Source: Patescibacteria group bacterium (GTDB lineage Bacteria; Patescibacteriota; Patescibacteriia; JAHIZJ01). Taken from it: a stretch of 64,000 nt of DNA. A program made the translations under genes and the position numbers. The stretch lies in contig JAQTMH010000003.1 in NCBI GenBank assembly GCA_028714495.1, forward strand, positions 8,496 through 72,495, written 5' to 3'. Shown one piece after another: positions 1 through 64,000 of this stretch. Positions within the stretch are counted from its first letter, which is position 1. The number at the start of each line of letters is the position of its first letter. The notes below the pieces were generated by a model. That model did not search any database. It saw only the letters and a program-made list of their open reading frames with translations, and was not told the origin of the DNA.

Positions 1-146
1 AAGGTTCCGGGCTGGCCCGTGCAAATCGGGCAAATCGTCGTATTGGCTGGCTGGTTTTCGCCGGCATTATCGCAGCCGCAAAACATCTTGCTCTTGGTTT
101 TGAGCTGAACGTGGATTTCAAGCCCAATGACTGGTTCAAGCTTCAT
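1..146 (-). CDS. gatB: Asp-tRNA(Asn)/Glu-tRNA(Gln) amidotransferase subunit B, N-terminal fragment (gene runs off the left edge of the window)
   Basis: The reverse-complement translation from the ATG at 144-146 gives [47 protein letters not shown], which matches the conserved GatB N-terminus (VIGLEVHVQL ... CxC ... CPVC). Its start overlaps the stop of the next gene in an ATGA arrangement. Confidence 0.7.
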
Positions 147-781
147 GGTTTATTTTTTTGCCAAATATCCTTTTGCCAAATATCCTTGCCGCGAAGGAAT
201 TGCGAAACTATTTCCAAAATATCTTCGTTGACCTGGGTAATCGTCTGATTGGCATTGACCATTTTCCAGCCGTACATCGAAGCCAGTTTCTGGTGCCAGC
301 GGCGGCAGCGTTCGATTAATATATCATCGTTCTCGTGGATGTGCTTTTTTTCCTTACCGTTAATGAAACGCTCACCGTCGATTAATATCGCCAGGTCTTC
401 ATGCACTAGCGGCTGGTTTATCTCCACCAGCCAGTCCAAATCAGCGCCTTTGGTCGCGCCCCAAGCCAGGCCCGTGCCGATATAATCTTCAGCCACGACT
501 ATCTTCCCTGCCGCCAGCTTCTTTTGCAGAGCTGGTTCGTATTGAAAACGGTTAAGCGTGTACCACATCTGAAATTCATTTTCGTTGATCGGCTGGTCAT
601 CGTGGCTCCGTAAAATCCGATTGATGAACGGGCCAGTCGGCGTAATCCGGTAAACCGGGTATTTGACGTATTCGGTCGGCCAGCTGTTCCGGTTTAAAAA
701 CTCCACCAGCATTTTTGCCTGGGTGGATTTGCCTAGATTATTGACCCCGTAAATCGTTATTAAATATCCATGTCGTTTCAT
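143..781 (-). CDS. thymidylate kinase-like P-loop nucleotide kinase
   Basis: 212-aa ORF with an N-terminal P-loop ([16 protein letters not shown]) and a DRY-like [13 protein letters not shown] segment, as in the dTMP kinase family. It sits in a thymidylate-metabolism neighbourhood. Confidence 0.55.
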
Positions 782-846
782 GACTCTATTGTATCACCTT
801 CTGAAAAATAAAAAAAGCCGTAAATTTGCTTTGTCTTAGGCTTAAA

Positions 847-1281
847 TTAGCGGATAAACAAGTACCAAATGGCGCCCGACAGCACTATGGCCCCCGGATA
901 TAAAACGGGTATGTGGTAAGACCCGACTCTCATCCAGGGATACCACCAAACCTTTTCATGGCGGAAATCTTTGAATTTAAACTTCGGGTTGACCACAAAC
1001 CAGAGAAAATCCTCTACCAAGATTCCCACGAGATAGCCGCAGGCAATGACTGCCAATAGCTTGCCGTCATAGCCATGCGTGATAATCGGCAAAAGCAGAA
1101 ATAGCGGCAGGCAGACCCCAAACAGCATAAAATGATAACCAGTCAGCCTCAAACCAAAAATCTTCCTAACCCAGCCCACCTGCTTTTCCGCGCCACCATG
1201 CTCGCCCTCAATATAGGCCTCCCAGAATGAAATCGAAGCAAAGGCTAATATTATCCAAAAGAAAGTAAGGGTATAGTGCAT
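847..1281 (-). CDS. hypothetical integral membrane protein
   Basis: 144-aa ORF with several hydrophobic helices and no recognisable catalytic motif. Confidence 0.45.
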   Translation of the reverse strand: MHYTLTFFWIILAFASISFWEAYIEGEHGGAEKQVGWVRKIFGLRLTGYHFMLFGVCLPLFLLLPIITHGYDGKLLAVIACGYLVGILVEDFLWFVVNPKFKFKDFRHEKVWWYPWMRVGSYHIPVLYPGAIVLSGAIWYLFIR

Positions 1282-1448
1282 GGCTTTATTATAGCATAAC
1301 TGGTGTGGCTATCAGAGAATTCAAAATTTATAATGTAAATTATTGTATCCGCCTAGGGAGGATTCCTTCATTTTTAATTTTGAATTTTTAATTTCTTCAT
1401 TTGACCCAAATAAAAAAGCCTTCACCCAAATGAGTGAAAGCTGAATCG

Positions 1449-2087
1449 CTAGATTACTCTGATGCCTATGTCCTGATATACCTGGATAAAACAGGAAAGG
1501 CAGACTGGTTCATAGCTGACACCTTTCGTACCCTGAACCAGGAACTGAGGTGAATCTCTCGGCGCGGGCATCCCATCAATCAGTCGGAGAGAACGAGTGG
1601 CTCCTTCTCCGCACCTGATGCAAACAGCATCGCGCAAACGGTAGACCTTTACCTCGGGCATCAGCACAACATCAGCCGTGGTAGTGAATGGACGACCCAT
1701 GTGGTCAGTATCGAGTCCGGCAAAAAACACAGACTTCCCCTGTTGATAAAGTTTCAACAAGGCTCGCCTGAGTCCTCGGCCCCAAAACTGTCCTTCATCG
1801 ACCAGGACAACCTTGGCCGCTCGGACCTTAGGGTGTCGCAGCATGTCGCTCGGTCGCTGGGCATTGATGATCACAATTTCAATCCCTTCCAGCTGCGGAC
1901 CCCCGTGACTGACAATCTGGTCAGTGCCTGCGTCACGAGTATCGCGAGACGGCCGAAGCCAGACAAACGGGATATCCTGACCATGCTGTCTCATTCGGAT
2001 AATCTGCCGCGCCACAGCACACAGCTTTTCGGTCTTACCCGAGCACATCGGACCGATAAACGCCAAAATCCTCTTCTCCCAGAGCAT
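1449..2087 (-). CDS. tdk: thymidine kinase
   Basis: P-loop IGPMCSGKT, a VLVDEGQF Walker B-like segment and a C-terminal zinc ribbon (CIRCG ... CLSC). The likely start is the second ATG (MLWEK), which is preceded by GAGGAGGG. Confidence 0.9.
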   Translation of the reverse strand: MLWEKRILAFIGPMCSGKTEKLCAVARQIIRMRQHGQDIPFVWLRPSRDTRDAGTDQIVSHGGPQLEGIEIVIINAQRPSDMLRHPKVRAAKVVLVDEGQFWGRGLRRALLKLYQQGKSVFFAGLDTDHMGRPFTTTADVVLMPEVKVYRLRDAVCIRCGEGATRSLRLIDGMPAPRDSPQFLVQGTKGVSYEPVCLSCFIQVYQDIGIRVI

Positions 2088-2383
2088 AATGGTTGACCCT
2101 CCTCTATTTGCCATTTGGTAATGTACGGTTTTCCTCCGCCTAGATTTTAGTTTCGAAGACTTCGACTGTCAATGTTAATAAGTATGACATCAGAATAATC
2201 AATGGTTACTCGATTGGTTGACAATTTGAATCATTTGTGATAAGTTATTTTATCAGTATAATTTGGCACTTTGATATTTCATCTCAACGGCGATATGGCT
2301 AGAATTTGTTGATTCCCGCTTTGTCGCTGTTGAGATAGATGAACTAGTCAATTGTCGGTAAGTAGTCAACCAAGGAGGTTGGG

Positions 2384-3151
2384 ATGTTCATCGGTTACAA
2401 TGATCACGAAGTCTGCGCCACGCCCCTGGGTGGATCGATCATCAGCTGGGACTGTGGCGGCATGGGTGTTCTTGGGCCGGTCTGCCAGAAAATGGTGGAG
2501 ACTCCCACGCCAAGCGGTTTCACTTTCAAACGGCGCGGACTGTCGCACTGGTGCTTCCCCAATTTTGGTTCGGTGCCGAACAAGGCGGGATTATTGGGCC
2601 TACCCAAGCATGGCGTTTTACGTGACACTCTGCTTTTGCCCAGCCAGATTCGTGGGCAACGGATGGAATTCTGGAACCACATCGAGCTGGGCGGAGTGCC
2701 TGACATCAGCGTGGGAATTTCCTTGACCATCGGCCACCACGGTCCCAATAACGGTTCAGCCCGTCTCAACCTGACCCTGATGGCTTATGTACAGCAAGAC
2801 GACGGGGAACCGATCAGACTTCCCATTCTTCCGGCCTGGCATCCCTACTTTGCCGGTCCTGCCACTGTTACCATCGGCGGTCATAAGATCGAGGTCGGTC
2901 CTGACCCGGCAATTATCGAACGAGCCGATACAATCACTATTGTTCTGAAGGATCGGGGCAGGGTTACAATGATCCCTTCATTCAGCTGCCACTGGTTGGT
3001 TGTCTGGAGCGACGACCCAGCCAAGTATGTCTGTGTCGAGCCAGTCTTCGGCGGACGTCCAGGTACCTTCGGTACCGACGAGCAGGAGACTTTCCTCGAG
3101 CCCGACAAACCGTTTACCTGTTTCGTGAACACGATCTTTACTCCCTTCTAG
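2384..3151 (+). CDS. aldose 1-epimerase-like (galactose mutarotase fold) protein
   Basis: 255-aa ORF with a strong SD (AAGGAGG) 6 nt upstream. An HG(V)LRD-type segment and the overall length fit the small YeaD-like mutarotase family. The region is GC-richer than its surroundings. Confidence 0.45.
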   Translation: MFIGYNDHEVCATPLGGSIISWDCGGMGVLGPVCQKMVETPTPSGFTFKRRGLSHWCFPNFGSVPNKAGLLGLPKHGVLRDTLLLPSQIRGQRMEFWNHIELGGVPDISVGISLTIGHHGPNNGSARLNLTLMAYVQQDDGEPIRLPILPAWHPYFAGPATVTIGGHKIEVGPDPAIIERADTITIVLKDRGRVTMIPSFSCHWLVVWSDDPAKYVCVEPVFGGRPGTFGTDEQETFLEPDKPFTCFVNTIFTPF

Positions 3152-3174
3152 CCGGAACTTCCGGCAGCAATCTG

Positions 3175-3217
3175 CCCCGCAGCGTTAGTACCAACTTTCG
3201 CCGCGGGGTTTTCTTTT
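3175..3217 (+). terminator. intrinsic terminator downstream of the epimerase-like gene
   Basis: GC-rich stem CCCCGCAGCG ... CGCCGCGGGG followed by TTTTCTTTT. Confidence 0.55.
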
Positions 3218-3319
3218 ATTGACAAATATCGAAACAGGTATAATGTATAACTGCTTCAGTGGATACATTGAAGCTGTCCTTCACACCCGATAGGGCCCTG
3301 GATGCAGGAGGAGATTCTT

Positions 3320-3748
3320 ATGAGAAGCATGCTTGATGTACAGCAGATCTTGGATGGTTCGGACAAGATCAACCGGATGAAACGGCAAATCGGACTGATC
3401 CTTTCCATGGTTTCCGGTTTTCTTGATTGCCAGACCAAAGGAAGCAGTGTCACCCCTCTCATTCAAGTGATTTTCACGTTTACCGACCAAAACGGCTATC
3501 TCTGGCAAGCGAGGTTCGCGAATAGGGGGGACCGGGGCGTGCGCTTCGAGGTTGAAATCTCGAAATGCAGCATTCTCCTTTATAACGCCCGCCGTGGAAG
3601 CGACTGTATCCCGCTCGAACACGTTGAGAAGATACACGAAGGTCTTCCCTCTTTTCTCGACCAAGTCGACAATAAATTCCCTGAGCTAAGAGATGTTCTC
3701 GATTTCCTGGCTGGAGTTGGATCGAGAACTAAATCACTCGCGTCCTGA
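3320..3748 (+). CDS. hypothetical protein
   Basis: ORF on the plus strand. The second in-frame ATG (MRSML) is preceded by AGGAGG. No family was recognised. Confidence 0.4.
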   Translation: MRSMLDVQQILDGSDKINRMKRQIGLILSMVSGFLDCQTKGSSVTPLIQVIFTFTDQNGYLWQARFANRGDRGVRFEVEISKCSILLYNARRGSDCIPLEHVEKIHEGLPSFLDQVDNKFPELRDVLDFLAGVGSRTKSLAS

Positions 3749-3837
3749 TCTTTCCCCGAGCCGCCCCCAAACGGCTCTTTTTTATTATTATATAATTCTT
3801 GGTTTGTTTAAGTATTACAGCAATAAAAAAGGGAGGT

Positions 3838-4030
3838 GATGGCTGCGCACATCACCTCATCTGTGCATGACGCTCTCATAAGAGACACCCAGAGCCGCAG
3901 CGGGTGCCTGACCCCTGGTGAGCGCTCACCTCACCTAAGGGTAAGCCTTCCCTGGTCAGAGCGTCCAAACCATCTCGGCTCTCAAGGAAGCCTCCATGGT
4001 TCACTGCGGCCCCTATTAGCCGCAGTGGTA
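3838..4030 (+). ncRNA. candidate structured ncRNA, possibly SRP RNA (4.5S-like) or alternatively 6S RNA
   Basis: A roughly 190-nt GC-rich block (about 58% GC) in AT-rich intergenic DNA. It contains CCUGGUCAG ... AAGGAAGC, which resembles the SRP RNA helix 8 motif (GGUCAG ... GGAAGGAAGC), a 9-bp hairpin at its 5' end and a perfect GGTGAGCGCTCACC palindrome. The overlapping 68-aa ORF is S/R/P/H-rich and not protein-like. Confidence 0.35.
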
Positions 4031-4181
4031 TTATTATGTTAAATAAGTATTTTATATTTGTCAATTTAATTAGCAGAACTCTATTCCAGTATATAACAAA
4101 AAAGAATCCATTATTGATATCGATGGAAAAATAGTAGTAGCAAGAAAACGGCTCATACAGCCGTTTTCTTGTATGAATTTA

Positions 4182-5930
4182 CTAATTTACTTTTTTATTA
4201 TCTTTGGCGATTTTCTCATCCAATTCCCTCTCCTTCACCCTCTGCTTCGCCTCTGAATCCGCCCTGGCCCAGTCATATTGATTGTAGTCGACGAATTTCA
4301 TATGGTCGGCGCGCCAGTCAGATCGCTCCTGGATCTTTCTATGGAGTTCTTGGCAGACTTTGCGATAGGCAGGATGTCCCTGGGGGCCGGTTCGCAGTTC
4401 CAGCAGATGATAAGCTTCGCGCTCGTTGAAAGCCAGAAGCCAGCGGACTTTTGAGCCGTGAAGAGTGGCGTAAGACGCTTCGCTCGGAAAGTCAGGATAT
4501 AGCCTGTTATAAAGCTCCATTGATTTCTCATGGCAAGCTTTTATTTTATCTTCAAAACCGGCTTTGATAATATCTGGAGGCATGGTAAATCCCAGCAGAG
4601 GTGAAAAACGCTGCTTGAGCTGGGAAGTCATCCGGTGACGCATCACGTCTTTATAAACTCCAAAATCCGTGACCAGGTCAAAGGTGTAGGGGTAACCGGC
4701 TTCAAAAGCTCGATATGGCCGATCCCGCCGAGTTTTTCTTTCGCCAATATAAGTATTGATTATCTTTTCTCGGCTTTCAACCGGAAGTTTTTCGACAATC
4801 TTGATTAATTGCTTCAAAGGGTGCCGGCAATAGGCATAAAGCATCATTGCCAAAGTGACATTGTCAAAACGGTCTTGCATAATCGATTTAACTTTGTCGA
4901 GAGTGATATATCCCTGGCTCAGCTTGTGGGCAATGTAATTCTCGCCGAAATCAAGAAGCGAAATATTCTCATCAGCCATCGGCTCTGTGTCTTTCAGCAA
5001 TTCAACAGCTAGGGCGTACATATTTTTCTCGATTGACGATTGATATTCATTTGCCTTGGCTCGGCGGACATAGGCTGGGATGATCTTGGCCAGTTCAAGA
5101 GCCGCTGATTTTCCAATTGTTTGGGCTTCGGGAAAAGGACTGCTCAGTAGCGCGCTGATAAATCCTTGATAAAATCTCCCATTGCCAAACCAGCCGACAT
5201 TCGTTTTCGTTGATAAAGGTAAAATGTAACGTAGCGTATCACAAGCTCTGGTACGAATATCCATCTGGTAAGTCGTTTTAAATGCCTTTTGATCGACCGG
5301 GTCAGTCAAATCATCGTAGCGTTGTTTTACTTTCGTGCCTTTGATGTCGTATTCAGCCTGCTTCAACGGCTTCAACTTCTGATAATATTTCTTCATCGGT
5401 TCAATCAATTCGCAATAGGTCTGAAAGAAAAAATCCATTGTCTCAATGTACGCCTGCCCATGCTTCGAGGCCACGATATTCGGGTCTCGGTAGTAGCGAT
5501 AATTCCCCGCCTCATCCTTTTGGTCGTAAAAAACATACCGCGTAGATTGCTCAATCGGCGAGCCCCCGATCCGGCATTCCTCCATCTCCTTAGTGGCTAT
5601 TATTGTAACATTCTCGGTTGAGAGGTGTGTGCCCTCCAGTTCGCCCACAGAATCGTCCCCAAACGCTATTAAAACGCGCTGGATGAGCTCTGCGGCGTGT
5701 TTGGGATCTACCACACCCTCTTTGATGAATTCCTTCAGCAGGGTCTCGCGAAAGCCCCCCCTGGCCCGGCTATATCGAGCATAGGCCGCGCCGACCATTC
5801 CCTGCATTCCGGTTACGCAAAAAACATCGCCGGTTGGATCGGTTACGTATTTCTTTAAGAGTTCGATTTCTTCGGGTGTGAATATCGGCATATATTTATC
5901 TTCCAGTGCTGCCAAATCCTCCTTGGCCAC
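4182..5930 (-). CDS. thyX: flavin-dependent thymidylate synthase ThyX, long (tandem-like) form
   Basis: Carries the ThyX signature RHR(x7)S (VMRHRMTSQ). At 582 aa it is about twice the canonical ThyX length, as in the long chlamydial-type ThyX. The track start is a GTG that overlaps the dut stop; an ATG (MPIFTPEE) 13 codons downstream is an alternative start. Confidence 0.65.
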   Translation of the reverse strand: MAKEDLAALEDKYMPIFTPEEIELLKKYVTDPTGDVFCVTGMQGMVGAAYARYSRARGGFRETLLKEFIKEGVVDPKHAAELIQRVLIAFGDDSVGELEGTHLSTENVTIIATKEMEECRIGGSPIEQSTRYVFYDQKDEAGNYRYYRDPNIVASKHGQAYIETMDFFFQTYCELIEPMKKYYQKLKPLKQAEYDIKGTKVKQRYDDLTDPVDQKAFKTTYQMDIRTRACDTLRYILPLSTKTNVGWFGNGRFYQGFISALLSSPFPEAQTIGKSAALELAKIIPAYVRRAKANEYQSSIEKNMYALAVELLKDTEPMADENISLLDFGENYIAHKLSQGYITLDKVKSIMQDRFDNVTLAMMLYAYCRHPLKQLIKIVEKLPVESREKIINTYIGERKTRRDRPYRAFEAGYPYTFDLVTDFGVYKDVMRHRMTSQLKQRFSPLLGFTMPPDIIKAGFEDKIKACHEKSMELYNRLYPDFPSEASYATLHGSKVRWLLAFNEREAYHLLELRTGPQGHPAYRKVCQELHRKIQERSDWRADHMKFVDYNQYDWARADSEAKQRVKERELDEKIAKDNKKVN

Positions 5931-6321
5931 GCTCGGTATCGCTTAATTTTTCGACTTCGACAATTTTAGCCTGTTCAACCGGCTGGACAAGCAGTTGCGC
6001 GATCTTATCGCCTTTTTTTATTTCCTGAGGGTTTTCGCCCGTGTTGAGGAGTACGATCATCAGTTCGCCGCGATAGCCCGAATCAAGCACGCCGCTAAGG
6101 CAATGGATCCCCTTTTTTGAAGCCAGCCCGCTCTTGTCCCAGACCAGTCCGACATAACCATTAGGAAGTTCCAGCGCGATACCCACGGGAAATGTGCGAC
6201 GCTCTGATGGCTTGATGGTGTAGTTTTCACAGCTAAACAAATCCAAGCCGGCATCTCCAGGAAAAGCGTATTCTGGCAATCTCGCCTCTGAATTCAACCT
6301 TTTTATTTTCACGCTTAGCAT
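5896..6321 (-). CDS. dut: dUTP diphosphatase
   Basis: Classic dUTPase motifs: GDAGLDL, GYRGE and a C-terminal GGFGSTG. Confidence 0.95.
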   Translation of the reverse strand: MLSVKIKRLNSEARLPEYAFPGDAGLDLFSCENYTIKPSERRTFPVGIALELPNGYVGLVWDKSGLASKKGIHCLSGVLDSGYRGELMIVLLNTGENPQEIKKGDKIAQLLVQPVEQAKIVEVEKLSDTERGQGGFGSTGR

Positions 6322-6394
6322 AGATATATATTAACGGATAAACAAAATCAGAGCAAATTTAAGAGATTTTGTAGTAAATGATAATGCGAACACT

Positions 6395-6420
6395 GCTATC
6401 ATGCTATATAGCATGATAGC
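6395..6420. promoter_or_regulatory. perfect 26-bp palindrome (candidate operator) in the dut-thyX upstream region
   Basis: GCTATCATGCTATATAGCATGATAGC is exactly self-complementary. It lies between the dut start and the stop of the TrpR-like gene. Confidence 0.5.
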
Positions 6421-6431
6421 ACGCGTCTGCT

Positions 6432-6743
6432 CTATTTTTTTATTGTTTTTAACGCTGTCTCATAACCGCCTCTGCCAAAATTTAACCAGCGGTCCACCCG
6501 TGAAATTGTCGGAAATCCTGCTTTTAGCTTCTCCCGGATTTCACGGTGGCTTTTACCACTGATTAGCATATCAGCAATGAGCAGTCGCCTAATTAGCATG
6601 ATTCTCTCCTGTCGGTTCAAGAGGTCTTTCAGGAAATTGCGAATGTCTGATTTTGTTTTCAATCTGGCCAACGTCTCGCAGAAATGATCCATCAACCGAT
6701 CCTGCAGTTTATAAGGAATCTTATTGGCATTGTAGCGTGCCAT
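6432..6743 (-). CDS. TrpR/YerC-YecD family putative DNA-binding protein
   Basis: About 104 aa from the MARYNANK start. A helix-turn-helix-like region (LISGKSHREIREKLKAGFPTISRV) fits the Trp repressor-like YerC family. Confidence 0.55.
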   Translation of the reverse strand: MARYNANKIPYKLQDRLMDHFCETLARLKTKSDIRNFLKDLLNRQERIMLIRRLLIADMLISGKSHREIREKLKAGFPTISRVDRWLNFGRGGYETALKTIKK

Positions 6744-6767
6744 AAATACTCCACGGCAAATCCCCCT

Positions 6768-6840
6768 GCTATCATGGCTACCCAGCACTGAGTCTGGTGC
6801 TGGGCTATATAGCATGAAACGTATACCAAATATAGCATTA
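6768..6840. promoter_or_regulatory. cluster of operator half-site repeats plus a hairpin upstream of the TrpR-like gene
   Basis: GCTATCATGGCTA (left half of the palindrome), then the hairpin CCCAGCAC ... GTGCTGGG, then CTATATAGCATGA and AATATAGCATTA. The TATAGCATGA half-site recurs. Confidence 0.35.
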
Positions 6841-8343
6841 TTTAATTATTCTCACAATTCCTTTGGTGGCATCCACCTCTACCATATCCCCGTCCTTCAG
6901 TACCCGCATGGCAAACCGCGTGCCGACGACACACGGGATTTTCAGCTCGCGTGCGATTATCGCGGCGTGCGAGGTTAGACCGCCTTCGTCCGTAATGATT
7001 CCCGCTGCCCGATGCATAAGTGGAACAAAATCAGGCCGCGTCATATACGTCAGCAGTATTTCGCCTGGCCGAAGATTCTTACCATGAATGGAAGGGGTTT
7101 CGATTTTTCTTATCCTCCCGCGAATACGGCCCGGGGATGCGGCAATGCCGGAAAAAACCGTGGTTTGAGTCGGCAGATTTAGACCAGCAATCCGCCGCCA
7201 GCAGGCCTCATACCGACGGCCGCTCATCATAATTTCCTGCCCGTCGACAAAAGTTATATAGGCACAACCGCTAATGCGCCGTTGGAGTTCAGGGCGCAAC
7301 ACTTTTTTCCCTCGATACGCCCTAAACAGTTCATGCGGCGTCAGATGCCATATTTCCGATACTGTATAACCGAGTTCCTTCGCAAACAGCTTAATAAATT
7401 TCTGACACCAGTAGTTGGCAATGAGATTCGCCTGCTTCCGCTCATCCTGCCAATGTCCGGCCCAGCCGACTGACTTTAATGCCCGCATCTCATAAGAAGT
7501 AAGGCTAGTGCGGCGGCTGGCCTTAAATTGTGTTTTTGCCAGCGACAACCGATAATTACGTAGCTCCTGCCGGCGCTGATTTTTCTTTCCGGACGTCATT
7601 TTAGTCAGCGCAAGCAACTTGTTATAAAAATATTCAAGGCTTAGCGGAACCGTGTCCCGATAATTGAACTGAACCCAGAAATACCGGCGCTGGATTCGCT
7701 CAAGGTCGCGATAGGCCTCCGGCCGGCGACGCTGAAATTCGGCCAAGCGAGTCGGCAACCGTTTCTGGCCGAGCGATTTTTCCAATTGCAATAGATCGAG
7801 TTCTAATCGTTGAAGAAACGACAGTTTTGGAGGCTGAGTAAAAACGATAATATCATCATCAAGCCTTTTGTATCCCGCATATTTCCTTTTCAGCTCGCGG
7901 ACAAATTTATCTCCACCGAGCGAATAATACTCAGTGATCAATGGCAAACTGTATTCATCTAGATACAGCCGATAAAAACGCTGGAATTCCTTGAGCGGCT
8001 GCCGCGAAATGTCCGTCTTTTCTAATCGTTCTATCTCCTGGTAGAAACGCCGTTTGAAAACTAGCCAGCGCCGAAAAACACGCTGGACATAATCCTTATT
8101 TTTGAAACACCAGTAGCCTTTACCCTCAAATTCATCCTCGTCGTAGATCCAGTACGATTTCAGACCATTCTGCGTGGAGACGACAACGATTTTTTCAGCG
8201 GCTAATTTCGGAAATTGCCGGCGGAGCACGTAGGTGATCGCTTGTCCGGGAATGATCGCCGTAAACGGCACAAAGACCCCGCCCTGGATCACCCAGTGCG
8301 TGGTACCCGAAAATAATCTTTTTTCCGCTTTGGCAATGTTCAT
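6838..8343 (-). CDS. PEP-utilising enzyme mobile (phosphohistidine swivel) domain protein, paralog 1
   Basis: The C-terminus reads ITDEGGLTSHAAIIARELKIPCVVG (PF00391-like, catalytic His). The roughly 400-aa N-terminal region is helical and of unknown function. There is no ATP-grasp domain and no PEP-binding TIM barrel. Confidence 0.8.
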   Translation of the reverse strand: MNIAKAEKRLFSGTTHWVIQGGVFVPFTAIIPGQAITYVLRRQFPKLAAEKIVVVSTQNGLKSYWIYDEDEFEGKGYWCFKNKDYVQRVFRRWLVFKRRFYQEIERLEKTDISRQPLKEFQRFYRLYLDEYSLPLITEYYSLGGDKFVRELKRKYAGYKRLDDDIIVFTQPPKLSFLQRLELDLLQLEKSLGQKRLPTRLAEFQRRRPEAYRDLERIQRRYFWVQFNYRDTVPLSLEYFYNKLLALTKMTSGKKNQRRQELRNYRLSLAKTQFKASRRTSLTSYEMRALKSVGWAGHWQDERKQANLIANYWCQKFIKLFAKELGYTVSEIWHLTPHELFRAYRGKKVLRPELQRRISGCAYITFVDGQEIMMSGRRYEACWRRIAGLNLPTQTTVFSGIAASPGRIRGRIRKIETPSIHGKNLRPGEILLTYMTRPDFVPLMHRAAGIITDEGGLTSHAAIIARELKIPCVVGTRFAMRVLKDGDMVEVDATKGIVRIIK

Positions 8344-9815
8344 GCTCTTGTTATTACGCCATGATCCGCATCCACCTCCACTCTATCCCCATCCTTCAGT
8401 ATATTAACCGCCCCCTGAACTCCGACTACGGTGGGTATTTTAAATTCGCGCGCTACAATGGCCGTGTGGCAGGTTAGCCCGCCTTCGTCAGCGACAACAG
8501 CCGCGGCGATCTTCATAATTGGCGAATATTCTGGTCTGGTATTTGGCGCGACTAATATATTGCCTGGTTTCATCTTATGGAAATCGCGCTTGTCTCTGAC
8601 AATTCTGACAGTGCCTTTAACAATCCCCGGATAGGCTGACCGGCCAGTCAGCTTGGCATTCTCTTTGATCTTATTTTTAAGATAGTTGTTCAAATTCCGG
8701 CCGGTTTCTCCGTAAAATTCAATAAAATTATCTAAATCTTTCAAATAGTAAAAAACCGGCTGACGGCGGTTTTTAATGTTTTTAATAAATTTAGGCGTTA
8801 GTCTAAAGATTTTCTCTATTTCCCAATGAAACAGGCGCTCGACTTCTTCAACAGTTAAACGGGTCCGCCGGCTGAATTCCTTGGCGAATTTTTGCAATAC
8901 ATTAGACGCCATCTGATTGTAAGCTTTTCTTTCATCGCGAAAATTTCCTAGTCTTGAAAGAAAATTTACCGTGCTATAGAAATGTTCGGTAAACTTGTAT
9001 CTTTGGTAAATCTCTCTTCTTAAATAGACCAGCTTATCCAAAAATTTAGCCGTGGCCTTTTCTTTTTTTATTTTAGCTTTGTTCTTCAGCAATACTTCCA
9101 GTTCCCTCTTAAAATACTGCGCATCCAAATATTCAGTCGTGGCGTAATCATTATGCAGCCAATAGAAATTTCGACTATGTTTGGCCAATTCGCGATTAAG
9201 GTATCTTTCATTTTTAATAATGCCTCCTCGTTTTATAACGCTCTCGGCGATTTTCAAAAGCGCTAGCCGCTCTTTTTGTAGAAATGACGGATTAGGCGGT
9301 GTCAGAATAATTTCCAAATCTCTAGGATTTATCTTCTTGTTTTCCTTTGTCAGCGCGTCGCTTAAGATATCGTCTCCGCAACAGTCGAAGCTGTCCAAGA
9401 ACACCGCTTCGTGCCATACCTTCATATACGCTTTGGTGAAAACGCGAAACTGAATAAGCAATTCTTGGTTCGAGTATCGACCAAGATCATCCCGCCTAAG
9501 TTGATTCAAAGCCCTCTTATATGGTTTGACGCATTCAACGTGCCAGTAATCAATTAATTTTTTGAGAAAGCGTTCGTTTTTATTTTGCTTGTTAAAATAA
9601 TAATCGGATATTTTTTTCAGCGACCTTTTTGAGAAATAAACTTCAAAATAGTGATTTTTAAAATAAACCAATGTTTCGTATTTAAACGACATCACTCTTC
9701 CCATTACCGACATCAGCGTGCAAGCGCGCCAAGGATATGACGCGTATAATAGCTTTGCCGCGCTGCCCTGTGTGTACCAGTCTAATTTCTTTATATTATC
9801 TATGTTTATTCGCAT
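8340..9815 (-). CDS. PEP-utilising enzyme mobile domain protein, paralog 2
   Basis: The C-terminus reads VADEGGLTCHTAIVAREFKIPTVVG. It shows a 4-bp overlap (ATGA) with paralog 1. Confidence 0.8.
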   Translation of the reverse strand: MRINIDNIKKLDWYTQGSAAKLLYASYPWRACTLMSVMGRVMSFKYETLVYFKNHYFEVYFSKRSLKKISDYYFNKQNKNERFLKKLIDYWHVECVKPYKRALNQLRRDDLGRYSNQELLIQFRVFTKAYMKVWHEAVFLDSFDCCGDDILSDALTKENKKINPRDLEIILTPPNPSFLQKERLALLKIAESVIKRGGIIKNERYLNRELAKHSRNFYWLHNDYATTEYLDAQYFKRELEVLLKNKAKIKKEKATAKFLDKLVYLRREIYQRYKFTEHFYSTVNFLSRLGNFRDERKAYNQMASNVLQKFAKEFSRRTRLTVEEVERLFHWEIEKIFRLTPKFIKNIKNRRQPVFYYLKDLDNFIEFYGETGRNLNNYLKNKIKENAKLTGRSAYPGIVKGTVRIVRDKRDFHKMKPGNILVAPNTRPEYSPIMKIAAAVVADEGGLTCHTAIVAREFKIPTVVGVQGAVNILKDGDRVEVDADHGVITRA

Positions 9816-9990
9816 ATTTTTCTAATTCCTTATCGATTTTCTCGTATAGCTCATCAAACGATCTGTTATTATCTATCGCGAAATCAGCCATGGTCATGCA
9901 TCGGCTGATATTCGGCCTTGTCGGATCAGTGGAATTCATTTCACGCCGTTCCCATTCCCACAACCATTTATTATTATACTCTAGATTCAT
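9796..9990 (-). pseudogene. remnant 3' fragment of a P-loop kinase gene (duplicate of the 3' end of the 12492..13058 gene)
   Basis: The 64-aa ORF contains MNSTDPTRPNISRCMTMADFAIDNNRSFDELYEKID, nearly identical to the C-terminus of the 188-aa kinase. It lies within a 120-bp direct repeat. Confidence 0.5.
9843..9962. repeat. about 120-bp direct repeat, copy A (about 93% identical to 12545..12664)
   Basis: Direct alignment of the two segments: CGTATAGCTCATCAAACGATCTGTTATTATCTATCGCGAAATCAGCCATGGTCATGCATCGGCTGATATTCGG ... Confidence 0.8.
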
Positions 9991-11072
9991 ATCTTCCTCA
10001 CAATCCCCTTATTTGCGTCCACCCCTACCCGGTCGCCATTCTTCAGCACCGTGGTCGCAATTTTTGTCCCGACAATCGTTGGAATTTTGAATTCTCTGGC
10101 GACAATCGCCGCGTGGCATGTTAACCCGCCCTCGTCGGTGATGATCGCTTTGGCATTGCGCAGATACTGGGAAAACCGAACCGTCGTCATCGGCGTTACG
10201 ATCACGTATCGCCCGCGAAGTTTTTTCAGATCTCGAAGTGTTCTGACCACCCGGGCAATGCCAATGACAGGCTTCAGCGCTGCGTACGCGGTTTGGCCAT
10301 GGAGAGCTACAGCATTGTTGCTTTCCCTGCCCGGTACTTCACGCTTGACTTGTTTCTGTATTTGTTTCGCGCGCTGGCCAATAAACAATTGTATTTTCCC
10401 GCCAACGGCTTGCAATGCATACAGACGGTAGCGCTTTTCAAGCTCTGACGCTGAAACCACCGGCCTGTTCCGGCGCAACGACTCAACCAATTCCTGGCAA
10501 TTCATAAACATGACTCGCTTTTTTTCTATCCCCAGCATGACACTCAGTGACGCTGCAAACGCCGGGATGACGACATCGTCAACCCAGGTTAATATCTTGC
10601 CACAATAATCTTTGGTGTAGCCGCAATCAGCGATTGTTGCGCGCGTAAAGGTATGGCGATGCGTATCGACGAGCGTGGGAAACCGGTAGACCGAATACAT
10701 TTCTCGGTAGGAGCGATAAAAATCCCCCAGCAACACGGCCAATGCTTTTGTCTCAAGATGTCTGCCTAACGCCCTGTTTATCCGGCCGATCTGAATGACA
10801 TTCCGCGCAAAAATCTTACGTATTTTGCCATTGATTCGACGGACAGCCGTGTCGTCTGATCGATCGAGAAAAGTTTGGAACGAACGTGAATCGCGTTCCG
10901 AAAAATAACTTTTTTCAATATCCTTTTCAGAAATAAAAAGCTGGTCGCGATAGCCCCAGCCGAGCGCTTTCTTCATATCGCGGACATACCCCTCAAGACC
11001 GAGACTCAGAATGAAATACGGAAAACCTTCCCGGGTAAAGACGGGGGTCCATTGTATGTTTTTATTTCCCAT
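9987..11072 (-). CDS. PEP-utilising enzyme mobile domain protein, paralog 3 (shorter N-terminus)
   Basis: The C-terminus reads ITDEGGLTCHAAIVAREFKIPTIVG. The protein is 361 aa. Confidence 0.75.
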   Translation of the reverse strand: MGNKNIQWTPVFTREGFPYFILSLGLEGYVRDMKKALGWGYRDQLFISEKDIEKSYFSERDSRSFQTFLDRSDDTAVRRINGKIRKIFARNVIQIGRINRALGRHLETKALAVLLGDFYRSYREMYSVYRFPTLVDTHRHTFTRATIADCGYTKDYCGKILTWVDDVVIPAFAASLSVMLGIEKKRVMFMNCQELVESLRRNRPVVSASELEKRYRLYALQAVGGKIQLFIGQRAKQIQKQVKREVPGRESNNAVALHGQTAYAALKPVIGIARVVRTLRDLKKLRGRYVIVTPMTTVRFSQYLRNAKAIITDEGGLTCHAAIVAREFKIPTIVGTKIATTVLKNGDRVGVDANKGIVRKI

Positions 11073-12486
11073 GCGTCCCGATCCAATTAAATTCCTCGCC
11101 CATCATGTCCATCGGACGTAAGCCGAGGTTTTTTCGTTCAGCGGCCGGAACATAGCTTTCATAGATTTCGAGAAGGGCGGGCTGAAGCAAATCCTTGTAT
11201 TTCATTGCTAATAGATGTTCAAGATAATCACGCGTCAGGCCGCCATCATAGATCACGTCAAAGGCGTATTGATTTATAATCGCGTTTTGCGCGTCACGGG
11301 CATAGGTCGCAATCGTGCCGCCAATCAATCCTTTTGTATCAATCGATTGTATTCTGGCGCATTCATCGGGCGCGTCAGTTAATACGGACAGCCAGGTTTC
11401 TTTCATCCGAGTAATATAATTGCAGGAACCGTGTCCAACCAGCGGCCGCACGCCCAGCCAAAACGTCAGATAGCCGAAAATGACAAATAAATTCGGGATA
11501 ATCGCGCCATCCGCAAGGCTTTTTATTACCTCAGCCGAATTGCCTAAATCAAGCTCAAACCGACCGTCAGTTGAACACAGGATCGTACCCCGCAGAAACA
11601 TGGGCTTGGCCTCGTTTTTCGCATCGCGATACCAGAAGAAGTGAGTACCCTTACCCTTCGCTTCGTTCCAACAACCGGTCAGGTCTTCAAAGGCGGCCAA
11701 AATACGAGCGCGAAAATCAGTATTGAAAAGACTGCGGCTCAGGATATTGTCCTCGGCCAATATCGACGGCAGAATCGTCCGCATAATATCTTCCTGGGTA
11801 ACATACAGTAAGTCGGGTATCGTCTCCCGGATCGACTTGTGAAATAGTTTTTTCCACAAAAACGCGTTGATGATTGCTATTTGGTCGTTGTAGCTTTTGG
11901 TCTGGGAAAAATCCAGTCCGCCTATCTCCTGTTCTATGGCTTTCAAAAAATCCTGTTCCTCGCCGGTAAAATCTTTCCAGCTGTCGGTCTTTCGCAAATT
12001 CTCGGTGAAATTAAAATCGCGCCGGCCGATAAAACAGCTGGCTTGATGCATTTCCTTATTCGAAAAAAGTGGCACGCGCTTGCCGTGGAGCTGAAACCCC
12101 TTACGATTGAAAAAATTGTTCGGTGGAACTACTGAACTTGTTAGTACGACGATCGGCTGTCGGTCGCCCGTGAGCAGGCGGTGGGCATTGGCGACAAGGT
12201 TCGTAGCGAGCAGTATTGGGTGGTTGAGGATGGAATGATGGTCGACAATATTGAGGCTCAGCGGCGGAGTAACGCATTCCTGGCGCTGAAAAACGCGCGC
12301 CAGATACTCAGCAATCGTTCGAGCCAAAAACCCTTGGCGTTGCGTATGGACCGAGTCGGCCGTATAGGTGAAGAGCGTATGTGAAAACTCAGTAATTGTA
12401 TCGTTGCAGTCAAAATATTCCGCCACCACCGGGGCGTATTTCCGTATACCGTTTTTCAGTATTTCGATGTTTTTTGAGTCAGGCAT
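11062..12486 (-). CDS. hypothetical protein (474 aa), co-operonic with the swivel-domain paralogs
   Basis: Long ORF overlapping paralog 3 by 11 bp. No family was recognised by eye. Confidence 0.6.
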   Translation of the reverse strand: MPDSKNIEILKNGIRKYAPVVAEYFDCNDTITEFSHTLFTYTADSVHTQRQGFLARTIAEYLARVFQRQECVTPPLSLNIVDHHSILNHPILLATNLVANAHRLLTGDRQPIVVLTSSVVPPNNFFNRKGFQLHGKRVPLFSNKEMHQASCFIGRRDFNFTENLRKTDSWKDFTGEEQDFLKAIEQEIGGLDFSQTKSYNDQIAIINAFLWKKLFHKSIRETIPDLLYVTQEDIMRTILPSILAEDNILSRSLFNTDFRARILAAFEDLTGCWNEAKGKGTHFFWYRDAKNEAKPMFLRGTILCSTDGRFELDLGNSAEVIKSLADGAIIPNLFVIFGYLTFWLGVRPLVGHGSCNYITRMKETWLSVLTDAPDECARIQSIDTKGLIGGTIATYARDAQNAIINQYAFDVIYDGGLTRDYLEHLLAMKYKDLLQPALLEIYESYVPAAERKNLGLRPMDMMGEEFNWIGTHGK

Positions 12487-12491
12487 AGTGG

Positions 12492-13058
12492 CTACTTCAC
12501 AAGATCGCCCAAGCCGATATCTTTTAATACGTCGTCGATCTTTGCATATAGCTCATCAAACGATCCGTTATTATCTATCACAAAATCAGCCATGGTCATG
12601 CATCGGCTGATATTCGGCTTTGTCGGATCAGTGGAATTCATTTCACGCTGTTCGTTTTCCACAAACTCCTCAAAATTTACGGCATCGGTTTCACTGTTAC
12701 GTTTTTTTATCCTCTCAAATCGAATTTTCAATTCCGCGTCAACAGCCAAAAGGTAAAATCTGTCTTTGTTTTTTAGGGCCTCAACTTCTCCGGGAGCGCG
12801 CAGGCTTTCAATAACGCAATTACCGCCGGCTTTTTCGGCTTCTTTATACAGCTCTTCGGCGATATAGCTTGGCGAATATTTTTTCCTCAGGTCATTCGCC
12901 ACCATCACCATGCTGTCGCGATTTTCCGGCAGACCCAGCTTTCTTATTTGCTTAAGCAAAAATTCCCTGACTGAGTAATGTTTATACCCTTTCTTTTTCA
13001 GGTATTCAACCACCGTGCCCTTGCCCGCTCCCAGTGTGCCGGTGATTCCGATGATCAT
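12492..13058 (-). CDS. P-loop nucleotide/nucleoside monophosphate kinase (dephospho-CoA kinase or dNMP kinase-like)
   Basis: N-terminal IIGITGTLGAGKGTV P-loop in a 188-aa protein. Its start overlaps the dCMP deaminase stop. Confidence 0.55.
   Translation of the reverse strand: MIIGITGTLGAGKGTVVEYLKKKGYKHYSVREFLLKQIRKLGLPENRDSMVMVANDLRKKYSPSYIAEELYKEAEKAGGNCVIESLRAPGEVEALKNKDRFYLLAVDAELKIRFERIKKRNSETDAVNFEEFVENEQREMNSTDPTKPNISRCMTMADFVIDNNGSFDELYAKIDDVLKDIGLGDLVK
12545..12664. repeat. about 120-bp direct repeat, copy B (3' end of the kinase gene)
   Basis: See copy A at 9843..9962. Confidence 0.8.
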
Positions 13059-13591
13059 TTTACATCCTTCATTACTACGTCGCCTTCGGGAGCTATCGTT
13101 TCCTCAACTTCATCCTCAAAAATTTCCCTGACCAAGGCGTTCCATTCGGAATTATCTTTGTACAGATCCACCCGCAGACCGGCGGCTCTCAAATAATCTG
13201 CTGATTTCGTGTTGCGATAAACTTTCGCGTAAACTACCCTTTTTATACCGGCAGCCACAACGTATTTGCAGCAATGGATGCAGGGCAGAAACTTCACATA
13301 CAATGTTGATCCTTCGGTGCTGGCTCCTGGTATGACCGCGGCCTGCAGAATGGTATTGTGCTCGGCGTGAATGGTCCTGACACAGTGACCTTCTTCCATT
13401 AAATGTCCCACCTCATCGCAATGCGGCAATCCTGGAGGAGAACCATTGTAACCGGTCGAGATAATCCTATTGTTTTTCACTAATACGGCGCCGCCTCTCA
13501 ATCGATCGCAAGTCCCTCTGGTGGCCACAATCCTGGCTAGAGCCATAAAATAGTCATCCCAAGTCGGGCGATAATACTTTGACTTTGCCAT
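13055..13591 (-). CDS. dCMP deaminase (ComEB-like)
   Basis: Zinc-binding motifs HAEHNTI and PCIHCCK of the cytidine/deoxycytidylate deaminase family. Confidence 0.9.
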   Translation of the reverse strand: MAKSKYYRPTWDDYFMALARIVATRGTCDRLRGGAVLVKNNRIISTGYNGSPPGLPHCDEVGHLMEEGHCVRTIHAEHNTILQAAVIPGASTEGSTLYVKFLPCIHCCKYVVAAGIKRVVYAKVYRNTKSADYLRAAGLRVDLYKDNSEWNALVREIFEDEVEETIAPEGDVVMKDVK

Positions 13592-13600
13592 AATATTAAT

Positions 13601-14281
13601 TTAAATGATAATTCTAATTCCCGGACCCATGGTGGAAGTCAGGGTAACATTGCGGACGTAAATTCCTTTCGAACCGTCAGGCTTGACCCGGCGAATCGCG
13701 TCAATGAAAGCCTTGGCGTTATCAGCCAGCATTTTCGCCTCGAATGAAGCCTTGCCGATAATTTGATGGACATTGCCGGTTTCATCGGAACGAAACGCCA
13801 CTTTACCGCTCTGCAAATCTTTGATCGTTTTCGCGACATCATTCGTCACGGTTTCATTTTTGGGGTTTGGCATTAAGCCTTTGGTTCCCAAGATCTTGGC
13901 AATCGGACCGAGCTTGCGCATCATTTCGGGTGTGGCCAGAGCCAAATCGAATTTCGTCTTCTCAGTGGTTTTTATCTCTTTGATCAGCTCTTCACCGCCG
14001 ACAATCGAAGCCCCGGCGTCTTTTGCCTTTGCCTGGTCGCTGTCATTAGCAAAAACTGCGATTACCAGCTTCCGGCCCGTGGGATGAGGCAATTGGGCCG
14101 TGGCGCGCACTTGCTGATCGGCTTTTTTTACGTCGATACCCAGACGGATATGCATCTCAATAGACTCGTCAAATTTTGCCGTGGAGCATTTCTTGACGAG
14201 TTCGATAGCTTCAGCCAGCGGATAGACCTTGTTTTTCTCAACACCATCCTTAACTGACCGATAGCGCTTACTCTTTTTCAT
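13601..14281 (-). CDS. rplA: 50S ribosomal protein L1
   Basis: Full-length similarity to the L1 family (226 aa) in the conserved rplK-rplA arrangement. Confidence 0.95.
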   Translation of the reverse strand: MKKSKRYRSVKDGVEKNKVYPLAEAIELVKKCSTAKFDESIEMHIRLGIDVKKADQQVRATAQLPHPTGRKLVIAVFANDSDQAKAKDAGASIVGGEELIKEIKTTEKTKFDLALATPEMMRKLGPIAKILGTKGLMPNPKNETVTNDVAKTIKDLQSGKVAFRSDETGNVHQIIGKASFEAKMLADNAKAFIDAIRRVKPDGSKGIYVRNVTLTSTMGPGIRIII

Positions 14282-14355
14282 TGTTTATCCCCTTCGTGGT
14301 TCAAGCGACTTCTCGACTTTGCCCGAAGTCTCCCACCTAGGTAAATTATTATTTA

Positions 14356-14778
14356 TCATTCAATGGTTATGCCCATGTTCCGAGCCGTACCTTCGATTAT
14401 CTTCATGGCTCCAGCGATGTCTTTGGCGTTCAAATCCGACATCTTCTTCTCGGCAATCTCTTTTATCTGCTGGCGCGTCACCTTGCCCACTTTGGTCCGA
14501 AGCGAATCGCCTGACCCCTTTTCTATGCCCGCCGCCTTTTTCAATAAGACCGCGGCCGGAGACGTCTTGCAGATAAACGCAAACGTCCGGTCCAGATAAA
14601 CCGTAATTTCAACCGGCACAATGTCATTGCCCAGACTACTGGTTTGAGCATTGAAGCGCGTGCAAAAATCCTGGATATTTAAGCCGTGCTGGCCCAGAGC
14701 CGGGCCGATTGGCGGCGCCGGAGTCGCTTTGCCGGCCGGAATTTGAAGCTTAACTACTGTTTTTACTTTTTTCGCCAT
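14356..14778 (-). CDS. rplK: 50S ribosomal protein L11
   Basis: MAKKV ... [19 protein letters not shown] is the typical L11 N-terminus. Confidence 0.95.
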
Positions 14779-14784
14779 ATGGTA

Positions 14785-15330
14785 TTAAATCTTTTTAATT
14801 TGGAGAAAGTCGAGTTCGATCGGCGTTTCGCGTCCGAACATTGAAACGAATATTTTAACCTTGCCGCGAGCTTCGTCAATTTCACTGACCTTGCCTTCAA
14901 AATCTTTGAACGGCCCGTCGATAATCCTGACCGGTGAATTCACGCTGACATCAATTTTATACTTTGGCTCTTCCACGCCCATGCGCTTCTGGAGCGATTT
15001 CACCTCGTTATCAGAAATCGGAGTGGGCGTAGTGCCGGAACCCACGAAGCCGGTGACATTGGGAGTATTTCGAACCACGTACCAAGAATCGTCAGTCACC
15101 ACCATCTCAATCAAGACATAGCCGGGAAAAATCTTTTCCGTGACGATTTTCCTCTTGCCGTTCCTGATTTTGATTTTTTTCTCGGTTGGGATTAAGACAT
15201 TAAAAATCTTATCCTCCATATCCATGGATTCGATTCTTTGCCTGAGATTGCGGGAGACGTTTTCCTCATAGCCCGAATAGGTGTGGAGGACATACCAGCG
15301 ACGACCTTGGGCGGCTGTTTGTTTCGGCAT
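14785..15330 (-). CDS. nusG: transcription termination/antitermination factor NusG
   Basis: NGN domain (WYVLHTYSGYE) plus a KOW domain. Conserved position between secE and rplK. Confidence 0.95.
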   Translation of the reverse strand: MPKQTAAQGRRWYVLHTYSGYEENVSRNLRQRIESMDMEDKIFNVLIPTEKKIKIRNGKRKIVTEKIFPGYVLIEMVVTDDSWYVVRNTPNVTGFVGSGTTPTPISDNEVKSLQKRMGVEEPKYKIDVSVNSPVRIIDGPFKDFEGKVSEIDEARGKVKIFVSMFGRETPIELDFLQIKKI

Positions 15331-15339
15331 AGCTTATTC

Positions 15340-15543
15340 TTAAATTGTTCTTGACAAAAGTTTTTCCAAACCGATATTGAAAATAAAATCCAGGACACCC
15401 AAAAATATGGCCACCCCCAGGCTGATACCGATTACCAGGAGCGTGTTTCGCACCGTTTCCTGGCGGGTAGGCCAAACCACCCTTTTCATTTCCCGTCGAG
15501 AATCTTTGAGATAGCGAACAATTTTATTATTGGCAATATCCAT
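15340..15543 (-). CDS. secE: preprotein translocase subunit SecE
   Basis: 67-aa single-TM protein immediately upstream of nusG. Confidence 0.85.
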   Translation of the reverse strand: MDIANNKIVRYLKDSRREMKRVVWPTRQETVRNTLLVIGISLGVAIFLGVLDFIFNIGLEKLLSRTI

Positions 15544-15658
15544 CGTGGTTTTTAAAATCCGCTTTCGGCGGACTTAGTTTCTAAGGCCATTATACAATAG
15601 GCTTTTCGCGGTCGTCAAGTTCAATTTACCCACAGGCCCACTACCGGCCAAAAAACGC

Positions 15659-16201
15659 CTACCAGCGCGATTCTTTCATTTTCAGAAAGAAACCGATATA
15701 GGAAACCGCGATATGGAAAAAAAATCCCAGGGCTAGCGTTACCAGCCAAATCCGCCAACTTAACGTAAAATAAAGGGCCGAGAACGCCAGACCGCCCAAG
15801 ACATAGTCAATCTGATCAAACGGCACCCAGGGCTGGCCGGGCAATACGCCGATCCGCCTTTTAACAAAGGCTCTGATTAAGTCTCCAAACAACGCTCCAA
15901 AACCAACCACAAATCCGTAATGCGACGGAATCGATGGATAATCAATCAGACTGAGATATTTAAACGACGGGATCTGGTAGATGGCCTGCTGGATTACAAA
16001 AGTGGCCCCTCCGGTCAGCGTGCCCAAAATAATTCCCCGCCAGGTTTTATGATCTCCAAACAGGGGCTGGCCACGAAACCTATGATTGTTATCGATTGGC
16101 CGAGCCAGCACGCTCAGCCTTCCTTTAAAAATTACCGGACTCATGTTCGCCACGCCAAACGGCAAAAGTAGCCAGCAGCATTGAAGAATAAATTGGACCA
16201 T
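15659..16201 (-). CDS. CDP-archaeol synthase-like (CarS/DUF46-type) membrane protein
   Basis: 180-aa polytopic membrane protein with a GDHKTWRG segment. It is adjacent to a CDP-alcohol phosphatidyltransferase. Confidence 0.4.
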   Translation of the reverse strand: MVQFILQCCWLLLPFGVANMSPVIFKGRLSVLARPIDNNHRFRGQPLFGDHKTWRGIILGTLTGGATFVIQQAIYQIPSFKYLSLIDYPSIPSHYGFVVGFGALFGDLIRAFVKRRIGVLPGQPWVPFDQIDYVLGGLAFSALYFTLSWRIWLVTLALGFFFHIAVSYIGFFLKMKESRW

Positions 16202-16203
16202 GG

Positions 16204-16653
16204 TTAGTTAAAATTTATTATCAAAAAATAAACTAGAAATACTAATCGGATAGGCAGAATAAAAGCAAACCTGCGCCAGTAGCTAACAATGGACAACAAA
16301 CAATTTAATATAAAAAAGCCAAACCAGGGAACGGGATAGTAAAGGAAAATAATTCCTTCAGACAAGCGATCTGCCACGATGTCAATGATCCAGCCTTTCC
16401 GGCTTGCCAGGCCATATTTTTTCGCGATTATTCCGTCAAACCAGTCACCCAGTAAATTAATTACCAAAAAAACTACGGCCAGCCAGATGATGTTTTGTTT
16501 GTAAAAAACCGCGAAGCCAAAAGCCGCCCCTACCGCCAAAGCGCTGATGAACGATGGATTGATCCTCGGCCAGGACAGATTTATCAGCCAACCATCAGTC
16601 AGCTTCCGCATGTTTATAACCCACTTCATTTTTGAGGGCGAATCTTTTTGCAC
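16204..16653 (-). CDS. CDP-alcohol phosphatidyltransferase family protein
   Basis: Family motif D-x2-DG-x2-AR ... G-x3-D-x3-D (GDWFDGIIAKKYGLASRKGWIIDIVADRL). Confidence 0.7.
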   Translation of the reverse strand: MQKDSPSKMKWVINMRKLTDGWLINLSWPRINPSFISALAVGAAFGFAVFYKQNIIWLAVVFLVINLLGDWFDGIIAKKYGLASRKGWIIDIVADRLSEGIIFLYYPVPWFGFFILNCLLSIVSYWRRFAFILPIRLVFLVYFLIINFN

Positions 16654-16721
16654 TTGCCACGTTTTATTAGGGTTGCTAAGATTAGATACTTTAACGTCCG
16701 GCTGGAAAGGAGGGATCGCCC

Positions 16722-17300
16722 ATGCTGTGGCTGAAGATTATCTCAGCTCTTTGGTGGGTGATCCAGAGATATATCTTTGGCCACCCCAAGCTCTTTGAAA
16801 AGCATATTGCCAGGGAACAATCAAAACTCGCTGGTCTGCCACCTACTGTCTGGGTTGGTGGGATCTGGATTTCGCTTTTGAAAACCTATCGATATGTCAT
16901 CGCGCCACCGAGGACCCAGTTGCCCACGCCAGTCATGATTGTTCAAAAGGAAGGCGTTCTTCAAGCCCGTTACTTCATCCGGGCTCCAGGCGTAGGGACC
17001 TTTTGGCATCTCAGGGAACAGGCAATTCGACCTAGGCCATATGAAGGCGTCGTTTACCGGTTTGGCAATGTCATCGGCGTGATGGTGGCCCTAAACCTTG
17101 AATGGCAGATCAAGCTGGATGTTGTTTGGCGCCTGACCGGCAGCGAGGACAATCCACGCTACCTAAAAGTGGAAGGTTTCTCAGCCGTCAGAATAATATC
17201 CGTACTGACGCCAAACGAGGGAATCATCGAATGGGGTCAGTCACTTTTTGAAGTCGCGCTGGTCGATAAAACAAGCCCTCCGGCACCATCCGCTCCTTAG
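16722..17300 (+). CDS. hypothetical protein (GC-rich, the only plus-strand gene in this stretch)
   Basis: AAAGGAGGG lies 7 nt before the ATG. About 55% GC. Confidence 0.5.
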   Translation: MLWLKIISALWWVIQRYIFGHPKLFEKHIAREQSKLAGLPPTVWVGGIWISLLKTYRYVIAPPRTQLPTPVMIVQKEGVLQARYFIRAPGVGTFWHLREQAIRPRPYEGVVYRFGNVIGVMVALNLEWQIKLDVVWRLTGSEDNPRYLKVEGFSAVRIISVLTPNEGIIEWGQSLFEVALVDKTSPPAPSAP

Positions 17301-17335
17301 CACCGCTTTCTTGTCCAATCAAGGAGGCGGCTTTT

Positions 17336-17338
<3 letters not shown>
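17289..17338 (+). terminator. intrinsic terminator (possibly bidirectional)
   Basis: CCGCTCCTT ... AAGGAGGCGG stem with one bulge, followed by CTTTTTTAT. Confidence 0.45.
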
Positions 17339-21828
<4,490 letters not shown>

Positions 21829-21833
21829 GAATG

Positions 21834-22139
21834 TTATTTAACAACCATTAAAGCAATTAAAGTAACAAATAGCAGGAAGCCAATGAACATCTTGCCGATC
21901 AATTCCACTTTTTCATTTTGCTTTCTCGTCAATTCGGGATTGAGCTTTTTTCCAGCCGGACGAAACAGCATTAATATCCCTATCAATAAGCTGAAGATTA
22001 AATCAAACATCACCGATTGCCCAGTAAATATTTCGTCCATGGCATAATCAATACCAAGCGCCAGAATAAGAAACAAGATAATACCTATCAAAGCGTCAAA
22101 TAGCTTGCTCTCAATAATTTCTTTTAAACTTTTATTCAT
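21834..22139 (-). CDS. small membrane protein (paralog a)
   Basis: 101 aa with 2-3 TM helices. Resembles the neighbouring ORF. Confidence 0.45.
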   Translation of the reverse strand: MNKSLKEIIESKLFDALIGIILFLILALGIDYAMDEIFTGQSVMFDLIFSLLIGILMLFRPAGKKLNPELTRKQNEKVELIGKMFIGFLLFVTLIALMVVK

Positions 22140-22456
22140 TTGATTATCAATTTACCGAGTAATTTATAAAGCAATAAACCGTACAAGATTGCCGCTAAAA
22201 TTATCTTGCCCATCAAATCATTCCGCGAACTGATGTTTGAAAGATGCCCGCCGCTCGCCCGTCCTTCCGATACCCGGCGGCCCTTAATGAAAAACATCAT
22301 TACAAAAATAGTGTAGCTAATCACCCCGACCATCGACCAAAGATCAATTTTCTCATCGACGACAAAATCCCAGCCTATTCCATAAAGAAAAATCAGAAGC
22401 GCGTAAACCACTATGTCGTAATTTTTGTCTCTGGCTTTTTTGTACCAATTATCCAT
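22136..22456 (-). CDS. small membrane protein (paralog b)
   Basis: 106 aa. Similar TM pattern, with a 4-bp overlap to paralog a. Confidence 0.45.
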   Translation of the reverse strand: MDNWYKKARDKNYDIVVYALLIFLYGIGWDFVVDEKIDLWSMVGVISYTIFVMMFFIKGRRVSEGRASGGHLSNISSRNDLMGKIILAAILYGLLLYKLLGKLIIK

Positions 22457-22465
22457 AAAATTTAC

Positions 22466-23506
22466 TTAAAATTGTCTTAAGAATCTTAGATCGCCCAAAT
22501 AAGACAAGCGGATATCCTTTACCCCATTTGACAGCATCATTAATCGGTCCAAACCGAGTCCAAAGGCAAAACCCGAGAACTTCTTAGAATCAACTCCCAT
22601 ATTCTTCAAAACTACCGGATGGACCAGGCCCGAACCGAGTATTTCCAGCCAACCGCGTTGACTGCACACTGAGCATCCCTGGCCGCCGCAAAGCTGGCAC
22701 CTGATATCAAAATCCAGGCCCGGTTCCACAAATGGGTAATACTCCGGTCTGACCCTGATCTTCACATTCTCACCGAAAATCCGCTTTAAAAATATCGACA
22801 GGGTGCCAATCAAATCCGTCACTTTCACGCCGGCGTCAATCACCAGGCCCTCGCACTGATAAAATGTTGATTCATGGGAAGAATCAGTTGCTTCATGACG
22901 AAAGACCCGGCCGGGCGCGATCAATCTGACGGGCGGCTGACGTTTAAGCATGGCTCTGATTTGAACTGGCGAGGTTTGGGTCCTGAGCAACAGCTGCTCC
23001 TTTTGTTCAAACGACTTATTTCCTTGCGCCGCCTTGATATAATACGTATCCCAGAGGTCCCGGGCCGGATGATCCTGGGGAATATTCAATAAATCAAAGT
23101 TGTATTTTGCCAATTCAATTTCTGGGCCGCTAACCACTTCGAAGCCCATTGATATAAAAATCGACTCTACCAATCTAATAAATTTTGTCAGCGGATGGTA
23201 ATGGCCCAGGGCCGGCATTATTCCCGGCAGTGTCCGATCAATCAATGTTTTATGGCCAGTCGGCGCTTTTAAACCCTGCCTCCTCGTTCTAATTCCTGAT
23301 TCGATGGCCTGACGAATCCGATTTGCCAAATTGCCTGTCTCACCTCGCTCCTGGACTGGCAGGTTTTTGATATTGCGAAGAAGATTTGTAAGTTTCGATT
23401 TGCGGCCGAGATATTCAATAAACAGACGCTCCAGCTCGGCTGAATCGCTGGCTCGCTCTATCTTTATCTTGGCCTCTTCGTAGATTGACTTAAGCTGGTC
23501 CTTCAT
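22466..23506 (-). CDS. pheS: phenylalanine--tRNA ligase alpha subunit
   Basis: Class II aaRS core motifs (FRHEATDSSHESTFYQCEGLV, GFAFGLGLDRL). Confidence 0.95.
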   Translation of the reverse strand: MKDQLKSIYEEAKIKIERASDSAELERLFIEYLGRKSKLTNLLRNIKNLPVQERGETGNLANRIRQAIESGIRTRRQGLKAPTGHKTLIDRTLPGIMPALGHYHPLTKFIRLVESIFISMGFEVVSGPEIELAKYNFDLLNIPQDHPARDLWDTYYIKAAQGNKSFEQKEQLLLRTQTSPVQIRAMLKRQPPVRLIAPGRVFRHEATDSSHESTFYQCEGLVIDAGVKVTDLIGTLSIFLKRIFGENVKIRVRPEYYPFVEPGLDFDIRCQLCGGQGCSVCSQRGWLEILGSGLVHPVVLKNMGVDSKKFSGFAFGLGLDRLMMLSNGVKDIRLSYLGDLRFLRQF

Positions 23507-23886
23507 GAATCACTGTCCTTTCTTGATAAAAAGAAAAATTCAAGGATTGATATTGAAACGATAAACAAAGCCGCGTTCCACCAAGTCAGTATTCTCAGCC
23601 CCTGAAGCGCCAGCGATCCGACCAGCAGCAATGAAAAAAGCAGAGCTTGCCGGAAGGAAATGCCCACGTGTTGAAAAACGATTTCCTTTCTGGAAAACCA
23701 AACCCGAAAAAAGAAACCCAGAAGCGAGAATGTTCCGATCAACGCGAAAAAAAGGCTTAAATAAAACAAAAATATCCCAATAAATTCAGTTTGGTCCGGG
23801 TCAATAAAAAACAGCACCGTGATCCAGCCAATCCAGCACAGAGTGGTTACGATCGACATCATTATAAGAAACTTCCTAAGAGACAT
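23503..23886 (-). CDS. hypothetical membrane protein
   Basis: 127 aa with 3-4 TM helices. Confidence 0.45.
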   Translation of the reverse strand: MSLRKFLIMMSIVTTLCWIGWITVLFFIDPDQTEFIGIFLFYLSLFFALIGTFSLLGFFFRVWFSRKEIVFQHVGISFRQALLFSLLLVGSLALQGLRILTWWNAALFIVSISILEFFFLSRKDSDS

Positions 23887-24041
23887 ACTATTGAATAATT
23901 AGAATCACTTATACAACTAAAAATTGCTTCTTTAATTCATGTTTATCATAACAGATTTTACCTGATTTTTCAAATACAAATATACCCAGTTTGGGGATAT
24001 CTTTTTGGCTAAAATAAGCGTAATAAACGTATAAAAACTGT

Positions 24042-26936
24042 CTATATTTGTCGATACTCACAGATATCACGAAAATCGCAAAACGAGCAATGAAACCCAG
24101 GCGTTGCTTTGAAGCTGCTTTTTTTCATTTGCTCAGCCGTTCTGATGATTTTGTCGCTGACCTTCTGAATCGCTTGGTCGGTCGCCTCAAAACCCACCTG
24201 CTGGCCGTCTTCGAGATAATGGTTAGACAACTTGGCAGGCTCCTTTTTCAGGCTTTCCCTGGCGGCCAGGGCGTAGATTAATAGCTGTTCTTGATCTTCT
24301 ACCTTTTTGCTTGACGGCCTTTTGCCTGTTTTATAATCAATGATCTCAACTGTTTTGTCTGATAGTTTATCAATTCGGTCAATCGCTCCCCTGATTGAAT
24401 ACTGGTCAATCTTGATGACAAATCCTTTTTCTAAAAAGAGAACCTCGGGAAATTTTCCTTGATACAAATTATAATAGGCTTTTAACGCTTTTAAACCTTG
24501 CGTTTTTCGTTCAGCCAGGTGAGCCGCCGATTCATACCATTCGTCAATCCAATTCTCCTCATAGAGTTTTTTCAGCGTCAGCCAATCATGCTTGAGATTG
24601 CGCTGGACTAGCTGAAAAAAATCTTTAAGCGTATTATGAATGGTTTTACCATAACTAAACGTATGTTTTGGCTCACCCGGCACTTTCAAGACAAATCTGA
24701 ACCGATATTGATAGGGGCAGATCCAAAAGGCTTTCAGCTGGGTAAAGCTTAAATACGTTGGTAAGCGATATTTAAAATGCTCGATTCGATGATTTAAGGT
24801 ATCTTCAGGATAATCCAGTCCGAGCGACTTTGCCCCGTCTACCGGTTTTACGAATCTATTATATTTTATTTCTTTCAAAAATCTTGAGGGCTTCTTTTTT
24901 TGCGGACCGCTATAGTGTTCAGCGGTAGTAAAAAACAGCCCATCTCTTGCCCGGGTCATCGCCACGTAAAAAAGCCTTCGTTCCTCCTGCAAATGAATGT
25001 CGCCGGTTGGAATAATTTCCTTGACCAAACCGTCCGGAACCTCGATTTGCTCCCGGCGCTCAATCGAGGGAAATCGCTTGTCCACCAGATTCACGATAAA
25101 AACATAGGGAAATTCTAAACCCTTGGCTGAATGAATCGTCAATATTTTTATCGCTTCCGGCCCTTCGCGAATCGCGCTCGGCGAAGGATCTTCGCCGATT
25201 TCCAGCATCATCGACAGTTCAGCCATGTAGGCTTTCACTGATTTGTCCTGATTGTGGCTCTCGAACTCCGAAATCCTGCTAAAAAATTTATTTATGTTCA
25301 ATATTTTTTCAGCATTGGCCAGGGATTCAGTCTTGGTTAGTCGCCCAATATAACCTGATTCCTTGATAAAACGATATAAAATCTGACCAACTGACTTGGT
25401 CCGGGTAAGCTCAGTATGATCTTCTATAAGCTGCTTTATTTTCTGCACCTTTTGGGCGTATCTGGCGGGCAAGCCGATTATTTTGGCCTCAGGCAAGGCC
25501 TCAAACAATGAAATGCTCTTCTGATCAGCGTAATAAAGAAGCTTGGTTAGTTCAATTAACGGAATACCAAAAACCGGCAAAGACAGAATCCGATAAACGG
25601 CTGAGCTTTCGTGATAATTATCAAGCAGTTTCAAATATGAAATTAAATCGATAATTTCCGGTTTTTGAAACAATCCCCGGGAAGCGATGAATTGAAAAGG
25701 CAGGCCTTGGGCTGACAGGGCCGTAATAAACAGATCAGCCATGTCATTCGCCCGCACCAGAATGGCAAAATCGTTCCAGCTGGAATTTTTCTTTTCTTTC
25801 AGTTCCACTATCTTCTTCAAAACCGCCATAACTTCCCGCTCTTGAGTTTCAGCGTGGATATGTTCAATTATCTGTTTTCCGGGGCGGTGTGATCTTAGTT
25901 TCTTGGTAATCGGCGTTCGGCCTCGGGACAATTGCGCTTCGAGGCGATTCGGGTTATTGAGCTGGATAAAGTCATAGGCCAGATCCAGTACCCCCTGCTT
26001 ATTTCGGTAATTCTCTGTTAAAACTATATTTGTCGCTTTGGGAAAGTCTTTTTTAAACTTCAAGATGTTGGAAATGGAAGCGCCGCGAAATTTAAAGATC
26101 GATTGGTCGTCGTCCCCGCAAACCGTTAAATTGTTCCGGGGAGCGGCTAAGAGCTTGACCAACTCATACTGAGCGTAGTTGGTATCTTGAAATTCATCAA
26201 CTAAAATATATTTAAATTGCCGCCGATATTTTTCCAGGATAGTTTTTCTGGTCTGGAGAAGCTTCAGCGCGTAGAGAATTAAATCGCCAAAATCGAGCCA
26301 GCCATTTTCGTGCAAAAGTTTTTGATATACCTCATAAGCTTGAGCGACCTCCAATATCTTTTCAGCCTCTTCTTTTTCCTCCGGGGTTTTGGCCGCGTCT
26401 TTGGCGATTCTCTCTGAGGCATAGCGCAGGTACGCGTCGGGTTCAATGTGTTCGTCTTTTAGCCTGGAAAAGTGCTTGACCAAGGCGTAGATAAAACGAT
26501 TCGGATTGCCCAGCGGCCGGTAGTATTTTAATTTGAAACGTTCGAAATTCTGCCTGACCAGAAACCATTGCTCCGGCGCCGAAAGAATCTTAAAACCGGG
26601 GCTCAAGCCCAGATCCAGGGCGTGATCTTTCAAGACCCTTTCGCCAAACGAATGAAAAGTCGAAACCCACAAATCCACGTAGCCGTAAGGCAAGAGCTGA
26701 TCAACCCGCTCTTCCATCTCGCCCGCGGCTTTGTCAGTGAAGGTCAGAGCCAATATCTGGTCAGGTTCAGCTTTCTTATTATAAATCAACCAGGCCAAAC
26801 GATGGGTAATCACCGTGGTCTTTCCGGTTCCGGCTCCGGCTACGATTAAGAGCGGCCCGTCACCAAATTTGACCGCTGCTTTTTGCTGGATATTTAATTG
26901 TTTAAATGTTTTATCAAAAAAATCTGTTTTTAGCAT
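24042..26936 (-). CDS. UvrD/PcrA-family helicase fused to a C-terminal PD-(D/E)xK (RecB/AddA-like) nuclease domain with a Cys cluster
   Basis: Walker A LIVAGAGTGKTTV and UvrD helicase motifs throughout. The C-terminus carries CPYQYRF ... CSFCDFRDIC, typical of RecB-family nuclease/iron-sulfur domains. Confidence 0.85.
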   Translation of the reverse strand: MLKTDFFDKTFKQLNIQQKAAVKFGDGPLLIVAGAGTGKTTVITHRLAWLIYNKKAEPDQILALTFTDKAAGEMEERVDQLLPYGYVDLWVSTFHSFGERVLKDHALDLGLSPGFKILSAPEQWFLVRQNFERFKLKYYRPLGNPNRFIYALVKHFSRLKDEHIEPDAYLRYASERIAKDAAKTPEEKEEAEKILEVAQAYEVYQKLLHENGWLDFGDLILYALKLLQTRKTILEKYRRQFKYILVDEFQDTNYAQYELVKLLAAPRNNLTVCGDDDQSIFKFRGASISNILKFKKDFPKATNIVLTENYRNKQGVLDLAYDFIQLNNPNRLEAQLSRGRTPITKKLRSHRPGKQIIEHIHAETQEREVMAVLKKIVELKEKKNSSWNDFAILVRANDMADLFITALSAQGLPFQFIASRGLFQKPEIIDLISYLKLLDNYHESSAVYRILSLPVFGIPLIELTKLLYYADQKSISLFEALPEAKIIGLPARYAQKVQKIKQLIEDHTELTRTKSVGQILYRFIKESGYIGRLTKTESLANAEKILNINKFFSRISEFESHNQDKSVKAYMAELSMMLEIGEDPSPSAIREGPEAIKILTIHSAKGLEFPYVFIVNLVDKRFPSIERREQIEVPDGLVKEIIPTGDIHLQEERRLFYVAMTRARDGLFFTTAEHYSGPQKKKPSRFLKEIKYNRFVKPVDGAKSLGLDYPEDTLNHRIEHFKYRLPTYLSFTQLKAFWICPYQYRFRFVLKVPGEPKHTFSYGKTIHNTLKDFFQLVQRNLKHDWLTLKKLYEENWIDEWYESAAHLAERKTQGLKALKAYYNLYQGKFPEVLFLEKGFVIKIDQYSIRGAIDRIDKLSDKTVEIIDYKTGKRPSSKKVEDQEQLLIYALAARESLKKEPAKLSNHYLEDGQQVGFEATDQAIQKVSDKIIRTAEQMKKSSFKATPGFHCSFCDFRDICEYRQI

Positions 26937-26938
26937 AT

Positions 26939-27655
26939 CTATATTTTAAACCTTTTTTCGGATGAATCAACCTTTATTTTATATTTCAGGAGTCTCCTGG
27001 CCAACCTGGGATGTTTCCGATAAAGCTTTGCCCAAGCCACTATTAACGCGTGATATTCATTGTAGAGGCTGGGCTTTTTCGGCAATCTAGTTTCAAACCA
27101 ATTTTGATATTCATCGTAATTACTAAATTGCTTATGAAAAACCTTGAGCCAGCGTTTGGTGTAGGTATCAACCACAAAAATCGGTTTTCCGCCGGCATAC
27201 AAAAGAATCGAATCAGATGTTTCTGGACCAAGCCCGTATAAACCTAAAAGCTCATTTCGGCATTGTGCCAATTCATTTCGAAAGAAAACTTTTAAATCTC
27301 CCAGGTAGTCTCTTTTGAGCCAATTTGAAAACGCCTTCAGCTTTTTTGCCTTTTGATTGTAGTAGCCGCTGGGCCGAATTAAATCAGCCAGGCGCTTTTG
27401 TTTCACCTTATTTAAGGCGTCTGGTTTAAGCAACCGACTCTTTTTTAAGTTTATCAAGGCCTTGGCCGCGTTTTTCCAAGCCGCGTTTTGGGTAAGAATC
27501 GCGCCAACCGCGATTTCAAACATTTGCCCAGAGGTTAATCTTGGCCGCTTTTTATAAACCGGCGTCCATTCTCCTTTTCGCTTTTCTAAAATCGGCCACC
27601 AACCTTGAGGGCCAAAATAGCGTAATATACGCCGGTACAGTACCAAGGGTTTCAT
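26939..27655 (-). CDS. HhH-GPD superfamily DNA glycosylase (endonuclease III/MagIII-like, no Fe-S cluster)
   Basis: Helix-hairpin-helix LYGLGPETSDSILLYA followed by a conserved Asp (VVDTY). Confidence 0.65.
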   Translation of the reverse strand: MKPLVLYRRILRYFGPQGWWPILEKRKGEWTPVYKKRPRLTSGQMFEIAVGAILTQNAAWKNAAKALINLKKSRLLKPDALNKVKQKRLADLIRPSGYYNQKAKKLKAFSNWLKRDYLGDLKVFFRNELAQCRNELLGLYGLGPETSDSILLYAGGKPIFVVDTYTKRWLKVFHKQFSNYDEYQNWFETRLPKKPSLYNEYHALIVAWAKLYRKHPRLARRLLKYKIKVDSSEKRFKI

Positions 27656-27759
27656 GTATCTATTATACCACGTGGATAAACGAATGCTTTTCTGTCTATT
27701 TTATTTATCACAAAACTCGCGAAACTTACGCGCTTCGAACCAAATCGATTATCGAGATG

Positions 27760-28212
27760 TTATATCTTTTCTACTAAAATTACTGCCTGCTGATCAGTAC
27801 CCAAACCCTGCGCCTGTTGCAGGGTAAAACGATAGCCATTCAATTCCTTTATTGGTTCATCCACAGTGCCGCTTTGTTCAGCCAAGCTCAGCAACAAACC
27901 ATCAGTGTCATTTATAGTCAGCCTGACCACGTAAACCCGACCTAGCTCCGCCCCCTCGGTCTTTATCGCGACCCCTTCATTTGTTATGGTTAAACTCCCT
28001 AAAACATTTTTCGCGGTCGCGCCGCTTTTGATAACAAGCTGCTGGCTGGTATTTTCTGGTTTATTTTCATTCGCTTCACCACCCGCGGCATTCGAATTGT
28101 CCGTTTTTGAACTGTCGTTAAAAAACGGCTTGAGATTGAATTTCCAAGCTGCGAATATTGTCCCGCCAATAATCAGAACAATGATGATTAGTATGATGTA
28201 GTTTTTGCTCAT
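27760..28212 (-). CDS. membrane-anchored hypothetical protein
   Basis: N-terminal TM helix followed by a low-complexity extracytoplasmic region. Confidence 0.45.
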   Translation of the reverse strand: MSKNYIILIIIVLIIGGTIFAAWKFNLKPFFNDSSKTDNSNAAGGEANENKPENTSQQLVIKSGATAKNVLGSLTITNEGVAIKTEGAELGRVYVVRLTINDTDGLLLSLAEQSGTVDEPIKELNGYRFTLQQAQGLGTDQQAVILVEKI

Positions 28213-28293
28213 GATGTAGATTTAATACTTTTCTTAATTCTAGTCAATTACTCCGTCCTTTACAATTATTAATTTTGAATTCTTAATTTCTTA

Positions 28294-29091
28294 CTAGACC
28301 GGTCTCAATGTTCCAAACCATACCTGCCAAGCCAAAAGAGATTTGGCGAGCAGGCTAAGTATGATATAAACTCGCTCGCCGTATAAATAATCTCGCCATT
28401 TTCCCACCTTTTTATACTGCAGCACCATATTTACGGCGAAGACGTTAAAGAATACGAAAAGTGAAAAGAAGATCCAATAGACAAAGGTCGGAGCCTGGCC
28501 AGTGGCACCGCCGGCAAAAAAGAGATAAAGCGCGATCGCCACCCAGGGTATTGCGCCAGCCAGTGAACCAAAATAAAACGACGTCCAATTTGTCTTGGCG
28601 GTTGTTTGGTTGTGCAGCTCCATCATCCAGCCAAAAAGTATCATCATCATATTCAGGAAAAACATCAGCATAAGGCTGACGCCATCATACATTCCCACCA
28701 GTGCGGCAATAACCACAATCATCAACGATGAACTGAAAGCATATTCTATCCAACGCGCGTAATTAGCGCCTTTGAGCAGATTCCGATTATACCATTCGTT
28801 AATCCCCGGCAATGAAATCATCAAATGCGCCAAGGCTGATAAAAACAAAAATCCGGCCACTAAGGGACCCAATCGAAGAGTAAACAACTCTTTTAAAACC
28901 GGCTCAAGCTTACCCGTTATTTTATTGAATTCCACAAAGGCCGAGTTGATGGGCAAGCTGAATTTATTGCTTAAAGCTAACATCAGAATGCCCTGGGCCA
29001 GATGAAGAAAAAACATCATTAAATTAAAACGCTTCAGTCTTTTAAAACGGTCGCTGTTGTCCGCAGTTGAGGAAATGTTTGAATCTTCCAT
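28294..29091 (-). CDS. heliorhodopsin
   Basis: 265-aa 7-TM protein. The match to heliorhodopsin 48C12 is compared from memory of its sequence: RWIEYAFSSSLMIVVIAAL vs RWVEYSLSSSVMIVLIAQ, MILFGWMME vs MILFGWLQE, GERVYIILSLLAKSLLAWQVWFGTL vs GERAYIVLSLVAKSALAWQIFSGTL. A TM7 lysine and a TM3 glutamate are both present. Confidence 0.9.
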   Translation of the reverse strand: MEDSNISSTADNSDRFKRLKRFNLMMFFLHLAQGILMLALSNKFSLPINSAFVEFNKITGKLEPVLKELFTLRLGPLVAGFLFLSALAHLMISLPGINEWYNRNLLKGANYARWIEYAFSSSLMIVVIAALVGMYDGVSLMLMFFLNMMMILFGWMMELHNQTTAKTNWTSFYFGSLAGAIPWVAIALYLFFAGGATGQAPTFVYWIFFSLFVFFNVFAVNMVLQYKKVGKWRDYLYGERVYIILSLLAKSLLAWQVWFGTLRPV

Positions 29092-29138
29092 GTGTTTAAA
29101 TAATGTAAACTATTTATAATATCTTGGATTCCTAACTT

Positions 29139-29345
29139 TTACTCTCCCAAAATCCACTCAAGCAGTTTGATTTGTTCTTTAGTAACCTTCTCTTTTAAAT
29201 CAAATTCCGCTCTCAGCTCTTTACTTTGTTCGGAATCCTCTTGTAAATCTTCGTCTTGAAGCGCCTCTTCAAATTCATCATCGATTCCGTCCTCAATCTC
29301 CTCTAGCTCTTCTATTTTTTGTCTGATTTCATCTTCAGTTTTCAT
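29139..29345 (-). CDS. small acidic hypothetical protein
   Basis: 68 aa, highly acidic (E/D-rich). Coding status is uncertain. Confidence 0.3.
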   Translation of the reverse strand: MKTEDEIRQKIEELEEIEDGIDDEFEEALQDEDLQEDSEQSKELRAEFDLKEKVTKEQIKLLEWILGE

Positions 29346-29505
29346 GTTTGATATTTAGCTAATAATAAAGATTTTTTCGTATTGACAATTCGAATTTATT
29401 TTATGTCTTATGAACTAATAAATCAAGCGTCCAGGCAGTGCTAACGAATACCGCCGGATTTTAAACCGGCGGCATTCTATTCGTTCTTATCGTTTGCCCT
29501 GCCTA

Positions 29506-30063
29506 TTATTCCGTTTCATTCGTATCAAAAGCATTTGTGTTATCCGAGGTGCTGTCAGTCTTCGAAGCGCTGATCACTACCGTGTTTTTCCCGTCTTCGC
29601 TACCCTTGTTTATCCCAACCGAAACCATGCGATTTTCCTTTTCGGCCCAGATCGCGGCTGAACCCTCATAAACCATTGAGCTGGTTATGGCCCAGCCGTC
29701 CGCCTTTAGTTCGGTATCATAGAGGGCTTTTACTTCGCTGACGGTCTTTGAAGTTTCAATCGAGATTGAATAATCCTTGTCTTTGGTGTAAGTGAAGGCG
29801 GCGGTAATATTTCCGTCAACCAAATAAATATCGTCAGGAAAACCGTCGGGCAAGCTGACGTTCTCGCCGGCCTCATATGAACTGTTGTTGGTATTGATTT
29901 TTACCGTATTTTTGCTGACATCGACGTCAGCCTGGCCTTTAGTCGCTGTTTCCAGAGCCTTTTCAGCGGCTTTCTCGGCTGAGGATTTGCCGCAGCCGGT
30001 TAAAACCAATGCGATCGCCACAACGAGCATTGGCGCAATAAACCAAATTTTTTTGTTAAGCAT
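29506..30063 (-). CDS. lipoprotein (signal peptide plus lipobox LTGC)
   Basis: MLNKKIWFIAPMLVVAIALVLTGCG. A TTGTCA-N17-TAATAT promoter lies upstream on the minus strand. Confidence 0.6.
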   Translation of the reverse strand: MLNKKIWFIAPMLVVAIALVLTGCGKSSAEKAAEKALETATKGQADVDVSKNTVKINTNNSSYEAGENVSLPDGFPDDIYLVDGNITAAFTYTKDKDYSISIETSKTVSEVKALYDTELKADGWAITSSMVYEGSAAIWAEKENRMVSVGINKGSEDGKNTVVISASKTDSTSDNTNAFDTNETE

Positions 30064-30141
30064 GGTTATATAATTAATTAAATATTAGCCAATTTAATAT
30101 TATCATATCATCAAACAAATGACAAATAAACTCGCACCCCC

Positions 30142-30169
30142 TTGACAAATATTAGGGGCGGTGTATAAT
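30142..30169 (+). promoter_or_regulatory. consensus sigma70-type promoter (TTGACA-N16-TATAAT)
   Basis: TTGACA at 30142-30147 and TATAAT at 30164-30169. It reads into the GC-rich ORF-free region. Confidence 0.6.
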
Positions 30170-30176
30170 GCCAAAG

Positions 30177-31075
30177 TTGCGTGTTTTTACGGGGTGATAT
30201 TGCTGCTACCGCTGGGGCGCTAGCTAGTCAGATCTTTTGGCTACCTAATGCCTCGGCAATACCCATAGGCCATATAGGAGGGACTTGCCAATGGGCTAGC
30301 AAGCTAATTACCGCGCGAACGGACTTGAGAAAACTGCAAGGAGCTTCAGTCCACCGGTTGTCTGACCCCGCTCTCAAAGTGGTGTCAGGCAACCACTCTA
30401 ATGCGGTCTACTGCGGTCCACCACAGGGAGGAAGGCCCATGCAGACACGCTACGAAAAGTAAGGTTTGCAGCCGGAAGGTTGCTCATGCGGAAACCTGGA
30501 CATACCCGCGGGTTACACCTGGCACTTTGCCGAAAACCCGAAAAGGAAAATCCGTCTTTCGAAGGCATCGCCAGATTGACGGAATGTCCCCTTGACGCCT
30601 GGGTATAAGGCGGAATCCTCCAAAATCCCTGGAGGTCCCTCTTTGCCAGTACGTCGCCGGCACTATGCAGAATGGCGATGATGCTGTCTCCGAGGTGTTC
30701 GCGGCACCGTTGTCGCCAGGGTATCGCGCTGCTGCTAATACGGCATCTCGCAGTGGCGCCACGAGGTTGCACTTTGATAAAATCAATTCGTTCGATCTTC
30801 CAGGGCAGGGGTCGCCCCACGCGTGTCGCCGGGCTTTCCGCGATCAGTCGCGCGCGGGCCACCCCTCCCTGGTCTGTCTGGACCCGTTATGGTGGCCGGG
30901 AGCCAATCTTCCGGTTGCGGTGGGGATTTGCCGCCGGCTTTCGCTGGCGGTGCCACTGCTGCGTGCTTCGCGCGCTGCGAGCACCACTCCTGGGGTCTGG
31001 GCACGGGGCGGAGAATTTCATTGGCCGGGGCAGCTTGCTGCCACCGACTCAATGAGACTCCGCCCCTCTTTTTAT
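30177..31075 (+). ncRNA. candidate large structured noncoding RNA (about 0.9 kb, unclassified)
   Basis: About 60% GC in a roughly 43% GC genome. No ORF longer than about 160 aa, and every ORF is Arg/Pro/Ala-rich and overlapping on both strands. Bounded by a perfect promoter and an intrinsic terminator. Internal hairpins are numerous (for example GGCAG-CTTG-CTGCC and AGTGG ... CCACT). Confidence 0.45.
31005..31075 (+). terminator. intrinsic terminator ending the GC-rich element
   Basis: GGGGCGGAG ... CTCCGCCCC 9-bp stem followed by TCTTTTTATTT. Confidence 0.55.
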
Positions 31076-31148
31076 TTGTTTAGAACCAATAAAAGTATCG
31101 AGTTACAATCATTAATTCAGTTTATACATAGCCGGAGCCACTACAAAT

Positions 31149-31272
31149 AACCCCGCCCCTATCCTAAAGATGTCTGTCGTAATAGTAAAAGCATAGCCGC
31201 TAGGCGGCTTCGCCTTACGTCCATGAAATACTTATGACATTACTGGGATAGGGGCGGGGTTTGATATTTTTT
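31149..31272 (+). terminator. 16-bp perfect GC-rich inverted repeat enclosing an 81-nt loop, followed by a T-run
   Basis: AACCCCGCCCCTATCC ... GGATAGGGGCGGGGTT then TGATATTTTTT. It shares the GGGGCGG core with the upstream terminator and the promoter spacer. Confidence 0.45.
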
Positions 31273-31302
31273 AATTTAGCACTACAAATGATCAAACGCA
31301 GG

Positions 31303-31347
31303 CGATGAAACCTTGCCCCATACTCGATACGATGGTTTCCTCGCCTA
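31303..31347 (-). terminator. probable terminator of the ATP synthase operon
   Basis: GGCGATGAAACC ... GGTTTCCTCGCC 12-bp stem, 27 nt downstream of atpC. Confidence 0.4.
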
Positions 31348-31373
31348 CGTTGATATTATCGTTATAAATACCT

Positions 31374-31841
31374 TTATTCACCCGACTGTTTTTTCTTCAG
31401 CTCGTCTTCTCTTATTACCCGATCAGCCCGTTTCGTGCGGTGGCGTTCAGCTACCCGAAGCCTGGCCAATTCCTTCTCGATCTTGGACATTACGGCGGCG
31501 AATTCCTTCTGATCGGTCCGGCGGGTTTTCAGAAGCTCTTCAGCCTTTTGATGCGCTTCTTTGGCTCTCTCAATGTCTATTTCCTCGGCCCGTTCCGCGG
31601 TTTCAGCCAGGACCACGACTTTATTTGGCTGGATCTCGGCAAAGCCGGCTGAAATGGCCATCGGGACCTCATCAGTCCCTTTCTTCACCCGCAGCTCGCC
31701 GGCTGACAGCGCCGTAATCAAAGGCACATGATGAGGCAGTACCGTAATCTCTCCCATTGGCGTAGGCAGAGATACCTGGTCAATCTCGTCATTGTAGACG
31801 ACGCGTTCAGGCGTGACAATTTGGAAATTTATCTTAGCCAT
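31374..31841 (-). CDS. atpC: ATP synthase F1 epsilon subunit
   Basis: Epsilon beta-sandwich N-terminus followed by a helical C-terminus (start at MAKINFQIVTPE). Last gene of the atp operon. Confidence 0.85.
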   Translation of the reverse strand: MAKINFQIVTPERVVYNDEIDQVSLPTPMGEITVLPHHVPLITALSAGELRVKKGTDEVPMAISAGFAEIQPNKVVVLAETAERAEEIDIERAKEAHQKAEELLKTRRTDQKEFAAVMSKIEKELARLRVAERHRTKRADRVIREDELKKKQSGE

Positions 31842-31851
31842 AGATAATTTA

Positions 31852-33243
<1,392 letters not shown>

Positions 33244-33316
33244 TTAATAATTCAGAATGTAAAATTATAGTGATAGAATTTGATGAGCGAGTGATTCACT
33301 TCTTTTTAATTATTAA

Positions 33317-34237
33317 TTAATCAGTCAATACGGTCCGTGAAGCGGAAATCTCAGCCAAGTCCCTGGTAATGCTCGCCTGCCGCGCCTGGTTGAAGCTCAA
33401 AGTCAGATCATTGATAAATTCATCGGCATTCTCAGTGGCATTGCGCATGGCCATCATTCTAGCCGAGTGTTCTGAGGCGTTTGACTCGAGCACGGCTTGG
33501 TAGATTTGAACCTCTACCAAACGGGGCAAAATTACCCGCAGTACTTCTTCGGGCGAAGGCTCAAAGAGATATTCGGAAAAATCCGCTTCAAATTTGGGTT
33601 GAGGCGTACTCTGACCGGCATCTTTTACCACGCCTAATTCTTCAATTTTTTGTCCAATCGGCAAAACCTGGCGCAATCTCGGTATCTGCTTCAGGGCTGA
33701 AACAAAATCGGTAAAGGCCATCATTACCCGGTCATATTTACCGCTGCTGAAATCATTGATAATTAAATACGATAAGGGCGTGATCTCTGACAAATCAGTA
33801 ACCACGTCCATTTTTTCAAACTCAGCCAGGATTTGATAGCCCAGCTTAAAAACAGCTTCCCGGCCCCGTTTGCCCAGAACAATCAGATTCAGCGCGACCT
33901 CTGGCTGTTCCAACTTGCGCTTCGTCACGTAATCAGAAACTAATCGGATGATCTGCTGATTAAACCCGCCGCATAATCCCCGGTTTGAGCTGATCAGCAC
34001 GATCGCTTCGCTTTTTACGGGCCGCTCCTGGAGCAGGACATATTGGCTTCGATCGGTTCGGCTGGCCAGATTTAAAACCGTTTCCCAGGCCAAACTGGAA
34101 TAGGGCCGGGTCGCTAAAACGGCTTTAATCGCCTTGCGCATCTTTGAGGCGGCGACCAGCTCCATGGCTTTGGTTATTTGCTTGGTGCTGGTGACTGAGC
34201 GGATGCGCCTTTTTATGTCTCTGGTATTGGCTGGCAT
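33317..34237 (-). CDS. atpG: ATP synthase F1 gamma subunit
   Basis: The N- and C-terminal helices and the ITxEL C-terminal region are typical of gamma. Confidence 0.9.
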   Translation of the reverse strand: MPANTRDIKRRIRSVTSTKQITKAMELVAASKMRKAIKAVLATRPYSSLAWETVLNLASRTDRSQYVLLQERPVKSEAIVLISSNRGLCGGFNQQIIRLVSDYVTKRKLEQPEVALNLIVLGKRGREAVFKLGYQILAEFEKMDVVTDLSEITPLSYLIINDFSSGKYDRVMMAFTDFVSALKQIPRLRQVLPIGQKIEELGVVKDAGQSTPQPKFEADFSEYLFEPSPEEVLRVILPRLVEVQIYQAVLESNASEHSARMMAMRNATENADEFINDLTLSFNQARQASITRDLAEISASRTVLTD

Positions 34238-34255
34238 GAATGATGATTAGATTCC

Positions 34256-35773
34256 CTATTTATTTTCTGATTGAAATACTTTCTTATACTCCTCAATCGC
34301 TTCTTTCAAGCCCGCTTCAATCTCGGGAGTGAGTTCGGCTTTTGTCTTAAGCTCGGCCATAAAACTCTCCTTCTGAGTGTCCAAATACTGATGCAGTCCG
34401 ATTTCAAACGCCGGGGCTTGTTCAACCGGCAAATCATCGAGCATCCCCTTGACCACTGCGTATAGAATGACAATCTGATTGGTCACGGGCAATGGAACGT
34501 ATTGCGGTTGTTTCAGAATCTCGGTTATCCGCTTGCCGCGTTCAAGCCTTTGCTGGGTGGTTTCATCCAGATCAGAGCCAAACTGGGCAAAGGCGGCTAA
34601 TTCGCGGTACTGGGCTAAATCGAGCCGCAGACTGCCAGCCACCTTTTTCATCGCCTTGCTCTGAGCGGCTGAGCCGACCCGCGATACTGACAAACCGATA
34701 TTCAAGGCCGGCCTGATGCCCTGGTAGAATAAATCGCCTTCCAGGAAAATCTGTCCGTCGGTAATGGAAATGACGTTCGTCGGTATGTAGGCCGAGATAT
34801 CTCCGGCCTGAGTTTCAATTATCGGCAGAGCGGTCAGCGAGCCTCCGCCGTGCTTTTTATCCATCTTGGCCGCGCGTTCGAGCAACCGTGAATGAAGATA
34901 GAAAATATCGCCTGGAAAAGCCTCGCGTCCGGGCGGCCGTCGTAGCAAAAGTGAAACCTGCCGGTATGATACGGCGTGCTTTGATAAATCGTCGTAAATC
35001 ACCAGGGCGTCCTTGCCGGCATCCATGAAATATTCACCCATGGCGCAGCCGGCATAGGGCGCGATGTATGAAAGCGAGGCTGGGTCAGAGGCTGAGGTGA
35101 CAATTACCGTAGTATATTTCATGGCTCCGCGTTTTTCGAGCTCAGCCACGATTCTGGCGATCTTCGATTCCTTTTGGCCGATCGCGACATAGAAACAGAA
35201 GACATTCTGGTTCTGCTGGTTGATAATCGTATCTATGGCAATGGCGGTTTTCCCAGTCTGCCGGTCGCCGATAATCAGCTCGCGCTGGCCCCGGCCGATC
35301 GGAATCATCGAATCAATCGCTTTTAATCCGGTCTGCAGCGGGGTGTTTACCGCTTGCCTGGTTACCACGCCCGGTGCGATCTTTTCCACCGGATAATATT
35401 TTTCACCCCTGATCTCGCCTTTTCCGTCCAGAGGCCGGCCCAGAGGATCAATCACCCGGCCGATCACAGCTTTGCCAACCGGCACTTCGAGAATCCGACC
35501 CGTGCTTTTGACTGTGTCGCCTTCTTTAAGATGATTGTATTCGCCCAGAATAATCGCGCCGACCGAATCTTCATCAAGATTTAGGGCCACGCCCATGGTG
35601 TTTCCTGGGAACTCAAGCATTTCCGAAGAGCGGCATTCGCTTAAACCCGATATCCGGGCAATGCCGTCGCCGACTTCGATAATCTGGCCGACTTTTTCGA
35701 CCTTGACGCTTTCCCGGAAACCGGCGATCTGCTTTTTTAATGACTCGATTACGTAATCTTTTGTCGTTGACAT
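34256..35773 (-). CDS. atpA: ATP synthase F1 alpha subunit
   Basis: GDRQTGKT P-loop and the alpha family C-terminal domain. Confidence 0.97.
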
Positions 35774-35801
35774 AATTTTATGACTTTCAAATATGAAATA
35801 A

Positions 35802-36209
35802 TTAATTAGCTGAAATCATTGACTCTTTGAGATTCGCAAGCCTGTTTTTTAAACTGGCGTCAATTAACAGGTCTGGGAATCTCACCATAATCCCGCCCAA
35901 AAGCGTTGCATCAATACTTTCGTTTAACCTGACGGTTTGCTTCAATAATTTGGCCAAGGCTTCTTCGATTATTTTCTTGTCCCGGACTGACAGCGCCTGG
36001 GCTGTAACCAGCTCTCCTTCTGTAATATTTTCCTTGATCAATGAATAGCGGTGGAATTCTGCGGCGATTCTCTCAGCCAAGGATATTTGATTTCGATCAG
36101 CCAGCAGATGCACGAACTTTTTCATGACAGCATCAATTTCCTGATGAGTCAGACCCTCAGTCAATTCATAGAGAAGAATCGCGTAGTGTTTTGGGGTGAT
36201 TCGCTTCAT
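35802..36209 (-). CDS. atpH: ATP synthase F1 delta (OSCP) subunit, short form
   Basis: Position between atpF and atpA, and the C-terminal [22 protein letters not shown] motif. Confidence 0.75.
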
Positions 36210-36712
36210 GCTCTATTTTTCATTACCTCGGCTAAAGCCGACTCAATTAATTCCCGGTCCTTTTTCTCGTCTAAACGCTCTTTCAGTACCTTTTCCGCGG
36301 CCTGAACCACCAGATCAGCGACTTCAGCCCGGACTTCCTTCACCAGGGCGACTTTTGCCTTGGCCAGCTCTTCTTTGGTCCGGCGGACGATTTCCTCCAC
36401 TTCCTTATTGGCCGCCTGGAGTTTTTCCTGCCGCATATTTTCGCCTCTTAAGGTTACTTCTTCGAGAATCCGCTGCGCTTGTTTCCTCGCCTCTCTCAAA
36501 ATTTCATCTTTTTTACTGTTGGAAATCGCGAGATTCTCTTCGATCTGCTTGGCGTCAGTCAGGCTTTTGGCGATAGTTTCCGTCCGTTTATTCAGCATTC
36601 GAAGAATCGGCTTGTAAGCGTACCGGTAAAGGACAAACAGCAATATGCCAAAATTAATTATCTGAGCAATTATTAAGCGCCAGTCAATACCCAGTTTTTC
36701 TATTAGTTCCAT
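36206..36712 (-). CDS. atpF: ATP synthase F0 b subunit
   Basis: A single N-terminal TM helix followed by a long charged coiled coil. Confidence 0.8.
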   Translation of the reverse strand: MELIEKLGIDWRLIIAQIINFGILLFVLYRYAYKPILRMLNKRTETIAKSLTDAKQIEENLAISNSKKDEILREARKQAQRILEEVTLRGENMRQEKLQAANKEVEEIVRRTKEELAKAKVALVKEVRAEVADLVVQAAEKVLKERLDEKKDRELIESALAEVMKNRA

Positions 36713-36790
36713 TGATATAACATCTTAATTGTTAACAAATCTGATCGGCCGCCGGTTTTATCCCGACAGCCAATCGTCATCTATCAGCAA

Positions 36791-37018
36791 TTAAACGAAC
36801 TTGATTATCAAGGCTACCACCAGCGCGTAAATCGCGATAGCTTCGGCAAAAGCGATGGCAATCAACATCGGCACTTGGATTTTTGAAGCTGCCTCGGGAT
36901 TTCGGCCGATCGATTCCATGGCTTTAGCCGCCAATTTGCCAATGGCCATAGCCGGCGAGAATCCGCCGATCGCGATGGTCAGGGCCGCGGCCCACATTTT
37001 TACTGATTCTGGTTCCAT
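36791..37018 (-). CDS. atpE: ATP synthase F0 c subunit
   Basis: 75-aa hairpin proteolipid with a conserved carboxylate ([15 protein letters not shown]). Confidence 0.9.
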
Positions 37019-37110
37019 TTTTTTAGTTCCTTATTGGCACCGGTATGGCTTACGACTAGGTAGGTTGTTTAAAGTCGGCCAAACTGATGCCGTTTAATTA
37101 ATATTAATTA

Positions 37111-37842
37111 TCAATGCGGCTCCATTGACGCCACCTTGAAAAATACCAGCGTTAATACGGCGAAGACGAAAGCCTGAATCGCTCCGACAAACAGCTCAAG
37201 AAAATAAAACGGCAGCGGCACCACGTAAGGTATCAAGGACGAAACGATCACCAGCAATACTTCGCCGGCAAAGATATTTCCGAACAACCGGAAAGAAAAC
37301 GATACCAGAACCGCGAATTGATCGATAAACTCCAAAATCCCGATAATCGGGTTTTTGAAATTCAAAAAACGCTTTGAGTATTTGATTACGCCGATGGCCA
37401 TAATTCCGAAAATCTGGGTCATCACAACTGAAATTACGGCCAGAGCTACTGTGACATTCAAATCTGAATTTACCGTGCGCAAAAAAGGCAAAAACGTAGT
37501 TTCGCCGTGCTCCACCTCGTTAATCCCGATCGTGCCAAATCCCGGCAAAATACCCATCCAGTTGGAGGTGATGATAAATAGAAAAATAGTCATCACCCAG
37601 GGGAAAAATCGGATTGATTGCGCCCTGTCCTGGGTCACGCCATCCATCAGTTTCAAAAATGCCTCGATCACAAACTCAAAAACATTCTGAATCCCTTTTG
37701 GTATGGCCTTCAGCCCCTTGGCCTGGAGTCTGGCTGTCGAAGAAACCAAAAACAGCACGCTAACCCAAGAAGCGATCAGGGTGTTGGTAATCGGAAATCC
37801 TCCTAAGTGGAATATCGGCTCAGCCGCTAAAGAAATTGTCAT
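37111..37842 (-). CDS. atpB: ATP synthase F0 a subunit
   Basis: The subunit a signature FSFRLFGNIFAGEVLL, with the essential Arg. Confidence 0.9.
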   Translation of the reverse strand: MTISLAAEPIFHLGGFPITNTLIASWVSVLFLVSSTARLQAKGLKAIPKGIQNVFEFVIEAFLKLMDGVTQDRAQSIRFFPWVMTIFLFIITSNWMGILPGFGTIGINEVEHGETTFLPFLRTVNSDLNVTVALAVISVVMTQIFGIMAIGVIKYSKRFLNFKNPIIGILEFIDQFAVLVSFSFRLFGNIFAGEVLLVIVSSLIPYVVPLPFYFLELFVGAIQAFVFAVLTLVFFKVASMEPH

Positions 37843-37848
37843 ATAATG

Positions 37849-38142
37849 CTACTTTTCTTTTTTGTCTTCCTGGTTCGTTTTTGAATTGTCTTTTGGATTT
37901 CCCCGGTTTTGGGAAATGACCTTTATCGCCTTTAAATACATTCCCACTGTTGATATCCCCATCGAGAGTAATACGCCGCCCAGAAGAAACCATGGCTTAG
38001 TCCCGAGCCAGCGGTCAAGGAGCGCTCCGCCTATTGCCAAAACAACCAGCGGGATGGCGATGGTATAGCCAAGCTCCCAGGCAAATCTAACGGCCGACCA
38101 TTTTGCCTCTGCTTCACTTTTTTCTCTCTGTTCGTCAGACAT
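37849..38142 (-). CDS. AtpZ/AtpI-like small membrane protein
   Basis: 97-aa two-TM protein, first gene of the atp operon. Confidence 0.5.
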   Translation of the reverse strand: MSDEQREKSEAEAKWSAVRFAWELGYTIAIPLVVLAIGGALLDRWLGTKPWFLLGGVLLSMGISTVGMYLKAIKVISQNRGNPKDNSKTNQEDKKEK

Positions 38143-38372
38143 TTTTTAATAACTCATAAAAGAGTGGCTATCCACATCTTTTCCAGGGCATTTTACCTAA
38201 AACTAGCCAATGAATCAAGGGGTGTTGAATAATATGTCTAACCTTAGCCATATTTTCAATATCTTTGTGAAATATTTTTTATTTAGTAACAATTTTTCAA
38301 TATGAATATTTCATACCAAGTATCACGAACAGTTCATAATCTAATTTTTTTAGTTATAGAAATATTTTTTTG

Positions 38373-38401
38373 ACACAAAATCTTGGCCTTGACAATAACC
38401 T
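38373..38401 (+). promoter_or_regulatory. sigma70-like promoter (TTGACA-N17-TAATAT) for a short plus-strand transcript
   Basis: TTGACAATAACCTAAATTTGCGATAATAT, followed by the hairpin ACGTCCGACAGGGACGT. Confidence 0.4.
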
Positions 38402-38599
38402 AAATTTGCGATAATATTATATTATTACAACGTCCGACAGGGACGTTTTATGAATATAAAAAATAAATACCCAAACATTGCATCAGGAATTCCCAGATTC
38501 AAAGGTCGATCCTAGAAAAAGCAGCCAGAAACTATTTACCGAACTCGAGGAAGCTTTTAAAAAATTCCGTGAAGCCAGCCGCAAATTAAAAAATGAGAC

Positions 38600-38640
38600 A
38601 AAATAAAACCACGCGCACCCGTGGGTTGTGCTCCGTTTTT
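38600..38640. terminator. bidirectional intrinsic terminator
   Basis: Hairpin CACGCGCACCCGTGGGTTGTGC, with TTTTTTT on the plus strand and TTTTATTTTGTCTC on the minus strand. Confidence 0.5.
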
Positions 38641-38723
38641 TTACCATCCCCCGAGCGTAACTCCCCGCCTGCCAAAGTACGGCGGGCAGGTCCGTGGTTG
38701 CGCGATGTGTTTTCGATGTTCGA

Positions 38724-39317
38724 TTATTTTAATGTTTTGCTTATTATATCCCAATTAAAATATTGATATGGTGATTTATGATATTTGCTTGGCAATGATC
38801 CTTTTATGGGATTACGTTTGATGTAATTTAACACCGCTTTAAAATACTCATCATTATTGATAATCCGGGTATAAAAACGGCGCTGCCAAATCGTATATGG
38901 AATATCGTGTTTTTTACGCAATTCGTTGATAAAATAGGATTTGATGCCGTGTAATAAATCGGTAATATTATATCCGCCATCCTCCCTTTCCCCGTTCCGA
39001 ACGCGGGCCGCCGTGCCCGCGTTTGTTGTTTTATGTCTAACATTTTTTATTTGTCGCGCAACCACTGCGGTCATGTATGTACGTCCACGCGCAACCACTG
39101 CGGGTTGCGCTCGGGTGTTCTTCATTACCAATAAATGTATATGATCTGGCATAATTTGATACGATATGACATCAAAACACTTAATATTGCATGTCTTAAA
39201 TATTACCCTGCTTAATAAACGCGTATATTTTATATCCTCAAAAAACGGCAATCCTTCGTTTGTCCGAAACGTTACGAAATACGGATATTCATCTTGATAG
39301 ATTCTTCTTTGAGTCAT
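38724..39317 (-). CDS. IS200/IS605-family HUH tyrosine transposase-like protein (RAYT-like), possibly degenerate
   Basis: HUH motif MPDHIHLLV. The C-terminal IWQRRFYTRII resembles the RAYT WQRRFHDH motif, but the HDH is lost. An in-frame low-complexity insertion is encoded by a duplicated CGCGCAACCACTGCGG hairpin repeat (39046..39120). Confidence 0.6.
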   Translation of the reverse strand: MTQRRIYQDEYPYFVTFRTNEGLPFFEDIKYTRLLSRVIFKTCNIKCFDVISYQIMPDHIHLLVMKNTRAQPAVVARGRTYMTAVVARQIKNVRHKTTNAGTAARVRNGEREDGGYNITDLLHGIKSYFINELRKKHDIPYTIWQRRFYTRIINNDEYFKAVLNYIKRNPIKGSLPSKYHKSPYQYFNWDIISKTLK

Positions 39318-39391
39318 ACAAAAAACGGCAAAGTGGTTAACTTCCCGTCATTTCTATAATATTACAAAGCGTGATTTATATCAATACCACG

Positions 39392-39997
39392 CTATATCAA
39401 CTTTGGATCCATACTCTCAAACTCATCTTTCGAAGGAATGGGTATCCCGCAATAATCAGGGTTCTTTCTCTCGCCTTTTGTGAATAGAGTGACATGGGAG
39501 ATCTGAGTGGGCAGCTTTGTCCCTAACAAACTATTGAGTTTGTTATAAAACTTCTCCATGGCCGGAAGGTATAATAACTGTATGTAAGCTTCGCGATCCT
39601 CCGTGATACTTATTTTTTCACTAAACTGGCCGCTCTTTTTAATATGATAGCGCTGGGACAGTTTAAACGACCAGTTAAGCGATTGTAATAAATCCTGGAT
39701 CTTTTTTATTAATATTTCCTGCCCTGGCTGATTAAGCTTTGCTAAAGTTTTCTTAATCGCGTCAGCACCCTCGAAACCTATCACCCTGATATGAAAATCC
39801 TTGTTTCTTTTAAATCCTTCCTGCTTCGCCCTTTCTTCAATATCTGAATATTTAATAGCGTCGAAAGCAACCGGAATCACTGCCTGATAATCAGTTTGCA
39901 GTAAAGGTTGTGAGGGAGTTTGTTTCTGCTGGTTGTTCATTGTTTTCGTATCAATGTCATGTTTCCCTAGCCTACTCCAAAACCCTAATAAAATCAA
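39392..39997 (-). CDS. hypothetical protein
   Basis: 201-aa ORF. The start may be the internal MNNQQ. Confidence 0.4.
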   Translation of the reverse strand: MILLGFWSRLGKHDIDTKTMNNQQKQTPSQPLLQTDYQAVIPVAFDAIKYSDIEERAKQEGFKRNKDFHIRVIGFEGADAIKKTLAKLNQPGQEILIKKIQDLLQSLNWSFKLSQRYHIKKSGQFSEKISITEDREAYIQLLYLPAMEKFYNKLNSLLGTKLPTQISHVTLFTKGERKNPDYCGIPIPSKDEFESMDPKLI

Positions 39998-40191
39998 GCC
40001 CTATGCTATATTATTATCATAGCGCAGGCGAGTTGCTTGCCCCGAATTCATTTCGGGGTTTACGCTCGCTATCTATATTACGCGCGCCTAAAGGCGCGCT
40101 TGCGGAGTTGGTATTATTGTTTATTTGGTGTGGGGGCAAAAAGACCGCCCTCATCGAGCGGCCTTTTCTATTGTAATCCTGTCTGAATTAT

Positions 40192-40929
40192 TTAATTCAC
40201 GACAACCTGATACGCGCCGGTGGTCCAATTGGTATCGGCAAACGTTCCAGCGCAAGTTTCTGTCTCAGTTTTGTAGGTAAAATAGACTGAGCCATCGCCG
40301 ATTGTATACCCGACTGACTGCCAGACATTATTTCCTTCAGGATTTGGACCGATTATATAACTCGCGTCAGCAGCCGGCTTATAAAATACTCGGATATTGA
40401 TCGGCTCGGTAATGCTGGCCTCTGCCACCGCGACTTTTTTATAGTGGTAGTAATAATATTTGATGTATTCATCGCTATCCGGGGCAGTGCAGTCTGTTTC
40501 GTAGTCATACTTGGAAACGAAATCCCCGTCAGCAGCGAGATCGACTGTGCCGGTATATCGTTTGGTGCCCGTTACATTGTTCCCGCCGACTGTTAGCGTA
40601 CCTGCGATTTCCGCGTTGTCATTGATGATAAAAGGCTTGGTGTCGGACGTGCCCGCTTCACTCCCGCGATAGACGCGGCCGTCGATCCGGACATTGTCCC
40701 CAAAGGTCACGGGCTGGTCAGCGTTGTTCGCGCCTGTCGTGTTGTTGATGATCGTACCGTTAAAGGCGGTTACCCCGCCAGAACCCTGGGTGCCGACCTT
40801 GAGCGAGTCGACTTCGAGCGTCCCCTGCCCTTTGAACGTGCTGACGGCGCTTCTGGCGACGCTGGCTACGACAAAGACGGCCAGGACGGAGACCGCGCCG
40901 ACGATCACACTGCGTACTCGATTGTTCAT
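40192..40929 (-). CDS. secreted/membrane-anchored hypothetical protein (Thr/Gly/Asn-rich)
   Basis: An N-terminal hydrophobic signal-anchor is followed by a T/G/N-rich beta-like region. Confidence 0.5.
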   Translation of the reverse strand: MNNRVRSVIVGAVSVLAVFVVASVARSAVSTFKGQGTLEVDSLKVGTQGSGGVTAFNGTIINNTTGANNADQPVTFGDNVRIDGRVYRGSEAGTSDTKPFIINDNAEIAGTLTVGGNNVTGTKRYTGTVDLAADGDFVSKYDYETDCTAPDSDEYIKYYYYHYKKVAVAEASITEPINIRVFYKPAADASYIIGPNPEGNNVWQSVGYTIGDGSVYFTYKTETETCAGTFADTNWTTGAYQVVVN

Positions 40930-41128
40930 GTGTTTCGATATTAGTTATTAATTAGCCAACAAACATGTTGATGGCCTTGGCGTTATTTCTAACGTCAATT
41001 ATATCATAAGCCAATTCAAAAAATCTGTAAACTTAATTCTTTCTAATCAAAAAAGCCGCCTGGGGGAGGGGCGAAAACTGTCTTCGACCGAGTACGGCAC
41101 AAGCTGCTGTAATTAAAGTACGGATATT

Positions 41129-43357
41129 TTACAAACTATTGTATAAATCAAGCCAATCGCCAAGATCGCCAGGTTCAAATTTTTTACTTGACTCATCAAA
41201 ATATACCCATCTTCCAGTATAATTTCTTTGATCGGTGTTTGTTACTATACCACCAAAAATCTTTTTTCCTTTTTTCTTTTCACAATATATATATTTATAA
41301 AACCCATCAATTTTTGGACCAGCCATTTGTTTTGTAAAACCTGACTTTGTGTCAAATAACCCAATTCTGCCATCCTTCAATTTTACTATAAAATCCACAT
41401 AAAAAGGTTTTTGTTCACCATTCTTGTATGGAATAGCAAAAAATATGGAATCACGATCTCCATTTTTAAACCACCATTCTATCTTATTTGAACCATTTAT
41501 ATATTCAATAAAGGCTTTTTCCGTCCTCCATTCATTCTTACTATAAAAAGGCTGCATTATTGATTTCTTTCTTTCTTCTTGTGCATAATCCTCATTAAAC
41601 CGCATAGACTTAGGTATATTCCATTTTTCTTGAACAATTAATTCACTATCCCTTTTTTCTACCTCTTTTTGGTATTCATCTTTAGTCTTACTTAAAACAT
41701 TGAGAAAATGCTTACTATTTTTTTCACTTAATACTATTTGAACAATTTCATCCCATTTTTCGGCATATTTCATTTTAAGTTCATTTTCAAAAAACTTGTA
41801 TATTGATTCTTTAACTCTACCCACTGACCGATCTTCTGGATAGAAAGGAGCCAAATTTTTTCTAACGAAGTAATCAATTAATTTCTGTAAATCAAAGCCA
41901 CTGGCTTTTATTTCCTTATTCCCCGAAATTTTCACTTTTGCCAAAATATCAATGTCTTCTGCCCGCCAGTTAGTCACTATTTTTTGATCAATTTTTTTTG
42001 ACTTGATATCTACTTTACTTTTTAAACCATACACTTTCGCAAATTTCAAAAATAACTCGATAAAAAACGGAGATAATCTAGTTTTTTCTCTATGACGCCT
42101 AGAATAATAGGATTTTAAATTAATTGGTTTATAGCTTTTTATTCTCTTACTAATATAAATTGTGATGTAATTCCTCGCGATATCTTCTTGAATTTCAATA
42201 TTATCTAAATTCGTGTAAACATAGCCGTAATTTAAAATCTCATTTGGATAGTGACCAAAATCTGGCTCGGGCATACGCATTATTCTGCCGACTGTTTGAA
42301 TAGAAAAAATTGGGCTGTGCCATTCTCTAAATAAAACCAAAATCTGCGCCCTGGGGCAGTCCCAGCCCAAAGCTATTGCCTGTTTAAAAATTAAGACTTC
42401 AACTTTACTATCATTCTTTTCAACATATTCCTTATTAACATGTTCGCCAGAAAGCCAGATAGCGAGTTTGCTATTATCCTTTTCTGTCGTAATTTTATAT
42501 TTATTTTTCAAAATACTTTCCACTCTTTCCCTTATTCTATCTTCTAAGCTTGATTTTCTGTCGGGTAATTGTATTAAAATTAATGGATTAACATTAACTC
42601 CTTCTTTTTTGAAGGCTTTTACAATTTCAATTCTTTTTTGAATAGCCGCGCCTATAACTAACTCTTCGCTGCCACCACTTAGATTTTGCGTCTTTATTTT
42701 TCCTTGCTTTATAATATTGTCAAAATTATCGTTCAGAATGACCGCCTTTTTGATCATACCATCTTTTTTTACATCTTCTAGTAATACATCAACTTGGAGA
42801 TCGCCACTTAGAACTGGCGTGGCCGAGACCTCAATCGTTAATTTAGGATTAATCATCTCAATTAAACCTTGTGAAATTTCGCTGGTGGCGTGGTGGTGGG
42901 CTTCATCAATGACCAAGATTATTTCTCTGCCTTCTTCCCTTGTATTTTCAATAACTTTTGATAAATTGAAATCTTGTTCATTGTCGCGAATATATATATT
43001 GTCTTTTTTATTAATGCTTTCCCAATTGAAAAACAAAATTTCGTTCTGATCAATTCTTATATCGTCTAAATCATCAAAATATGAACACTTTATAGCACGG
43101 CTTTTTTCAAAATAATTTTCCAGCTTCTCTTTACTTTGGATATGAAGTTGCCGGGGAGCGGTCCAAATAAAGCCGAATAATTGTTTGATTTCTCTATCAT
43201 CTGCCAATTGCTTTAAAAACTCGGCCATCATTATTGTCTTGCCAGAACCCGTGGGCGCTTTAAAAACTAATTTTTTACTACCAGAGTACTCCAAAAGTCT
43301 TTTAGTTTTGTTCATTAAATCGTCTATTGCATTTTCCTGGTATATTTTTAGTTGCAT
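41129..43357 (-). CDS. res: Type III restriction enzyme Res subunit (SF2 helicase-like)
   Basis: Walker A KAPTGSGKT and the DEAH box VIDEAHH. Very low GC. Confidence 0.8.
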   Translation of the reverse strand: MQLKIYQENAIDDLMNKTKRLLEYSGSKKLVFKAPTGSGKTIMMAEFLKQLADDREIKQLFGFIWTAPRQLHIQSKEKLENYFEKSRAIKCSYFDDLDDIRIDQNEILFFNWESINKKDNIYIRDNEQDFNLSKVIENTREEGREIILVIDEAHHHATSEISQGLIEMINPKLTIEVSATPVLSGDLQVDVLLEDVKKDGMIKKAVILNDNFDNIIKQGKIKTQNLSGGSEELVIGAAIQKRIEIVKAFKKEGVNVNPLILIQLPDRKSSLEDRIRERVESILKNKYKITTEKDNSKLAIWLSGEHVNKEYVEKNDSKVEVLIFKQAIALGWDCPRAQILVLFREWHSPIFSIQTVGRIMRMPEPDFGHYPNEILNYGYVYTNLDNIEIQEDIARNYITIYISKRIKSYKPINLKSYYSRRHREKTRLSPFFIELFLKFAKVYGLKSKVDIKSKKIDQKIVTNWRAEDIDILAKVKISGNKEIKASGFDLQKLIDYFVRKNLAPFYPEDRSVGRVKESIYKFFENELKMKYAEKWDEIVQIVLSEKNSKHFLNVLSKTKDEYQKEVEKRDSELIVQEKWNIPKSMRFNEDYAQEERKKSIMQPFYSKNEWRTEKAFIEYINGSNKIEWWFKNGDRDSIFFAIPYKNGEQKPFYVDFIVKLKDGRIGLFDTKSGFTKQMAGPKIDGFYKYIYCEKKKGKKIFGGIVTNTDQRNYTGRWVYFDESSKKFEPGDLGDWLDLYNSL

Positions 43358-43361
43358 AATT

Positions 43362-44213
43362 TTATAATAACGCTTTTCCTAATCTTATTTTTGATAAACA
43401 ATTAATTAGTGTTTTAAATGTCATATAATAATTAGCTGCTATTTTAAGATAATTTGTATAAAAATCGCTAAATTGTTCGTCGCTAATGTCTTTATCTAAA
43501 AATTCTAAATCTCTATAATTTGATTTTATTCTATAGCAGTAAAAAAATTCAAAAAGATTAACTGTACTATATTCTAAAAATTCTTTTTTTTCAAGTCTAT
43601 TTTTTTTAGATCTATAATCTCTTATTTTCCTTTTTCTTTGAAAATCTTCAAGTTTATAACTAATAAGCTTTTTAAGTAATTGTGTAATTCTTTCGCCTAA
43701 ATTTATACCAATTACTTTTAGATTAGCGCCTGATTTAGCCTTATAATTCATAATTTTTAAACACTGAAAATTTGAGTTGAACATCTTTTTATTAAAAATT
43801 ATTTCTTTCCTTTCGATGTGACCCTTTAAACTTTTTATCAAGCCCTCGTGCGAACAATTAAATGAAGATTCTTGACCAGAAATAAGATATTCTAATATCA
43901 AAAATAAATTAAACATTAAATAATATATTTTTACGGCTATCCATGGTACACAAACCTCGGCAAAACCAATATTTGTTTTAATATTCTCCGATTCAAGTTG
44001 AAGGTTCTTTATTATCAATTTTATTAGATTGATCTTTTTTTTAAGAATTTTCCCTTCGTATATTTTTTTCTTAAAATCTAATTTACATTCAGCACTTAAA
44101 CCTTCGGAAATAGTGTTAAAACAGATAACATAATTCAAGTGCGTCATAAAATCCGGAGGGTGTTCTTTTTTATACTCTTCGTTTTCTTTTTCTATCCACT
44201 TACTTAAATCCAT
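43362..44213 (-). CDS. hypothetical protein encoded between mod and res (283 aa, K/N/I/L-rich)
   Basis: Overlaps both the mod stop and the res start by a few bp, which suggests translational coupling. About 25% GC. No family recognised. Confidence 0.55.
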   Translation of the reverse strand: MDLSKWIEKENEEYKKEHPPDFMTHLNYVICFNTISEGLSAECKLDFKKKIYEGKILKKKINLIKLIIKNLQLESENIKTNIGFAEVCVPWIAVKIYYLMFNLFLILEYLISGQESSFNCSHEGLIKSLKGHIERKEIIFNKKMFNSNFQCLKIMNYKAKSGANLKVIGINLGERITQLLKKLISYKLEDFQRKRKIRDYRSKKNRLEKKEFLEYSTVNLFEFFYCYRIKSNYRDLEFLDKDISDEQFSDFYTNYLKIAANYYMTFKTLINCLSKIRLGKALL

Positions 44214-44217
44214 TTCT

Positions 44218-45903
44218 TTATTTAAAAATTCTTCTATAAACTCTCAAAATTGCCTCAGGTATCGGAGATAATCTTACTTTTTGTTTTATATCTTCAAATT
44301 CTTCGTCAAATGTTTCATCGCCTAACGAAAATATGTAGACACTAAATTTACCTTTAAAATTCTTTATTACCTTCTTAAAGACGGAAATTGCCAATGGATC
44401 ATAAATTATACCAGTATAGTGATCAGTATTTTTGAAAATTTTATAATTGTTCTGGGCCAATACGGGTTTGAAAGTACCCTCTTTTACACAAAGCATCTCG
44501 GTCGCCTCGGCGGTAAGTTTAATTTTATTTTTATCTGTGGGTTCGCCATCAACAAAATCAGTTTTGAAATATTTTAGTATACCACCCAAACCTTTTATTT
44601 TTTCGCCTTTCAAATTTTCATAACCCATAATAACTTTCTTGACTCGTGGATAACAAATGTTTGTGGCTATGTCATTTTCATTGTTTGTACATAAAATAAA
44701 CTGGCGATTACCATTATCTTCTTTATTTAGTTCTAAAACCGCTTGACTAGTCGTACCTGTTCCAGCCATAAAATCCAAAATTACAGAATTTTTTTCAGTC
44801 GATAAATTCAACAAATATTTGATTAAAAGATAAGGTTTTGGATAACTAAATACTTTACCATGGAACATTTTTTCTAATTCCTTCGTAGCCATAGTGCTTG
44901 AGTATTGTGAGATTACTGCAAATGGAGGCCGTTGTCTCTCAATAGGATTATTCTCATTATCTACATTTAAATATTGCTTTGAATATACTACCCAATTACC
45001 TGATTTATTCTTATCAATTTTTATAAAGCCGTTTGCAAGACCCCACTTAACCTTTTCTTTGGACCACCTCCAACAAGCTTTTTTATGTTTGAAACTAGGC
45101 CAAATTTCTTTTCTATCGGGTGCAATAATTGGGTAGTCTAGTGATTTTGAGTACTGAATACTAGCACTATTTAGTTTAATCAATTTATGTTTTCCTCTTT
45201 CTTTTTCATATTTATCTGTATAGGTATAGGCATCTTCATCTGGAATTTTTTCTTTATTTATTAAAAATTTGGGCTTATTTTTTGCATACACCAAAACGTA
45301 TTCATGTTTAATTTTGAAGTGCTTACTATCCGAACTACCTCCACCCTCGCGATTTTCCCATACTAAAATGGCAACAAAATTATCTTCACCAAACAACCCA
45401 ATATTTTTATCATCCATTAAAAGTTTTAATTGCGCCACTTCATTATCATCTATAGAAATAAAAATTGCTCCGGTATCTTTTAATAAATATTTTGCTAATT
45501 TTAAACGTTTTTCCATAAACGCAAGCCATTTAGAATGGCGGTAGGCATCTTCTCTATCAACATAGAGGTCATTAAAAATAAAATCTTTACTACCTGTGTT
45601 ATAGGGAGGATCAATATATATGACATCAATTTTTTTGCTATGAGTATAATTCAAAACTGAAAGCGCATGATAATTATCGCCTTCAATCAATAGATTAACC
45701 GGCTTGGTTTTGTCCGTTTCAATTTCTTTGTTTTTAACTTCTTTCAATATCGGCAATTTTTCTTTACACAATTCTACCACGTCCTCCAGCTTCTCTTCCC
45801 AAACCAAACCATATTTTTTACTTTTCTTTAATTCTTTCTTCAATCGTGCCACTTCGGCAAGAAGCTTTGCTTTGGATAAATTTTTATTATCATTTGTTTC
45901 CAT
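44218..45903 (-). CDS. mod: Type III RM Mod subunit (beta-class N6-adenine/N4-cytosine DNA methyltransferase)
   Basis: DPPY motif IV (VIYIDPPYNTG) precedes motif I (FMAGTGTT). This motif order defines the beta class typical of Type III Mod. Confidence 0.85.
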   Translation of the reverse strand: METNDNKNLSKAKLLAEVARLKKELKKSKKYGLVWEEKLEDVVELCKEKLPILKEVKNKEIETDKTKPVNLLIEGDNYHALSVLNYTHSKKIDVIYIDPPYNTGSKDFIFNDLYVDREDAYRHSKWLAFMEKRLKLAKYLLKDTGAIFISIDDNEVAQLKLLMDDKNIGLFGEDNFVAILVWENREGGGSSDSKHFKIKHEYVLVYAKNKPKFLINKEKIPDEDAYTYTDKYEKERGKHKLIKLNSASIQYSKSLDYPIIAPDRKEIWPSFKHKKACWRWSKEKVKWGLANGFIKIDKNKSGNWVVYSKQYLNVDNENNPIERQRPPFAVISQYSSTMATKELEKMFHGKVFSYPKPYLLIKYLLNLSTEKNSVILDFMAGTGTTSQAVLELNKEDNGNRQFILCTNNENDIATNICYPRVKKVIMGYENLKGEKIKGLGGILKYFKTDFVDGEPTDKNKIKLTAEATEMLCVKEGTFKPVLAQNNYKIFKNTDHYTGIIYDPLAISVFKKVIKNFKGKFSVYIFSLGDETFDEEFEDIKQKVRLSPIPEAILRVYRRIFK

Positions 45904-46087
45904 ATTTTCTAGGATTTCATTAAATCATCAATACCAACACCAAGCGCTAAGATGATTTTTCCCCTTTTTCATACCCCCATCATACCCCCAAACCAAGCCA
46001 AAATCAAGGGCAAAAGAAAAAAGGCCCCTCTTGATTTAGAGCGGCCTGTTGAAAAGGCTTTACGGGAATGATGTCCTGGGAACCATT

Positions 46088-46729
46088 TCACTGGCAGTCC
46101 CAACTCCAGATATCAGGATCAAACACACCGGTAATGCTGAGGCTGTCAATCATCCCAAGCGTATCAACATACGCCACGATATACACGTCGTCAAAGACGT
46201 TGTTGTACGTCGGATGGGTAATCATCTTCCAGAAAATAGTGCTGTCGCAGATGGCGCCATAGTCGGGGTAAGCAGCCTTGAATTTCGCAATCGGATCGCC
46301 CATGCGCAATCCGCTCTGCTTGACCTTGCCTGGGTAGTTCCTGGAGAAATGAAACCCTAACAATCGGTTAAACGCCCAGTAGAGATGTATGCCGCACTCT
46401 TCGCTCGCGAATTCCAGGGTATTGCCATACCCCCCGGTCCGGCCGTCCACGTAGTGGAATCCGCAATGCCCTTTGAGCGAGTGATTGTCTGGTTGGTCGT
46501 AGGAAAATCCGCCGAGACTGATATCGCTGGTAGAAAAGCTGACATCGCCGTCGCACACGTCCTTGCACGGCTCTTCTGGCTTGAAAATACTGCAGCTGAC
46601 AAGACATGCGGCAAAGATGCAGACAGCGAAAGCCATCATGCGCCGCCAGTGTCGAGAGTACATACCCACCTCCTCTTTGTGCGGGTAGTTATTGCCGATA
46701 AAATGAACAGCTCCCCATCTTACCCCCAT
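46088..46729 (-). CDS. lipoprotein, hypothetical (GC-rich)
   Basis: The probable start is MYSRHWRRMMAFAVCIFAACLVSCS (lipobox LVSC). About 55% GC. Confidence 0.45.
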   Translation of the reverse strand: MGVRWGAVHFIGNNYPHKEEVGMYSRHWRRMMAFAVCIFAACLVSCSIFKPEEPCKDVCDGDVSFSTSDISLGGFSYDQPDNHSLKGHCGFHYVDGRTGGYGNTLEFASEECGIHLYWAFNRLLGFHFSRNYPGKVKQSGLRMGDPIAKFKAAYPDYGAICDSTIFWKMITHPTYNNVFDDVYIVAYVDTLGMIDSLSITGVFDPDIWSWDCQ

Positions 46730-46780
46730 TTTATGCTAAAAGCAAGAAAAACCGCCATTCCTGGCGGCCCCTGTAATTAT

Positions 46781-47326
46781 TTACTCAAATATTTCATGTA
46801 TTAATTTTTCGTTGATATAAAGGTAGGGATAATATTCGCCTTCCTTCACCAAACCATGCTTGATGGGATTGAGACGGAGATATTCGACGTGGCGGTTAAA
46901 GTCTTTATCATTAAGAATGATGTGATCATGATAAGATTTTAGCCAACCAAATTTGCGAATATATATTTTGTGGGTGATCACAAATCTTCGTAGGCGAACA
47001 AGCGCTTGTTCGCCTACGGTTGTTGCTATCCTCGAGTTCACGCCGATTAAACGATTCACTTCGTGAGAAAATTGTTTTTTTATAGTAAACATTATTTTGG
47101 ATATGTTGTATTTACCACTTGGTTGTATGAGTATGTGAACGTGGTCAGGTATAACGACGAAGCCAAACAACCGGAAACGCATACTTTGTTCAGCAATACT
47201 TAACCGATTTATAAACAACCCGGTTAGTATTTCATTCCGAAAATACGGATAGTTATCTTTGGTTTTTGTGGTCACAAAATATATCGCATTTTCAATATAT
47301 ATTCGTTTCTGGCTGTTTTTGTACAT
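46781..47326 (-). CDS. IS200/IS605-family HUH tyrosine transposase-like protein (RAYT-like)
   Basis: HUH motif IPDHVHILI and a RAYT-like SYHDHII C-terminal motif. An in-frame insertion is encoded by a perfect 28-bp palindrome GTAGGCGAACAAGCGCTTGTTCGCCTAC (46988..47015). Confidence 0.65.
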   Translation of the reverse strand: MYKNSQKRIYIENAIYFVTTKTKDNYPYFRNEILTGLFINRLSIAEQSMRFRLFGFVVIPDHVHILIQPSGKYNISKIMFTIKKQFSHEVNRLIGVNSRIATTVGEQALVRLRRFVITHKIYIRKFGWLKSYHDHIILNDKDFNRHVEYLRLNPIKHGLVKEGEYYPYLYINEKLIHEIFE

Positions 47327-47369
47327 AAAAACAAGGAGTCATATCTCCCTGTTGTCTTTTCTACGTTGC

Positions 47370-48404
47370 CTAATTTTCTTCCGCCGGCTTTTCCAATTCA
47401 ATGGTTTCAGCCTGACCGCCCTTGCCGGATATTTTCAAAACGTCTTTGTCGATTTTCTTGAATTCTTTAGCTGCCGTGTTATAAGTGTTCACGGTAGTGC
47501 CTATCTGATTCCCTAATCGGGTAAAATAGCCCTCATAGCTCATCAGATGCCTGGCTAATTGCTCGACATTTTTTCTAATTTCTTTGGCTGATTCCTCAAT
47601 GCGCAATGCCCTCAAACCCTGAAGCACAGTCTGGAGATAGGCGAAAAACGAAGTCGGTGATACGATAATCACGTGCTTGTCTTTAAAGGCGTATTCGATC
47701 AGATCGCGGGTGTTCAGCTTTACGGTGCCGACCTGATTGACCAGCAGATCGTAGTAGATGGCTTCGGCTGGAATGAACATAAAGGCGAAGTCCATGGTAT
47801 TTTCGCCCGGCCGGATGTATTTGGCTGTTTCATCGATCCGGTTTTTCAAATCCTGCTTAAAGACTTTTTCCAGCCTGGCGCGTTCAGCCGGATCGCGTTC
47901 AACAGAAATGCGGTTGTAATTCTCCAGGGAGAATTTGGAATCGATTGGAATTATCTTTTCGCCCACGAAAATTACCGCGTCAGCCATGTCTCCGTTTTTG
48001 AAGCCGTACTGCAACTTATAATTGCTCGGCGGCAAGACGTTTTTTAACACGGTTTCGAGAAAATACTCGCCCAAGACCCCGCGCTGTTTCGGATTTTGAA
48101 GGATGTCCTGGAGATTCTGCAATTGGTCGGCAAAACCCACGACCTGGCGGTTGGTTTCATCGAGCTTGGTCAGTTTTTCAGTCACGTCTTGGATTACCTT
48201 CATGCTGCCGATCAGCTGATTCTGCATATCTTGGCGCACGCCCTGGATATTTTGGTTCAGCAGAGCAAAGGGCTCGCTTTTCGAATCCTTTTCCAGCTGG
48301 CGCATTTGCTGAAAATGCCGGAACTGCCAGATTATCACCATTATTACAACTCCAAAACCGACTATTATTATTCCGGCAATTATTATTGTCCAGGTTTGAG
48401 ACAT
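47370..48404 (-). CDS. rmuC: DNA recombination protein RmuC
   Basis: N-terminal TM anchor, a coiled coil, and a C-terminal RmuC nuclease-like domain. Confidence 0.8.
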   Translation of the reverse strand: MSQTWTIIIAGIIIVGFGVVIMVIIWQFRHFQQMRQLEKDSKSEPFALLNQNIQGVRQDMQNQLIGSMKVIQDVTEKLTKLDETNRQVVGFADQLQNLQDILQNPKQRGVLGEYFLETVLKNVLPPSNYKLQYGFKNGDMADAVIFVGEKIIPIDSKFSLENYNRISVERDPAERARLEKVFKQDLKNRIDETAKYIRPGENTMDFAFMFIPAEAIYYDLLVNQVGTVKLNTRDLIEYAFKDKHVIIVSPTSFFAYLQTVLQGLRALRIEESAKEIRKNVEQLARHLMSYEGYFTRLGNQIGTTVNTYNTAAKEFKKIDKDVLKISGKGGQAETIELEKPAEEN

Positions 48405-48411
48405 ATGGTGA

Positions 48412-49209
48412 TTATCTATTATCTAATCGAAAGAGTCGTTTGGCGTTATTAGTCGTTGCTTCAACCACCTCTTCAAAAGCGAGGTTTTTTATCTGGGCAA
48501 TCTTTTCAGCCACGTATCGGACATAGAGCGGCTCATTGCGCTGTCCGCGATACGGCACTGGCGCCAGGTAAGGAGAGTCAGTTTCGATTAACACCTTGTC
48601 CAGCGGTATTTCCTTGATCACGCCGATTAAATCCTGATCTTTTGTAAAAGTGATAATTCCGGTGAAACCAAGGTAAAACCCGAGCTTGAGAAACTTCTGG
48701 GCTATTTCTCGATTGCCCAAAAAGCAATGAACCACTCCGGCTGGCAACTCGCCTTTTTCAATCTGATCAATCAAATCAGTGTAAGCGTCGCGGCAATGCA
48801 TGATAATCGGCAAGCCATGTTCTTTGGCCAGATTTATTTGCGACTGAAGAATCTCTTTCTGGTGATTTTTTATCGCATCGATCTCTTCCTGGGATTCAGC
48901 CTCCAAGTGATAATAATCCAGCCCGATTTCACCTATGGCCTTGATTGAAGATGGATGTTCTTTGATCAGATGCCTGAAATCCTCAAGTTCAAATTTCATC
49001 TTGGCCGAGTGAATCGGATGGAAACCCACTGCCGCGAAAAGCTGTCCCGGATGCTGCTCGGCCAACTCAACGGCTAATTGACTGGTATCAAGCTGCGAAC
49101 CGGGATTTATAACGCTTAAATCCTGATCCAGGCAGCGCTGGATGACCTCGTTCCGGTCTTTTTGAAACGCCTTATAATTCAAATGGGCGTGACTGTCAAT
49201 CATCTTCAC
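48412..49209 (-). CDS. tatD: TatD-family metal-dependent DNase
   Basis: MIDSHAHL N-terminus with the His/Glu/Asp metal ligands of TIM-barrel hydrolases. Confidence 0.9.
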   Translation of the reverse strand: MKMIDSHAHLNYKAFQKDRNEVIQRCLDQDLSVINPGSQLDTSQLAVELAEQHPGQLFAAVGFHPIHSAKMKFELEDFRHLIKEHPSSIKAIGEIGLDYYHLEAESQEEIDAIKNHQKEILQSQINLAKEHGLPIIMHCRDAYTDLIDQIEKGELPAGVVHCFLGNREIAQKFLKLGFYLGFTGIITFTKDQDLIGVIKEIPLDKVLIETDSPYLAPVPYRGQRNEPLYVRYVAEKIAQIKNLAFEEVVEATTNNAKRLFRLDNR

Positions 49210-49718
49210 AGGACTGACTCCAATGCGGAAAAGGCGTCTGGGAAAATACTCTCAACTATGCCGGCCGCGTTGATCATCAGCTGGGCCAACTGTGAATTGG
49301 CCACCTGTTCCGCTAGATCCGGAGATTGCACGAATCGATCGATCACCACCAGGATGATCCCGATGGCAAACAGCCCCTCGATAAAACCCAGCACGGCTCC
49401 GCCCAATTTATTTAAAATACTAAAAAACGGGATGAATTTTAATAGTTGAAAAGCTTTCGCGATAAACCAAAATACCAGGCCGACTAATTGGCTGGTTAAT
49501 AAAAAGATTAAAATAAACGCCACCACGTCGGCAATATCTCCCCGACCGAATACTATCGGCTCAATCATGTCGCCGAACGGCGCGTAGTATTGGGCAGCGA
49601 CAAAATAGCCGGCCAGGATGCCGATGATTGAACCAAAGGTTTGGAAAAGACCGGCAAAAAAGCCCGCTACAATAAACCCGCCTAAGACTCCCAGGAGGAC
49701 CAAATCGATTGTCGCCAT
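49206..49718 (-). CDS. CvpA-family membrane protein
   Basis: 170-aa four-TM protein with the colicin V production protein topology. Confidence 0.6.
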   Translation of the reverse strand: MATIDLVLLGVLGGFIVAGFFAGLFQTFGSIIGILAGYFVAAQYYAPFGDMIEPIVFGRGDIADVVAFILIFLLTSQLVGLVFWFIAKAFQLLKFIPFFSILNKLGGAVLGFIEGLFAIGIILVVIDRFVQSPDLAEQVANSQLAQLMINAAGIVESIFPDAFSALESVL

Positions 49719-49783
49719 ATATGTTTATTTAAAAGAATTATCTCGCCTTTATCTTAATCCTCAACTAACCAAGCAGTCAATCG

Positions 49784-51213
49784 CTACTTCCTCGGAAACA
49801 GCCCTTCTTCCTTTTTCACCTTTGGTCCGGTGAATTGTTCAACCAAACTATGACTGGCAATGGGCATAAACGGGTAAAATAGCCGAGCCATAGTCGTAAT
49901 CCAGCTGGCGACATTATTTAATACTTCGCTTCGACGCTCTGAATCAGCCTCGGTCAATTTCCATGGCGCCTCTTGATCCAGATATTTATTGGCCTCAGCC
50001 ACTAAACGCATGATGGATTTCAAAGCCTCGTCAAATTTATATCTCTCAATCTGATCGTTGATATCGTCAATTACTTTGTCTGATATCGGCTGTTTGGCAG
50101 ATTTAATTTCTATTTCGTTCTTCTCCAGAAGCTTGGCTGTGCGGCTGGCTAAATTACCCAGACCATTGGCTAAATCGGAATTATACTTCTCGGCAAAGAG
50201 TGATTCTTTGATATCTCCATCCTGGCCAAAAGGAAACTGCGAAAGAAGCAGGTAGCGCGTGGCGTCAGAGCCGTATTGTTCCACCAGATCATTTGGATTA
50301 ATAACATTGCCCAGGCTTTTGCTCATCTTTTGCCCATTGATGGAAAAAAAGCCGTGGATAAAAAGACCTTTGGGCGGTTTTTCGCCCACGGCCAGAAGCA
50401 GGGCCGGCCAATAAATGGCGTGAAATTTCAGAATATCTTTGGCCATGAGGTGGCAGTCGGCCGGCCACCAGCGTTCAAACTCATCTCGATTATCGCCATA
50501 GCCGATAGCCGAAATATAATTCTGGAGAGCTTCCACCCAGACATAAATATTGTGCGCCGGATCAAACGGCAGAGGTATCCCCCATTTCACCTTTTGCCGG
50601 GAAACTGAGAAATCTCCCAGCCCCTGTTTAAATAATCCCAGAACCTCTTTTTTCATTTCCGCCGGCTGGATGTTTATCTGATCGGTTTGGATCAGATCCT
50701 TGACTTGGTCTAAATATTTCGCCAGTTTAAAAAAGTAATTTTTTTCTTTTATCTTTTTCGGCTTCTTCCGATGGTCGGGGCAATAGCCGTCAACCAGCTC
50801 TTTTTCAGTCATAAACTTTTCGCAGCCGACGCAATAGAGGCCTTCGTAGGTATCCTCATAAAGCCTGCCGTTGTCCATCAATTTCTGCATGAATTTTCCA
50901 ACGGCTTCGATGTGCGCCGGGTCAGTCGTCCTGATAAATTCGTCATGGGTAATGTTCAGGTTTTTCCAAGCGATCCGATAGAGTTCCACGACCTCATCAA
51001 CAAATTCTTTGGGTTTTTGCCCGGCCAGCTTGGCGCTCTCCGCCACCTTGGCCCCGTGTTCATCAGTTCCGGTCAGGAAAAAGACGTCATCGCCTTTTTG
51101 CCGGTGAAATCTCGCCAAAACATCAGCCGCTACCGTGGTATAAGCATGGCCAATGTGCGGCTGGTCATTAACGTAGTATATTGGTGTTGTGATGTAAAAC
51201 TTTTTATTCATAT
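49784..51213 (-). CDS. metG: methionine--tRNA ligase
   Basis: HIGH motif (PHIGHAY), zinc knuckles (CVGC ... CPDH) and KMSKS (KMSKSLGN). The start is placed at MNKKFYITTPIYY because the longer ORF has a non-conserved N-terminal extension. Confidence 0.9.
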
Positions 51214-51293
51214 TTAAATCATGGTAAATTGGTGTTGTAATGCTTGCCCCGCATTTGGCGCGAAGCGACATAGTGCGGGGTAGAACTTTTTGT

Positions 51294-52046
51294 TCATAAC
51301 TTTTCAGTAATATTGTTATCTTTACCCCTCCCCGAAACCACAACCACGAATTCCCCTCGCACTTTATCCGGATGTTCTTGAAAATATTTCCAGCAGGCCT
51401 CAATCGTTTCGCCAATACGCTCTTCATGTATTTTTGTCGCTTCACGGATTATTACCGTTTGGCGGTCAGGCTTTAAAATTTCTTTGAGCTGATCAAGGGT
51501 CTTCAATATTCGATGCGGCGATTCGTAAAATATTACGGTCATTTCGCTTTCAGAGATCCGCTTAATCAGAGACATTCGCCCCTTTTTGTGGGGTAAAAAG
51601 CCTAAAAACAAAAAATTGTCAGTCGGCAGCCCGGAAAGACTGGCCGCGGCAGCTAAAGCTGACGGCCCTGGTACTGCCACAATGGCTATTCCCGGGAGAC
51701 GCTCGACGACATAACGTATCAAAACATTGCCGGGATCAGATATGCCCGGGGTGCCGGCGTCGGATACTAATGCGAGAGAATCCCCGGCCCGCAGCCTTTC
51801 GACAATCGCGTCTAAGCGATCCAGCCGGCTATGGTGGTGATAGCTGATCAAAGGCCGATGGATCTCAAAATGGCTTAAAAGCTTTTGGGATACGCGGGTG
51901 TCCTCGCAGATAATCGCCGCCGCCTCTTTTAATACCCGTATCGCCCTAGGCGAAACATCCTCCAGATTACCGATTGGCGTAGCCACGACAAAAAGCTTGC
52001 CCATATCATTTTTAGCCCGAGTCAGTAGTTTCGAGCTGGTCATCAC
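51294..52046 (-). CDS. rsmI: 16S rRNA (cytidine1402-2'-O)-methyltransferase RsmI
   Basis: Tetrapyrrole-methylase fold with the GTPGISDPG motif. Confidence 0.85.
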   Translation of the reverse strand: MMTSSKLLTRAKNDMGKLFVVATPIGNLEDVSPRAIRVLKEAAAIICEDTRVSQKLLSHFEIHRPLISYHHHSRLDRLDAIVERLRAGDSLALVSDAGTPGISDPGNVLIRYVVERLPGIAIVAVPGPSALAAAASLSGLPTDNFLFLGFLPHKKGRMSLIKRISESEMTVIFYESPHRILKTLDQLKEILKPDRQTVIIREATKIHEERIGETIEACWKYFQEHPDKVRGEFVVVVSGRGKDNNITEKL

Positions 52047-53076
52047 GATTGCGTTTCTGCCCGAAGAAGTCGCTGGAAAATACCTGGATCACCGCCGCGA
52101 TCGGAATCGCCAGCACCATTCCGATAATACCGCCCAATTTGGCTCCGATCAGCATGGCGATAATAACCACGATTGGATTTAAACCCACTGAACGCTGCAT
52201 GACTTTCGGTACAATCAGATTATTTTCAAGCTGCTGAATCACGATATAGAGAATCAATACCAGAAGCGCCTTTAACGGCGACTGGGCGAAACTCAGGAAA
52301 ATAGCCGGCACCGCGCCGACAATCGGTCCGATGATCGGAACAAATTCTGTCAGACCGGCTATCAAAGCCAGCACCAAAGCGTATTTAACTCCCAGGATCG
52401 TCAAACCGATATATGACATCACAAAAATAATCACGCACAGGAGCAGCTGGCCTCTCAGCCAAGCACCCAGTTTCACGGTAATCCGATTGCCCAAATGAGT
52501 GAGATACGGCTGGTATTGCGATGGCGCCAGGGCATGCACCGTTTTTTTCCAGCCATTGCGTTCCAGGGTCAGATAAAAGGCAATGACCATAATGCTTAGG
52601 AAAGAGGCAAAGCCGCCAAAAACCGCCACCAAGCTTGAGAAAATACCGCTAGCCGCCTTGGTCAGACTTTGATTGATCGCGCCGAGTGACTGCTGGACGC
52701 TCGAAACCAGCGCGGTATCGCCCGATGACGCCTTTAAGGCTTCGAAGCCCTTCACGATCTTATCGTAGTATGAAGGGAAAACCGAGATAATCTGACCGAT
52801 TTGTTCAGACAAAACCGGGATTATTAAAATGACTACCAGGCTGAAAATGCCCAAAAGTATGACGTAGAGAATGGCTGTGCCCAGCACGCGCGGAATCTTT
52901 TTATTTTCGAGCCAATCCACCCAGGGCGTCATGCCGGCGGTAATAATTAGGGAAATGAACAGAATGCCTAGGACATTTTTAATCAGGTACAAAACCCAAA
53001 TTGCCAGGATAATCAAAATTACCTTCAGAATCGAGGTTGTGGAAATCGTTATATTTTGAGTGTTTTTGTCCGCCAT
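52012..53076 (-). CDS. AI-2E family transporter (UPF0118) membrane protein
   Basis: 354 aa with about 8 TM helices and a characteristic Gly/Pro-rich TM core. Confidence 0.65.
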   Translation of the reverse strand: MADKNTQNITISTTSILKVILIILAIWVLYLIKNVLGILFISLIITAGMTPWVDWLENKKIPRVLGTAILYVILLGIFSLVVILIIPVLSEQIGQIISVFPSYYDKIVKGFEALKASSGDTALVSSVQQSLGAINQSLTKAASGIFSSLVAVFGGFASFLSIMVIAFYLTLERNGWKKTVHALAPSQYQPYLTHLGNRITVKLGAWLRGQLLLCVIIFVMSYIGLTILGVKYALVLALIAGLTEFVPIIGPIVGAVPAIFLSFAQSPLKALLVLILYIVIQQLENNLIVPKVMQRSVGLNPIVVIIAMLIGAKLGGIIGMVLAIPIAAVIQVFSSDFFGQKRNRDDQLETTDSG

Positions 53077-53131
53077 ATTTTATATTTAACTATATCCAGT
53101 ATAACGAAAATCGGCCAATGGCGCAAAGTGT

Positions 53132-54409
53132 CTATAACCGCCCTCTGACGGCTCCTCGAATCTTGCTAATATCACCGATCGGGCCAATCAGGGCAATATT
53201 CAGCTTCGATTGCCGGAATATCTGTTTCGCAATTTTATTTATTTCGCTTCTGGTAACTTTCTTTATCCTGTTATAACGTTCCTCGGGTGTGATAATCTTG
53301 CCTTCAAGCGCCTCTTGCCGGCCATACCAGACAGCCAGATTGCTCGAATCCTCCAGCTCTAGAACAGTTTTTCCGCGAATGAATTCCTTAGCCTTTCGCA
53401 GCTCTGCCTGAGTAACCGGCTCTTTAACCACCTCTTCTAATTCTTTGAGGATCGCTTCGATCGCCTGAACCAATCGTGATTTATCCAAACCGGCCTGGAT
53501 TAAAAATGTTCCATTATCTTCATAAAAATTGGCGTCGGCTCTAATGTAATAAGCTAAACCCTGACGCTCCCGGATCGAAATAAACAGGCGTGAGCTCATG
53601 TTGCCGCCGAGAATTATCGTTAGCAGGCCGAGGGCGTAACGCCGAGGATCAGAACTCGCCAGAGTGGGAAATCCCAGACACAATTGAATCTGCTCGGTTT
53701 TCTTTTTAATTAAATTTATCCTAAGAGTCGGCTGTTTTGTCTTTTGGGACAGTAATTTCTTTTCAATGTTTCCCGGCTTGAGTTTGGAAAAATACCGGTT
53801 AACTTTTTTTGTAATCTCGGCTTTGACTGGCCCGGCCACCACGATGACAGCCCGCTTCGCCAGGTAATGACGGGCGTAATAATCGATTATCTGAGACCGG
53901 GATAGTTTTTTCACGCTGGCGCGGCTTCCGATAATCAGGCGGCCGAGCGGGTGGTCTTTGCCAAACACGGTTTGTTCGAAAACATCCTCGACGTACATTA
54001 GCGGATTGTCTTCGTACATGTTTATTTCCTCGGCAATCACGCCCTTTTCACGCTCGATCTCCCGAGGATCAAAAAGCGAATTTTGGAGCATGTCCGAAAG
54101 CATGTCCAGGGCGAGGTCCAGCCGCTCGTAATTTATTTTTATGTAATAGCCCGTGTGATCCTTGGTGGTAAAAGCGTTATATTCCGCGCCAACCTCGTCC
54201 AGGGCTTTTGATATGTCCAGCGTTGACGGACGACGCTTGGTGCCTTTGAACATCAGATGTTCGAGAAAATGCGAAACCCCGCCCCAGCCTCTATTTTCCT
54301 GGCGCGAGCCGACCTTAAATATTATCAAAACCGTCACGGCCTTGGTCTCCTTAACCGGTACGGTAATTACCCGCAGGCCGTTCGCCAGTACTTTTTTATA
54401 ATATCTCAT
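53132..54409 (-). CDS. M16-family (pitrilysin/insulinase-like) zinc peptidase
   Basis: Inverted zinc motif HFLEHLMFKGT (HxxEH). Confidence 0.85.
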   Translation of the reverse strand: MRYYKKVLANGLRVITVPVKETKAVTVLIIFKVGSRQENRGWGGVSHFLEHLMFKGTKRRPSTLDISKALDEVGAEYNAFTTKDHTGYYIKINYERLDLALDMLSDMLQNSLFDPREIEREKGVIAEEINMYEDNPLMYVEDVFEQTVFGKDHPLGRLIIGSRASVKKLSRSQIIDYYARHYLAKRAVIVVAGPVKAEITKKVNRYFSKLKPGNIEKKLLSQKTKQPTLRINLIKKKTEQIQLCLGFPTLASSDPRRYALGLLTIILGGNMSSRLFISIRERQGLAYYIRADANFYEDNGTFLIQAGLDKSRLVQAIEAILKELEEVVKEPVTQAELRKAKEFIRGKTVLELEDSSNLAVWYGRQEALEGKIITPEERYNRIKKVTRSEINKIAKQIFRQSKLNIALIGPIGDISKIRGAVRGRL

Positions 54410-55736
54410 TAAGCTTGTGGTTTAAATACTTTGACAGCTCAGCCATGGGGACGCGCTCTTGCTCCATCGTGTCTCGGTCGCGAACCGTAACCTTTTTATC
54501 GTTGAGCGATTCAAAATCAACCGTGACGCAGTAAGGCGTGCCAATTTCATCCTGCCGGCGGTAGCGTCGGCCGATTGAAGCCACATCGTCATAGGCTGAG
54601 ATAAAATTCTTTCTGATCGCCTCGTATAGATCGTTCGCCACCTTGGCCAGGTCGGTTTTCTTTGACAGCGGCAGAACCGCGACTTTTATCGGCGCTAAAC
54701 TTTTATGCAGATGAAGCACTACTTCCTTTTCTTTATTGCTCTCCGTTGTCGTGGTTCGGCCGCCCTTAACTTCATCATAGGCATCCAACAGAAACGCCAG
54801 GGCTGACCGCTCCACCCCGAATGACGGTTCGATCACATAAGGCACAAATTCACCGCTCTCATCCTTATACTTAAGTCCGTGCGCCTTCAGATCAAAATCG
54901 GTCCGGTTCGCCACGCCCATAAGCTCGGCCCAGCCTTTATCCCCGGCTCCGGTCGAAAACGGCCAATTATATTCAACGTCAACCGTGGCCTTGGCATAAT
55001 GGGCTAGCTCATCTTTGGCCTGTTCGTGCTCGCGCAAATTCTCTTTTTTAATTCCCAAATCCAAAAACCATTTTATCGTTTCCTTCACCCAATAACTGAA
55101 CCACCGGTCGTCTTCTTTCGGATTGACGAAATATTCCAGCTCCATCTGCTCGAATTCCCGAGTCCGGAAAACAAAATTGCCCGGGGTGATTTCATTGCGG
55201 AAGGCTTTGCCGATCTGGGCAATGCCGAATGGAACCTTTAAACGCGAAGTTTGGGCAATTGTTTCAAAATTCACATAAATATTTTGAGCGGTTTCCGGCC
55301 GCAAATACGCGACTGAAGTTGAGGCTTCGACCGGTCCGACAAACGTCTTAAACATGAGATTAAAATCCCTGGCTGGCTCAAAAACGCTTTTACCGCAATC
55401 CGGGCACTGGTTACTTTCTTTGATGTCTTCCTGCTTAAAACGATGGTGGCAATATTTGCATTCAACCAGCTTGTCTGCGAAACCGCCGATGTGCCCACTC
55501 TTTTTCCAAACCTCGGGATTCGTGACGATCGCGCTGTCCAAGCCAACGACATCGCGCCGCTCCTGGACAAACCGTTTCCACCACTCGCGCTTAATATTGT
55601 TTTTCAATTCAACTCCCAGCGGACCCCAGTCCCAGAAACCGCCCAGGCCGCCGTATTTTTCCGCTGTCGGAAATATAAAACCTCGGCGCTTAGCTAGCGA
55701 GACAATCTTTTCCATTAAATCGTTTTCTCTTGACAT
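54396..55736 (-). CDS. glyQS: glycine--tRNA ligase (dimeric alpha2 type)
   Basis: N-terminus IVSLAKRRGFIFPTAEKYGGLGGFWDWGPLG and class II motifs. 446 aa. Confidence 0.9.
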   Translation of the reverse strand: MSRENDLMEKIVSLAKRRGFIFPTAEKYGGLGGFWDWGPLGVELKNNIKREWWKRFVQERRDVVGLDSAIVTNPEVWKKSGHIGGFADKLVECKYCHHRFKQEDIKESNQCPDCGKSVFEPARDFNLMFKTFVGPVEASTSVAYLRPETAQNIYVNFETIAQTSRLKVPFGIAQIGKAFRNEITPGNFVFRTREFEQMELEYFVNPKEDDRWFSYWVKETIKWFLDLGIKKENLREHEQAKDELAHYAKATVDVEYNWPFSTGAGDKGWAELMGVANRTDFDLKAHGLKYKDESGEFVPYVIEPSFGVERSALAFLLDAYDEVKGGRTTTTESNKEKEVVLHLHKSLAPIKVAVLPLSKKTDLAKVANDLYEAIRKNFISAYDDVASIGRRYRRQDEIGTPYCVTVDFESLNDKKVTVRDRDTMEQERVPMAELSKYLNHKLNEIL

Positions 55737-56015
55737 TTAAAGCGTTATTGTTAATATATCAACATCGCACATCCTGGCTGTCTTCACAATCTTCCCGGGC
55801 GCATCAGCCGGAACTACCCAGACCTCTTATCGGGGCTTCGATCCACCTCTGGCCAGGTGGCCCTCCTACCTCGATAATGTCTGGGTGTTTTTTTTATTAC
55901 CTAAATATTATAACTAAATTTGGCAAAAAAAGCAAAAAACCAGCGTGCGCAATCTAAGTAGCGAGGGTCTTTAGACCCGATAGCCATTTCAATAATTCTA
56001 TTTAGCTGGAACTGC

Positions 56016-56051
56016 AAAAAAATACCCTTAAAGTAATCATACTCTAAGGGT
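56016..56051 (-). terminator. intrinsic terminator
   Basis: On the minus strand ACCCTTA ... TAAGGGT then ATTTTTTTGCAG. Confidence 0.4.
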
Positions 56052-56287
56052 TTGATCTCTACTTGAGGTCAATGAGCGCGGCAGTACCGCCGAAGCCGCA
56101 AGCTCTGCACAACACCCTGACTTGGTCATTACCCAGCTTTCTCCAGCGAGCTGGACTGAAACAACTCGGACAGGTTATTGAACCGGACTGTTTCTGTCCG
56201 CTAGCCAGATGGCGTTCGATGCCGAGTGCCTGTTGTTTCAGTAAACCTCTCAGGGGTTCGGCTAACTGAAGCTATTTACTGGCCATG

Positions 56288-57535
56288 TTATCCCTCCTGA
56301 GGTTCAAGTTCAGCCAGGTTTCCCGTCATCAGGGCTGAGGCGCGTTTCAATTCCTCGCGGAAATATCCGGGATCACCGACTGTCCCCTTTCCCCAACAAT
56401 CAAGCGCTGCTTCGGTAATAACCAATACCTCAGACCTGATTTGCCGGCTAAAGCCTGACTCGTCAATTGACCTGACAATCTGGGTAGCCGCGTAAAGGTC
56501 TCGCTTGATGGCTTCATAGGCAATGCGTTTCCATCCTCCCAAAATGGATATAAGCAGCCGGTAGATCACACGTTCAACTAGAATCTGGGCTTGCTTGATC
56601 CGGGCTGACATCAAGGCGCGGGTGATCAAAGAGCGGAACTCACGCCACTCCCCAGAAGCCAAACAGGCAGCTGCGCTTCGAAGCTCCCTGGCGCAGTAGC
56701 GGGCATTGACCACATAGGGATAGTAATCAATCCCATCCAAGCGCTGGGCCATTTCCCAGAGATGGCCTTGGAGGCGACGAACATCAATTCGGCTCATCCC
56801 TCGCAAGGCTCTCGGCCTCAACGACTTGTCGCAGAGATCAATCAGATCTCCGAAAATCCACTCAGCCCACTGAATCAGATTGATGAAGACCTGGCGTCGC
56901 ATGACCACAATCGGCTCAACCCGCATAATCGCCTCGAGCAGCCGTTCATCAGTGAGTTCAACGGTCCTTAGTGCTTCGACTATGAGGGCACCGGGATTTG
57001 CTCGACCGAGCGAATCCTCCGCCCGCTCAAGTTTCGCAAGAATCCGCTGAATTTCCCGCTTAGGTAGAGATCTGGGTTTGGTCATACCAGGTTGTTCCAG
57101 GATCTCCCGAATCAGTGGCTGGAGACTGGCCCGCACTTCTTCAACATTATGCTGTCTCAAACCAACCACCGCTGAATTGATGCGCTGGCCTAAGGTCCGG
57201 GCCTCCAAGACCACGCTTTTTTCACCCTGCTTCAGTGTCAGACCGTACTGATGACACACGATCACCTGCTGACGAAGAGCCTTGTACGCGCCACCAACAA
57301 CCTGGCACCTCAAGTCAGTCGGTTCCCAGCGATAACGCTGGCGACGACCAACTGGCAATTGGCTCAAAACATCTTCCCAGCGCGGCACCAGAAGGCAACC
57401 AGCCAAGTCAATTGGTTCGGTTGCCACTCCGATATCCGTGCCGAAGAGATTAACCCGAGCTTGGACCACACCTGGACGGTCGTCTGCGCCATAAACCCTC
57501 ACTTCTTCAATCCGTCTGCTGCCAATCGGCTTCAT
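56288..57535 (-). CDS. hypothetical protein, Arg-rich and GC-rich (415 aa)
   Basis: About 55% GC in a 43% background. The protein is helical. Rx4-6H patterns (RRLQGH, RQQVIVCH) are present but not diagnostic. Confidence 0.55.
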   Translation of the reverse strand: MKPIGSRRIEEVRVYGADDRPGVVQARVNLFGTDIGVATEPIDLAGCLLVPRWEDVLSQLPVGRRQRYRWEPTDLRCQVVGGAYKALRQQVIVCHQYGLTLKQGEKSVVLEARTLGQRINSAVVGLRQHNVEEVRASLQPLIREILEQPGMTKPRSLPKREIQRILAKLERAEDSLGRANPGALIVEALRTVELTDERLLEAIMRVEPIVVMRRQVFINLIQWAEWIFGDLIDLCDKSLRPRALRGMSRIDVRRLQGHLWEMAQRLDGIDYYPYVVNARYCARELRSAAACLASGEWREFRSLITRALMSARIKQAQILVERVIYRLLISILGGWKRIAYEAIKRDLYAATQIVRSIDESGFSRQIRSEVLVITEAALDCWGKGTVGDPGYFREELKRASALMTGNLAELEPQEG

Positions 57536-57670
57536 CTAACTCCCCTCCTCTTTATAGATTGTAAGGTGCAATTCAGAAGTCAATCTTAATTAATATGTTG
57601 CCAAAAGTCAATAAAAAAGACCAGCATTGTTACTACTGGTCGCTGAAAGTGCTTTGGCTGTTCTCAGCCA

Positions 57671-58114
57671 TTAGAACCGGCCCCGCTCACCCAAGGTTCG
57701 TATTTCTAATGACGAGGAAGTAATCTCGGGCAGTGGTTCGGGTCCCTGAATGGCAAACCCGCCTACTACCTTTACCAGAAAACTTCCGCTATCAACAAGA
57801 AATCCGTCGTTCTGGATTCTCCTCTCGCTGATGTGGGTGATTCGTCCGCTTGGCAATTGCACAGCCAGTTCGTTAGTCAATCCCGCCTCATCTGTTGTTT
57901 GGTACTTGGCCAAGACCAGGACCGTCTCGCCCAGTCGAGCTTCAAACCGATAGCGATTGATAGCCAGACAAATACCGGTGGCCGACGCGCTGACTGTCAA
58001 AACCAGCTCAAGAATTACAAACCAGAACTGTTTCTGATCCGGCTCAAACCAGGTGTTGATACAGATGAAAGCAACTGTGGTGATCAAGCCCCAGATTACT
58101 ATCTTCCAGTTCAT
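57671..58114 (-). CDS. hypothetical membrane protein (2 N-terminal TM helices plus a soluble domain)
   Basis: The probable start is MNWKIVIWGLITTVAFI. GC-rich like its neighbour. Confidence 0.45.
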   Translation of the reverse strand: MNWKIVIWGLITTVAFICINTWFEPDQKQFWFVILELVLTVSASATGICLAINRYRFEARLGETVLVLAKYQTTDEAGLTNELAVQLPSGRITHISERRIQNDGFLVDSGSFLVKVVGGFAIQGPEPLPEITSSSLEIRTLGERGRF

Positions 58115-58238
58115 CTTTCTGCCCTCCAGTTTTATTCCCAAAGAACAAACGCAACCCCCAGTATTATCCAAAAAGAATAATTGTCAAGCGCTTAAAATTA
58201 AAACAACCATAAGTTGTTTTAATTTATAGATTAATAAT

Positions 58239-60989
58239 CTATAATCTCTCTGCCTTCTCTACCCGAATGACACCGCCCGGTTCAAGCACTGCCACGTCGC
58301 GCCTGGTAAGCTTGCCCTGGAGCAAATGATTAGCCAAGGCGTTATCAACCTTGTTCTGAATCACTCGGCGGAGCGGCCTGGCGCCAAAAGCCGGGTCATA
58401 CCCTTCCTGGACCAATTCAGCAATCGCTTCAGGCGTGGCTTTGAGCGAAATCCCCTTTTCTTCCAGTCGGCCGGCTACTTTGCCTAGCAACAATTCAGCC
58501 ACTTGATATAGCTCTTCTTGGGCTAACGGCCGAAAGACCATTATTCCGTCAAAACGGTTTAGAAATTCCGGTCGAAAATACTTGCTCAATTCAGTATTGA
58601 TAAGTTCGTCGCGTATCTCCATAATCGGTTTATTCTCTCTGACCCGTTGCTGGATCAACGGCGTGCCGGCATTTGAAGTCGCAATCAGAATTATATTTGT
58701 GAAGTCTATAGTCCGGCCAAGCGAATCAGTCAGCCGGCCGTCATCCATTACCTGAAGAAAGACGTTTAAAATATCAGGGTGGGCTTTTTCGATTTCATCC
58801 AGCAGCAGCAGGGAAAAAGGCTGTCGTCGGACCGCTTCGGTGAGATAGCCACCCTCTTCGCCCTTAGTCAGGCCCGGCGGCGCGCCGATTAAGCGGTCAA
58901 TGCTTTTGCTTTCCTGATACTCAGACATATCAACCCGGATCATCGCTTCTTCAGAACCGAAATATACTTCAGCCACGGTTTTGGCCAATTCGGTTTTACC
59001 TACGCCAGTCGGCCCCAGAAAAAGCAAATTGACAATCGGCCGTTTCAAATCTCTCAGTTCAGCGCGCGCCCGGCGCAATGATTCAGCCACCATTTTGACT
59101 GCCTCGTCTTGGCCGACCAACCGCCCGTGAATCCGTTCTTCGAGATGAAGCAGTTTCTGGCTCTCCTTTTCCGTCACCTTGGTCACCGGCACGCCGACTT
59201 TGGCTGAAACCACCTGGGCGACATCTTCGCTAGTGACTATCTTGCGCTTGCCTCGTGTACGCCGAACATAGGCGCCCACTTCTTCCATGAACTGAGTCGC
59301 CTTTTCCGGCAAATATCGTTCGTGGATAAAACGCTGGCTGAACTTTACTATGGCCGCGATCGCGTCATAAGAAAAATAAACTTGCTGCTGGTATTCCACT
59401 ACGCCGGCCTTTGCCTCCAGTACCAGGATCGTCTGGTTTTCGTCCATTTCCTCCACTGGAATTCGGCGCAGGCACGCGCCCAGCGCGCCAGTCTCAACAT
59501 AGCGGCGATATTCGATTGGGTTTGACGTGGCGATGACAATGAAAGATTTTTTATTGACATACTCTGTAAAAACCTCGGACAAATCAAGACCCTCGCCCCG
59601 CTCGGTCGTCACGCCAACCATATTATGAATATCCTGGACGACCAAGATAATATTCCCCGAACGAATTACGTCAGCTAAAATTCCCAGCAAGCGTTGCTCC
59701 AATTCCCCGGGCGCGCTGGCCCCGGCGATTAATGAACTTAAACTAAGGCTGACCAATCTCTTGTCGCGGAAAAGCTCCGGAACGTCTTCAGTGACCATGC
59801 GTTCAGCCAGGCCGGCGATAATTGTGCGACGGCCTACCCCGGGATTGCCGATCAAAACGACTCCATTTGATTCTGATTCAACCGCCCGGTAGATTGACTC
59901 GATTTCTTGTTCCCGGTTAACGCAGTATGGCAGATATCCGGCCTTAGCCAGCTGGGTCAAATCAGTGCTGAAACGGTCGAGAAAAGGCGTGGCTACGGCT
60001 GTCATTGCCCGGTTCATATTGCCCTTTGGTTTAAATCTGGCTTGGCTGCGATAATGGCTCATATTTCGCCGTAAAGCCGACTGAATGTTAATCCAGATCA
60101 CAACGTTTCTGAGTTCTTCCAGCTCGATATCTAAATCGTATAGCACTGCTTGAGCCTCGCGTCCGGTTTTCATCATCGCGGTCAGTAAATCCGGTATCTC
60201 AACGGCTTTTGACCGGCGACGATAGGCTTCCTCGTAGGCGCCGAAGAGAAGCTGGTAAAATCCTTGGGACAAAGGAGGGCTGCCCCCGCTTGCGCCGTTC
60301 TTGGCCTTTAGGGTACGATTGACTTTGTCCGACAAAACCTTCATCGTCACGCCCAGTCTGGCAAAAACCAGCTGGACATCCTTGTGCCGGCAAATGACCG
60401 ACAGCAAATGCAGCGGTTCGACGGCCGGATGTTTTAACGCGTGCCCCAGATTAACCGCCCGCTCTATGGCTTTCAATGACTCGCGCGTAAAAAAGTGCGA
60501 GACGTCAATCCATTGCCGCTGGGGTATCCCGGCAATTACCGAGAAATCCACCCGGGCCAGCTGACTCGGCGCCGGCGGGGCTCGCCTGATTATTTTCTGC
60601 TTCTGTGATTCCCAGGACAAGCGGAAAAATACATATTCAAAAACCAACACCGCCACCCAGAACAGGAAAAATTCCGGCGCCCGCGTCTCCCAAATCGTTT
60701 CCAGAGAAACATCGCCGGACCAAACCTGGGAGAGCTTCCAAAAACCCAGGAGCAGGCCAAAAGCTCCAAAGATTATCAAAATCGAGAGATATACTTTTTG
60801 GCTGAATTCTTTTAATCTGGTCAGCCAAAGGCTAAATTCGTTAATGGGCCTCTTCCAATAAATCACCTGTCCGTTGAACCAGCCCAAAAGACTGCCTGCT
60901 TGTTCGGCCTTTTTATTCCCTCGGTTGCCGGCTGGGCCAGACCAGGGAAAATATTGGATTGGAGGAATTGTGATATTTGGTCCTGGCAT
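58239..60989 (-). CDS. ClpA/ClpB/ClpC-family AAA+ ATPase with an N-terminal transmembrane region and a degenerate D1 Walker A
   Basis: D2 has the canonical FLGPTGVGKTELAK and LLLDEIEKAH. D1 has GNPGVGRRT, where R replaces the Walker A K. Two N-terminal hydrophobic helices are present, and a Clp N-domain-like repeat. Confidence 0.8.
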   Translation of the reverse strand: MPGPNITIPPIQYFPWSGPAGNRGNKKAEQAGSLLGWFNGQVIYWKRPINEFSLWLTRLKEFSQKVYLSILIIFGAFGLLLGFWKLSQVWSGDVSLETIWETRAPEFFLFWVAVLVFEYVFFRLSWESQKQKIIRRAPPAPSQLARVDFSVIAGIPQRQWIDVSHFFTRESLKAIERAVNLGHALKHPAVEPLHLLSVICRHKDVQLVFARLGVTMKVLSDKVNRTLKAKNGASGGSPPLSQGFYQLLFGAYEEAYRRRSKAVEIPDLLTAMMKTGREAQAVLYDLDIELEELRNVVIWINIQSALRRNMSHYRSQARFKPKGNMNRAMTAVATPFLDRFSTDLTQLAKAGYLPYCVNREQEIESIYRAVESESNGVVLIGNPGVGRRTIIAGLAERMVTEDVPELFRDKRLVSLSLSSLIAGASAPGELEQRLLGILADVIRSGNIILVVQDIHNMVGVTTERGEGLDLSEVFTEYVNKKSFIVIATSNPIEYRRYVETGALGACLRRIPVEEMDENQTILVLEAKAGVVEYQQQVYFSYDAIAAIVKFSQRFIHERYLPEKATQFMEEVGAYVRRTRGKRKIVTSEDVAQVVSAKVGVPVTKVTEKESQKLLHLEERIHGRLVGQDEAVKMVAESLRRARAELRDLKRPIVNLLFLGPTGVGKTELAKTVAEVYFGSEEAMIRVDMSEYQESKSIDRLIGAPPGLTKGEEGGYLTEAVRRQPFSLLLLDEIEKAHPDILNVFLQVMDDGRLTDSLGRTIDFTNIILIATSNAGTPLIQQRVRENKPIMEIRDELINTELSKYFRPEFLNRFDGIMVFRPLAQEELYQVAELLLGKVAGRLEEKGISLKATPEAIAELVQEGYDPAFGARPLRRVIQNKVDNALANHLLQGKLTRRDVAVLEPGGVIRVEKAERL

Positions 60990-60991
60990 AT

Positions 60992-61357
60992 TTACAAGCC
61001 CTGGCTATTAAGAAAAACTATATAGATAGTGGCTGGCAATAGAACCAGCCAACCGACCAATAACAAAAGATTGGCTAAAGTAACTAGAGCCAACACTGCC
61101 AACATCACTAAGAGGTGGACAAACCTGACAACCAAACTTATTGCCCGGCCGCTCTTCGTGTAGTCGGCGTACATCGGTTTGAAGAAATACCTGAAAAGAA
61201 TACCGATGGCGAGCGCTTTTTCCGCGTTCGAAATATTTCTGAAAATCAAACCAGCCGCCTGTTTGGTGCCGCGGGTATACCACCAAATCGGGAAGTAAAT
61301 AATGCTTCCCAAGATATCCACTACCACAAATTTGACTGCGGAGAGTATAAAAACCAT
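60992..61357 (-). CDS. hypothetical membrane protein
   Basis: 121 aa with 3 TM helices. Adjacent to the Clp-like gene with a 3-bp gap. Confidence 0.45.
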   Translation of the reverse strand: MVFILSAVKFVVVDILGSIIYFPIWWYTRGTKQAAGLIFRNISNAEKALAIGILFRYFFKPMYADYTKSGRAISLVVRFVHLLVMLAVLALVTLANLLLLVGWLVLLPATIYIVFLNSQGL

Positions 61358-61549
61358 GGATTTTTTCTTTGGCTGTTTTAATTATATCATTTTTTTAGAA
61401 TTTTGGCAAGGAGATTGAAACAAAAAAAGAAGGAGCGGATTCTCTCGGATTACAGCGCTGAACAGGTGTTCATGCGCCTCATCGCTTGAGAGTTTCCGCC
61501 CCAGGGCTTGGCTTGGCATTTTGGCATTGGCAAGGATCAGTGAACTTGG

Positions 61550-62047
61550 TTACTGGCCAGCAACTGCTGACTCAGTATGCTCAGGCTTCTTGTCCCACCA
61601 CTCGGTCGGCTCCTCGTCGCCCCGCCGGATCCGGCAGTACAGGTCATACGCGCTGGCGAAGTTCGTGCCAGACACATTGATCCGCCAGACCGGGTAACTG
61701 TCCGTGGCTGGATTGCCATCAATGAACGAGTCGACCATTGCCGTCGATTGCCCTCGCTCATAGCGACCACGCCACGGCTTGATCGCCTGGTCATCCAGAT
61801 AGGCGTGCTCCTCGATCTCCACTCGGATCGGCGTGATTCCGTAGAGATCCAGCCAACCCTGGACTTGTGCGGCTTCTGGGTTGTCGAAGTCATACCTCCA
61901 GACATCCGGTTCGCCGACGCATGAGCTGAAACTTCCAGCTCTCGTTTTCCAGCTGGCTGCTGCATTGGTTCCATCGTGGAATGGTTCCTTGGTACTCACC
62001 CGAGCAGCCACCAGACCGTCCGCACCGAAATACAAACGAACGAACAT
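61550..62047 (-). CDS. hypothetical protein (GC-rich, 166 aa from MFVRLYF)
   Basis: GAGGAGGAAG lies 6 nt before the ATG. A TTGACA-N16-TAGTAT promoter is upstream on the minus strand. About 58% GC. Confidence 0.5.
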   Translation of the reverse strand: MFVRLYFGADGLVAARVSTKEPFHDGTNAAASWKTRAGSFSSCVGEPDVWRYDFDNPEAAQVQGWLDLYGITPIRVEIEEHAYLDDQAIKPWRGRYERGQSTAMVDSFIDGNPATDSYPVWRINVSGTNFASAYDLYCRIRRGDEEPTEWWDKKPEHTESAVAGQ

Positions 62048-62142
62048 GGCTTTCTTCCTCCTCTCATCTCTCTCCAGTTTCGCTCCAGTGCCAGAATTCC
62101 TGTCTGCCAATTTGCCGCCAAGCCAAAAACAACAACCAGGTA

Positions 62143-62170
62143 TACTATCAGAATATTATTATTTTGTCAA
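62143..62170 (-). promoter_or_regulatory. sigma70-like promoter for the GC-rich 166-aa gene
   Basis: Minus-strand TTGACA (plus 62165-62170), a 16-nt spacer, then TAGTAT (plus 62143-62148). Confidence 0.4.
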
Positions 62171-62177
62171 TAGTCTA

Positions 62178-62204
62178 TAAAAAAGGCTCACTTACGCAGT
62201 GAGC
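62178..62204 (-). terminator. intrinsic terminator of the 87-aa membrane protein gene
   Basis: GCTCACT-TACGC-AGTGAGC 7-bp stem followed by CTTTTTTAT on the minus strand. Confidence 0.55.
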
Positions 62205-62209
62205 TTGCC

Positions 62210-62473
62210 CTACACAGTATGTGCTAGGCTTATATCATCAGACGGATTGTCCACTTCACAGCAAAGCTTGAGCAGATAGCCGATGAGGGCTCCAAAAACA
62301 ATGAACGCAATCAGGGCCACCCACCATTTGCCCAGCCAGAAGTTGATCGCTGAATGGCCGGTAAGGTTCGGAATCGATGCGATGAGTGTCACGGGAAGTC
62401 CGACTATCCAAACAACCAGCACGACAAAAGACAGGACCAACAAACCCAGGTAGCCACGTTCGATGACGACCAT
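62210..62473 (-). CDS. small membrane protein
   Basis: 87 aa with 2 TM helices. Confidence 0.45.
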   Translation of the reverse strand: MVVIERGYLGLLVLSFVVLVVWIVGLPVTLIASIPNLTGHSAINFWLGKWWVALIAFIVFGALIGYLLKLCCEVDNPSDDISLAHTV

Positions 62474-62593
62474 ATTCCCCTCCTCGTGGAAAGAGCTAGA
62501 CTCGATTATTCAACGCTGGTAAATTATCAAAGTAATAATAAGATGTCAAATAAAAAGCCGCCCTGGTTAGAGTCGGCAAGTGGATTGATTAGT

Positions 62594-63709
<1,116 letters not shown>

Positions 63710-63835
63710 TCAATTAACCTTTTAGTTAAAAGGTTTATAATCTTAAAACCAACTACTCATCCAATAAATCAATCAACTAATTAACTAATAATCTAATCAA
63801 CTAATTAATTACTCCCTAATCCCCCCGCCCAATCA

Positions 63836-64000
63836 CCTTGCCTTTTCCCCGGCCAGTTTCATCATCGCTCAGAGACGTGCTCTTGGCGTCAACCGTGGCT
63901 TCGATTATGTCATTGACAAAACTGTCCGTGGCAGATAAAACTGTTATGTCGATCAACAAAACATAATCATTGAGCTGCTCGCGGGTCGGCACTAGGCTGA
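63836..64000 (-). CDS. C-terminal fragment of an unidentified gene running off the right edge
   Basis: The reverse-complement frame is open to the window end and terminates at TAG (63836). The tail reads ... TVDAKSTSLSDDETGRGKGKVIGRGD. Confidence 0.3.

Follow-up and report, generated by a model that had tools for sequence, protein, structure and literature searches.

A perfect palindrome separates a small regulator gene from dut in the genome of a Patescibacteria group bacterium, and we consider it, with a probability of roughly two in three, to be the cognate operator of the adjacent YerC/HisR-type repressor; regulator and sites would then constitute a self-contained module, for which control of dut–thyX would be at most a by-product. 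Patescibacteria share a conserved architecture, a HisR-like repressor gene with a copy of a predicted double operator on either side; this extends beyond the single locus of the preliminary description of this DNA, and is accompanied by what we read as paralogue-specific recognition. All coordinates given are those of the window, the whole 64-kb stretch of DNA analysed, and the features on which the argument draws are as follows.

4182–5930, minus strand: long ThyX-like gene, 582 aa, with two Thy1 stretches (Pfam PF02511, 104.9 bits, two stretches); overlaps the end of dut
5896–6321, minus strand: dut, encoding dUTPase (Pfam PF00692, E = 3e-34); follows the palindrome in this genome only
6328–6356, minus strand: putative leaderless dut promoter, TTGCTC-N17-TAATAT, then 6 nt to the ATG at 6321 (read by eye)
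6394–6421, no strand assigned: predicted downstream operator, a perfect 28-bp palindrome with four GCTAT half-sites (GCTAT CAT GCTAT / ATAGC ATG ATAGC)
6432–6743, minus strand: YerC/YecD (HisR-type) TrpR-family regulator, 103 aa (Pfam, NCBIfam and PDB relatives)
6767–6776, no strand assigned: upstream copy, piece 1, TGCTATCATG, equal to palindrome positions 1–10; locus L026 has an intact homologue here
6777–6804, no strand assigned: 28-nt insertion with a hairpin, flanked by GCTA repeats, which splits the upstream palindrome
6805–6817, no strand assigned: upstream copy, piece 2, CTATATAGCATGA, equal to palindrome positions 11–23 (14/14 with G6804 included)
6829–6857, minus strand: promoter-like site of the regulator, TTGTGA-N17-TATATT with an upstream TG (consensus scan); its −10 is TGCTATATT
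6838–8343, minus strand: PEP-utilizer mobile-domain protein, last of three tandem paralogues (Pfam PF00391); its stop codon overlaps a third partial site

The regulator and its flanking sites in the window

Reading along the minus strand, three PEP-utilizer genes (11072 to 6838) are followed by the regulator, dut (6321 to 5896) and the thyX-like gene (5930 to 4182); the locus lies in an island of pyrimidine dNTP genes comprising tmk, tdk, thyX, dut, a kinase and dCMP deaminase. Elsewhere the window carries gyrB, pheT, metG, ATP synthase and clpB, and its genes are nearly all on the minus strand. The ThyX-like gene, whose counterpart at locus L030 encodes 585 aa, scores only 36 bits against TIGR02170, below the cutoff of 87.9.

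The regulator is a protein of 103 aa (6743 to 6432), rather than the 104 first given, and its assignment as TrpR/YerC-like stands: it matches Pfam PF01371 (Trp_repressor) over profile positions 3–86 of 88 with 59.8 bits (E = 2.8e-16; cutoff 27) and NCBIfam TIGR02531 (YerC/YecD) with 52.6 bits, above the cutoff of 42.2, whilst scoring 28.2 bits against the TrpR equivalog TIGR01321, under its cutoff of 67.25. Its PDB relatives 3FRW, 3G1C and 3KOR (E = 3.5e-15 to 1.9e-12) are HisR-type proteins. Alignment to Escherichia coli TrpR through the HMM places a G-x-x-T-I-A-R motif (the A being x in one rendering) on G78-I79-A80-T81-I82-T83-R84 of TrpR, with Phe77 of the window protein at the position of TrpR Ile79. 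The pocket residues Thr44 (here Asn), Arg54 and Arg84 of TrpR have conserved counterparts, those of Arg54 and Arg84 being invariant, and since this is so any autorepression would probably depend on a ligand. In place of the acidic residues noted in helix 2 of HisR stand invariant K39, D40, N43, R44, E46 and R47, which suggests that the ligand differs from the histidine of HisR; from the conserved pocket of Asn43, Arg53 and Arg82 a small ligand with a carboxylate group is predicted.

Downstream of the regulator, GCTATCATGCTATATAGCATGATAGC is found exactly at 6395–6420, as reported, upstream of dut and thyX; its perfect symmetry continues for one base more on each side, giving a true extent of 28 bp (TGCTATCATGCTAT/ATAGCATGATAGCA, 6394–6421) that fits the family consensus RCTNYCATRCTNY|RNAGYATGRNAGY derived from 51 sites. 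The palindrome begins 10 nt after the regulator stop codon and is followed, 72 nt further on, by the dut ATG. The 26-mer has no second match in the 64-kb window at up to three mismatches, and none in 100 shuffles.

Upstream of the regulator, CTGCTATCATG at 6766–6776 is an 11/11 repeat of 6393–6403 and GCTATATAGCATGA at 6804–6817 a 14/14 repeat of the palindrome core, whilst ATATAGCAT recurs at 6830–6838 as a third partial copy, overlapping the stop codon of the upstream PEP-utilizer gene. The recurrence of half-sites in this region, claimed from the outset, is thus no accident: besides these repeats, where 0.44 occurrences of ATGCTATAT would be expected in the window there are five, four of them at the regulator locus. 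The 8-bp hairpin described in their midst is likewise present (CCCAGCAC-TGAGTCTG-GTGCTGGG at 6781–6804) and is unique in the window; a related hairpin, CCCAGCACC...GGTGCTGGG, lies upstream of the regulator of L030. The pieces are best read as one and the same palindrome, its order kept, broken by insertions of 28 nt (6777–6804) and 15 nt. The promoter-like site, whose −35 lies inside the 3′ end of the upstream PEP-utilizer gene, is homologous to the TTGTGA-N16-TGCTATCAT of L026; because of this homology, what had been taken for a third 'half-site' is, as we read the alignment, the −10 TGCTATATT plus a remnant of the ancestral left arm. The upstream copy being split, the predicted upstream operator of the window is damaged, and both its function and autoregulation in the window are therefore uncertain.

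The proposal of an autoregulated repressor fares differently here and in L026, the nearest relative whose upstream copy is intact, whose regulator is 75% identical and whose upstream palindrome equals that of the window at 25 of 26 positions: there the −10 lies inside the left arm of the palindrome, as autorepression expects, whereas in the window the corresponding copy is interrupted. The −10 is similarly placed in L014, L015 and L016; in L007, L009, L011, L030 and L071 it ends 4–14 nt ahead of the palindrome, and in L003, L005 and L006 the best promoter is 28–66 nt upstream, such that the upstream copy would be transcribed. These predicted promoter positions are in keeping with repression through occlusion or through a roadblock met early on, and the operator pair is probably autoregulatory.

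Palindrome-bracketed regulator genes across Patescibacteria

A protein search returned 93 homologues of the regulator, 48–75% identical and all from Patescibacteria-type sources. For comparison we assembled 25 loci from reference genomes, the loci of ten further proteins and five from a DNA pattern scan, amounting to ~36 distinct loci (numbered with the prefix L). A near-perfect palindrome of 24–30 bp and of the same design lies beside the regulator in all of them, and on both of its flanks in ~29 of the ~36. Upstream copies end, at most loci, 6–42 nt before the ATG, and downstream copies begin 1–26 nt past the stop codon, with spacings from one predicted operator to the other of 349–437 bp; no helical periodicity is apparent in these spacings. 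The palindrome travels with the regulator at every homologous locus examined, as the preliminary description had thought worth checking: none of these orthologous loci that retain the regulator lacks it, an outcome that favours the operator idea. Nor do we see a generic repeat scattered over unrelated loci, the site occurring only beside the regulator in the scanned DNA, 228 kb of loci and the window besides; the flanks covered are short for most genomes, and there may be a wider regulon.

The two copies of a locus match each other, differing at a mean of 2 of 26 positions as against 8.6 of 26 between loci (permutation p < 5e-5). Where the copies of L016 differ, the changes are compensated, GCTACC...GGTAGC upstream becoming GCTTCT...AGAAGC downstream. 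Genomes carry 1–4 copies of the regulator gene in different neighbourhoods, and paralogues of the same genome carry different palindromes (L012, L014, L021 and L022 in UBA9568; L005, L024 and L025 in MGDU01; L018 and L020 in MFGM01).

Some loci hold further copies: third palindromes stand ~1.5 kb away, before neighbouring genes, in L005, L011 and L015, and L069 has three tandem copies upstream.

A metagenome scan aimed at regulon members away from the regulator, with TCCCATGCT-N4-AGCATGGGA (one variant of the site) as the query, returned 36 stretches. Five of these surround YerC-like genes, and paired copies occur only there; the scan gave no usable regulon, the remaining matches being coding sequence repeated in G+C-rich contigs, terminator-like hairpins of unrelated organisms and one match inside pheT. 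One unexplained repeat came from a non-Patescibacteria assembly.

Aligning 51 sites gives the consensus RCTNY-CAT-RCTNY|RNAGY-ATG-RNAGY, in which T3, A7, T8 and their mirror positions are invariant in 50–51 of the 51. The site is thus made up of four pentamer half-sites with an 8-bp period; the outer-left with the inner-right half-site, and the inner-left with the outer-right, each form RCTNY-N8-RNAGY, that is, two sub-operators offset by 8 bp. At the variable positions, the inner and outer half-sites of one site are alike beyond expectation (p = 2e-4), and several lineages (L006, L011, L012 and L025) have an inner right half-site that fits the palindrome poorly.

Site and protein vary together. 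At the position equivalent to TrpR Ile79, 8/8 loci with xGT half-sites have Lys or Arg, and 26/27 loci with xCT half-sites have neither (L018 being the exception), an association with a Fisher p of 4e-7 when loci are counted as independent of shared ancestry; the xGT types are scattered on a neighbour-joining tree. The rule was formed on six loci, after which four unexamined proteins were chosen by their Ile79-equivalent residue alone and their DNA was fetched: P0026 (Lys) has GGTTT, P0051 (Arg) GGTCC/AGTCC, P0033 (Gln) GCTTC and P0075 (Glu) ACTCC, so that the rule was right in 4/4, with palindromes on both flanks in 4/4. A basic side chain in the first turn of the recognition helix reading a guanine would be chemically sensible, and palindrome and recognition helix vary together in the way that a cognate operator would lead one to expect. 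It is this residue–base covariation that argues most strongly for the protein reading its sites as duplex DNA.

In each site, two HisR-type operators of 18 bp (RCTNY-N8-RNAGY) would accordingly overlap with an offset of 8 bp, an arrangement from which we infer that two dimers would bind in tandem, as TrpR does on its natural operators. The module would run promoter, operator, gene, operator: the upstream operator, lying over or right after the −10 or transcription start, would bring about autorepression, and the downstream one, some 350–400 bp off, would most likely serve either to form a loop with the upstream one or, as a roadblock, to control read-through into the gene that follows. In the window it would be the intact downstream operator that happens to precede dut–thyX, the upstream one having been broken by insertion. 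Where the next gene is convergent (L013, L019 and L073) the downstream copy has no obvious promoter to control.

Neighbouring genes and alternative readings

The preliminary description had placed dut and thyX under a dedicated regulator, one that represses itself and the dut–thyX pair through the 26-mer; we now think this improbable. The setting is certainly suggestive, with the palindrome in the 110-nt spacer before dut, no intrinsic terminator (G+C-rich hairpin plus T-run) found between regulator and dut by a scan of the gene strand, and a pyrimidine dNTP island around the locus; moreover, the left arm TGCTATCAT reads as an extended −10-like word from which transcription towards dut could start, and FolD follows the regulator in L012, as does NUDIX in L023 and L067. 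Against this, the palindrome lies 38 nt upstream of the putative dut −35, and hence does not overlap a plausible dut promoter, its centre lying ~86 bp before the likely leaderless dut start; that promoter is itself weak (~7/12 −35/−10 consensus positions by eye, and not reported by the consensus scan), with the dut of L030 showing the same design (TTGCAA-N16-TACAAT-N6-ATG). The closest relatives also break the link. L030, with a 75% identical regulator and the only other dut–thyX locus, has three genes between regulator and dut, and its dut has a terminator and promoter of its own without a palindrome; L026–29 lack dut and have a PEP-utilizer gene after the regulator.

Indeed the palindrome is fixed to the regulator whatever comes after it, the downstream genes at ~25 other loci being functionally unrelated: a PEP-utilizer gene in L002, L009 and L026–29, a HATPase_c_3 protein in L001 and L005, and elsewhere MurC, RmuC, LeuS, UvrD, FolD, a methyltransferase, transketolase, MnmA, enolase, an ABC-2 permease, FtsQ, NUDIX and tRNA_bind, or, in the recG–regulator–radA group, a convergent radA. 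(The PEP-utilizer family adjoins the regulator, on one side or the other, in L002, L005, L009, L023, L026–29 and L067.) Given this diversity, and the L030 dut without a palindrome, the palindrome belongs with the regulator and not with dut, and its link to dut–thyX looks incidental. With no terminator-like site in between, it would at most gate read-through from the regulator into dut–thyX; there may be a local, lineage-specific effect on these genes, as a by-product and not as a conserved dedicated circuit.

Could the palindromes instead act as RNA (or single-strand or cruciform) hairpins at the 5′ and 3′ ends of the regulator mRNA, setting its stability, processing or translation, possibly with the regulator protein bound? 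We regard this as unlikely. Their stems of 11–14 bp do keep complementarity through compensated changes, as in L016, and the varying outer arms stay perfectly complementary, a pattern just as typical of a hairpin; however, seven stem positions are sequence-invariant across phylum-level diversity, the internal 8-bp direct repeat of half-sites would be needless for a hairpin, and a 'stem' base covaries with a residue of the DNA-recognition helix. Sense-strand G·T mismatches outnumber A·C by 18 to 8 (16 to 7 without duplicates, p = 0.09), an excess to be expected in view of the positive GC skew of the sense strand (0.09; 24/27 loci). That the copies hug start and stop codons, that a downstream copy is kept before convergent genes (L013 and L019), and that promoters lie ahead of the upstream copy in L003, L005 and L006 would all suit an element of the transcript, yet sites with an asymmetric centre may point either way along the gene (5 direct, 4 inverted), the downstream copies have no T-run behind them, and at L019 a canonical terminator stands apart, past the palindrome. 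Against the covariance models of Rfam 15 there were only two matches, both sub-threshold, whose 22.9 and 20.8 bits fall well short of the gathering scores. A mobile or recombination cassette, with the palindromes as terminal inverted repeats or Xer/dif-like sites, is very unlikely: the bracketing of a gene by two ~28-bp near-palindromes, the 1–4 copies per genome in different neighbourhoods and the insertion scars with a GCTA repeat in the upstream copy of the window would be in keeping with it, but there is no associated recombinase, the two copies are of mixed orientation (direct in 5 loci, inverted in 4), each same-genome paralogue has a different site (four in UBA9568) and could not be served by a single Xer system, third copies flank other genes, and synteny is stable across genera (recG–regulator–radA in L013, L019, L071–73 and L077; L004 and L006 in Kerfeldbacteria).

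We give almost no credence to the idea that the palindrome arose by chance or is some generic −10 word or intergenic repeat, a reading which the comparative data, as far as they reach, refute. ATGCTATAT does resemble an extended −10, and one more copy stands at 40003 in a promoter-like spacer; but the shuffles gave no match, the site keeps to the side of the regulator in the scanned DNA, and we rejected the generic −10 interpretation because homologous palindromes have G+C cores, such as CATACGCCGGCGTATG in L003 and L020, that cannot be −10 boxes. The match at 40003–40025 (GCTAT-N9-ATAGC) is off by one in its spacing, lies in an AT-rich promoter-like spacer, and was not counted as a site; with one mismatch allowed, GCTAT-N8-ATAGC is no commoner elsewhere than chance would have it (4 found, 1.6 expected).

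A more far-reaching version of the operator module deserves mention, albeit as a tentative one that we would not favour. Here the genes would be orthogonal self-bracketing modules, each paralogue reading no palindrome but its own by a simple code (the Ile79-equivalent residue set against half-site base 2), and the site pair, instead of working as a classical promoter operator, would serve as a protein-set roadblock or insulator boundary that governs the entry and exit of transcription in near-terminator-less genomes, or be extruded as a DNA or RNA hairpin bound by the TrpR-fold protein. Such boundary or hairpin-binding action would, if true, be a mode not described for the TrpR fold.

Comparison with known systems and significance

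TrpR dimers bind in tandem at 8-bp offsets on natural operators. E. coli TrpR (with operators at trp, aroH and trpR) shares the fold and helix-turn-helix and is autoregulated; its half-sites, GNACT-N8-AGTNC, place CT and AG 8 bp apart, in contrast to 12 bp in the Patescibacteria sites, and unlike TrpR the regulator loci have no trp context.

The closest known system is that of Bacillus subtilis YerC, identified as HisR, a histidine-responsive TrpR-family repressor of Firmicutes, Actinobacteria and Synergistetes whose operator is a 20-bp palindrome, cacTTTAnnnnnnTAAAgtg, validated in vitro for the Ruminococcus orthologue, with an autoregulatory site at about half of hisR genes; Patescibacteria were outside the coverage of that study (PMC9413887), the only paper that we found when searching the literature for YerC, HisR or TrpR in Patescibacteria/CPR. 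The two proteins belong to the same NCBIfam family, TIGR02531, and the nearest PDB relatives of our regulator are of HisR type. Geometry is shared as well: within the HisR operator cACTTTA-N6-TAAAGTg, ACTTT-N8-AAAGT equals RCTNY-N8-RNAGY (RCT-N12-AGY), and several Patescibacteria lineages use ACTTT itself. Saying this, the HisR operator is 20 bp long, whereas the Patescibacteria site is a 26–28-bp double operator with four half-sites; and, unlike for HisR, sites lie both before and after the gene of the regulator itself, the effector helix has other residues (FLKDLLNRQER as against FFEDVCTINE in HisR) and a genome may hold up to four paralogues that each have an operator to themselves. HisR operators precede genes of histidine biosynthesis or transport (hisXYZ, yuiF); no such gene stands beside the sites at any locus examined.

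Two further arrangements invite comparison. In the looping systems of lac (O1–O2, 401 bp), gal and deo there is likewise a second operator of the same sequence, which here is ~350–400 bp downstream; unlike in those systems, it is found past the stop codon and equals the first in strength, with neither evidence of tetramerisation nor helical phasing. The pdif modules of Acinetobacter plasmids, Xer-flanked cassettes, similarly carry a gene between imperfect palindromes of ~28 bp, from which our loci differ by their paralogue-specific sites, mixed orientation, stable synteny and want of a linked recombinase.

Autoregulation in the TrpR/HisR family is already known; what appears new, judging by the loci compared, is the self-bracketing double-operator architecture, and not a dedicated thymidylate regulator. 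Bacteria of the candidate phyla radiation have very few regulators and are not culturable alone, and to our knowledge almost nothing is known of their transcription control. One widespread regulator family now gains a concrete, testable predicted operator together with a reading rule for its specificity, and the operator–gene–operator architecture can be searched for in any genome. The comparison corrects a tempting local reading, that of thymidylate control by a dedicated repressor, and the paralogue-specific pairs of protein and site make up a natural set of orthogonal repressor–operator parts. If the flanking sites act as boundaries, they would represent a new way for compact genomes to partition transcription.

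The pyrimidine deoxynucleotide island

Reading across the left-hand part of the window, we see that positions 143–14281 constitute a pyrimidine deoxynucleotide island, to which both dut and thyX also belong; its run of genes is broken up by the regulator and by an array of PEP-utilizer genes.

143–781: thymidylate kinase
1449–2114: thymidine kinase
4182–5930 (-): long ThyX, 582 aa, with two Thy1 stretches
6319–6356: dut start region
6838–11072: three tandem PEP-utilizer-domain genes, perhaps with a further one at 11062–12486
12492–13058: AAA_18 nucleotide kinase
13055–13591: dCMP deaminase

The ThyX protein is of unusual length, as is its 585 aa counterpart (2263–4020, again with two Thy1 stretches) in L030, the only other locus with dut-thyX. 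The long protein may represent an internally duplicated or fused ThyX; it scores 36 bits against TIGR02170, below the cutoff of 87.9. In window and L030 alike, the start of thyX overlaps the 3' end of dut by 35–47 nt.

At the other end of dut, a putative -10 hexamer finishes 6 nt before the ATG in both loci (about 1850–1886 in L030), with no Shine-Dalgarno sequence preceding the start codon in either; dut thus appears to be ‘leaderless’ in each. A Shine-Dalgarno sequence is similarly absent between palindrome and ATG for most regulator genes across the loci compared.

Hairpins and palindromes beyond the regulator

The palindrome upstream of the window's regulator is divided by a hairpin, CCCAGCAC...GTGCTGGG, at 6781–6804. 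L030 carries a relative of this element (CCCAGCACC-loop-GGTGCTGGG, about 5–55), also upstream of the regulator but differently positioned; the window hairpin is perhaps a small element, repeated or mobile, or else the terminator of the upstream gene.

Further along the window, ATGCTATATTATTATCATAGC at 40003–40025 holds the word ATGCTATAT together with GCTAT-N9-ATAGC arms, the spacing of which exceeds that of the operator by one base. It lies upstream of an ORF (39940->39392) with no Pfam match, in the company of several G+C-rich hairpins (40040–40100).

Outside the Patescibacteria, one and the same 28-mer, tACTCCCATGCTC(TT/AA)GAGCATGGGAGTa, is found on three contigs of a single assembly, SDBS01 (L037 at 1709, L048 at 7656, L052 at 6577). 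Among the genes near it are carB, a multihaem cytochrome and rluD, and the flanks fetched around the copies hold no YerC-like gene. It could be a repeat or, in another phylum, a relative's regulon. A 22-bp palindrome sharing its core with the operator (CCCATGCTCTAGAGCATGGG) of L009, a homologous Patescibacteria locus, falls within the coding sequence of pheT (L047 at 9252 / L057 at 505); the contig concerned belongs to the sample series that also yielded L009.

Regulator neighbourhoods and PEP-utilizer arrays

Upstream of P0089, a distant member of the regulator family, the site is present in three tandem copies with a 40-nt period (L069 777–882, L070 401–506), one additional copy being located 3' of the stop codon. 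Elsewhere, the order recG - regulator - (convergent) radA recurs (L013, L019, L071–L073 and L077) and is characteristic of one orthologous group within the family. With UvrD, RmuC and NUDIX as regulator neighbours in other loci, these surroundings have, loosely, a DNA-metabolism ‘flavour’.

The proteins of the tandem PEP-utilizer arrays are 360–500 aa long, their C-terminal PEP-utilizer (phospho-histidine ‘swivel’) domain being the sole recognisable portion; in NCBIfam they most resemble the C-terminal ends of PEP synthase, rifampin phosphotransferase and PigC/RedH. Besides the window, such arrays are found at L002, L005, L009, L023, L026–29 and L067, and in several lineages they directly adjoin the YerC-like regulator, in some cases immediately 3' of the palindrome. 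It is possible that the PEP-utilizer arrays are the true targets of the YerC-like regulator.

What the first reader, a model, noticed from the sequence alone, without database searches (positions are those of the whole stretch)
6838..13591. Operon of three tandem paralogs carrying only a PEP-utilising phosphohistidine swivel domain, with a 474-aa unknown, a P-loop kinase and dCMP deaminase
Three consecutive proteins (501, 491 and 361 aa) end in the same roughly 90-aa PEP-utilising-enzyme mobile domain (xxDEGGLTSHAAIxAREL/FKIPxVVG, with the catalytic His). Each has a long, divergent helical N-terminal region. None has the ATP-grasp nucleotide-binding domain or the PEP/pyruvate TIM barrel that PEP synthase, PPDK or rifampin phosphotransferase need. 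The genes are translationally coupled (ATGA overlaps) to a 474-aa unknown protein, a small P-loop kinase and dCMP deaminase, immediately downstream of secE-nusG-rplK-rplA. The architecture (substrate-binding region plus swivel His domain, with the nucleotide-binding partner encoded separately) looks like a split phosphotransferase relay similar to RPH. The nucleotide-salvage neighbours (tdk, tmk, thyX, dut, dCMP deaminase, kinase) hint that the substrates could be nucleotides or nucleosides rather than antibiotics. The paralog expansion suggests diversifying selection.
Basis: partly seen in the sequence, partly recalled or inferred. Interest (0 to 1): 0.75.

Follow-up and report, generated by a model that had tools for sequence, protein, structure and literature searches.

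The report
Split rifampin-kinase-like enzymes plus novel ligase
Three neighbouring genes in an ultra-small (Patescibacteria) bacterium encode the substrate-binding and phosphate-carrying half of a known kind of two-part small-molecule kinase. One of them travels between genomes as a two-gene cassette with an uncharacterised enzyme that resembles the last, still unexplained enzyme of bacillithiol synthesis.

Summary
Three tandem genes (501, 491 and 361 aa) carry only a C-terminal PF00391 swivel-His domain. The P1 AlphaFold model matches rifampin phosphotransferase (RPH) over 391 residues, and all three paralogs are homologous end to end. They are therefore the substrate-binding/swivel subunits of two-component RPH-like dikinases, a known split architecture (PpsAB, CreHI, HpeHI).

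The canonical ATP-grasp partner (stand-alone PPDK_N, about 325 aa) is absent from this 64-kb window. It lies next to such genes in at least 10 related loci and is a highly conserved core gene in Magasanikbacteria.

The 474-aa protein is not an ATP-grasp. It belongs to a Pfam-less family with a BshC / class-I aminoacyl-tRNA-synthetase-like fold. In 32 Patescibacteria loci it is followed either by a swivel protein (16 loci) or by a Ddl-like ATP-grasp ligase and/or an M19 dipeptidase (9 loci).

Here the 474-aa gene plus P3 form a 2.6-kb block that is 92% identical to a relative whose flanking genes are about 70% identical. The block is bounded by a 139-nt direct repeat, so it is a recent insertion.

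The nucleotide-substrate idea is not supported. The substrates remain unknown.

The parts
6838..8343 (-). P1, 501 aa: RIF-binding-domain-like helical substrate domain plus a C-terminal swivel phosphohistidine domain (His459, codon 6967-6969; QDERK motif at aa 299-303).
8340..9815 (-). P2, 491 aa: paralog of P1 (His450; RDERK at aa 293-297). Its GC content is 40%, against 48-50% for the 474-aa, P3 and P1 genes. It has no ortholog in the closest relatives.
   Evidence: (best match in L006 is 30% identical).
9987..11072 (-). P3, 361 aa: short form of the same architecture, with about 140 aa deleted from the helical domain (His320). It is the conserved partner found immediately downstream of the 474-aa gene.
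   Evidence: PF00391 E = 2e-21. hhalign A4 against A2: probability 100%, E = 6e-62. 12 orthologs all sit directly after the 474-aa gene.
11062..12486 (-). 474-aa protein: a Pfam-less family with a BshC / class-I aminoacyl-tRNA-synthetase-like fold. Conserved motifs are DHHxILNHP (aa 82-90), KGTHFFW (aa 279-285) and GHGSxNY (aa 351-357).
9987..12572 (-). Recently exchanged block: the last part of the kinase gene, the 474-aa gene and P3. It is 92.3% identical at the nucleotide level to locus L006, whereas the flanking housekeeping genes are about 70% identical.
   Evidence: blastn. dS = 0.31 and 0.17 for the two genes, against saturated synonymous sites in nusG (pS = 0.88). Protein identities.
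12522..12660 (.). Direct-repeat copy A, inside the 3' end of the functional kinase gene. In the alignment the sequence switches from window-type to donor (L006)-type about 45 nt before the stop codon.
   Evidence: the repeat finder family D1: 139 nt, 88% identity. Four-way alignment.
9820..9958 (.). Direct-repeat copy B: a remnant of the native 3' end of the kinase gene, lying in the 171-bp gap between P3 and P2. Its reading frame runs into the P2 start codon, so the older gene order was kinase then P2.
12492..13058 (-). 188-aa P-loop (AAA_18, PRK08356-like) kinase. It evolves fast: 36-41% identity to syntenic orthologs, while the neighbouring deaminase is 77-81% identical.
13055..13591 (-). 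dCMP deaminase (ComEB-like), a conserved housekeeping neighbour.
   Evidence: PF00383 E = 1e-24; TIGR02571 147.7 bits.
6432..6815 (-). TrpR/YerC-like small DNA-binding protein downstream of the array. At the corresponding position, locus L006 has a Macro-domain gene and an FBPase_3 gene instead.

Best explanation
P1, P2 and P3 are the substrate-binding plus phosphohistidine-swivel subunits (HpeH/CreH/PpsA type) of two-component, RPH-like small-molecule dikinases.

Inferred mechanism: a separately encoded ATP-grasp subunit (stand-alone PPDK_N, about 325 aa) binds ATP and transfers the beta-phosphate to the swivel His of each paralog. The swivel domain then returns to its own helical domain and phosphorylates a bound small molecule (ATP + substrate gives AMP + Pi + substrate-P). 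One conserved ATP-grasp 'hub' would serve a variable, horizontally exchanged set of substrate-specific subunits.

In this window the hub gene is not present and must lie elsewhere in the genome.

P3 is a special case. It is the dedicated partner of the 474-aa BshC-like (class-I aaRS-fold) enzyme, with which it overlaps, co-diverges and is transferred as a 2.6-kb cassette. The two most likely act on the same metabolite, through phosphoryl activation or modification of the substrate or product of a ligase-type reaction.

Shown here: domain content, folds, homology among the paralogs, gene linkage, the recombination scar and purifying selection. Inferred: phosphotransfer from a trans ATP-grasp subunit, catalysis, and any functional coupling with the 474-aa protein. 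Substrates are unknown.
For: Domain content and fold:
- Only PF00391 is detected, with an intact DEGGLT[S/C]H motif.
- The family motif QDxRK aligns with the catalytic Arg666-Glu667...Lys670 block of RPH.
- Fused PPDK_N + P1-like + swivel proteins exist (P0184: 29% identity over 88% of P1).

The ATP-grasp partner:
- A stand-alone PPDK_N gene lies within 10 kb of swivel genes in L005, L013, L014, L022, L023, L026, L031, L032, L043, L044 and the P0008 contig, at ratios of one PPDK_N gene to as many as 8 swivel genes.
- PPDK_N is very conserved: the top 120 clusters are 67-85% identical to the query. It occupies a fixed backbone position, with a variable slot in front of it.
- It retains the GGKG and VRSSATAED ATP-binding motifs.

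The 474-aa/P3 cassette:
- A P3-type gene directly follows the 474-aa gene in 12 loci.
- Pairwise identities of the two proteins correlate (r = 0.88).
- The 92%-identical block lies between flanks of about 70% identity and carries a 139-nt repeat scar.
- dN/dS is 0.09 for the 474-aa gene and 0.22 for P3, so both genes are functional.
Against: - No PPDK_N homolog is found in the 64-kb window (tblastn) or in the 21-kb loci of the nearest relatives L006 and L009. Its presence in this genome is unverified.
- The first position of the P2 swivel motif is Ala rather than Thr/Ser.
- P3 lacks a clear QDxRK motif. It has only a candidate, TKDxCG, whose Asp is not invariant.
- No substrate can be named.
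- About half of the 474-aa homologs have no swivel neighbour, so the 474-aa enzyme does not require a swivel protein in general.
- Some RPH-like proteins have become non-catalytic regulators (PspR, PMC10948481).
Confidence: 0.6

Rival explanations
1. One reading: the 474-aa protein is itself the nucleotide-binding partner. It binds ATP in its Rossmann (HUP) site and charges the swivel His of P3 (and perhaps P1 and P2), replacing the ATP-grasp subunit.
For: - The 474-aa protein has a class-I aaRS/BshC-type nucleotide-binding fold.
- A conserved His-rich loop (DHHxILNHP) follows the first strand, where HIGH sits in class I synthetases. This placement is inferred from the secondary structure.
- The gene is tightly coupled to P3 in 12 loci and moved here without any PPDK_N gene.
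- No PPDK_N gene is found in the window or in the closest relatives' loci.
Against: - HUP-fold enzymes cleave ATP between the alpha and beta phosphates (adenylylation). I know of no case of one phosphorylating a swivel His (my own knowledge).
- Most other loci with the 474-aa/P3 pair also have a PPDK_N gene nearby.
- The 474-aa family also occurs without any swivel gene: with Ddl-like/M19 genes in Patescibacteria, and in actinobacterial gene clusters.
- Canonical HIGH and KMSKS motifs are absent.
Confidence: 0.1
2. The paralogs are nucleoside or nucleotide kinases that belong to the surrounding dTTP-salvage operon (dCMP deaminase, kinase, dut, thyX, tdk, tmk).
For: - The genes are co-directional and tightly packed between dCMP deaminase/kinase and dut/thyX. 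tdk and tmk lie nearby.
- The same synteny occurs in L006, L009 and L021.
- Nucleotide-related genes recur near such arrays elsewhere: NUDIX, HIT, HD, Macro, Carb_kinase and CTP synthase.
Against: - The deaminase/kinase context is limited to 4 closely related genomes out of 32 loci.
- The 474-aa/P3 block is a recent insertion here.
- Other loci place the module between unrelated genes.
- Characterised relatives phosphorylate phenols or rifamycins, not nucleosides (PMC12167813, PMC4844700).
- Patescibacteria genomes are generally dense in nucleotide-metabolism genes, so proximity is weak evidence (my own knowledge).
Confidence: 0.12
3. The paralogs are non-catalytic: ligand sensors or regulators derived from RPH-like enzymes (as with haloarchaeal PspR), or regulatory swivel modules like the C-terminal domain of Bacillus pyruvate kinase.
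For: - PspR shows that an RPH-like protein can become a repressor.
- Family members fused to XRE-type HTH domains exist (P0129, P0143, P0160).
- A TrpR-like gene follows the array.
- No ATP-grasp gene is present in the window.
Against: - The catalytic His and its Gly-rich loop are conserved in all three paralogs and invariant across 62 homologs.
- The RPH catalytic block is retained as QDxRK.
- P1, P2 and P3 have no DNA-binding domain.
- The linkage to PPDK_N in relatives is expected of enzymes.
Confidence: 0.1
4. The genes are decaying fragments of PEP synthase or PPDK (pseudogene remnants).
For: They are annotated as 'PEP-utilizing enzyme', and they hit PEP synthase models only partially.
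Against: - The ORFs are full length, with confident compact folds (pLDDT 95).
- More than 2500 homologs share the same architecture.
- dN/dS is 0.22 for P3.
- The N-terminal domain is RPH-like, not a broken ATP-grasp.
Confidence: 0.02

Closest known systems
Two-component small-molecule dikinases: HpeHI, CreHI and phenylphosphate synthase PpsAB (also AcvAB)
   Same: - One subunit carries an RPH-type substrate-binding domain and a C-terminal swivel His domain. The other is a stand-alone ATP-grasp of about 320-340 aa.
- The T/SxxGGxxxH motif is present.
- RPH is the only PDB structure that matches the H-type subunit over most of its length.
   Different: - The subunits here are shorter (361-501 aa, against about 610-640 aa for HpeH and PpsA).
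- Several divergent H-type paralogs occur per locus (3-8) for a single I-type gene.
- In this window the I-type gene is not linked.
- The host is a Patescibacterium with no aromatic-catabolism context.
- One paralog is paired with a BshC-like enzyme.
- The catalytic block reads QDxRK instead of RExxK.
Rifampin phosphotransferase (RPH; PDB 5HV1 and 5FBS)
   Same: - The Glu/Asp and Lys of catalytic block 9 are conserved.
   Different: - RPH is a single chain with an N-terminal ATP-grasp. Here that domain is missing.
- NCBIfam RPH scores are 49-75 bits, against a cut-off of 999.
- Conservation of the rifampin-contacting residues was not assessed.
PEP synthase / pyruvate phosphate dikinase / PTS enzyme I
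   Same: Homologous swivel phosphohistidine domain (35-50% identity to PEP synthase over about 100 residues).
   Different: No ATP-grasp domain and no PEP/pyruvate TIM barrel (PF02896). The N-terminal domain is unrelated.
BshC (bacillithiol synthase, putative cysteine ligase; PDB 4WBD) and class I aminoacyl-tRNA synthetases (class I LysRS, CysRS, MshC)
   Same: - Like BshC, it has no canonical HIGH or KMSKS motif that I could see.
   Different: - 8-10% sequence identity, and no hit to the Pfam BshC model or any other model.
- It is shorter (474 aa against 540) and has no obvious long coiled-coil domain.
- The gene context differs: a swivel protein, or Ddl-like/M19 genes, or actinobacterial HypE/HypF-like and NRPS-like clusters.

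Membership tests
Two-component RPH-like small-molecule dikinase, H-type subunit (HpeH/CreH/PpsA) | C-terminal swivel domain with the T/SxxGGxxxH motif and the catalytic His | tested here: met
   PF00391 E = 1e-21 to 1e-27. P1 has TDEGGLTSH, P3 has TDEGGLTCH and P2 has ADEGGLTCH, where the first position is Ala.
Two-component RPH-like small-molecule dikinase, H-type subunit (HpeH/CreH/PpsA) | Substrate-binding domain homologous to the RIF-binding domain of RPH | tested here: met
   [not shown]
Two-component RPH-like small-molecule dikinase, H-type subunit (HpeH/CreH/PpsA) | Catalytic Arg-Glu...Lys of RPH block 9 | tested here: inconclusive
   By transitive alignment through P0184, RPH YREYPK corresponds to MQDVRK. 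P1 has QDERK and P2 has RDERK, with D, R and K at least 90% conserved. P3 has only a candidate, TKDYCGK. There is no structural superposition at residue level.
Two-component RPH-like small-molecule dikinase, H-type subunit (HpeH/CreH/PpsA) | A separate ATP-grasp (PPDK_N) subunit in the same genome | tested here: inconclusive
   Absent from the 64-kb window and from the L006 and L009 loci. Present next to homologous genes in at least 10 other loci. The rest of this genome could not be read.
Two-component RPH-like small-molecule dikinase, H-type subunit (HpeH/CreH/PpsA) | ATP-dependent dikinase activity (AMP + Pi + phosphorylated substrate) | not testable with these tools
   Requires biochemistry.
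PEP synthase / PPDK | N-terminal ATP-grasp (PF01326) and C-terminal PEP/pyruvate TIM barrel (PF02896) in the same protein | tested here: not met
   Neither domain is detected at E <= 0.1. NCBIfam PEP synthase scores are 97-119 bits, against a cut-off of 598.
BshC family (PF10079), for the 474-aa protein | Sequence match to the family model | tested here: not met
   No Pfam or NCBIfam hit at E <= 0.1. Neither the single sequence nor the profile finds 4WBD by sequence.
BshC family (PF10079), for the 474-aa protein | BshC fold (Rossmann core with CP insertions) | tested here: met
   [not shown]
BshC family (PF10079), for the 474-aa protein | Genomic association with bshA and bshB (bacillithiol pathway) | not tested
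   No glycosyltransferase/deacetylase pair was noticed among the called neighbours, but whole genomes were not examined.
Class I aminoacyl-tRNA synthetase | HIGH and KMSKS signature motifs and an anticodon-binding domain | tested here: not met
   [not shown]
Anti-phage dCTP deaminase (kinase-deaminase fusion, NF041025 / PADLOC dCTPase) | A single protein with an N-terminal kinase and a C-terminal deaminase that scores above the family cut-off | tested here: not met
   Here these are two separate genes in the reverse order. Scores are 49.5 and 71.7 bits, against a cut-off of 400. The deaminase fits ComEB/dCMP deaminase better (147.7 bits).

The most novel reading that the evidence does not exclude
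The BshC-like 474-aa enzyme does not activate its own substrate by adenylylation. Instead it is served by an external ATP-grasp-based phosphoryl-activation partner. That partner is either a phosphohistidine carrier (P3, charged by PPDK_N) that docks into its open active site, or, in other lineages, a Ddl-like ATP-grasp ligase or a fused ATP-grasp domain.

This would be a new kind of two- or three-protein ligase. It would also offer a concrete, testable answer to why the BshC reaction has never been reconstituted ('unidentified activated form of Cys / additional protein', PMC5790435).
Probability: 0.12. Interest if true: 0.85.

Novelty: new variant of a known kind. Interest (0 to 1): 0.55.

Why it matters
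- Swivel-only 'PEP-utilizing enzymes' are very common in Patescibacteria and DPANN genomes (more than 2500 hits), and they are routinely misread as fragments of PEP synthase. Recognising them as interchangeable substrate modules of a hub-and-spoke dikinase changes metabolic reconstructions of these reduced genomes. It also points to a diversifying small-molecule phosphorylation repertoire, for detoxification or for scavenging.
- The 474-aa family (about 1100 clusters, no Pfam model) is a new BshC-like enzyme family. Its alternating partners (swivel protein, or Ddl-like ligase and/or M19 dipeptidase) give an experimental handle on it and possibly on BshC chemistry.
- The insertion scar is a clear, datable example of cassette exchange between Patescibacteria lineages.

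Tried and rejected
- An Rfam scan of 4000-17000 for a riboswitch that might name a ligand gave only chance-level hits.
- The promoter and terminator scan was not meaningfully above shuffled expectation.
- PADLOC found no defence-system model for the swivel proteins or the 474-aa protein.
It worked with 13 closer sequences.
- I tried to locate PPDK_N in this genome by matching contig lengths among the homologs of a Magasanikbacteria PPDK_N. None matched 203,327, 203,753, 368,560 or 668,113 bp, so this stays unresolved.
- The AFDB50 fold library was unavailable.
- The RPH PNAS paper and the BshC structure paper are not held.
- 'Truncated PpsA fragments' was rejected (folds, conservation, dN/dS).
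- The split 'anti-phage dCTP deaminase' reading of the kinase and deaminase was rejected (scores far below the cut-off, reverse gene order).
- The idea that the deaminase/kinase genes belong to the module was rejected (not conserved outside one clade; the cassette is inserted).

Full report
**1. Observation**

- P1 (501 aa, 8343-6838), P2 (491 aa, 9815-8340) and P3 (361 aa, 11072-9987) each hit only PF00391, at the C-terminus (E = 4e-27, 1e-24 and 2e-21). None hits PF01326 (ATP-grasp) or PF02896 (PEP/pyruvate TIM barrel), even at E <= 0.1.
- NCBIfam models for PEP synthase, RPH, PigC/RedH and 'PRK08296' match only the swivel region, or that region plus about 70 residues upstream. All scores are far below the cut-offs.
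- PDB sequence hits are likewise confined to residues ~390-500 of P1.
- All three carry DEGGLT[S/C]H, with the catalytic His at residues 459, 450 and 320.
- The kinase is an AAA_18 P-loop protein and the deaminase is ComEB-like.
- tdk, tmk, dut and a long thyX lie nearby.

Gene junctions differ from the description in one respect. They are ATGA overlaps at deaminase/kinase and P2/P1, an 11-nt overlap at 474/P3, and a 5-nt spacer at kinase/474. P3 and P2, however, are separated by 171 bp.

**2. What the three paralogs are**

P1 and P2 are 27% identical over 425 residues. The N-terminal region of P3 is invisible to BLAST. A profile of 12 P3 orthologs nevertheless aligns with a profile of 62 P1-type proteins over the full length (hhalign probability 100%, E = 6e-62), with about 140 residues of the helical region deleted in P3. 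All three are therefore true end-to-end paralogs.

The same result was published for HpeH, the substrate-binding/swivel subunit of the two-component hydroxyphenylethanone kinase HpeHI. That paper defines a subfamily of two-component small-molecule dikinases (HpeHI, CreHI, PpsAB) whose second subunit is a stand-alone ATP-grasp (PMC12167813).

In RPH, Arg666-Glu667 and Lys670 of 'block 9' are essential for the second phosphotransfer, and they are conserved even in distant clades (PMC4844700). A natural fusion protein, P0184, carries PPDK_N plus a P1-like domain plus the swivel domain and is 29% identical over 88% of P1. Through P0184, RPH 'YREYPK' aligns with 'MQDVRK'. This corresponds to the family motif WQDxRK, whose D, R and K are at least 90% conserved. 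P1 has QDERK and P2 has RDERK. P3 has only a candidate, TKDYCGK.

**3. The missing ATP-grasp subunit**

The window contains no PPDK_N homolog (tblastn). Around homologous genes elsewhere, a stand-alone PPDK_N of 314-342 aa is common:
- 471 aa - swivel 427 aa - PPDK_N 324 aa on one contig.
- swivel - M20 peptidase - 473 aa - swivel - (one gene on the opposite strand) - PPDK_N in a Magasanikbacterium.
- Within 10 kb in L013, L014, L022, L023, L026, L031, L032, L043 and L044, with one PPDK_N gene for as many as 8 swivel genes.

This PPDK_N is strikingly conserved. The best 120 clusters are all 67-85% identical to the query, and there are 6736 hits. It retains the GGKG and VRSSATAED nucleotide-binding motifs.

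In Magasanikbacteria PPDK_N occupies a fixed backbone position (AMMECR1 - TrwB - Carb_kinase - [slot] - PPDK_N - S41 peptidase - flavokinase). The slot in front of it holds no swivel gene, one, or several, with or without the 474-aa gene.

My inference is a hub-and-spoke arrangement, with one conserved ATP-binding subunit serving a variable set of substrate-specific swivel subunits. Whether this genome has the hub gene could not be checked, and this is the main gap.

**4. The 474-aa protein**

It has no Pfam, NCBIfam, PADLOC or PDB sequence match, either as a single sequence or as a profile.
- The word-indexed search found 66 clusters, mostly Patescibacteria.
- An exhaustive profile search found 1135 representative clusters, 501 of them at E <= 1e-30.
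- The AlphaFold2 model is excellent (pLDDT 95.3, pTM 0.93).
- In Foldseek, BshC is the only significant hit (E = 8e-6), with a low global TM-score of 0.39.

The protein is therefore a distant BshC-like member of the class-I aaRS (HUP/Rossmann) fold. It is not an ATP-grasp.

The conserved motifs are DHHxILNHP, directly after the first core strand (where HIGH sits in class I synthetases; inferred from the secondary structure only), KGTHFFW and GHGSxNY.

BshC itself is a 'putative cysteine ligase' whose reaction has never been reconstituted. It is presumed to need an unidentified activated substrate or an additional protein (PMC5790435).

**5. Gene context of the 474-aa family**

I examined 32 non-redundant Patescibacteria loci.
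- The gene immediately downstream of the 474-aa gene, usually overlapping it, is a P3-type swivel protein in 12 loci and another swivel protein in 4.
- In 7 loci it is a Ddl-like ATP-grasp ligase (NCBIfam Ddl 119 bits, below the cut-off of 243) followed by an M19 dipeptidase. In 2 more loci an M19 dipeptidase gene adjoins the 474-aa gene without a Ddl-like gene.
- Only one locus (L032) has both kinds of partner.
- A few loci have neither, or are truncated.
- One family member is fused to a RimK-like ATP-grasp domain (P0383).

In Actinobacteria the homolog closes an operon of DUF3865, a HypE-like (AIR synthase family) protein and HypF. In one 5-Mb genome it follows PhyH, PCP, thioesterase, an adenylation domain and an acyl-CoA dehydrogenase.

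The 474-aa enzyme thus works in several pathways and is repeatedly paired with ATP-grasp-type activating enzymes. The swivel protein is one of two alternative partners in Patescibacteria. Pairwise identities of 474-aa proteins and P3 N-terminal domains across 12 loci correlate (Pearson r = 0.88).

**6. The cassette is a recent insertion here**

The nearest relatives, L006/L008 and L009, share the synteny secE-nusG-rplK-rplA-deaminase-kinase-474-P3-...-dut-thyX, but the host genomes are not close:
- Protein identities are L1 72%, L11 80%, GyrB 77% and kinase 41%.
- Flanking DNA is about 70% identical.
- nusG synonymous sites are saturated (pS = 0.88).

In contrast, a sharply bounded 2586-bp block (window 12572-9987) is 92.3% identical at the nucleotide level. 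It ends exactly at the P3 stop codon. The proteins are 94% (474-aa) and 92% (P3) identical. dS is 0.31 and 0.17, and dN/dS is 0.09 and 0.22.

The block is bracketed by a 139-nt direct repeat (12522-12660 and 9820-9958, 88% identical). Both copies are the 3' end of the kinase gene.
- The downstream copy fills the P3-P2 'gap', and its frame runs into the P2 start codon.
- In the alignment, the functional kinase switches to donor-type sequence about 45 nt before its stop codon.

The older arrangement was therefore kinase then P2 then P1. The 474-aa/P3 cassette arrived from an L006-like lineage, consistent with homology-facilitated illegitimate recombination (inference).

A third related genome, L021 (NusG 93%, deaminase 81%), carries at the same site a very different cassette (474-aa protein 35%, P3 41% identical) whose nearest relatives are in other lineages.

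The array itself varies: 3 paralogs here, 5 in L006 and L009, and 8 in L013. P1 is only 67% identical to its L006 ortholog. P2 has no ortholog there (30%) and has lower GC (40% against 48-50% for the 474-aa, P3 and P1 genes).

**7. Interpretation**

Best supported: P1, P2 and P3 are H-type subunits of RPH-like two-component dikinases, charged in trans by an ATP-grasp subunit encoded elsewhere. Each is likely to phosphorylate a different small molecule. P3 acts in a fixed partnership with the BshC-like enzyme.

- The proposed role of the 474-aa protein as the nucleotide-binding partner is unlikely but not excluded.
- The nucleotide-substrate idea rests on a context that is lineage-specific and, for the 474-aa/P3 pair, recent.
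- A regulatory, non-catalytic role is possible (PspR precedent, HTH-fused relatives), but the invariant catalytic residues argue against it.
- Substrates cannot be named from these data. Detoxification of host or competitor metabolites and high-affinity scavenging are both compatible with the variable, exchanged, hub-and-spoke pattern.

**8. Novelty**

- The split dikinase is known.
- The multi-paralog arrays that share one conserved ATP-grasp gene in Patescibacteria appear undescribed in the literature I could search. So does the Pfam-less BshC-like family with its alternating swivel or Ddl-like/M19 partners, and so does the cassette insertion scar.

Noticed in passing
window 4182-5930 (-): thyX is unusually long (582 aa), with two matched Thy1 stretches. 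It may be a tandem-domain ThyX rather than the usual protein of about 220-250 aa.
   Followed up: no
window 41129-45903 (-): Low-GC island (30-31% against 45.5% for the window as a whole) encoding a ResIII helicase/nuclease (742 aa), an unknown 283-aa protein and an N6/N4 DNA methylase (561 aa). It is probably an acquired type III restriction-modification system.
   Followed up: partly
window 12492-13058 (-): The P-loop kinase evolves much faster than its neighbours: 36-41% identity to syntenic orthologs, against 77-81% for the adjacent dCMP deaminase and 93% for NusG. The kinase and deaminase also hit the two halves of the anti-phage dCTP-deaminase models, far below the cut-off and in reverse order.
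   Followed up: partly
L041 5759-11440 (+); also L036, L038, L039, L040: In Streptomyces, Kitasatospora and Dactylosporangium the 474-aa homolog is the last gene of a conserved operon: a DUF3865 (weak match, below the Pfam cut-off) protein, a HypE-like AIR-synthase-family protein and a full-length HypF carbamoyltransferase. This combination suggests carbamoyl or cyano chemistry outside hydrogenase maturation.
   Followed up: partly
L001 5037-11419 (+): In a 5.2-Mb genome the 474-aa homolog follows PhyH, a carrier protein, a thioesterase, an adenylation enzyme and an acyl-CoA dehydrogenase, which looks like a small NRPS-like biosynthetic cluster.
   Followed up: no
L015 20-3403 (+); also L016, L018, L020, L028, L032, L034: An alternative operon, 474-aa homolog then Ddl-like ATP-grasp ligase then M19 dipeptidase, occurs in these loci. 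L034 (and the M19-only loci L025, L027, L033) also has a TrmB-type regulator next to the 474-aa gene. The layout formally resembles two ligases plus a dipeptidase, as in low-molecular-weight thiol or dipeptide metabolism.
   Followed up: partly
L045, L047 and L005 (Magasanikbacteria): A conserved backbone (AMMECR1 - TrwB-like ATPase - Carb_kinase - [variable slot] - PPDK_N - small protein, with S41 peptidase and flavokinase following in L005 and L047). The slot holds 0 to 5 genes, including swivel, HD, M20 and 474-aa genes. It behaves like an integration hotspot.
   Followed up: partly
proteins P0129, P0143, P0160; P0091, P0110; P0108: Homologs of P1 occur fused to XRE-type HTH domains, to UDP-GlcNAc 2-epimerase (PF02350) or to PF01989. 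These are possible clues to regulatory or sugar-nucleotide-linked roles for some family members.
   Followed up: no
L006 17554-19337 (+): In the closest relative the swivel array (5 paralogs) is followed by a Macro-domain protein and an FBPase_3 gene. The window has a TrpR/YerC-like gene at that position.
   Followed up: no
L009, L011, L012, L017, L018, L028, L030, L042, L043: Several MAG records titled 'uncultured Gammaproteobacteria bacterium' carry Patescibacteria-type synteny and genes. L009 is collinear with the window. The taxonomic labels of these records look wrong.
   Followed up: no
L042 9899-11432 (+): The 474-aa homolog is split into two ORFs (230 and 305 aa) on a 931-kb chromosome. 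This is either a pseudogene or a sequencing frameshift.
   Followed up: no

Follow-up and report, generated by a model that had tools for sequence, protein, structure and literature searches.

The gene for a 265-aa heliorhodopsin lies on the minus strand of the 64-kb stretch of DNA analysed here (the window), between an F-type ATP synthase operon and two DNA-repair genes (Table 1). The host is an ABY1/Kerfeldbacteria-like bacterium of the Patescibacteria (CPR); the database proteins nearest to the rhodopsin are labelled Patescibacteria or Kerfeldbacteria, and a protein 97% identical to it, from a Patescibacteria MAG, already bears the name “heliorhodopsin HeR”. Read in transcriptional order, atpC is followed by the genes for a predicted lipoprotein, p68, the rhodopsin, p150, an HhH-GPD DNA glycosylase and a UvrD-nuclease fusion, the last of which starts 2 nt past the stop codon of the glycosylase gene. 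The original prediction had placed the rhodopsin directly downstream of the two repair genes. These neighbours are real, but they do not adjoin the rhodopsin gene, as p150 intervenes; and with all of these genes on the minus strand, it is the rhodopsin that lies upstream and the repair genes that lie downstream.

Table 1. Features of the rhodopsin locus, in the coordinates of the window
Feature	Position	Strand	Remarks
UvrD/PcrA-type SF1 helicase with C-terminal Cas4/AddB-like PD-(D/E)XK nuclease, 964 aa	24042..26936	-	Pfam
HhH-GPD DNA glycosylase, MagIII-like, 238 aa	26939..27655	-	PF00730, E 5e-14
TGGTATAAT, extended −10-like element	27662..27670	-	6 nt before glycosylase ATG; kept in L081; consensus match only
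Hairpin followed by T-run (terminator-like)	27720..27737	-	After p150; kept in L081; consensus match only
150-aa ORF (p150)	27760..28212	-	N-terminal TM anchor; between rhodopsin and glycosylase genes; no family match
Heliorhodopsin gene	28294..29091	-	ATG start; 265 aa; seven TM helices and AB-loop β-hairpin
68-aa acidic ORF (p68)	29139..29345	-	47 nt upstream of rhodopsin gene; no family match
Promoter-like site, TTGATT-17-TAAAAT (9/12)	29398..29426	-	Upstream of p68 and rhodopsin genes; consensus match only
G+C-rich palindromic hairpin, CCGCCGG...CCGGCGG	29451..29472		Just past stop of lipoprotein gene
Predicted lipoprotein, 185 aa	29506..30063	-	LTGC lipobox; PF27226, AF_1845-like
Candidate structured non-coding RNA, ~0.9 kb, GC-rich	30176..31075	+	In variable slot; divergent from lipoprotein gene
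atpC	31374..31877	-	Last gene of F-type ATP synthase operon (through 38142); upstream edge of variable slot

p68 and the rhodopsin gene are probably co-transcribed as a small unit of their own, and the G+C-rich hairpin upstream is a possible terminator dividing the lipoprotein gene from that unit. Further downstream, TGGTATAAT implies that the repair genes may form a transcription unit of their own, one that is nearly leaderless. At locus L081, which belongs to the same species, a TTGACG −35 element precedes the conserved TGGTATAAT, and the spacer between p150 and the glycosylase gene carries insertions of 206 nt and 114 nt. Given the short spacers (81 and 104 nt) that separate the rhodopsin from the repair genes on the same strand, some read-through transcription from the former into the latter could occur.

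The GC-rich stretch between atpC and the lipoprotein gene lies two genes from the rhodopsin and is a candidate for a structured RNA: it has both a perfect promoter and a terminator, and the structure predicted for it is strongly strand-specific. If it exists, this non-coding RNA would be uncommonly large for a bacterium. The stretch contains a 93-aa ORF at 30181-30462. Rfam gave no match at the gathering score across the whole window and none at E ≤ 1 at the GC-rich stretch, where tRNA and tmRNA were likewise not found, and tblastn and blastn searches of this stretch against plasmids and phages returned no match. A group I intron in a tRNA gene, an arrangement known in Patescibacteria (PMC13011429), is unlikely because there is no Intron_gpI match and there are no recognisable tRNA halves. 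The stretch was also rejected as a gene or pseudogene: none of its seven ORFs, nor a short eighth, has a credible Pfam match (six of the seven have none, and the seventh matches at chance level, E 0.04 and above), and a search of 1.84 billion representatives with its 161-aa ORF brought up a single match, taken to be low-complexity. At loci L005 and L009, the GC-rich sequence that precedes the lipoprotein gene consists of ordinary protein-coding genes and is not homologous to the candidate RNA. No link between the candidate RNA and the rhodopsin was seen at the locus. The candidate RNA shares short same-sense stretches of identical sequence with both the lipoprotein gene and the rhodopsin gene.

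A Pfam scan of 61 of the 64 non-overlapping ORFs of at least 80 aa in the window, together with several shorter ones (E cut-offs from 1e-4 to 1), found no match to carotenoid/retinal-synthesis or photolyase families, in agreement with the earlier statement that no retinal-biosynthesis gene is visible in the window; 17 of the scanned ORFs matched no Pfam family. The scan left out a PEP-utiliser gene (9987-11072) and, in the atp operon, atpD, atpG, atpA and a plus-strand ORF (36855-37097); the three atp genes are presumed to be such from reading and syntenic annotation. E. coli PhrB and two pyrimidine-dimer glycosylases, used as tblastn queries, had no match in the window; PhrB is a class I enzyme, and as a query it may miss class II photolyases.

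Sequence and fold signature of the rhodopsin

The assignment of the 265-aa protein to the heliorhodopsins is borne out over its full length: the Pfam family Heliorhodopsin (PF18761) matched with E 4.1e-97 and 324.7 bits (cut-off 26.7), all of its profile (1-242 of 242) being covered by residues 19-262, and the NCBIfam equivalog HeR (NF038020) gave 334 bits (cut-off 100). The end-to-end likeness to heliorhodopsin 48C12, which had been noticed by eye, extends over residues 15-264 (E 1.7e-56). Both residues to which the original prediction had drawn attention are where it placed them: SLLAKSLLAWQ in TM7 spans S246-Q256, with the Schiff-base lysine K250 aligned to K241 of 48C12, and RWIEYAF in TM3 spans R113-F119, with the counterion E116 aligned to E107. 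The SxxxK motif of TM7 (S246-L-L-A-K250) falls on S237...K241 of 48C12.

Residues of the Schiff-base cavity and the polar cluster, whose roles are taken from PMC7049168, match 48C12 at 15 of the 17 positions checked. H30, H89, S85, N110 and R113 correspond to H23, H80, S76, N101 and R104 of 48C12, and Y117, E158 and E239 to Y108, E149 and E230; the two mismatches are a Met in place of Q213, which is shared with TaHeR, and an Ala in place of S109. K250, E116, H30, H89 and S246 are invariant among 79 homologues. At the lateral fenestration, F172/S176/G179/F215/N216/A219 take the positions of F162/C166/G169/F206/N207/A210 of 48C12, residues proposed to bind carotenoids (preprint 10.1101/2025.11.27.691015).

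The AlphaFold2 model (pLDDT 89.3) has seven TM helices and an AB β-hairpin with strands at 45-56 and 61-73. Foldseek gave TM-scores of 0.88/0.94 to 6is6 and 0.84 to 6su3; normalised to the query, heliorhodopsins scored 0.82-0.88 and type-1 rhodopsins at most 0.63. We thus show that the protein has the full sequence and fold signature of the family, with all the residues that hold or tune the retinal Schiff base.

Lys and Arg counted by hand, helix ends included, number 14 in the N-terminal-side loops vs. 1 in the short opposite loops, with 5 in the AB hairpin, and a scripted tally of loops only gives 9 vs. 6 once the long AB hairpin is included; by the positive-inside rule alone, this distribution is consistent with an N-terminus-in topology. 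[quoted passage not shown]

The characterised relatives suggest how the protein may work. As in TaHeR, 48C12, TfHeR and OcHeR, its N-terminus would face the cytoplasm; it would bind all-trans retinal, which would enter by the lateral fenestration, and would pass through a slow photocycle without pumping ions; and it would act as a light-dependent switch, in which the positively charged cytoplasmic loops change their contact with a partner protein. Retinal uptake through the fenestration is proposed because CPR genomes, to our knowledge, generally lack blh. With the fenestration residues conserved, dependence on external retinal is plausible (PMC9296517).

Conservation of the locus and candidate partners of the rhodopsin

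Both repair genes are what they had been taken for. The HhH-GPD identity of the glycosylase is borne out by Pfam (Table 1), and its best solved relative is MagIII of H. pylori (1pu6, E 2.3e-23); D163 aligns with the catalytic Asp of the MagIII VVD motif, a Glu stands at the position of the EndoIII catalytic Lys, and the C-terminal Fe-S Cys cluster is absent. The protein scores 109 bits against NCBIfam PRK13913, under the cut-off of 192 bits. By sequence it is closest to 3-methyladenine glycosylase, which would place it in the repair of alkylation damage rather than of UV photoproducts. The fusion contains UvrD-helicase (PF00580, E 3e-80), UvrD_C (PF13361, E 3e-56) and PDDEXK_1 (PF12705, E 3e-33) domains, and a C-x2-C-x5-C motif can be read at its C-terminus; it is assigned to no named orthologue, as it falls under every NCBIfam equivalog cut-off (PcrA, 513 vs. 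911).

Among 145 non-redundant heliorhodopsin loci, the arrangement of the window is confined to L081 and L082, which belong to the species of the window itself. No homologue of the HhH-GPD or UvrD-nuclease protein of the window lies within 10 kb of the rhodopsin in the first 80 species loci (E<1e-5), and the opposite strand of L155 and L157, whose rhodopsins are 56% identical, has a distant UvrD-like match. The adjacency is kept in the single close relative available, which, at 94-100% nucleotide identity, says little. L167 and L170 have the order HhH-GPD, Ldh_2, UvrD-nuclease (74% identical), 127-aa membrane protein and PheS, without a rhodopsin; at L167 and L168, atpC lies near the HhH-GPD gene with other genes in the slot, again without a rhodopsin. 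The MAG that contains L167 carries a rhodopsin (L001, 74% identical) on another contig, a link made through MAG binning, which could err.

Because the backbone occurs without a rhodopsin in this related MAG, we infer that the lipoprotein, p68, rhodopsin and p150 genes are a lineage-specific cassette that fills a variable slot, with atpC on one side and the glycosylase gene on the other, of what is by gene order an otherwise conserved housekeeping array (atp operon/HhH-GPD/UvrD-nuclease/PheS/PheT/GyrB). A cassette in a variable slot of a conserved array is most likely juxtaposed with the repair genes incidentally, and an adjacency confined to one species appears to be a chance outcome of gene order and not a circuit by which light controls repair. 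We therefore favour, with a probability of roughly 0.8, a standard CPR heliorhodopsin in a lineage-specific cassette, with incidental adjacency to the repair genes. The locus itself does not reveal the partner protein of the rhodopsin in this organism. No family dominates among the 262 genes at ±2 of the rhodopsin in 79 species, which fits the varied partners published for heliorhodopsins (PMC11109279, PMC8612252); photolyases appeared at most once per batch in the Pfam census of these neighbours.

One repair family does recur near other CPR heliorhodopsins. Seven non-redundant CPR loci encode a pyrimidine-dimer DNA glycosylase (PF03013) at most 1.5 kb from the heliorhodopsin gene, and in four of them it is downstream on the same strand, at gaps of 3 nt (L005 and L009, called ORFs), 7 nt (L085) and 87 nt (L029; both by tblastn). 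Seven of the eight non-redundant loci with PF03013 in their flanks have it at most 1.5 kb away, a distance that takes in 22% of the flank bases (P 1.8e-4), or five of six with one related trio collapsed (P 2.7e-3); both P values assume that the lineages are independent and were calculated once the pattern had come to light. MsrA is found within 1.5 kb of the heliorhodopsin gene in four loci and adjoins the PF03013 glycosylase in L006 and L050. In L050, MsrA also adjoins an ORF read by eye as MsrB. No report of a PF03013 glycosylase near a heliorhodopsin, nor of any experiment tying heliorhodopsins to this enzyme or to Msr, was found in the literature searched. This proximity, together with published proposals that tie heliorhodopsins to light-induced oxidative stress (PMC8612252, PMC9166423), allows that the rhodopsin of the window feeds a photo-damage response through a partner encoded outside the window, e.g. 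a pyrimidine-dimer glycosylase or a methionine sulfoxide reductase. We consider this unlikely, yet worth keeping in mind: the 64-kb window contains no match to PF03013 or photolyase, and the loci concerned are a small minority of 143.

The partners could instead be sought in the cassette itself, the lipoprotein, p68 and p150 serving with the rhodopsin in, for example, chromophore acquisition or a membrane complex. Of the neighbours of this rhodopsin lineage, the lipoprotein family is the best conserved: it lies upstream in 7 of the 143 non-redundant loci, always within 1.5 kb of the rhodopsin and in differing surroundings; a second, TM-anchored family stands beside the rhodopsin in 6 of the 143, and the short gap between p68 and the rhodopsin gene points the same way. 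Against this, the lipoprotein family is also found without a rhodopsin: all three homologues examined have none nearby, so we rejected the lipoprotein as an obligate partner, and the genome of one of the three carries a rhodopsin on another contig. Moreover, the AlphaFold model of the lipoprotein (pLDDT 81.5) gives weak DcrB/PsbP-like matches only (TM 0.33-0.41), and p68 and p150 have homologues only within the species of the window among the flanks of the 145 non-redundant loci. A partnership within the cassette thus seems improbable.

The original prediction had offered a light-sensing link to the repair genes as a hypothesis. Spelled out, the rhodopsin would bind and, on illumination, modulate the MagIII-like glycosylase and/or the UvrD-nuclease in the manner of TfHeR, these enzymes replacing the pyrimidine-dimer glycosylase of sister lineages. 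The genes do share a strand across short spacers, the arrangement is kept in L081, a glycosylase of another superfamily lies 3-87 nt downstream of the rhodopsin in four loci, and there is a precedent for a heliorhodopsin that stimulates a repair enzyme through charged cytoplasmic loops (PMC9769723), with basic ICL1 and ICL3 residues present here as well. However, the pairing of rhodopsin, HhH-GPD and UvrD-nuclease is missing from the 143 other non-redundant loci, and the related MAG keeps the repair genes in a conserved backbone without the rhodopsin, which sits on another contig. p150, the terminator-like hairpin and T-run, the glycosylase's own −10 element and a spacer that tolerates insertions separate the units; and the glycosylase has as its nearest characterised relative an enzyme that excises alkylated purines, and these are not a light-induced lesion. 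The proposed link does not stand up to comparison with related genomes; we hold it very improbable for the window and advise against treating it as a functional prediction.

Since other repair neighbours recur (the pyrimidine-dimer glycosylase in this study; photolyase and UvdE in the literature), replacement of one enzyme by another is conceivable. In its broadest form, CPR heliorhodopsins would be light-dependent regulators of base-excision repair, with the pyrimidine-dimer glycosylase pairing ancestral and the MagIII-like glycosylase and helicase-nuclease taking its place in the lineage of the window; the light-repair link would then be real though the gene families are not conserved. We give this form scarcely more credence than the narrower one.

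Least probable of all, and close to negligible, is that the rhodopsin transports protons, as some viral heliorhodopsins do, or harvests light via a carotenoid antenna instead of acting as a sensor: the proposed carotenoid-binding residues are conserved and only 2.3 kb separate the gene from the ATP synthase operon (with an atp operon within 10 kb in four other lineages), but five such loci are about what chance would give for a 20-kb neighbourhood in genomes of ~1 Mb by our estimate, the hydrophobic extracellular half argues against transport, and we know of no ion transport by TaHeR or 48C12, the closest characterised relatives.

With incidental adjacency as the preferred reading, the by-products of the analysis, the recurrence of PF03013 and the candidate RNA, are worth more than the rhodopsin finding itself. 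PF03013, sometimes together with Msr, near CPR heliorhodopsins provides a concrete and testable candidate partner for a family whose function is unsettled.

Relation to characterised heliorhodopsins

Among relatives of solved structure, TaHeR of the Thermoplasmatales archaeon SG8-52-1 (6is6, 7u55) comes closest (E 3.4e-74; 51% identical across 250 residues). It shares with the window protein the Schiff-base Lys, the Glu counterion, the two His and the Ser, as well as the Met at the position of 48C12 Q213, the AB β-hairpin and the fenestration residues; the differences are its archaeal host, compared to a bacterial (CPR) host here, and an EF loop that is four residues longer in the window protein. 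48C12, the founding member, from a freshwater actinobacterium (6su3, 6uh3), is further away at ~41% identity.

TfHeR of Trichococcus flocculiformis resembles the window protein in having repair genes nearby and basic residues in the cytoplasmic loops, which in TfHeR are required to bind a class II CPD photolyase (PMC9769723). Its partner, however, is that photolyase, encoded in a shared operon whose arrangement recurs in several genera, whereas no photolyase was found in the window, its repair genes encode a 3-methyladenine-type glycosylase and a helicase-nuclease behind a promoter element of their own, and their adjacency to the rhodopsin is species-specific. None of the ten neighbour groups described together with the pairing of OcHeR and the OmrDE ABC transporter is found at the window locus, and HhH-GPD and UvrD proteins are not among the ten (PMC11109279). 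Our neighbour census nevertheless recovers categories of that study, namely ABC transporter ATPases (5 of the 262 genes at ±2 of the rhodopsin; nine loci within 1.5 kb), alpha/beta hydrolases and DUF2177.

The heliorhodopsins already described from CPR bacteria (Chiriac et al. 2022, PMC9166423; Bulzu et al. 2021, PMC8612252) come from the same phylum and have the same SxxxK motif in TM7; the rhodopsin of the window adds one member to this catalogued clade and does not differ from it in substance.

Gene order and transcription signals around the rhodopsin

Nearly all genes of the window lie on the minus strand, and along the direction of transcription the heliorhodopsin gene is upstream of the repair genes, with one ORF of 150 aa intervening, rather than directly downstream of them as the original prediction had it (Table). 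The neighbours themselves were named correctly: an HhH-GPD glycosylase and a UvrD-type helicase-nuclease. The glycosylase is closest to the 3-methyladenine glycosylase MagIII of Helicobacter (1pu6, E 2.3e-23); its VVD motif retains the aspartate (D163), the endonuclease III lysine and the Fe-S cysteine cluster are absent, and it scores 109 bits against the NCBIfam equivalog (cut-off 192). The helicase resembles PcrA/UvrD, carries a Cas4/AddB-like nuclease and falls under all NCBIfam equivalog cut-offs.

Table. Coordinates of the rhodopsin neighbourhood and candidate RNA in the window, and of PF03013 glycosylase genes in comparison loci
Feature	Sequence	Coordinates	Strand	Placement
F-type ATP synthase operon (last gene, atpC)	window	atpC 31374-31877		upstream end of the order, along transcription
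1.3-kb GC-rich stretch without credible gene	window	30064-31373		after atpC
Candidate structured non-coding RNA, ~0.9 kb	window	30176-31075	plus	inside the gap 30064-31373 between atpC and the lipoprotein gene
185-aa lipoprotein	window	29506-30063		after GC-rich stretch
68-aa acidic ORF	window	29139-29345		after lipoprotein, before heliorhodopsin
Heliorhodopsin, 265 aa	window	28294-29091	minus	
150-aa membrane-anchored ORF	window	27760-28212		after heliorhodopsin
HhH-GPD glycosylase	window	26939-27655		after 150-aa ORF
UvrD-type helicase fused to PD-(D/E)XK nuclease	window	24042-26936		after glycosylase
127-aa membrane protein, PheS, two small membrane proteins, PheT, GyrB	window	below 24042		
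PF03013	L005	10802-11134	same as rhodopsin	3 nt downstream (called ORFs)
PF03013	L009	10799-11131	same as rhodopsin	3 nt downstream (called ORFs)
PF03013	L085	10799-11137	same as rhodopsin	7 nt downstream (tblastn estimate)
PF03013	L029		same as rhodopsin	about 87 nt downstream
PF03013	L065	1124-1555	same as rhodopsin	0.6 kb upstream
PF03013	L006	8374-8790	opposite	1.2-1.3 kb upstream
PF03013	L050	6747-7205	opposite	1.5 kb downstream
PF03013	L068	17013-17363	same as rhodopsin	6.3 kb downstream

By consensus matching, the spacer from the 150-aa ORF to the glycosylase gene contains a hairpin with a trailing T-run (27737-27720) and, past it, TGGTATAAT (27662-27670, minus strand; about 5300-5336 in the 97% relative, L081), which ends 6 nt before the glycosylase ATG. 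L081 keeps both elements, and its spacer has two insertions: one of 206 nt with a long palindrome (MITE-like), and one of 114 nt that supplies a TTGACG −35 ahead of the −10 element. Such a spacer is consistent with a boundary between two transcription units, and the 6-nt distance from the conserved TGGTATAAT suggests that the glycosylase-helicase mRNA, whose two genes are 2 nt apart, is leaderless or nearly leaderless. Consensus matches also mark a strong hairpin after the lipoprotein gene and a weak promoter-like site ahead of the 68-aa ORF, whose end lies 47 nt from the rhodopsin gene. As consensus matches, all of these signals are putative.

Heliorhodopsin loci from species-representative genomes (80) and metagenomes (80), with up to 10 kb of flank on each side, were reduced to 145 loci and 1.66 Mb of flank by removal of near-identical rhodopsin genes. 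Among these 145 non-redundant loci, an HhH-GPD homologue next to the rhodopsin, and likewise the UvrD-nuclease arrangement of the window, occurs only in L081 and in the window's own strain (L082); in two distant loci, L155 and L157, the opposite strand bears a UvrD-like match of remote similarity. A Pfam census of 262 genes at positions ±2 in 79 species revealed no dominant partner (ABC_tran 5, PMT_2 5, MsrA 3, response regulators 3, alpha/beta hydrolases 3, pyrimidine-dimer glycosylase 2, DUF2177 2), in agreement with the heterogeneous neighbour groups already published for heliorhodopsins (PMC11109279).

In the reverse test, homologues of the glycosylase were examined with their gene contexts. 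On contig JBAZLK010000002.1 of the MAG GCA_041650335.1 (L167), the rhodopsin is absent from the glycosylase locus, which reads atp operon, radical-SAM gene, HhH-GPD, Ldh_2, UvrD-nuclease, 127-aa membrane protein, PheS, two small ORFs and PheT; its HhH-GPD, UvrD-nuclease and 127-aa membrane proteins are 61%, 74% and 71% identical to those of the window. Contig 1 of the same MAG (L001) has a heliorhodopsin 74% identical to the window's, among unrelated genes. The order HhH-GPD, Ldh_2, UvrD-nuclease, membrane protein and PheS is repeated in a further locus (L170), and another (L168) has atpC, two other ORFs and then HhH-GPD. These gene orders argue that the repair genes are part of a conserved housekeeping backbone and that the atpC-glycosylase segment is a variable slot, filled in the window's species by a rhodopsin cassette of lipoprotein, 68-aa ORF, rhodopsin and 150-aa ORF. 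The light-sensing link between rhodopsin and repair genes that had been proposed thus fails on two counts, conservation of the adjacency and the signals of separate units.

Relative to L081, the most diverged genes of the region are those of the rhodopsin (95.0% nucleotide identity) and the 150-aa ORF (94.0%), against 97-100% for backbone genes.

Damage-repair genes near other heliorhodopsins

In several CPR lineages the rhodopsin has a pyrimidine-dimer DNA glycosylase gene (PF03013, T4 endonuclease V-like; Pfam E 3.5e-25) in its vicinity. It is present in eight non-redundant loci, within 1.5 kb in seven of them; in four (L005, L009, L085 and L029) it shares the strand of the rhodopsin and the gap is 3-87 nt; the first three of these are a related trio, with rhodopsin genes of 81-84% nucleotide identity. 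With 22.3% of flank bases lying within 1.5 kb of a rhodopsin, the binomial P is 1.8e-4 for seven of eight loci and 2.7e-3 with the trio collapsed (five of six). By rank within that distance, PF03013 is fourth, behind ABC ATPases, the lipoprotein family and a PMT_2 glycosyltransferase. As this recurrence was spotted post hoc and concerns only a minority of loci, it is a lead, not a result, and it involves no gene of the window. Our literature search found no paper tying heliorhodopsin to pyrimidine-dimer glycosylase; of the published links, PMC9769723 concerns class II photolyase, and PMC8612252 concerns photolyase and UvdE in the case of zinc-finger heliorhodopsins. A class I photolyase adjoins the rhodopsin only in an Acidimicrobiia locus (L049). 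That CPR heliorhodopsins regulate base-excision repair, the window lineage having swapped in a different glycosylase, is in our judgement very improbable.

MsrA is present within 1.5 kb of the rhodopsin in four loci. It stands beside the rhodopsin and the pyrimidine-dimer glycosylase in L006 (9277-9765 and 8374-8790) and in L050 (5803-6252, 6239-6754 and 6747-7205), the latter also with a putative MsrB read by eye; L029 has a putative endonuclease IV ORF (12097-12960, read by eye) 1.3 kb from the rhodopsin. The neighbours in these three loci form small damage-repair clusters, in which only MsrA is Pfam-confirmed. A family of 177-197-aa proteins also occurs within 1.5 kb of heliorhodopsin in four non-redundant loci (L075 8435-8983, L079 7091-7624, L011 7138-7731 and others); its L075 member, the only one scanned, gave no Pfam match.

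A candidate RNA and other features of the window

The GC-rich stretch appears to hold an independent transcription unit of ~0.9 kb on the plus strand, with a perfect sigma-70 promoter (TTGACA-16-TATAAT, 30142-30169, 12/12 by consensus match) and a long intrinsic-terminator-like hairpin with a T-run (31005-31078, read from the sequence). The candidate RNA has a GC content of 55-67% vs about 43% nearby, and its predicted folding-energy z-score is −7.7 on the plus strand and −3.35 on the minus strand. The region has no Rfam match, and neither a credible family nor a homologue was found for its ORFs; a 93-aa ORF right after the predicted transcription start (30181-30462) may be a real gene. In L081 the first 632 nt of the candidate RNA are 98.7% identical, the promoter and terminator-like signals are intact, and a wholly replaced 66-nt segment still folds to a long hairpin with the same CCAGGG/CCCUGG closing stem; this comparison is of two near-identical sequences only, which provide no real covariation support. 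Short same-sense identities join the candidate RNA to the lipoprotein mRNA (30538-30552 vs 29631-29645, 15/15) and the rhodopsin mRNA (30939-30958 vs 28500-28519, 18/20); both are inverted repeats on the plus strand, and possibly reflect chance in GC-rich sequence.

The Pfam scan covered 61 of 64 non-overlapping ORFs of at least 80 aa, leaving out atpD, atpG and atpA, which were named from our own reading and syntenic annotation, and a PEP-utiliser gene (9987-11072). It gave no match to a carotenoid, retinal or photolyase family, in keeping with the original prediction that no retinal-biosynthesis gene is visible in the window, and tblastn queries (E. coli photolyase, two pyrimidine-dimer glycosylases) found nothing in the window.

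A low-GC island (41129-45903; 30-31% vs about 47%) encodes a 742-aa ResIII/DEAD helicase, a 283-aa ORF with no family match and a 561-aa N6/N4 DNA methylase, and resembles a type III-like restriction-modification unit; its position between two genes for IS200-like Y1 transposases (38724-39317 and 46781-47326) suggests horizontal acquisition. Within 6838-12486 (minus strand), three consecutive genes (501, 491 and 361 aa) each have only a PEP-utilising-enzyme mobile domain, an unusual tandem set located directly downstream, along transcription, of a 474-aa ORF without family match and among the nucleotide-metabolism genes Tmk, Tdk, ThyX, dUTPase and dCMP deaminase. The ThyX homologue (4182-5930, minus strand) has 582 aa, about twice the usual length, with the Thy1 domain matched in two stretches, which may point to internal duplication or fusion of a thymidylate synthase. 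A CarS-like gene (CDP-archaeol synthase family, PF01864) adjoins a CDP-alcohol phosphatidyltransferase gene in this bacterial genome (15659-16201 and 16204-16653, minus strand).

The heliorhodopsin and its characterised relatives

The best-supported reading of the rhodopsin is an ordinary heliorhodopsin that binds retinal and senses light, for which family, fold, chromophore site and basic loop residues are observed. The proposed family assignment was borne out: PF18761 matches across its whole profile (1-242 of 242, E 4.1e-97), and the protein scores 334 bits against the NCBIfam equivalog HeR (cut-off 100). Its best relative with a solved structure is TaHeR from an archaeon (6is6), at E 3.4e-74 and 51% identity across 250 aligned residues, and bacterial 48C12 (6su3) aligns to residues 15-264 (E 1.7e-56). 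The closest database protein, 97% identical, is annotated in assembly GCA_028717285.1 as "heliorhodopsin HeR [Patescibacteria group bacterium]"; after it come proteins of Patescibacteria and Kerfeldbacteria MAGs at 77% identity or less, and the exact protein was found in the Logan assembly of run SRR22315509. Since CPR heliorhodopsins with the SxxxK motif are already catalogued (PMC9166423, PMC8612252) and a 97%-identical protein is already annotated, the rhodopsin is of a known kind, a member of a catalogued clade with an essentially known sequence.

The AlphaFold2 model, built on an alignment with 78 homologues, is confident (pLDDT 89.3, pTM 0.85) and has seven helices and the long AB-loop beta-hairpin typical of heliorhodopsins; in Foldseek it matches TaHeR (TM 0.88/0.94, rmsd 2.0) and 48C12 (TM 0.84), whereas type-1 rhodopsins score only 0.52-0.63. 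Counted by hand, 14 Lys/Arg residues lie in the short N-terminal-side loops and helix ends vs 1 in the short opposite loops, and a script tally of loops only gives 9 vs 6 with the long AB hairpin included; this distribution is consistent with inverted topology but is no proof of it. Basic residues are conserved in the cytoplasmic loops (R102, K106, K227, K228, K231 and R233).

By analogy with characterised relatives, the rhodopsin would sit N-in, take up external retinal through a lateral fenestration, run a slow photocycle without pumping, and signal via contacts between a loop and a putative partner (PMC9769723, PMC11109279). Retinal uptake through the fenestration has been discussed for CPR rhodopsins and TaHeR (PMC9296517); the residues proposed around it in 48C12, F162, C166, G169, F206, N207 and A210 (preprint 10.1101/2025.11.27.691015), have as counterparts F172, S176, G179, F215, N216 and A219.

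Both chromophore residues singled out in the original prediction hold on alignment with 48C12: E116 in RWIEYAF corresponds to the counterion E107, and K250 in SLLAKSLLAWQ to the Schiff-base K241. K250, E116, H30, H89 and S246 are invariant in the alignment with the 78 homologues (65-97% identity). Of the mapped residues of the Schiff-base cavity and cytoplasmic polar cluster, as described by Kovalev et al. (PMC7049168), 15 of 17 are identical to 48C12, among them H30 (H23 in 48C12), Q33 (Q26), S85 (S76), H89 (H80), N110 (N101), R113 (R104), W114 (W105), Y117 (Y108), E158 (E149), E239 (E230) and S246 (S237). S109 of 48C12 is replaced by Ala in the window rhodopsin, and Q213 by Met, the residue also present in TaHeR.

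Follow-up and report, generated by a model that had tools for sequence, protein, structure and literature searches.

The interval from 30176 to about 31080 on the + strand is best explained as a stand-alone gene for a structured non-coding RNA (ncRNA) of about 0.9 kb, driven by its own predicted promoter and bounded by its own predicted terminator, a reading to which the sequence lends a probability of roughly 60%. The interval has a gene-like anatomy, lacks coding capacity, and bears strand-specific structure that is preserved by natural variation; a new, narrowly distributed large structured ncRNA is the probable overall verdict. The window (the whole stretch of DNA analyzed, 64 kb) comes from a Patescibacteria (CPR) MAG in which AtpC and the neighboring lipoprotein have the consecutive NCBI accessions MDD5342313.1 and MDD5342312.1. 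Nearly all of its genes lie on the − strand, and its longest ORF-free interval (30064-31373) separates these two genes. That MAG carries locus tag PHI73_03175 for the lipoprotein MDD5342312.1. The 0.9 kb region is identical in two Logan contigs, and another NCBI MAG from this species (the second MAG: contig JAQUOI010000007.1 of GCA_028717285.1, locus L007) carries it too, so that it represents real DNA rather than an assembly artifact. The source community is represented by SRR22315508, SRR22315509 and the two MAGs. The region is single-copy, with no other copy in the window; Logan contigs assembled at k=31 cross it without a break, and a repeat search of the region found no internal repeats. 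The features of the locus are listed below.

29506-30063, − strand: lipoprotein gene, Pfam family AF_1845, flanking the gap on one side
30097-30125, − strand: promoter-like site, TTGTCA-17-TAATAT with a TG extension (9/12 match), back-to-back with the following promoter
30142-30169, + strand: sigma-70-type promoter, −35 TTGACA (30142-30147), 16-nt spacer, −10 TATAAT (30164-30169), 12/12 consensus match
30176-31080, + strand: predicted primary transcript, about 0.9 kb, from promoter and terminator sequence and folding
30176-30770, + strand: 5′ domain, about 55% GC, with several well-defined hairpins, supported by z scores, pair probabilities and near-invariance between strains
30771-30799, + strand: AU-rich inter-domain linker UUGCACUUUGAUAAAAUCAAUUCGUUCGAUCUU, for the most part unpaired or with low-confidence pairing by partition function, and identical in the second MAG
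30800-30872, + strand: hypervariable hairpin with the closure CCAGGG/CCCUGG, its interior (30807-30865) replaced in the second MAG
30875-31003, + strand: 3′ domain, about 70% GC, multi-helix, with a closing stem and three hairpins in the two-strain consensus fold
31005-31080, + strand: intrinsic terminator, a 9-bp GC stem enclosing a branched CUUG-tetraloop hairpin and followed by UCUUUUUAUUUGUUU, from sequence and pair probabilities of at least 0.9
31149-31261, no strand assigned: 113-nt long hairpin, a REPIN-like inverted repeat outside the RNA
31374-31841, − strand: atpC, the last gene of the atp operon, flanking the gap on the other side

The signals at the two ends of the unit are those of a gene. 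The promoter at 30142-30169 is the sole perfect TTGACA-N16-TATAAT match in the 64 kb, has no counterpart in any of 100 dinucleotide shuffles, and is 100% conserved in the second MAG. Transcription would be expected to start 7 nt past the −10 box and to end inside the U-run of the terminator. The − strand site at 30097-30125 precedes the lipoprotein ATG (30063) by 34 nt, a position that makes it the putative divergent promoter of that gene. The terminator stem is formed by GGGGCGGAG (31005-31013) and CTCCGCCCC (31058-31066), with TCTTTTTATTTG after it; the U-run 3′ of the stem reads UCUUUUUAUUUG. A simple terminator scanner missed this stem only because its 44-nt "loop" is a branched stem itself. 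The terminator is conserved in the second MAG except for one G-to-A change. A first-pass annotation of this DNA had described the perfect promoter, a 9-bp GC stem with a T-run, a GGCAG-CTTG-CTGCC hairpin and a GCGGTC-TACT-GCGGTC repeat, and each is present, the latter two at 31030-31043 and 30403-30418, respectively. The GC contrast that it reported, about 60% against 43%, is likewise borne out by measurement (58.6% in 30176-31075 versus 45.4% in the remainder of the window), with the highest values (68-74%) in the 3′ 200 nt (30800-31000).

The same annotation found no plausible protein in the region, every ORF being under 165 aa and overlapping others on both strands, and this description stands. 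The longest start-to-stop ORFs encode 161 aa on the + strand and 154 aa on the − strand, ORFs overlap on both strands, and none of nine ORFs searched has a match in Pfam. A search of the concatenated six-frame translation of 30170-31080 against 5.8 billion protein clusters returned nothing at E ≤ 0.01, the lack of translated homology that a non-coding reading anticipated, and neither Logan nor NCBI PGAP places a protein gene here. The two longest ORFs are interrupted in the second MAG, one by two stops and the other by a 2-nt indel, and the substitutions between the strains are non-synonymous almost throughout, in every frame. A protein gene or pseudogene finds no support on three counts: absence of homologues of any frame in the collections searched, disruption of the long ORFs, and the non-synonymous character of the changes. 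Both strains keep one frame open (127 aa, 30672 to about 31055), even across the replaced hairpin block; an exhaustive phmmer search with this frame gave 0 matches among 1.84 billion representatives, and all of its substitutions are non-synonymous. Its peptide has many Arg, Cys and Trp residues, a composition that GC-rich non-coding DNA would be expected to give. Additionally, a 7-codon micro-ORF occurs at 30439-30462, with GGAGG 7 nt upstream of its ATG.

Folding of the unit is stronger than that of shuffled sequence and depends on strand. The whole RNA (30176-31075) has a minimum free energy of −405.9 kcal/mol on the + strand (z −8.4 versus shuffles), compared with −370.6 kcal/mol (z −5.0) for the same interval on the − strand. 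For the 5′ domain by itself (30176-30800), z is −4.64 on the + strand and −1.36 on the − strand, a clear asymmetry. All six sliding 300-nt windows inside the unit score between −2.0 and −4.0 on the + strand, whereas 154 background windows of the same size outside it have a mean z of −0.7 ± 1.2. A comparable but unrelated ORF-free stretch of 430 nt after atpC in a relative (L046) has a z of about −1 on both strands. Many hairpins have pair probabilities of at least 0.9 in the partition function. Well-defined hairpins of the 5′ domain include those at 30356-30394 and at 30726-30759, the latter with a 14-nt loop. The − strand of the 3′ domain also folds well. Of the 74 pairs in the 3′ consensus fold, 13 are G-U pairs, possible only on the + strand. 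GC-rich sequence is stable on its own, a caveat that attaches to folding scores of this kind.

The second MAG provides the only allele available for comparison. The protein collection contains a single close relative of the lipoprotein, 98% identical to it and encoded at this locus, where gene order matches (atpD, atpC, gap, lipoprotein, 68-aa gene, heliorhodopsin). The two MAGs have a background divergence of about 3%; the first 630 nt of the region are almost unchanged and are more conserved than the surrounding genes. Change events in the 5′ domain number only four, each at a loop or an unpaired position in the consensus fold, and one alters the shape of a small hairpin loop, from GGCACUUUGCC to GGCUUUGGCC. 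The 5′ GGGG reads AAGG in the second MAG.

The hairpin interior at 30807-30865 (about 58 nt) is swapped in the second MAG for an unrelated sequence of identical length, and both alleles of the 73-nt CCAGGG/CCCUGG element form one long hairpin, with energies of −47.0 and −41.2 kcal/mol and z scores versus shuffles of −3.8 and −3.2. Such a swap between 97%-identical genomes suggests recombination with a more diverged allele, in which case further alleles would exist. A source for the block in a DGR template/variable repeat is rejected, with no direct repeats in the region, no RT homology and no other copy of the second MAG's block in the sequences examined. The remainder of the 3′ domain (30873-31066) carries 13 substitutions. 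Five pairs of the consensus fold are altered by them, and all five remain paired, with none broken: one change is compensatory (C-G to U-A at 30896/30914) and four are of wobble type (G-U to A-U twice, C-G to U-G, and G-U to G-C). In a single-sequence fold, two peripheral pairs are lost in the second MAG. When the same substitutions were placed at random positions of the same base and the energy was evaluated on the reference structure (500 trials), 0.4-1% of placements did as well on the + strand versus 5-49% on the − strand. With only two near-identical alleles (about 3% divergence) to compare, covariation support rests on 13 substitutions and on a fold predicted from those alleles themselves, and is real but thin. 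Relaxed constraint is another possible reading of the 3′ domain, whose rate of change exceeds that of the background.

The distribution of the region is narrow. In the closest GTDB species (AtpC 86% identical; sequences of this sister species include JBAZLK01 and ERZ13693045 NODE_11) and in 23 contigs of that species, the locus consists of atpC, a radical-SAM gene and an HhH-GPD gene; the sister species has a gap of 71 nt after atpC and the radical-SAM gene where the RNA would be. The material between atpC and the HhH-GPD gene in the species studied here is thus a species-specific island, comprising the RNA, the AF_1845 lipoprotein, a 68-aa protein, a heliorhodopsin and a 150-aa protein. Searches by blastn and nhmmer revealed no similarity to the RNA at atpC-anchored loci from GTDB genomes, at the loci of AtpC homologues of 86%, 75%, 74% and 73% identity, or at the loci of lipoprotein homologues of 41-59% identity (Kerfeldbacteria and others). 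At these loci of relatives Rfam models matched only two tRNAs, and the gap after atpC in one of them (L045) encodes a RAYT-like protein. Distant-mode blastn against phage and plasmid collections gave no match. In JGI metagenomes, exact scans with a 22-mer and an 18-mer yielded no match and one chance match (on a contig of 70% GC). Six scans of IMG/VR, five with RNA-derived patterns and one with a hairpin-derived pattern, produced only 25 chance matches to a GC-rich 17-mer, none with extended similarity by nhmmer. No homologue outside the species was found, therefore, across syntenic loci, phages, plasmids, viral contigs and pattern scans of JGI metagenomes, a set of searches confined to selected loci and collections as opposed to whole-genome or whole-SRA nucleotide similarity.

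Known RNA families were examined with Rfam 15 (4227 families), none of which matches at gathering score across the whole window by cmscan. At E ≤ 10 with permissive filters, the interval 30000-31400 yields chance-level matches only, to miRNA, snoRNA and sRNA models with scores well under threshold, in agreement with the earlier statement that no known family fits. Models negative at this level include OLE, GOLLD, ROOL, raiA, HEARO, RNase P, tmRNA, SRP, 6S and group I/II introns. GOLLD (RF01998) is rejected at gathering score in the window and at E ≤ 10 in 30000-31400, and ROOL (RF03087) lacks a covariance model match. OLE (RF01071) also lacks such a match, and the neighboring genes belong to Pfam families other than oapA/oapB. 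For RNase P RNA (RF00010/RF00011), the P4 core/CR-I to CR-V models are unmatched even at E ≤ 10; tmRNA is negative by ARAGORN and Rfam, and ARAGORN finds neither tRNA nor tmRNA in the 64 kb. A group II intron is rejected by the absence of RF00029 or D1-D4 matches and of RT or other protein homology in six frames, and a CsrB-like GGA sponge by a hand-counted GGA frequency about equal to that predicted by composition. In the literature searched, no large ncRNA class specific to Patescibacteria is described.

Among competing explanations, the one that survives best takes the region for inert foreign DNA, the remains of a horizontally acquired high-GC gene or element that has decayed and lies by chance behind a strong promoter, with structure arising as a by-product of GC-rich, locally palindromic composition. 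A species-specific island absent from the sister species, with GC 13 points above that of the genome and no homologues in the searches run, would fit such an origin, but no frame has protein homology among 5.8 × 10⁹ and 1.84 × 10⁹ proteins, and the 5′ 630 nt exceed the surrounding genes in conservation. The faster-than-background divergence of the 3′ part and the good folding of the − strand in the 3′ half could be read in the same way; the substitutions there, however, keep + strand pairs far above chance and do so on the + strand only, and the replaced hairpin keeps its exact length and closing stem. The framing of the region exactly between a unique perfect promoter and a conserved terminator also speaks against inert DNA, which is on balance unlikely.

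A second explanation involves the 113-nt hairpin at 31149-31261, which is probably a bidirectional terminator for atpC. The hairpin has z scores of −6 to −7.5 on both strands and is 100% conserved in the second MAG, though the spacer that precedes it differs. Logan k=31 contigs end exactly 30 nt into each of its ends (31178 and 31231), and these breaks at k−1 in both ends suggest that it is multi-copy in the Logan assemblies; no second copy occurs within the 64 kb. Five of the 12 occurrences of GGGGCGG in the 64 kb cluster at the promoter spacer, the terminator stem and this hairpin, the promoter region resembles the hairpin ends, and a RAYT-like gene (78.8 bits versus a cut-off of 80) lies about 8 kb away, at 38724-39317. 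A mobile or REP-associated element with GGGGCGG-type inverted-repeat ends, moved by a RAYT-like transposase, might have the region as its non-coding body or cargo, and the locus does constitute an insertion relative to the sister species. The candidate ends (30153-30164 versus 31057-31067 or 31150-31161), however, are short inverted repeats of 12-16 nt with 81-92% complementarity, one of which is the terminator stem itself, and the 0.9 kb body, single-copy and without internal repeats, does not behave as the hairpin does. This explanation is improbable as a replacement for an RNA gene, and mobility would in any case be compatible with a cargo that is a functional RNA.

An effect in cis is more improbable still. 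For the atp operon the region could serve as a 3′ buffer or an extremely long convergent terminator, or it could regulate neighboring genes as an antisense or transcriptional-interference unit, given that it is convergent with atpC, shares its intergenic space with a bidirectional terminator-like hairpin, and has a promoter back-to-back with that of the lipoprotein gene. The end of the predicted transcript is nevertheless about 300 nt away from atpC, no gene lies opposite it on the other strand, the sister species copes with a 71-nt gap after atpC, and termination does not need 900 nt of conserved + strand structure. Finally, one or more orphan or small proteins, in the form of the 127-aa frame kept open in both strains and across the replaced block or the micro-ORF with its good Shine-Dalgarno sequence, are scarcely credible in view of the absence of homologues (1.84 × 10⁹ representatives, 5.8 × 10⁹ clusters), Pfam matches and called genes and of the wholly non-synonymous substitutions and Arg/Cys/Trp-rich peptide of that frame.

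The RNA gene remains the preferred reading, and its working can be outlined conditionally. The consensus sigma-70 promoter, back-to-back with that of the lipoprotein gene, would drive strong transcription, and the long GC-stem/U-run hairpin would end it, with a folded RNA rather than a message as the expected product. Of the two domains of the RNA, the 5′ one (about 600 nt) would be conserved and the 3′ one (about 270 nt) very rich in GC. An AU-rich linker would join them, and the 3′ domain would bear a peripheral hairpin that appears free in sequence and constrained in length and closing stem. The RNA would most likely act in trans, with a structural or scaffold role filled either as an RNP component or by self-assembly, as in OLE, GOLLD and ROOL; base-pairing regulation, or action as a ribozyme of a known class, is less likely. 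The structural role is favored over antisense regulation because the RNA overlaps no gene, has no repeated binding motifs, and parallels other large bacterial RNAs. The original proposal of a large structured + strand ncRNA gains from the coding absence, the broken ORFs, the strand-specific folding and the structure-preserving variation; the conservation that can be shown extends over one species only (two MAGs).

Bacteria have few large structured RNAs apart from those of the ribosome, and every known class (RNase P, tmRNA, OLE, GOLLD, ROOL, HEARO/omega RNA) has brought surprising biochemistry to light. Patescibacterial genomes are tiny and contain little DNA that is not coding, and retention of a promoter-driven, structure-constrained RNA of 0.9 kb in such a genome suggests a real function. 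The candidate is probably an orphan large structured bacterial ncRNA of the kind spotted as a long GC-rich intergenic region. That it is the founding member of an undescribed class of structured RNAs of about 0.9 kb in Patescibacteria (CPR), strongly expressed, with a swapped hairpin that retains its shape, acting as an RNP scaffold or by self-assembly, and carried with the lipoprotein-heliorhodopsin pair on a strain-variable island, is a tentative proposal held at somewhat below even odds. Its present impact is limited by the narrow distribution, since the RNA could also be a lineage-specific oddity; the strain-swapped hairpin hints at other natural alleles, which would be potential covariation data for a new RNA class.

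Comparison with known systems places the candidate near several of them. The housekeeping RNAs (RNase P RNA, tmRNA, SRP RNA and 6S RNA) share GC content above that of the genome, a strong promoter, the lack of an ORF and strand-specific folding. The candidate differs from them in matching neither Rfam nor ARAGORN models and in its 0.9 kb length, twice their size; its absence from the syntenic position in the sister species would also be unexpected for an essential RNA. With REP/REPIN elements and RAYT, the resemblance lies chiefly in the adjacent 113-nt hairpin, which is like a REPIN in its size, its form as a doublet hairpin and its inferred multi-copy behavior. The GGGGCGG motif is common to this hairpin and to the promoter and terminator of the candidate, whereas the candidate's body, single-copy and without repeats, exceeds any REPIN by far in size.

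The first-pass annotation had likened the region to the ornate large RNAs (OLE, GOLLD, ROOL-like) while declining to assign it to any, and this reserve proves justified: no assignment is possible, and the likeness is one of analogy only. GOLLD (RF01998) and ROOL (RF03087) have a comparable size (0.6-0.8 kb), many helices, a patchy distribution and an association with environmental metagenomes. They typically occur in prophages beside tRNA genes, unlike the candidate, which has no tRNA in its window, no phage genes near its locus and no match among phages or viral contigs; its neighbors are genes of the atp operon, the lipoprotein gene and the heliorhodopsin gene. OLE RNA (RF01071), which occurs in anaerobic Firmicutes, is likewise large (about 600 nt or more) and highly structured, has strong expression signals of its own and a function not obvious from sequence, and is encoded beside membrane-protein genes, as is the candidate by its lipoprotein and heliorhodopsin genes. 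OLE is linked to oapA/B/C genes, none of which is present at the candidate locus, and is conserved over many genera, in contrast to a candidate known from one species. The candidate departs from OLE, GOLLD and ROOL by covariance model, by genomic context and by taxon, but in size, anatomy and obscurity it resembles all three.

Gene content is swapped between atpC and the HhH-GPD gene, as seen when window 27760-31373 is set against L047 3966-5121 of the sister species. In the present species this swap site holds the candidate RNA, the lipoprotein, a 68-aa protein, heliorhodopsin and a 150-aa protein, whereas in the sister species (86% identical in AtpC) one radical-SAM gene takes their place. 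Features of the site discussed here are the following:

28294-30063 (-), AF_1845-family lipoprotein gene and heliorhodopsin gene (NF038020, 334 bits)
30439-30462 (+), micro-ORF of seven codons (MQTRYEK) within the RNA
31149-31261, long hairpin of 113 nt, arms AACCCCGCCCCTATCC... / ...GGATAGGGGCGGGGTT, between the RNA terminator and atpC

The lipoprotein and heliorhodopsin genes are separated in the window by the gene for the 68-aa protein, which is acidic; a distant lineage (L059 665-2026; lipoprotein 48% identical) has the two genes immediately next to each other. Their proximity in both settings suggests that the pairing is conserved. Within the RNA, the micro-ORF has a GGAGG 7 nt 5' of its ATG and is the same in both strains, an identity that follows from that of the entire 5' domain of the RNA; it is probably a chance feature. 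A scan of all 64 kb (1-64000) returned no tRNA, no tmRNA and no Rfam family at gathering score.

Between the window and the second MAG of the species (L007), the 113-nt hairpin is 100% conserved, even though the spacer that precedes it differs. That spacer, which follows the RNA terminator (L007 1329-1580), is longer in the second MAG by ~185 nt of AT-rich sequence, of which no other copy was found among the sequences compared here. Assembled SRA contigs (Logan, k=31) approaching from either side end exactly 30 nt inside the hairpin, at 31178 and 31231, and this breakage at both ends suggests a multi-copy, REPIN-like repeat. With flanks that are U/A-rich on both strands, the hairpin could additionally act as a terminator for atpC that works in both directions. 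Both of its ends (31143-31159 and 31249-31265) are similar to the promoter region of the RNA (30122-30169), with the shared pattern ACAAATAA..C-rich arm; TAGGGGCGG[T/G]GT.T.AT. The motif GGGGCGG also forms part of the RNA terminator stem, and 5 of its 12 sites in the 64 kb fall inside this stretch of 1.1 kb. The RNA promoter may derive from a degenerate copy of the hairpin repeat.

Two further loci lie beyond the swap site:

38724-39317 (-), Y1 transposase of 197 aa (Pfam Y1_Tnp; NCBIfam NF047646)
41129-45903 (-), type III restriction-modification-like island, ~30% GC against a window average of 45%

The island encodes a ResIII/DEAD helicase (742 aa), a 283-aa protein for which no family match was found and an N6_N4 DNA methylase (561 aa). 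A fragment of a gene related to the transposase is present downstream of atpC in a relative (L045 744-1348). The transposase itself shows greatest similarity to REP-associated tyrosine transposases (NF047646, 78.8 bits; cut-off 80), and the presence of such a RAYT-like gene fits with REP/REPIN-type repeats in the same genome.
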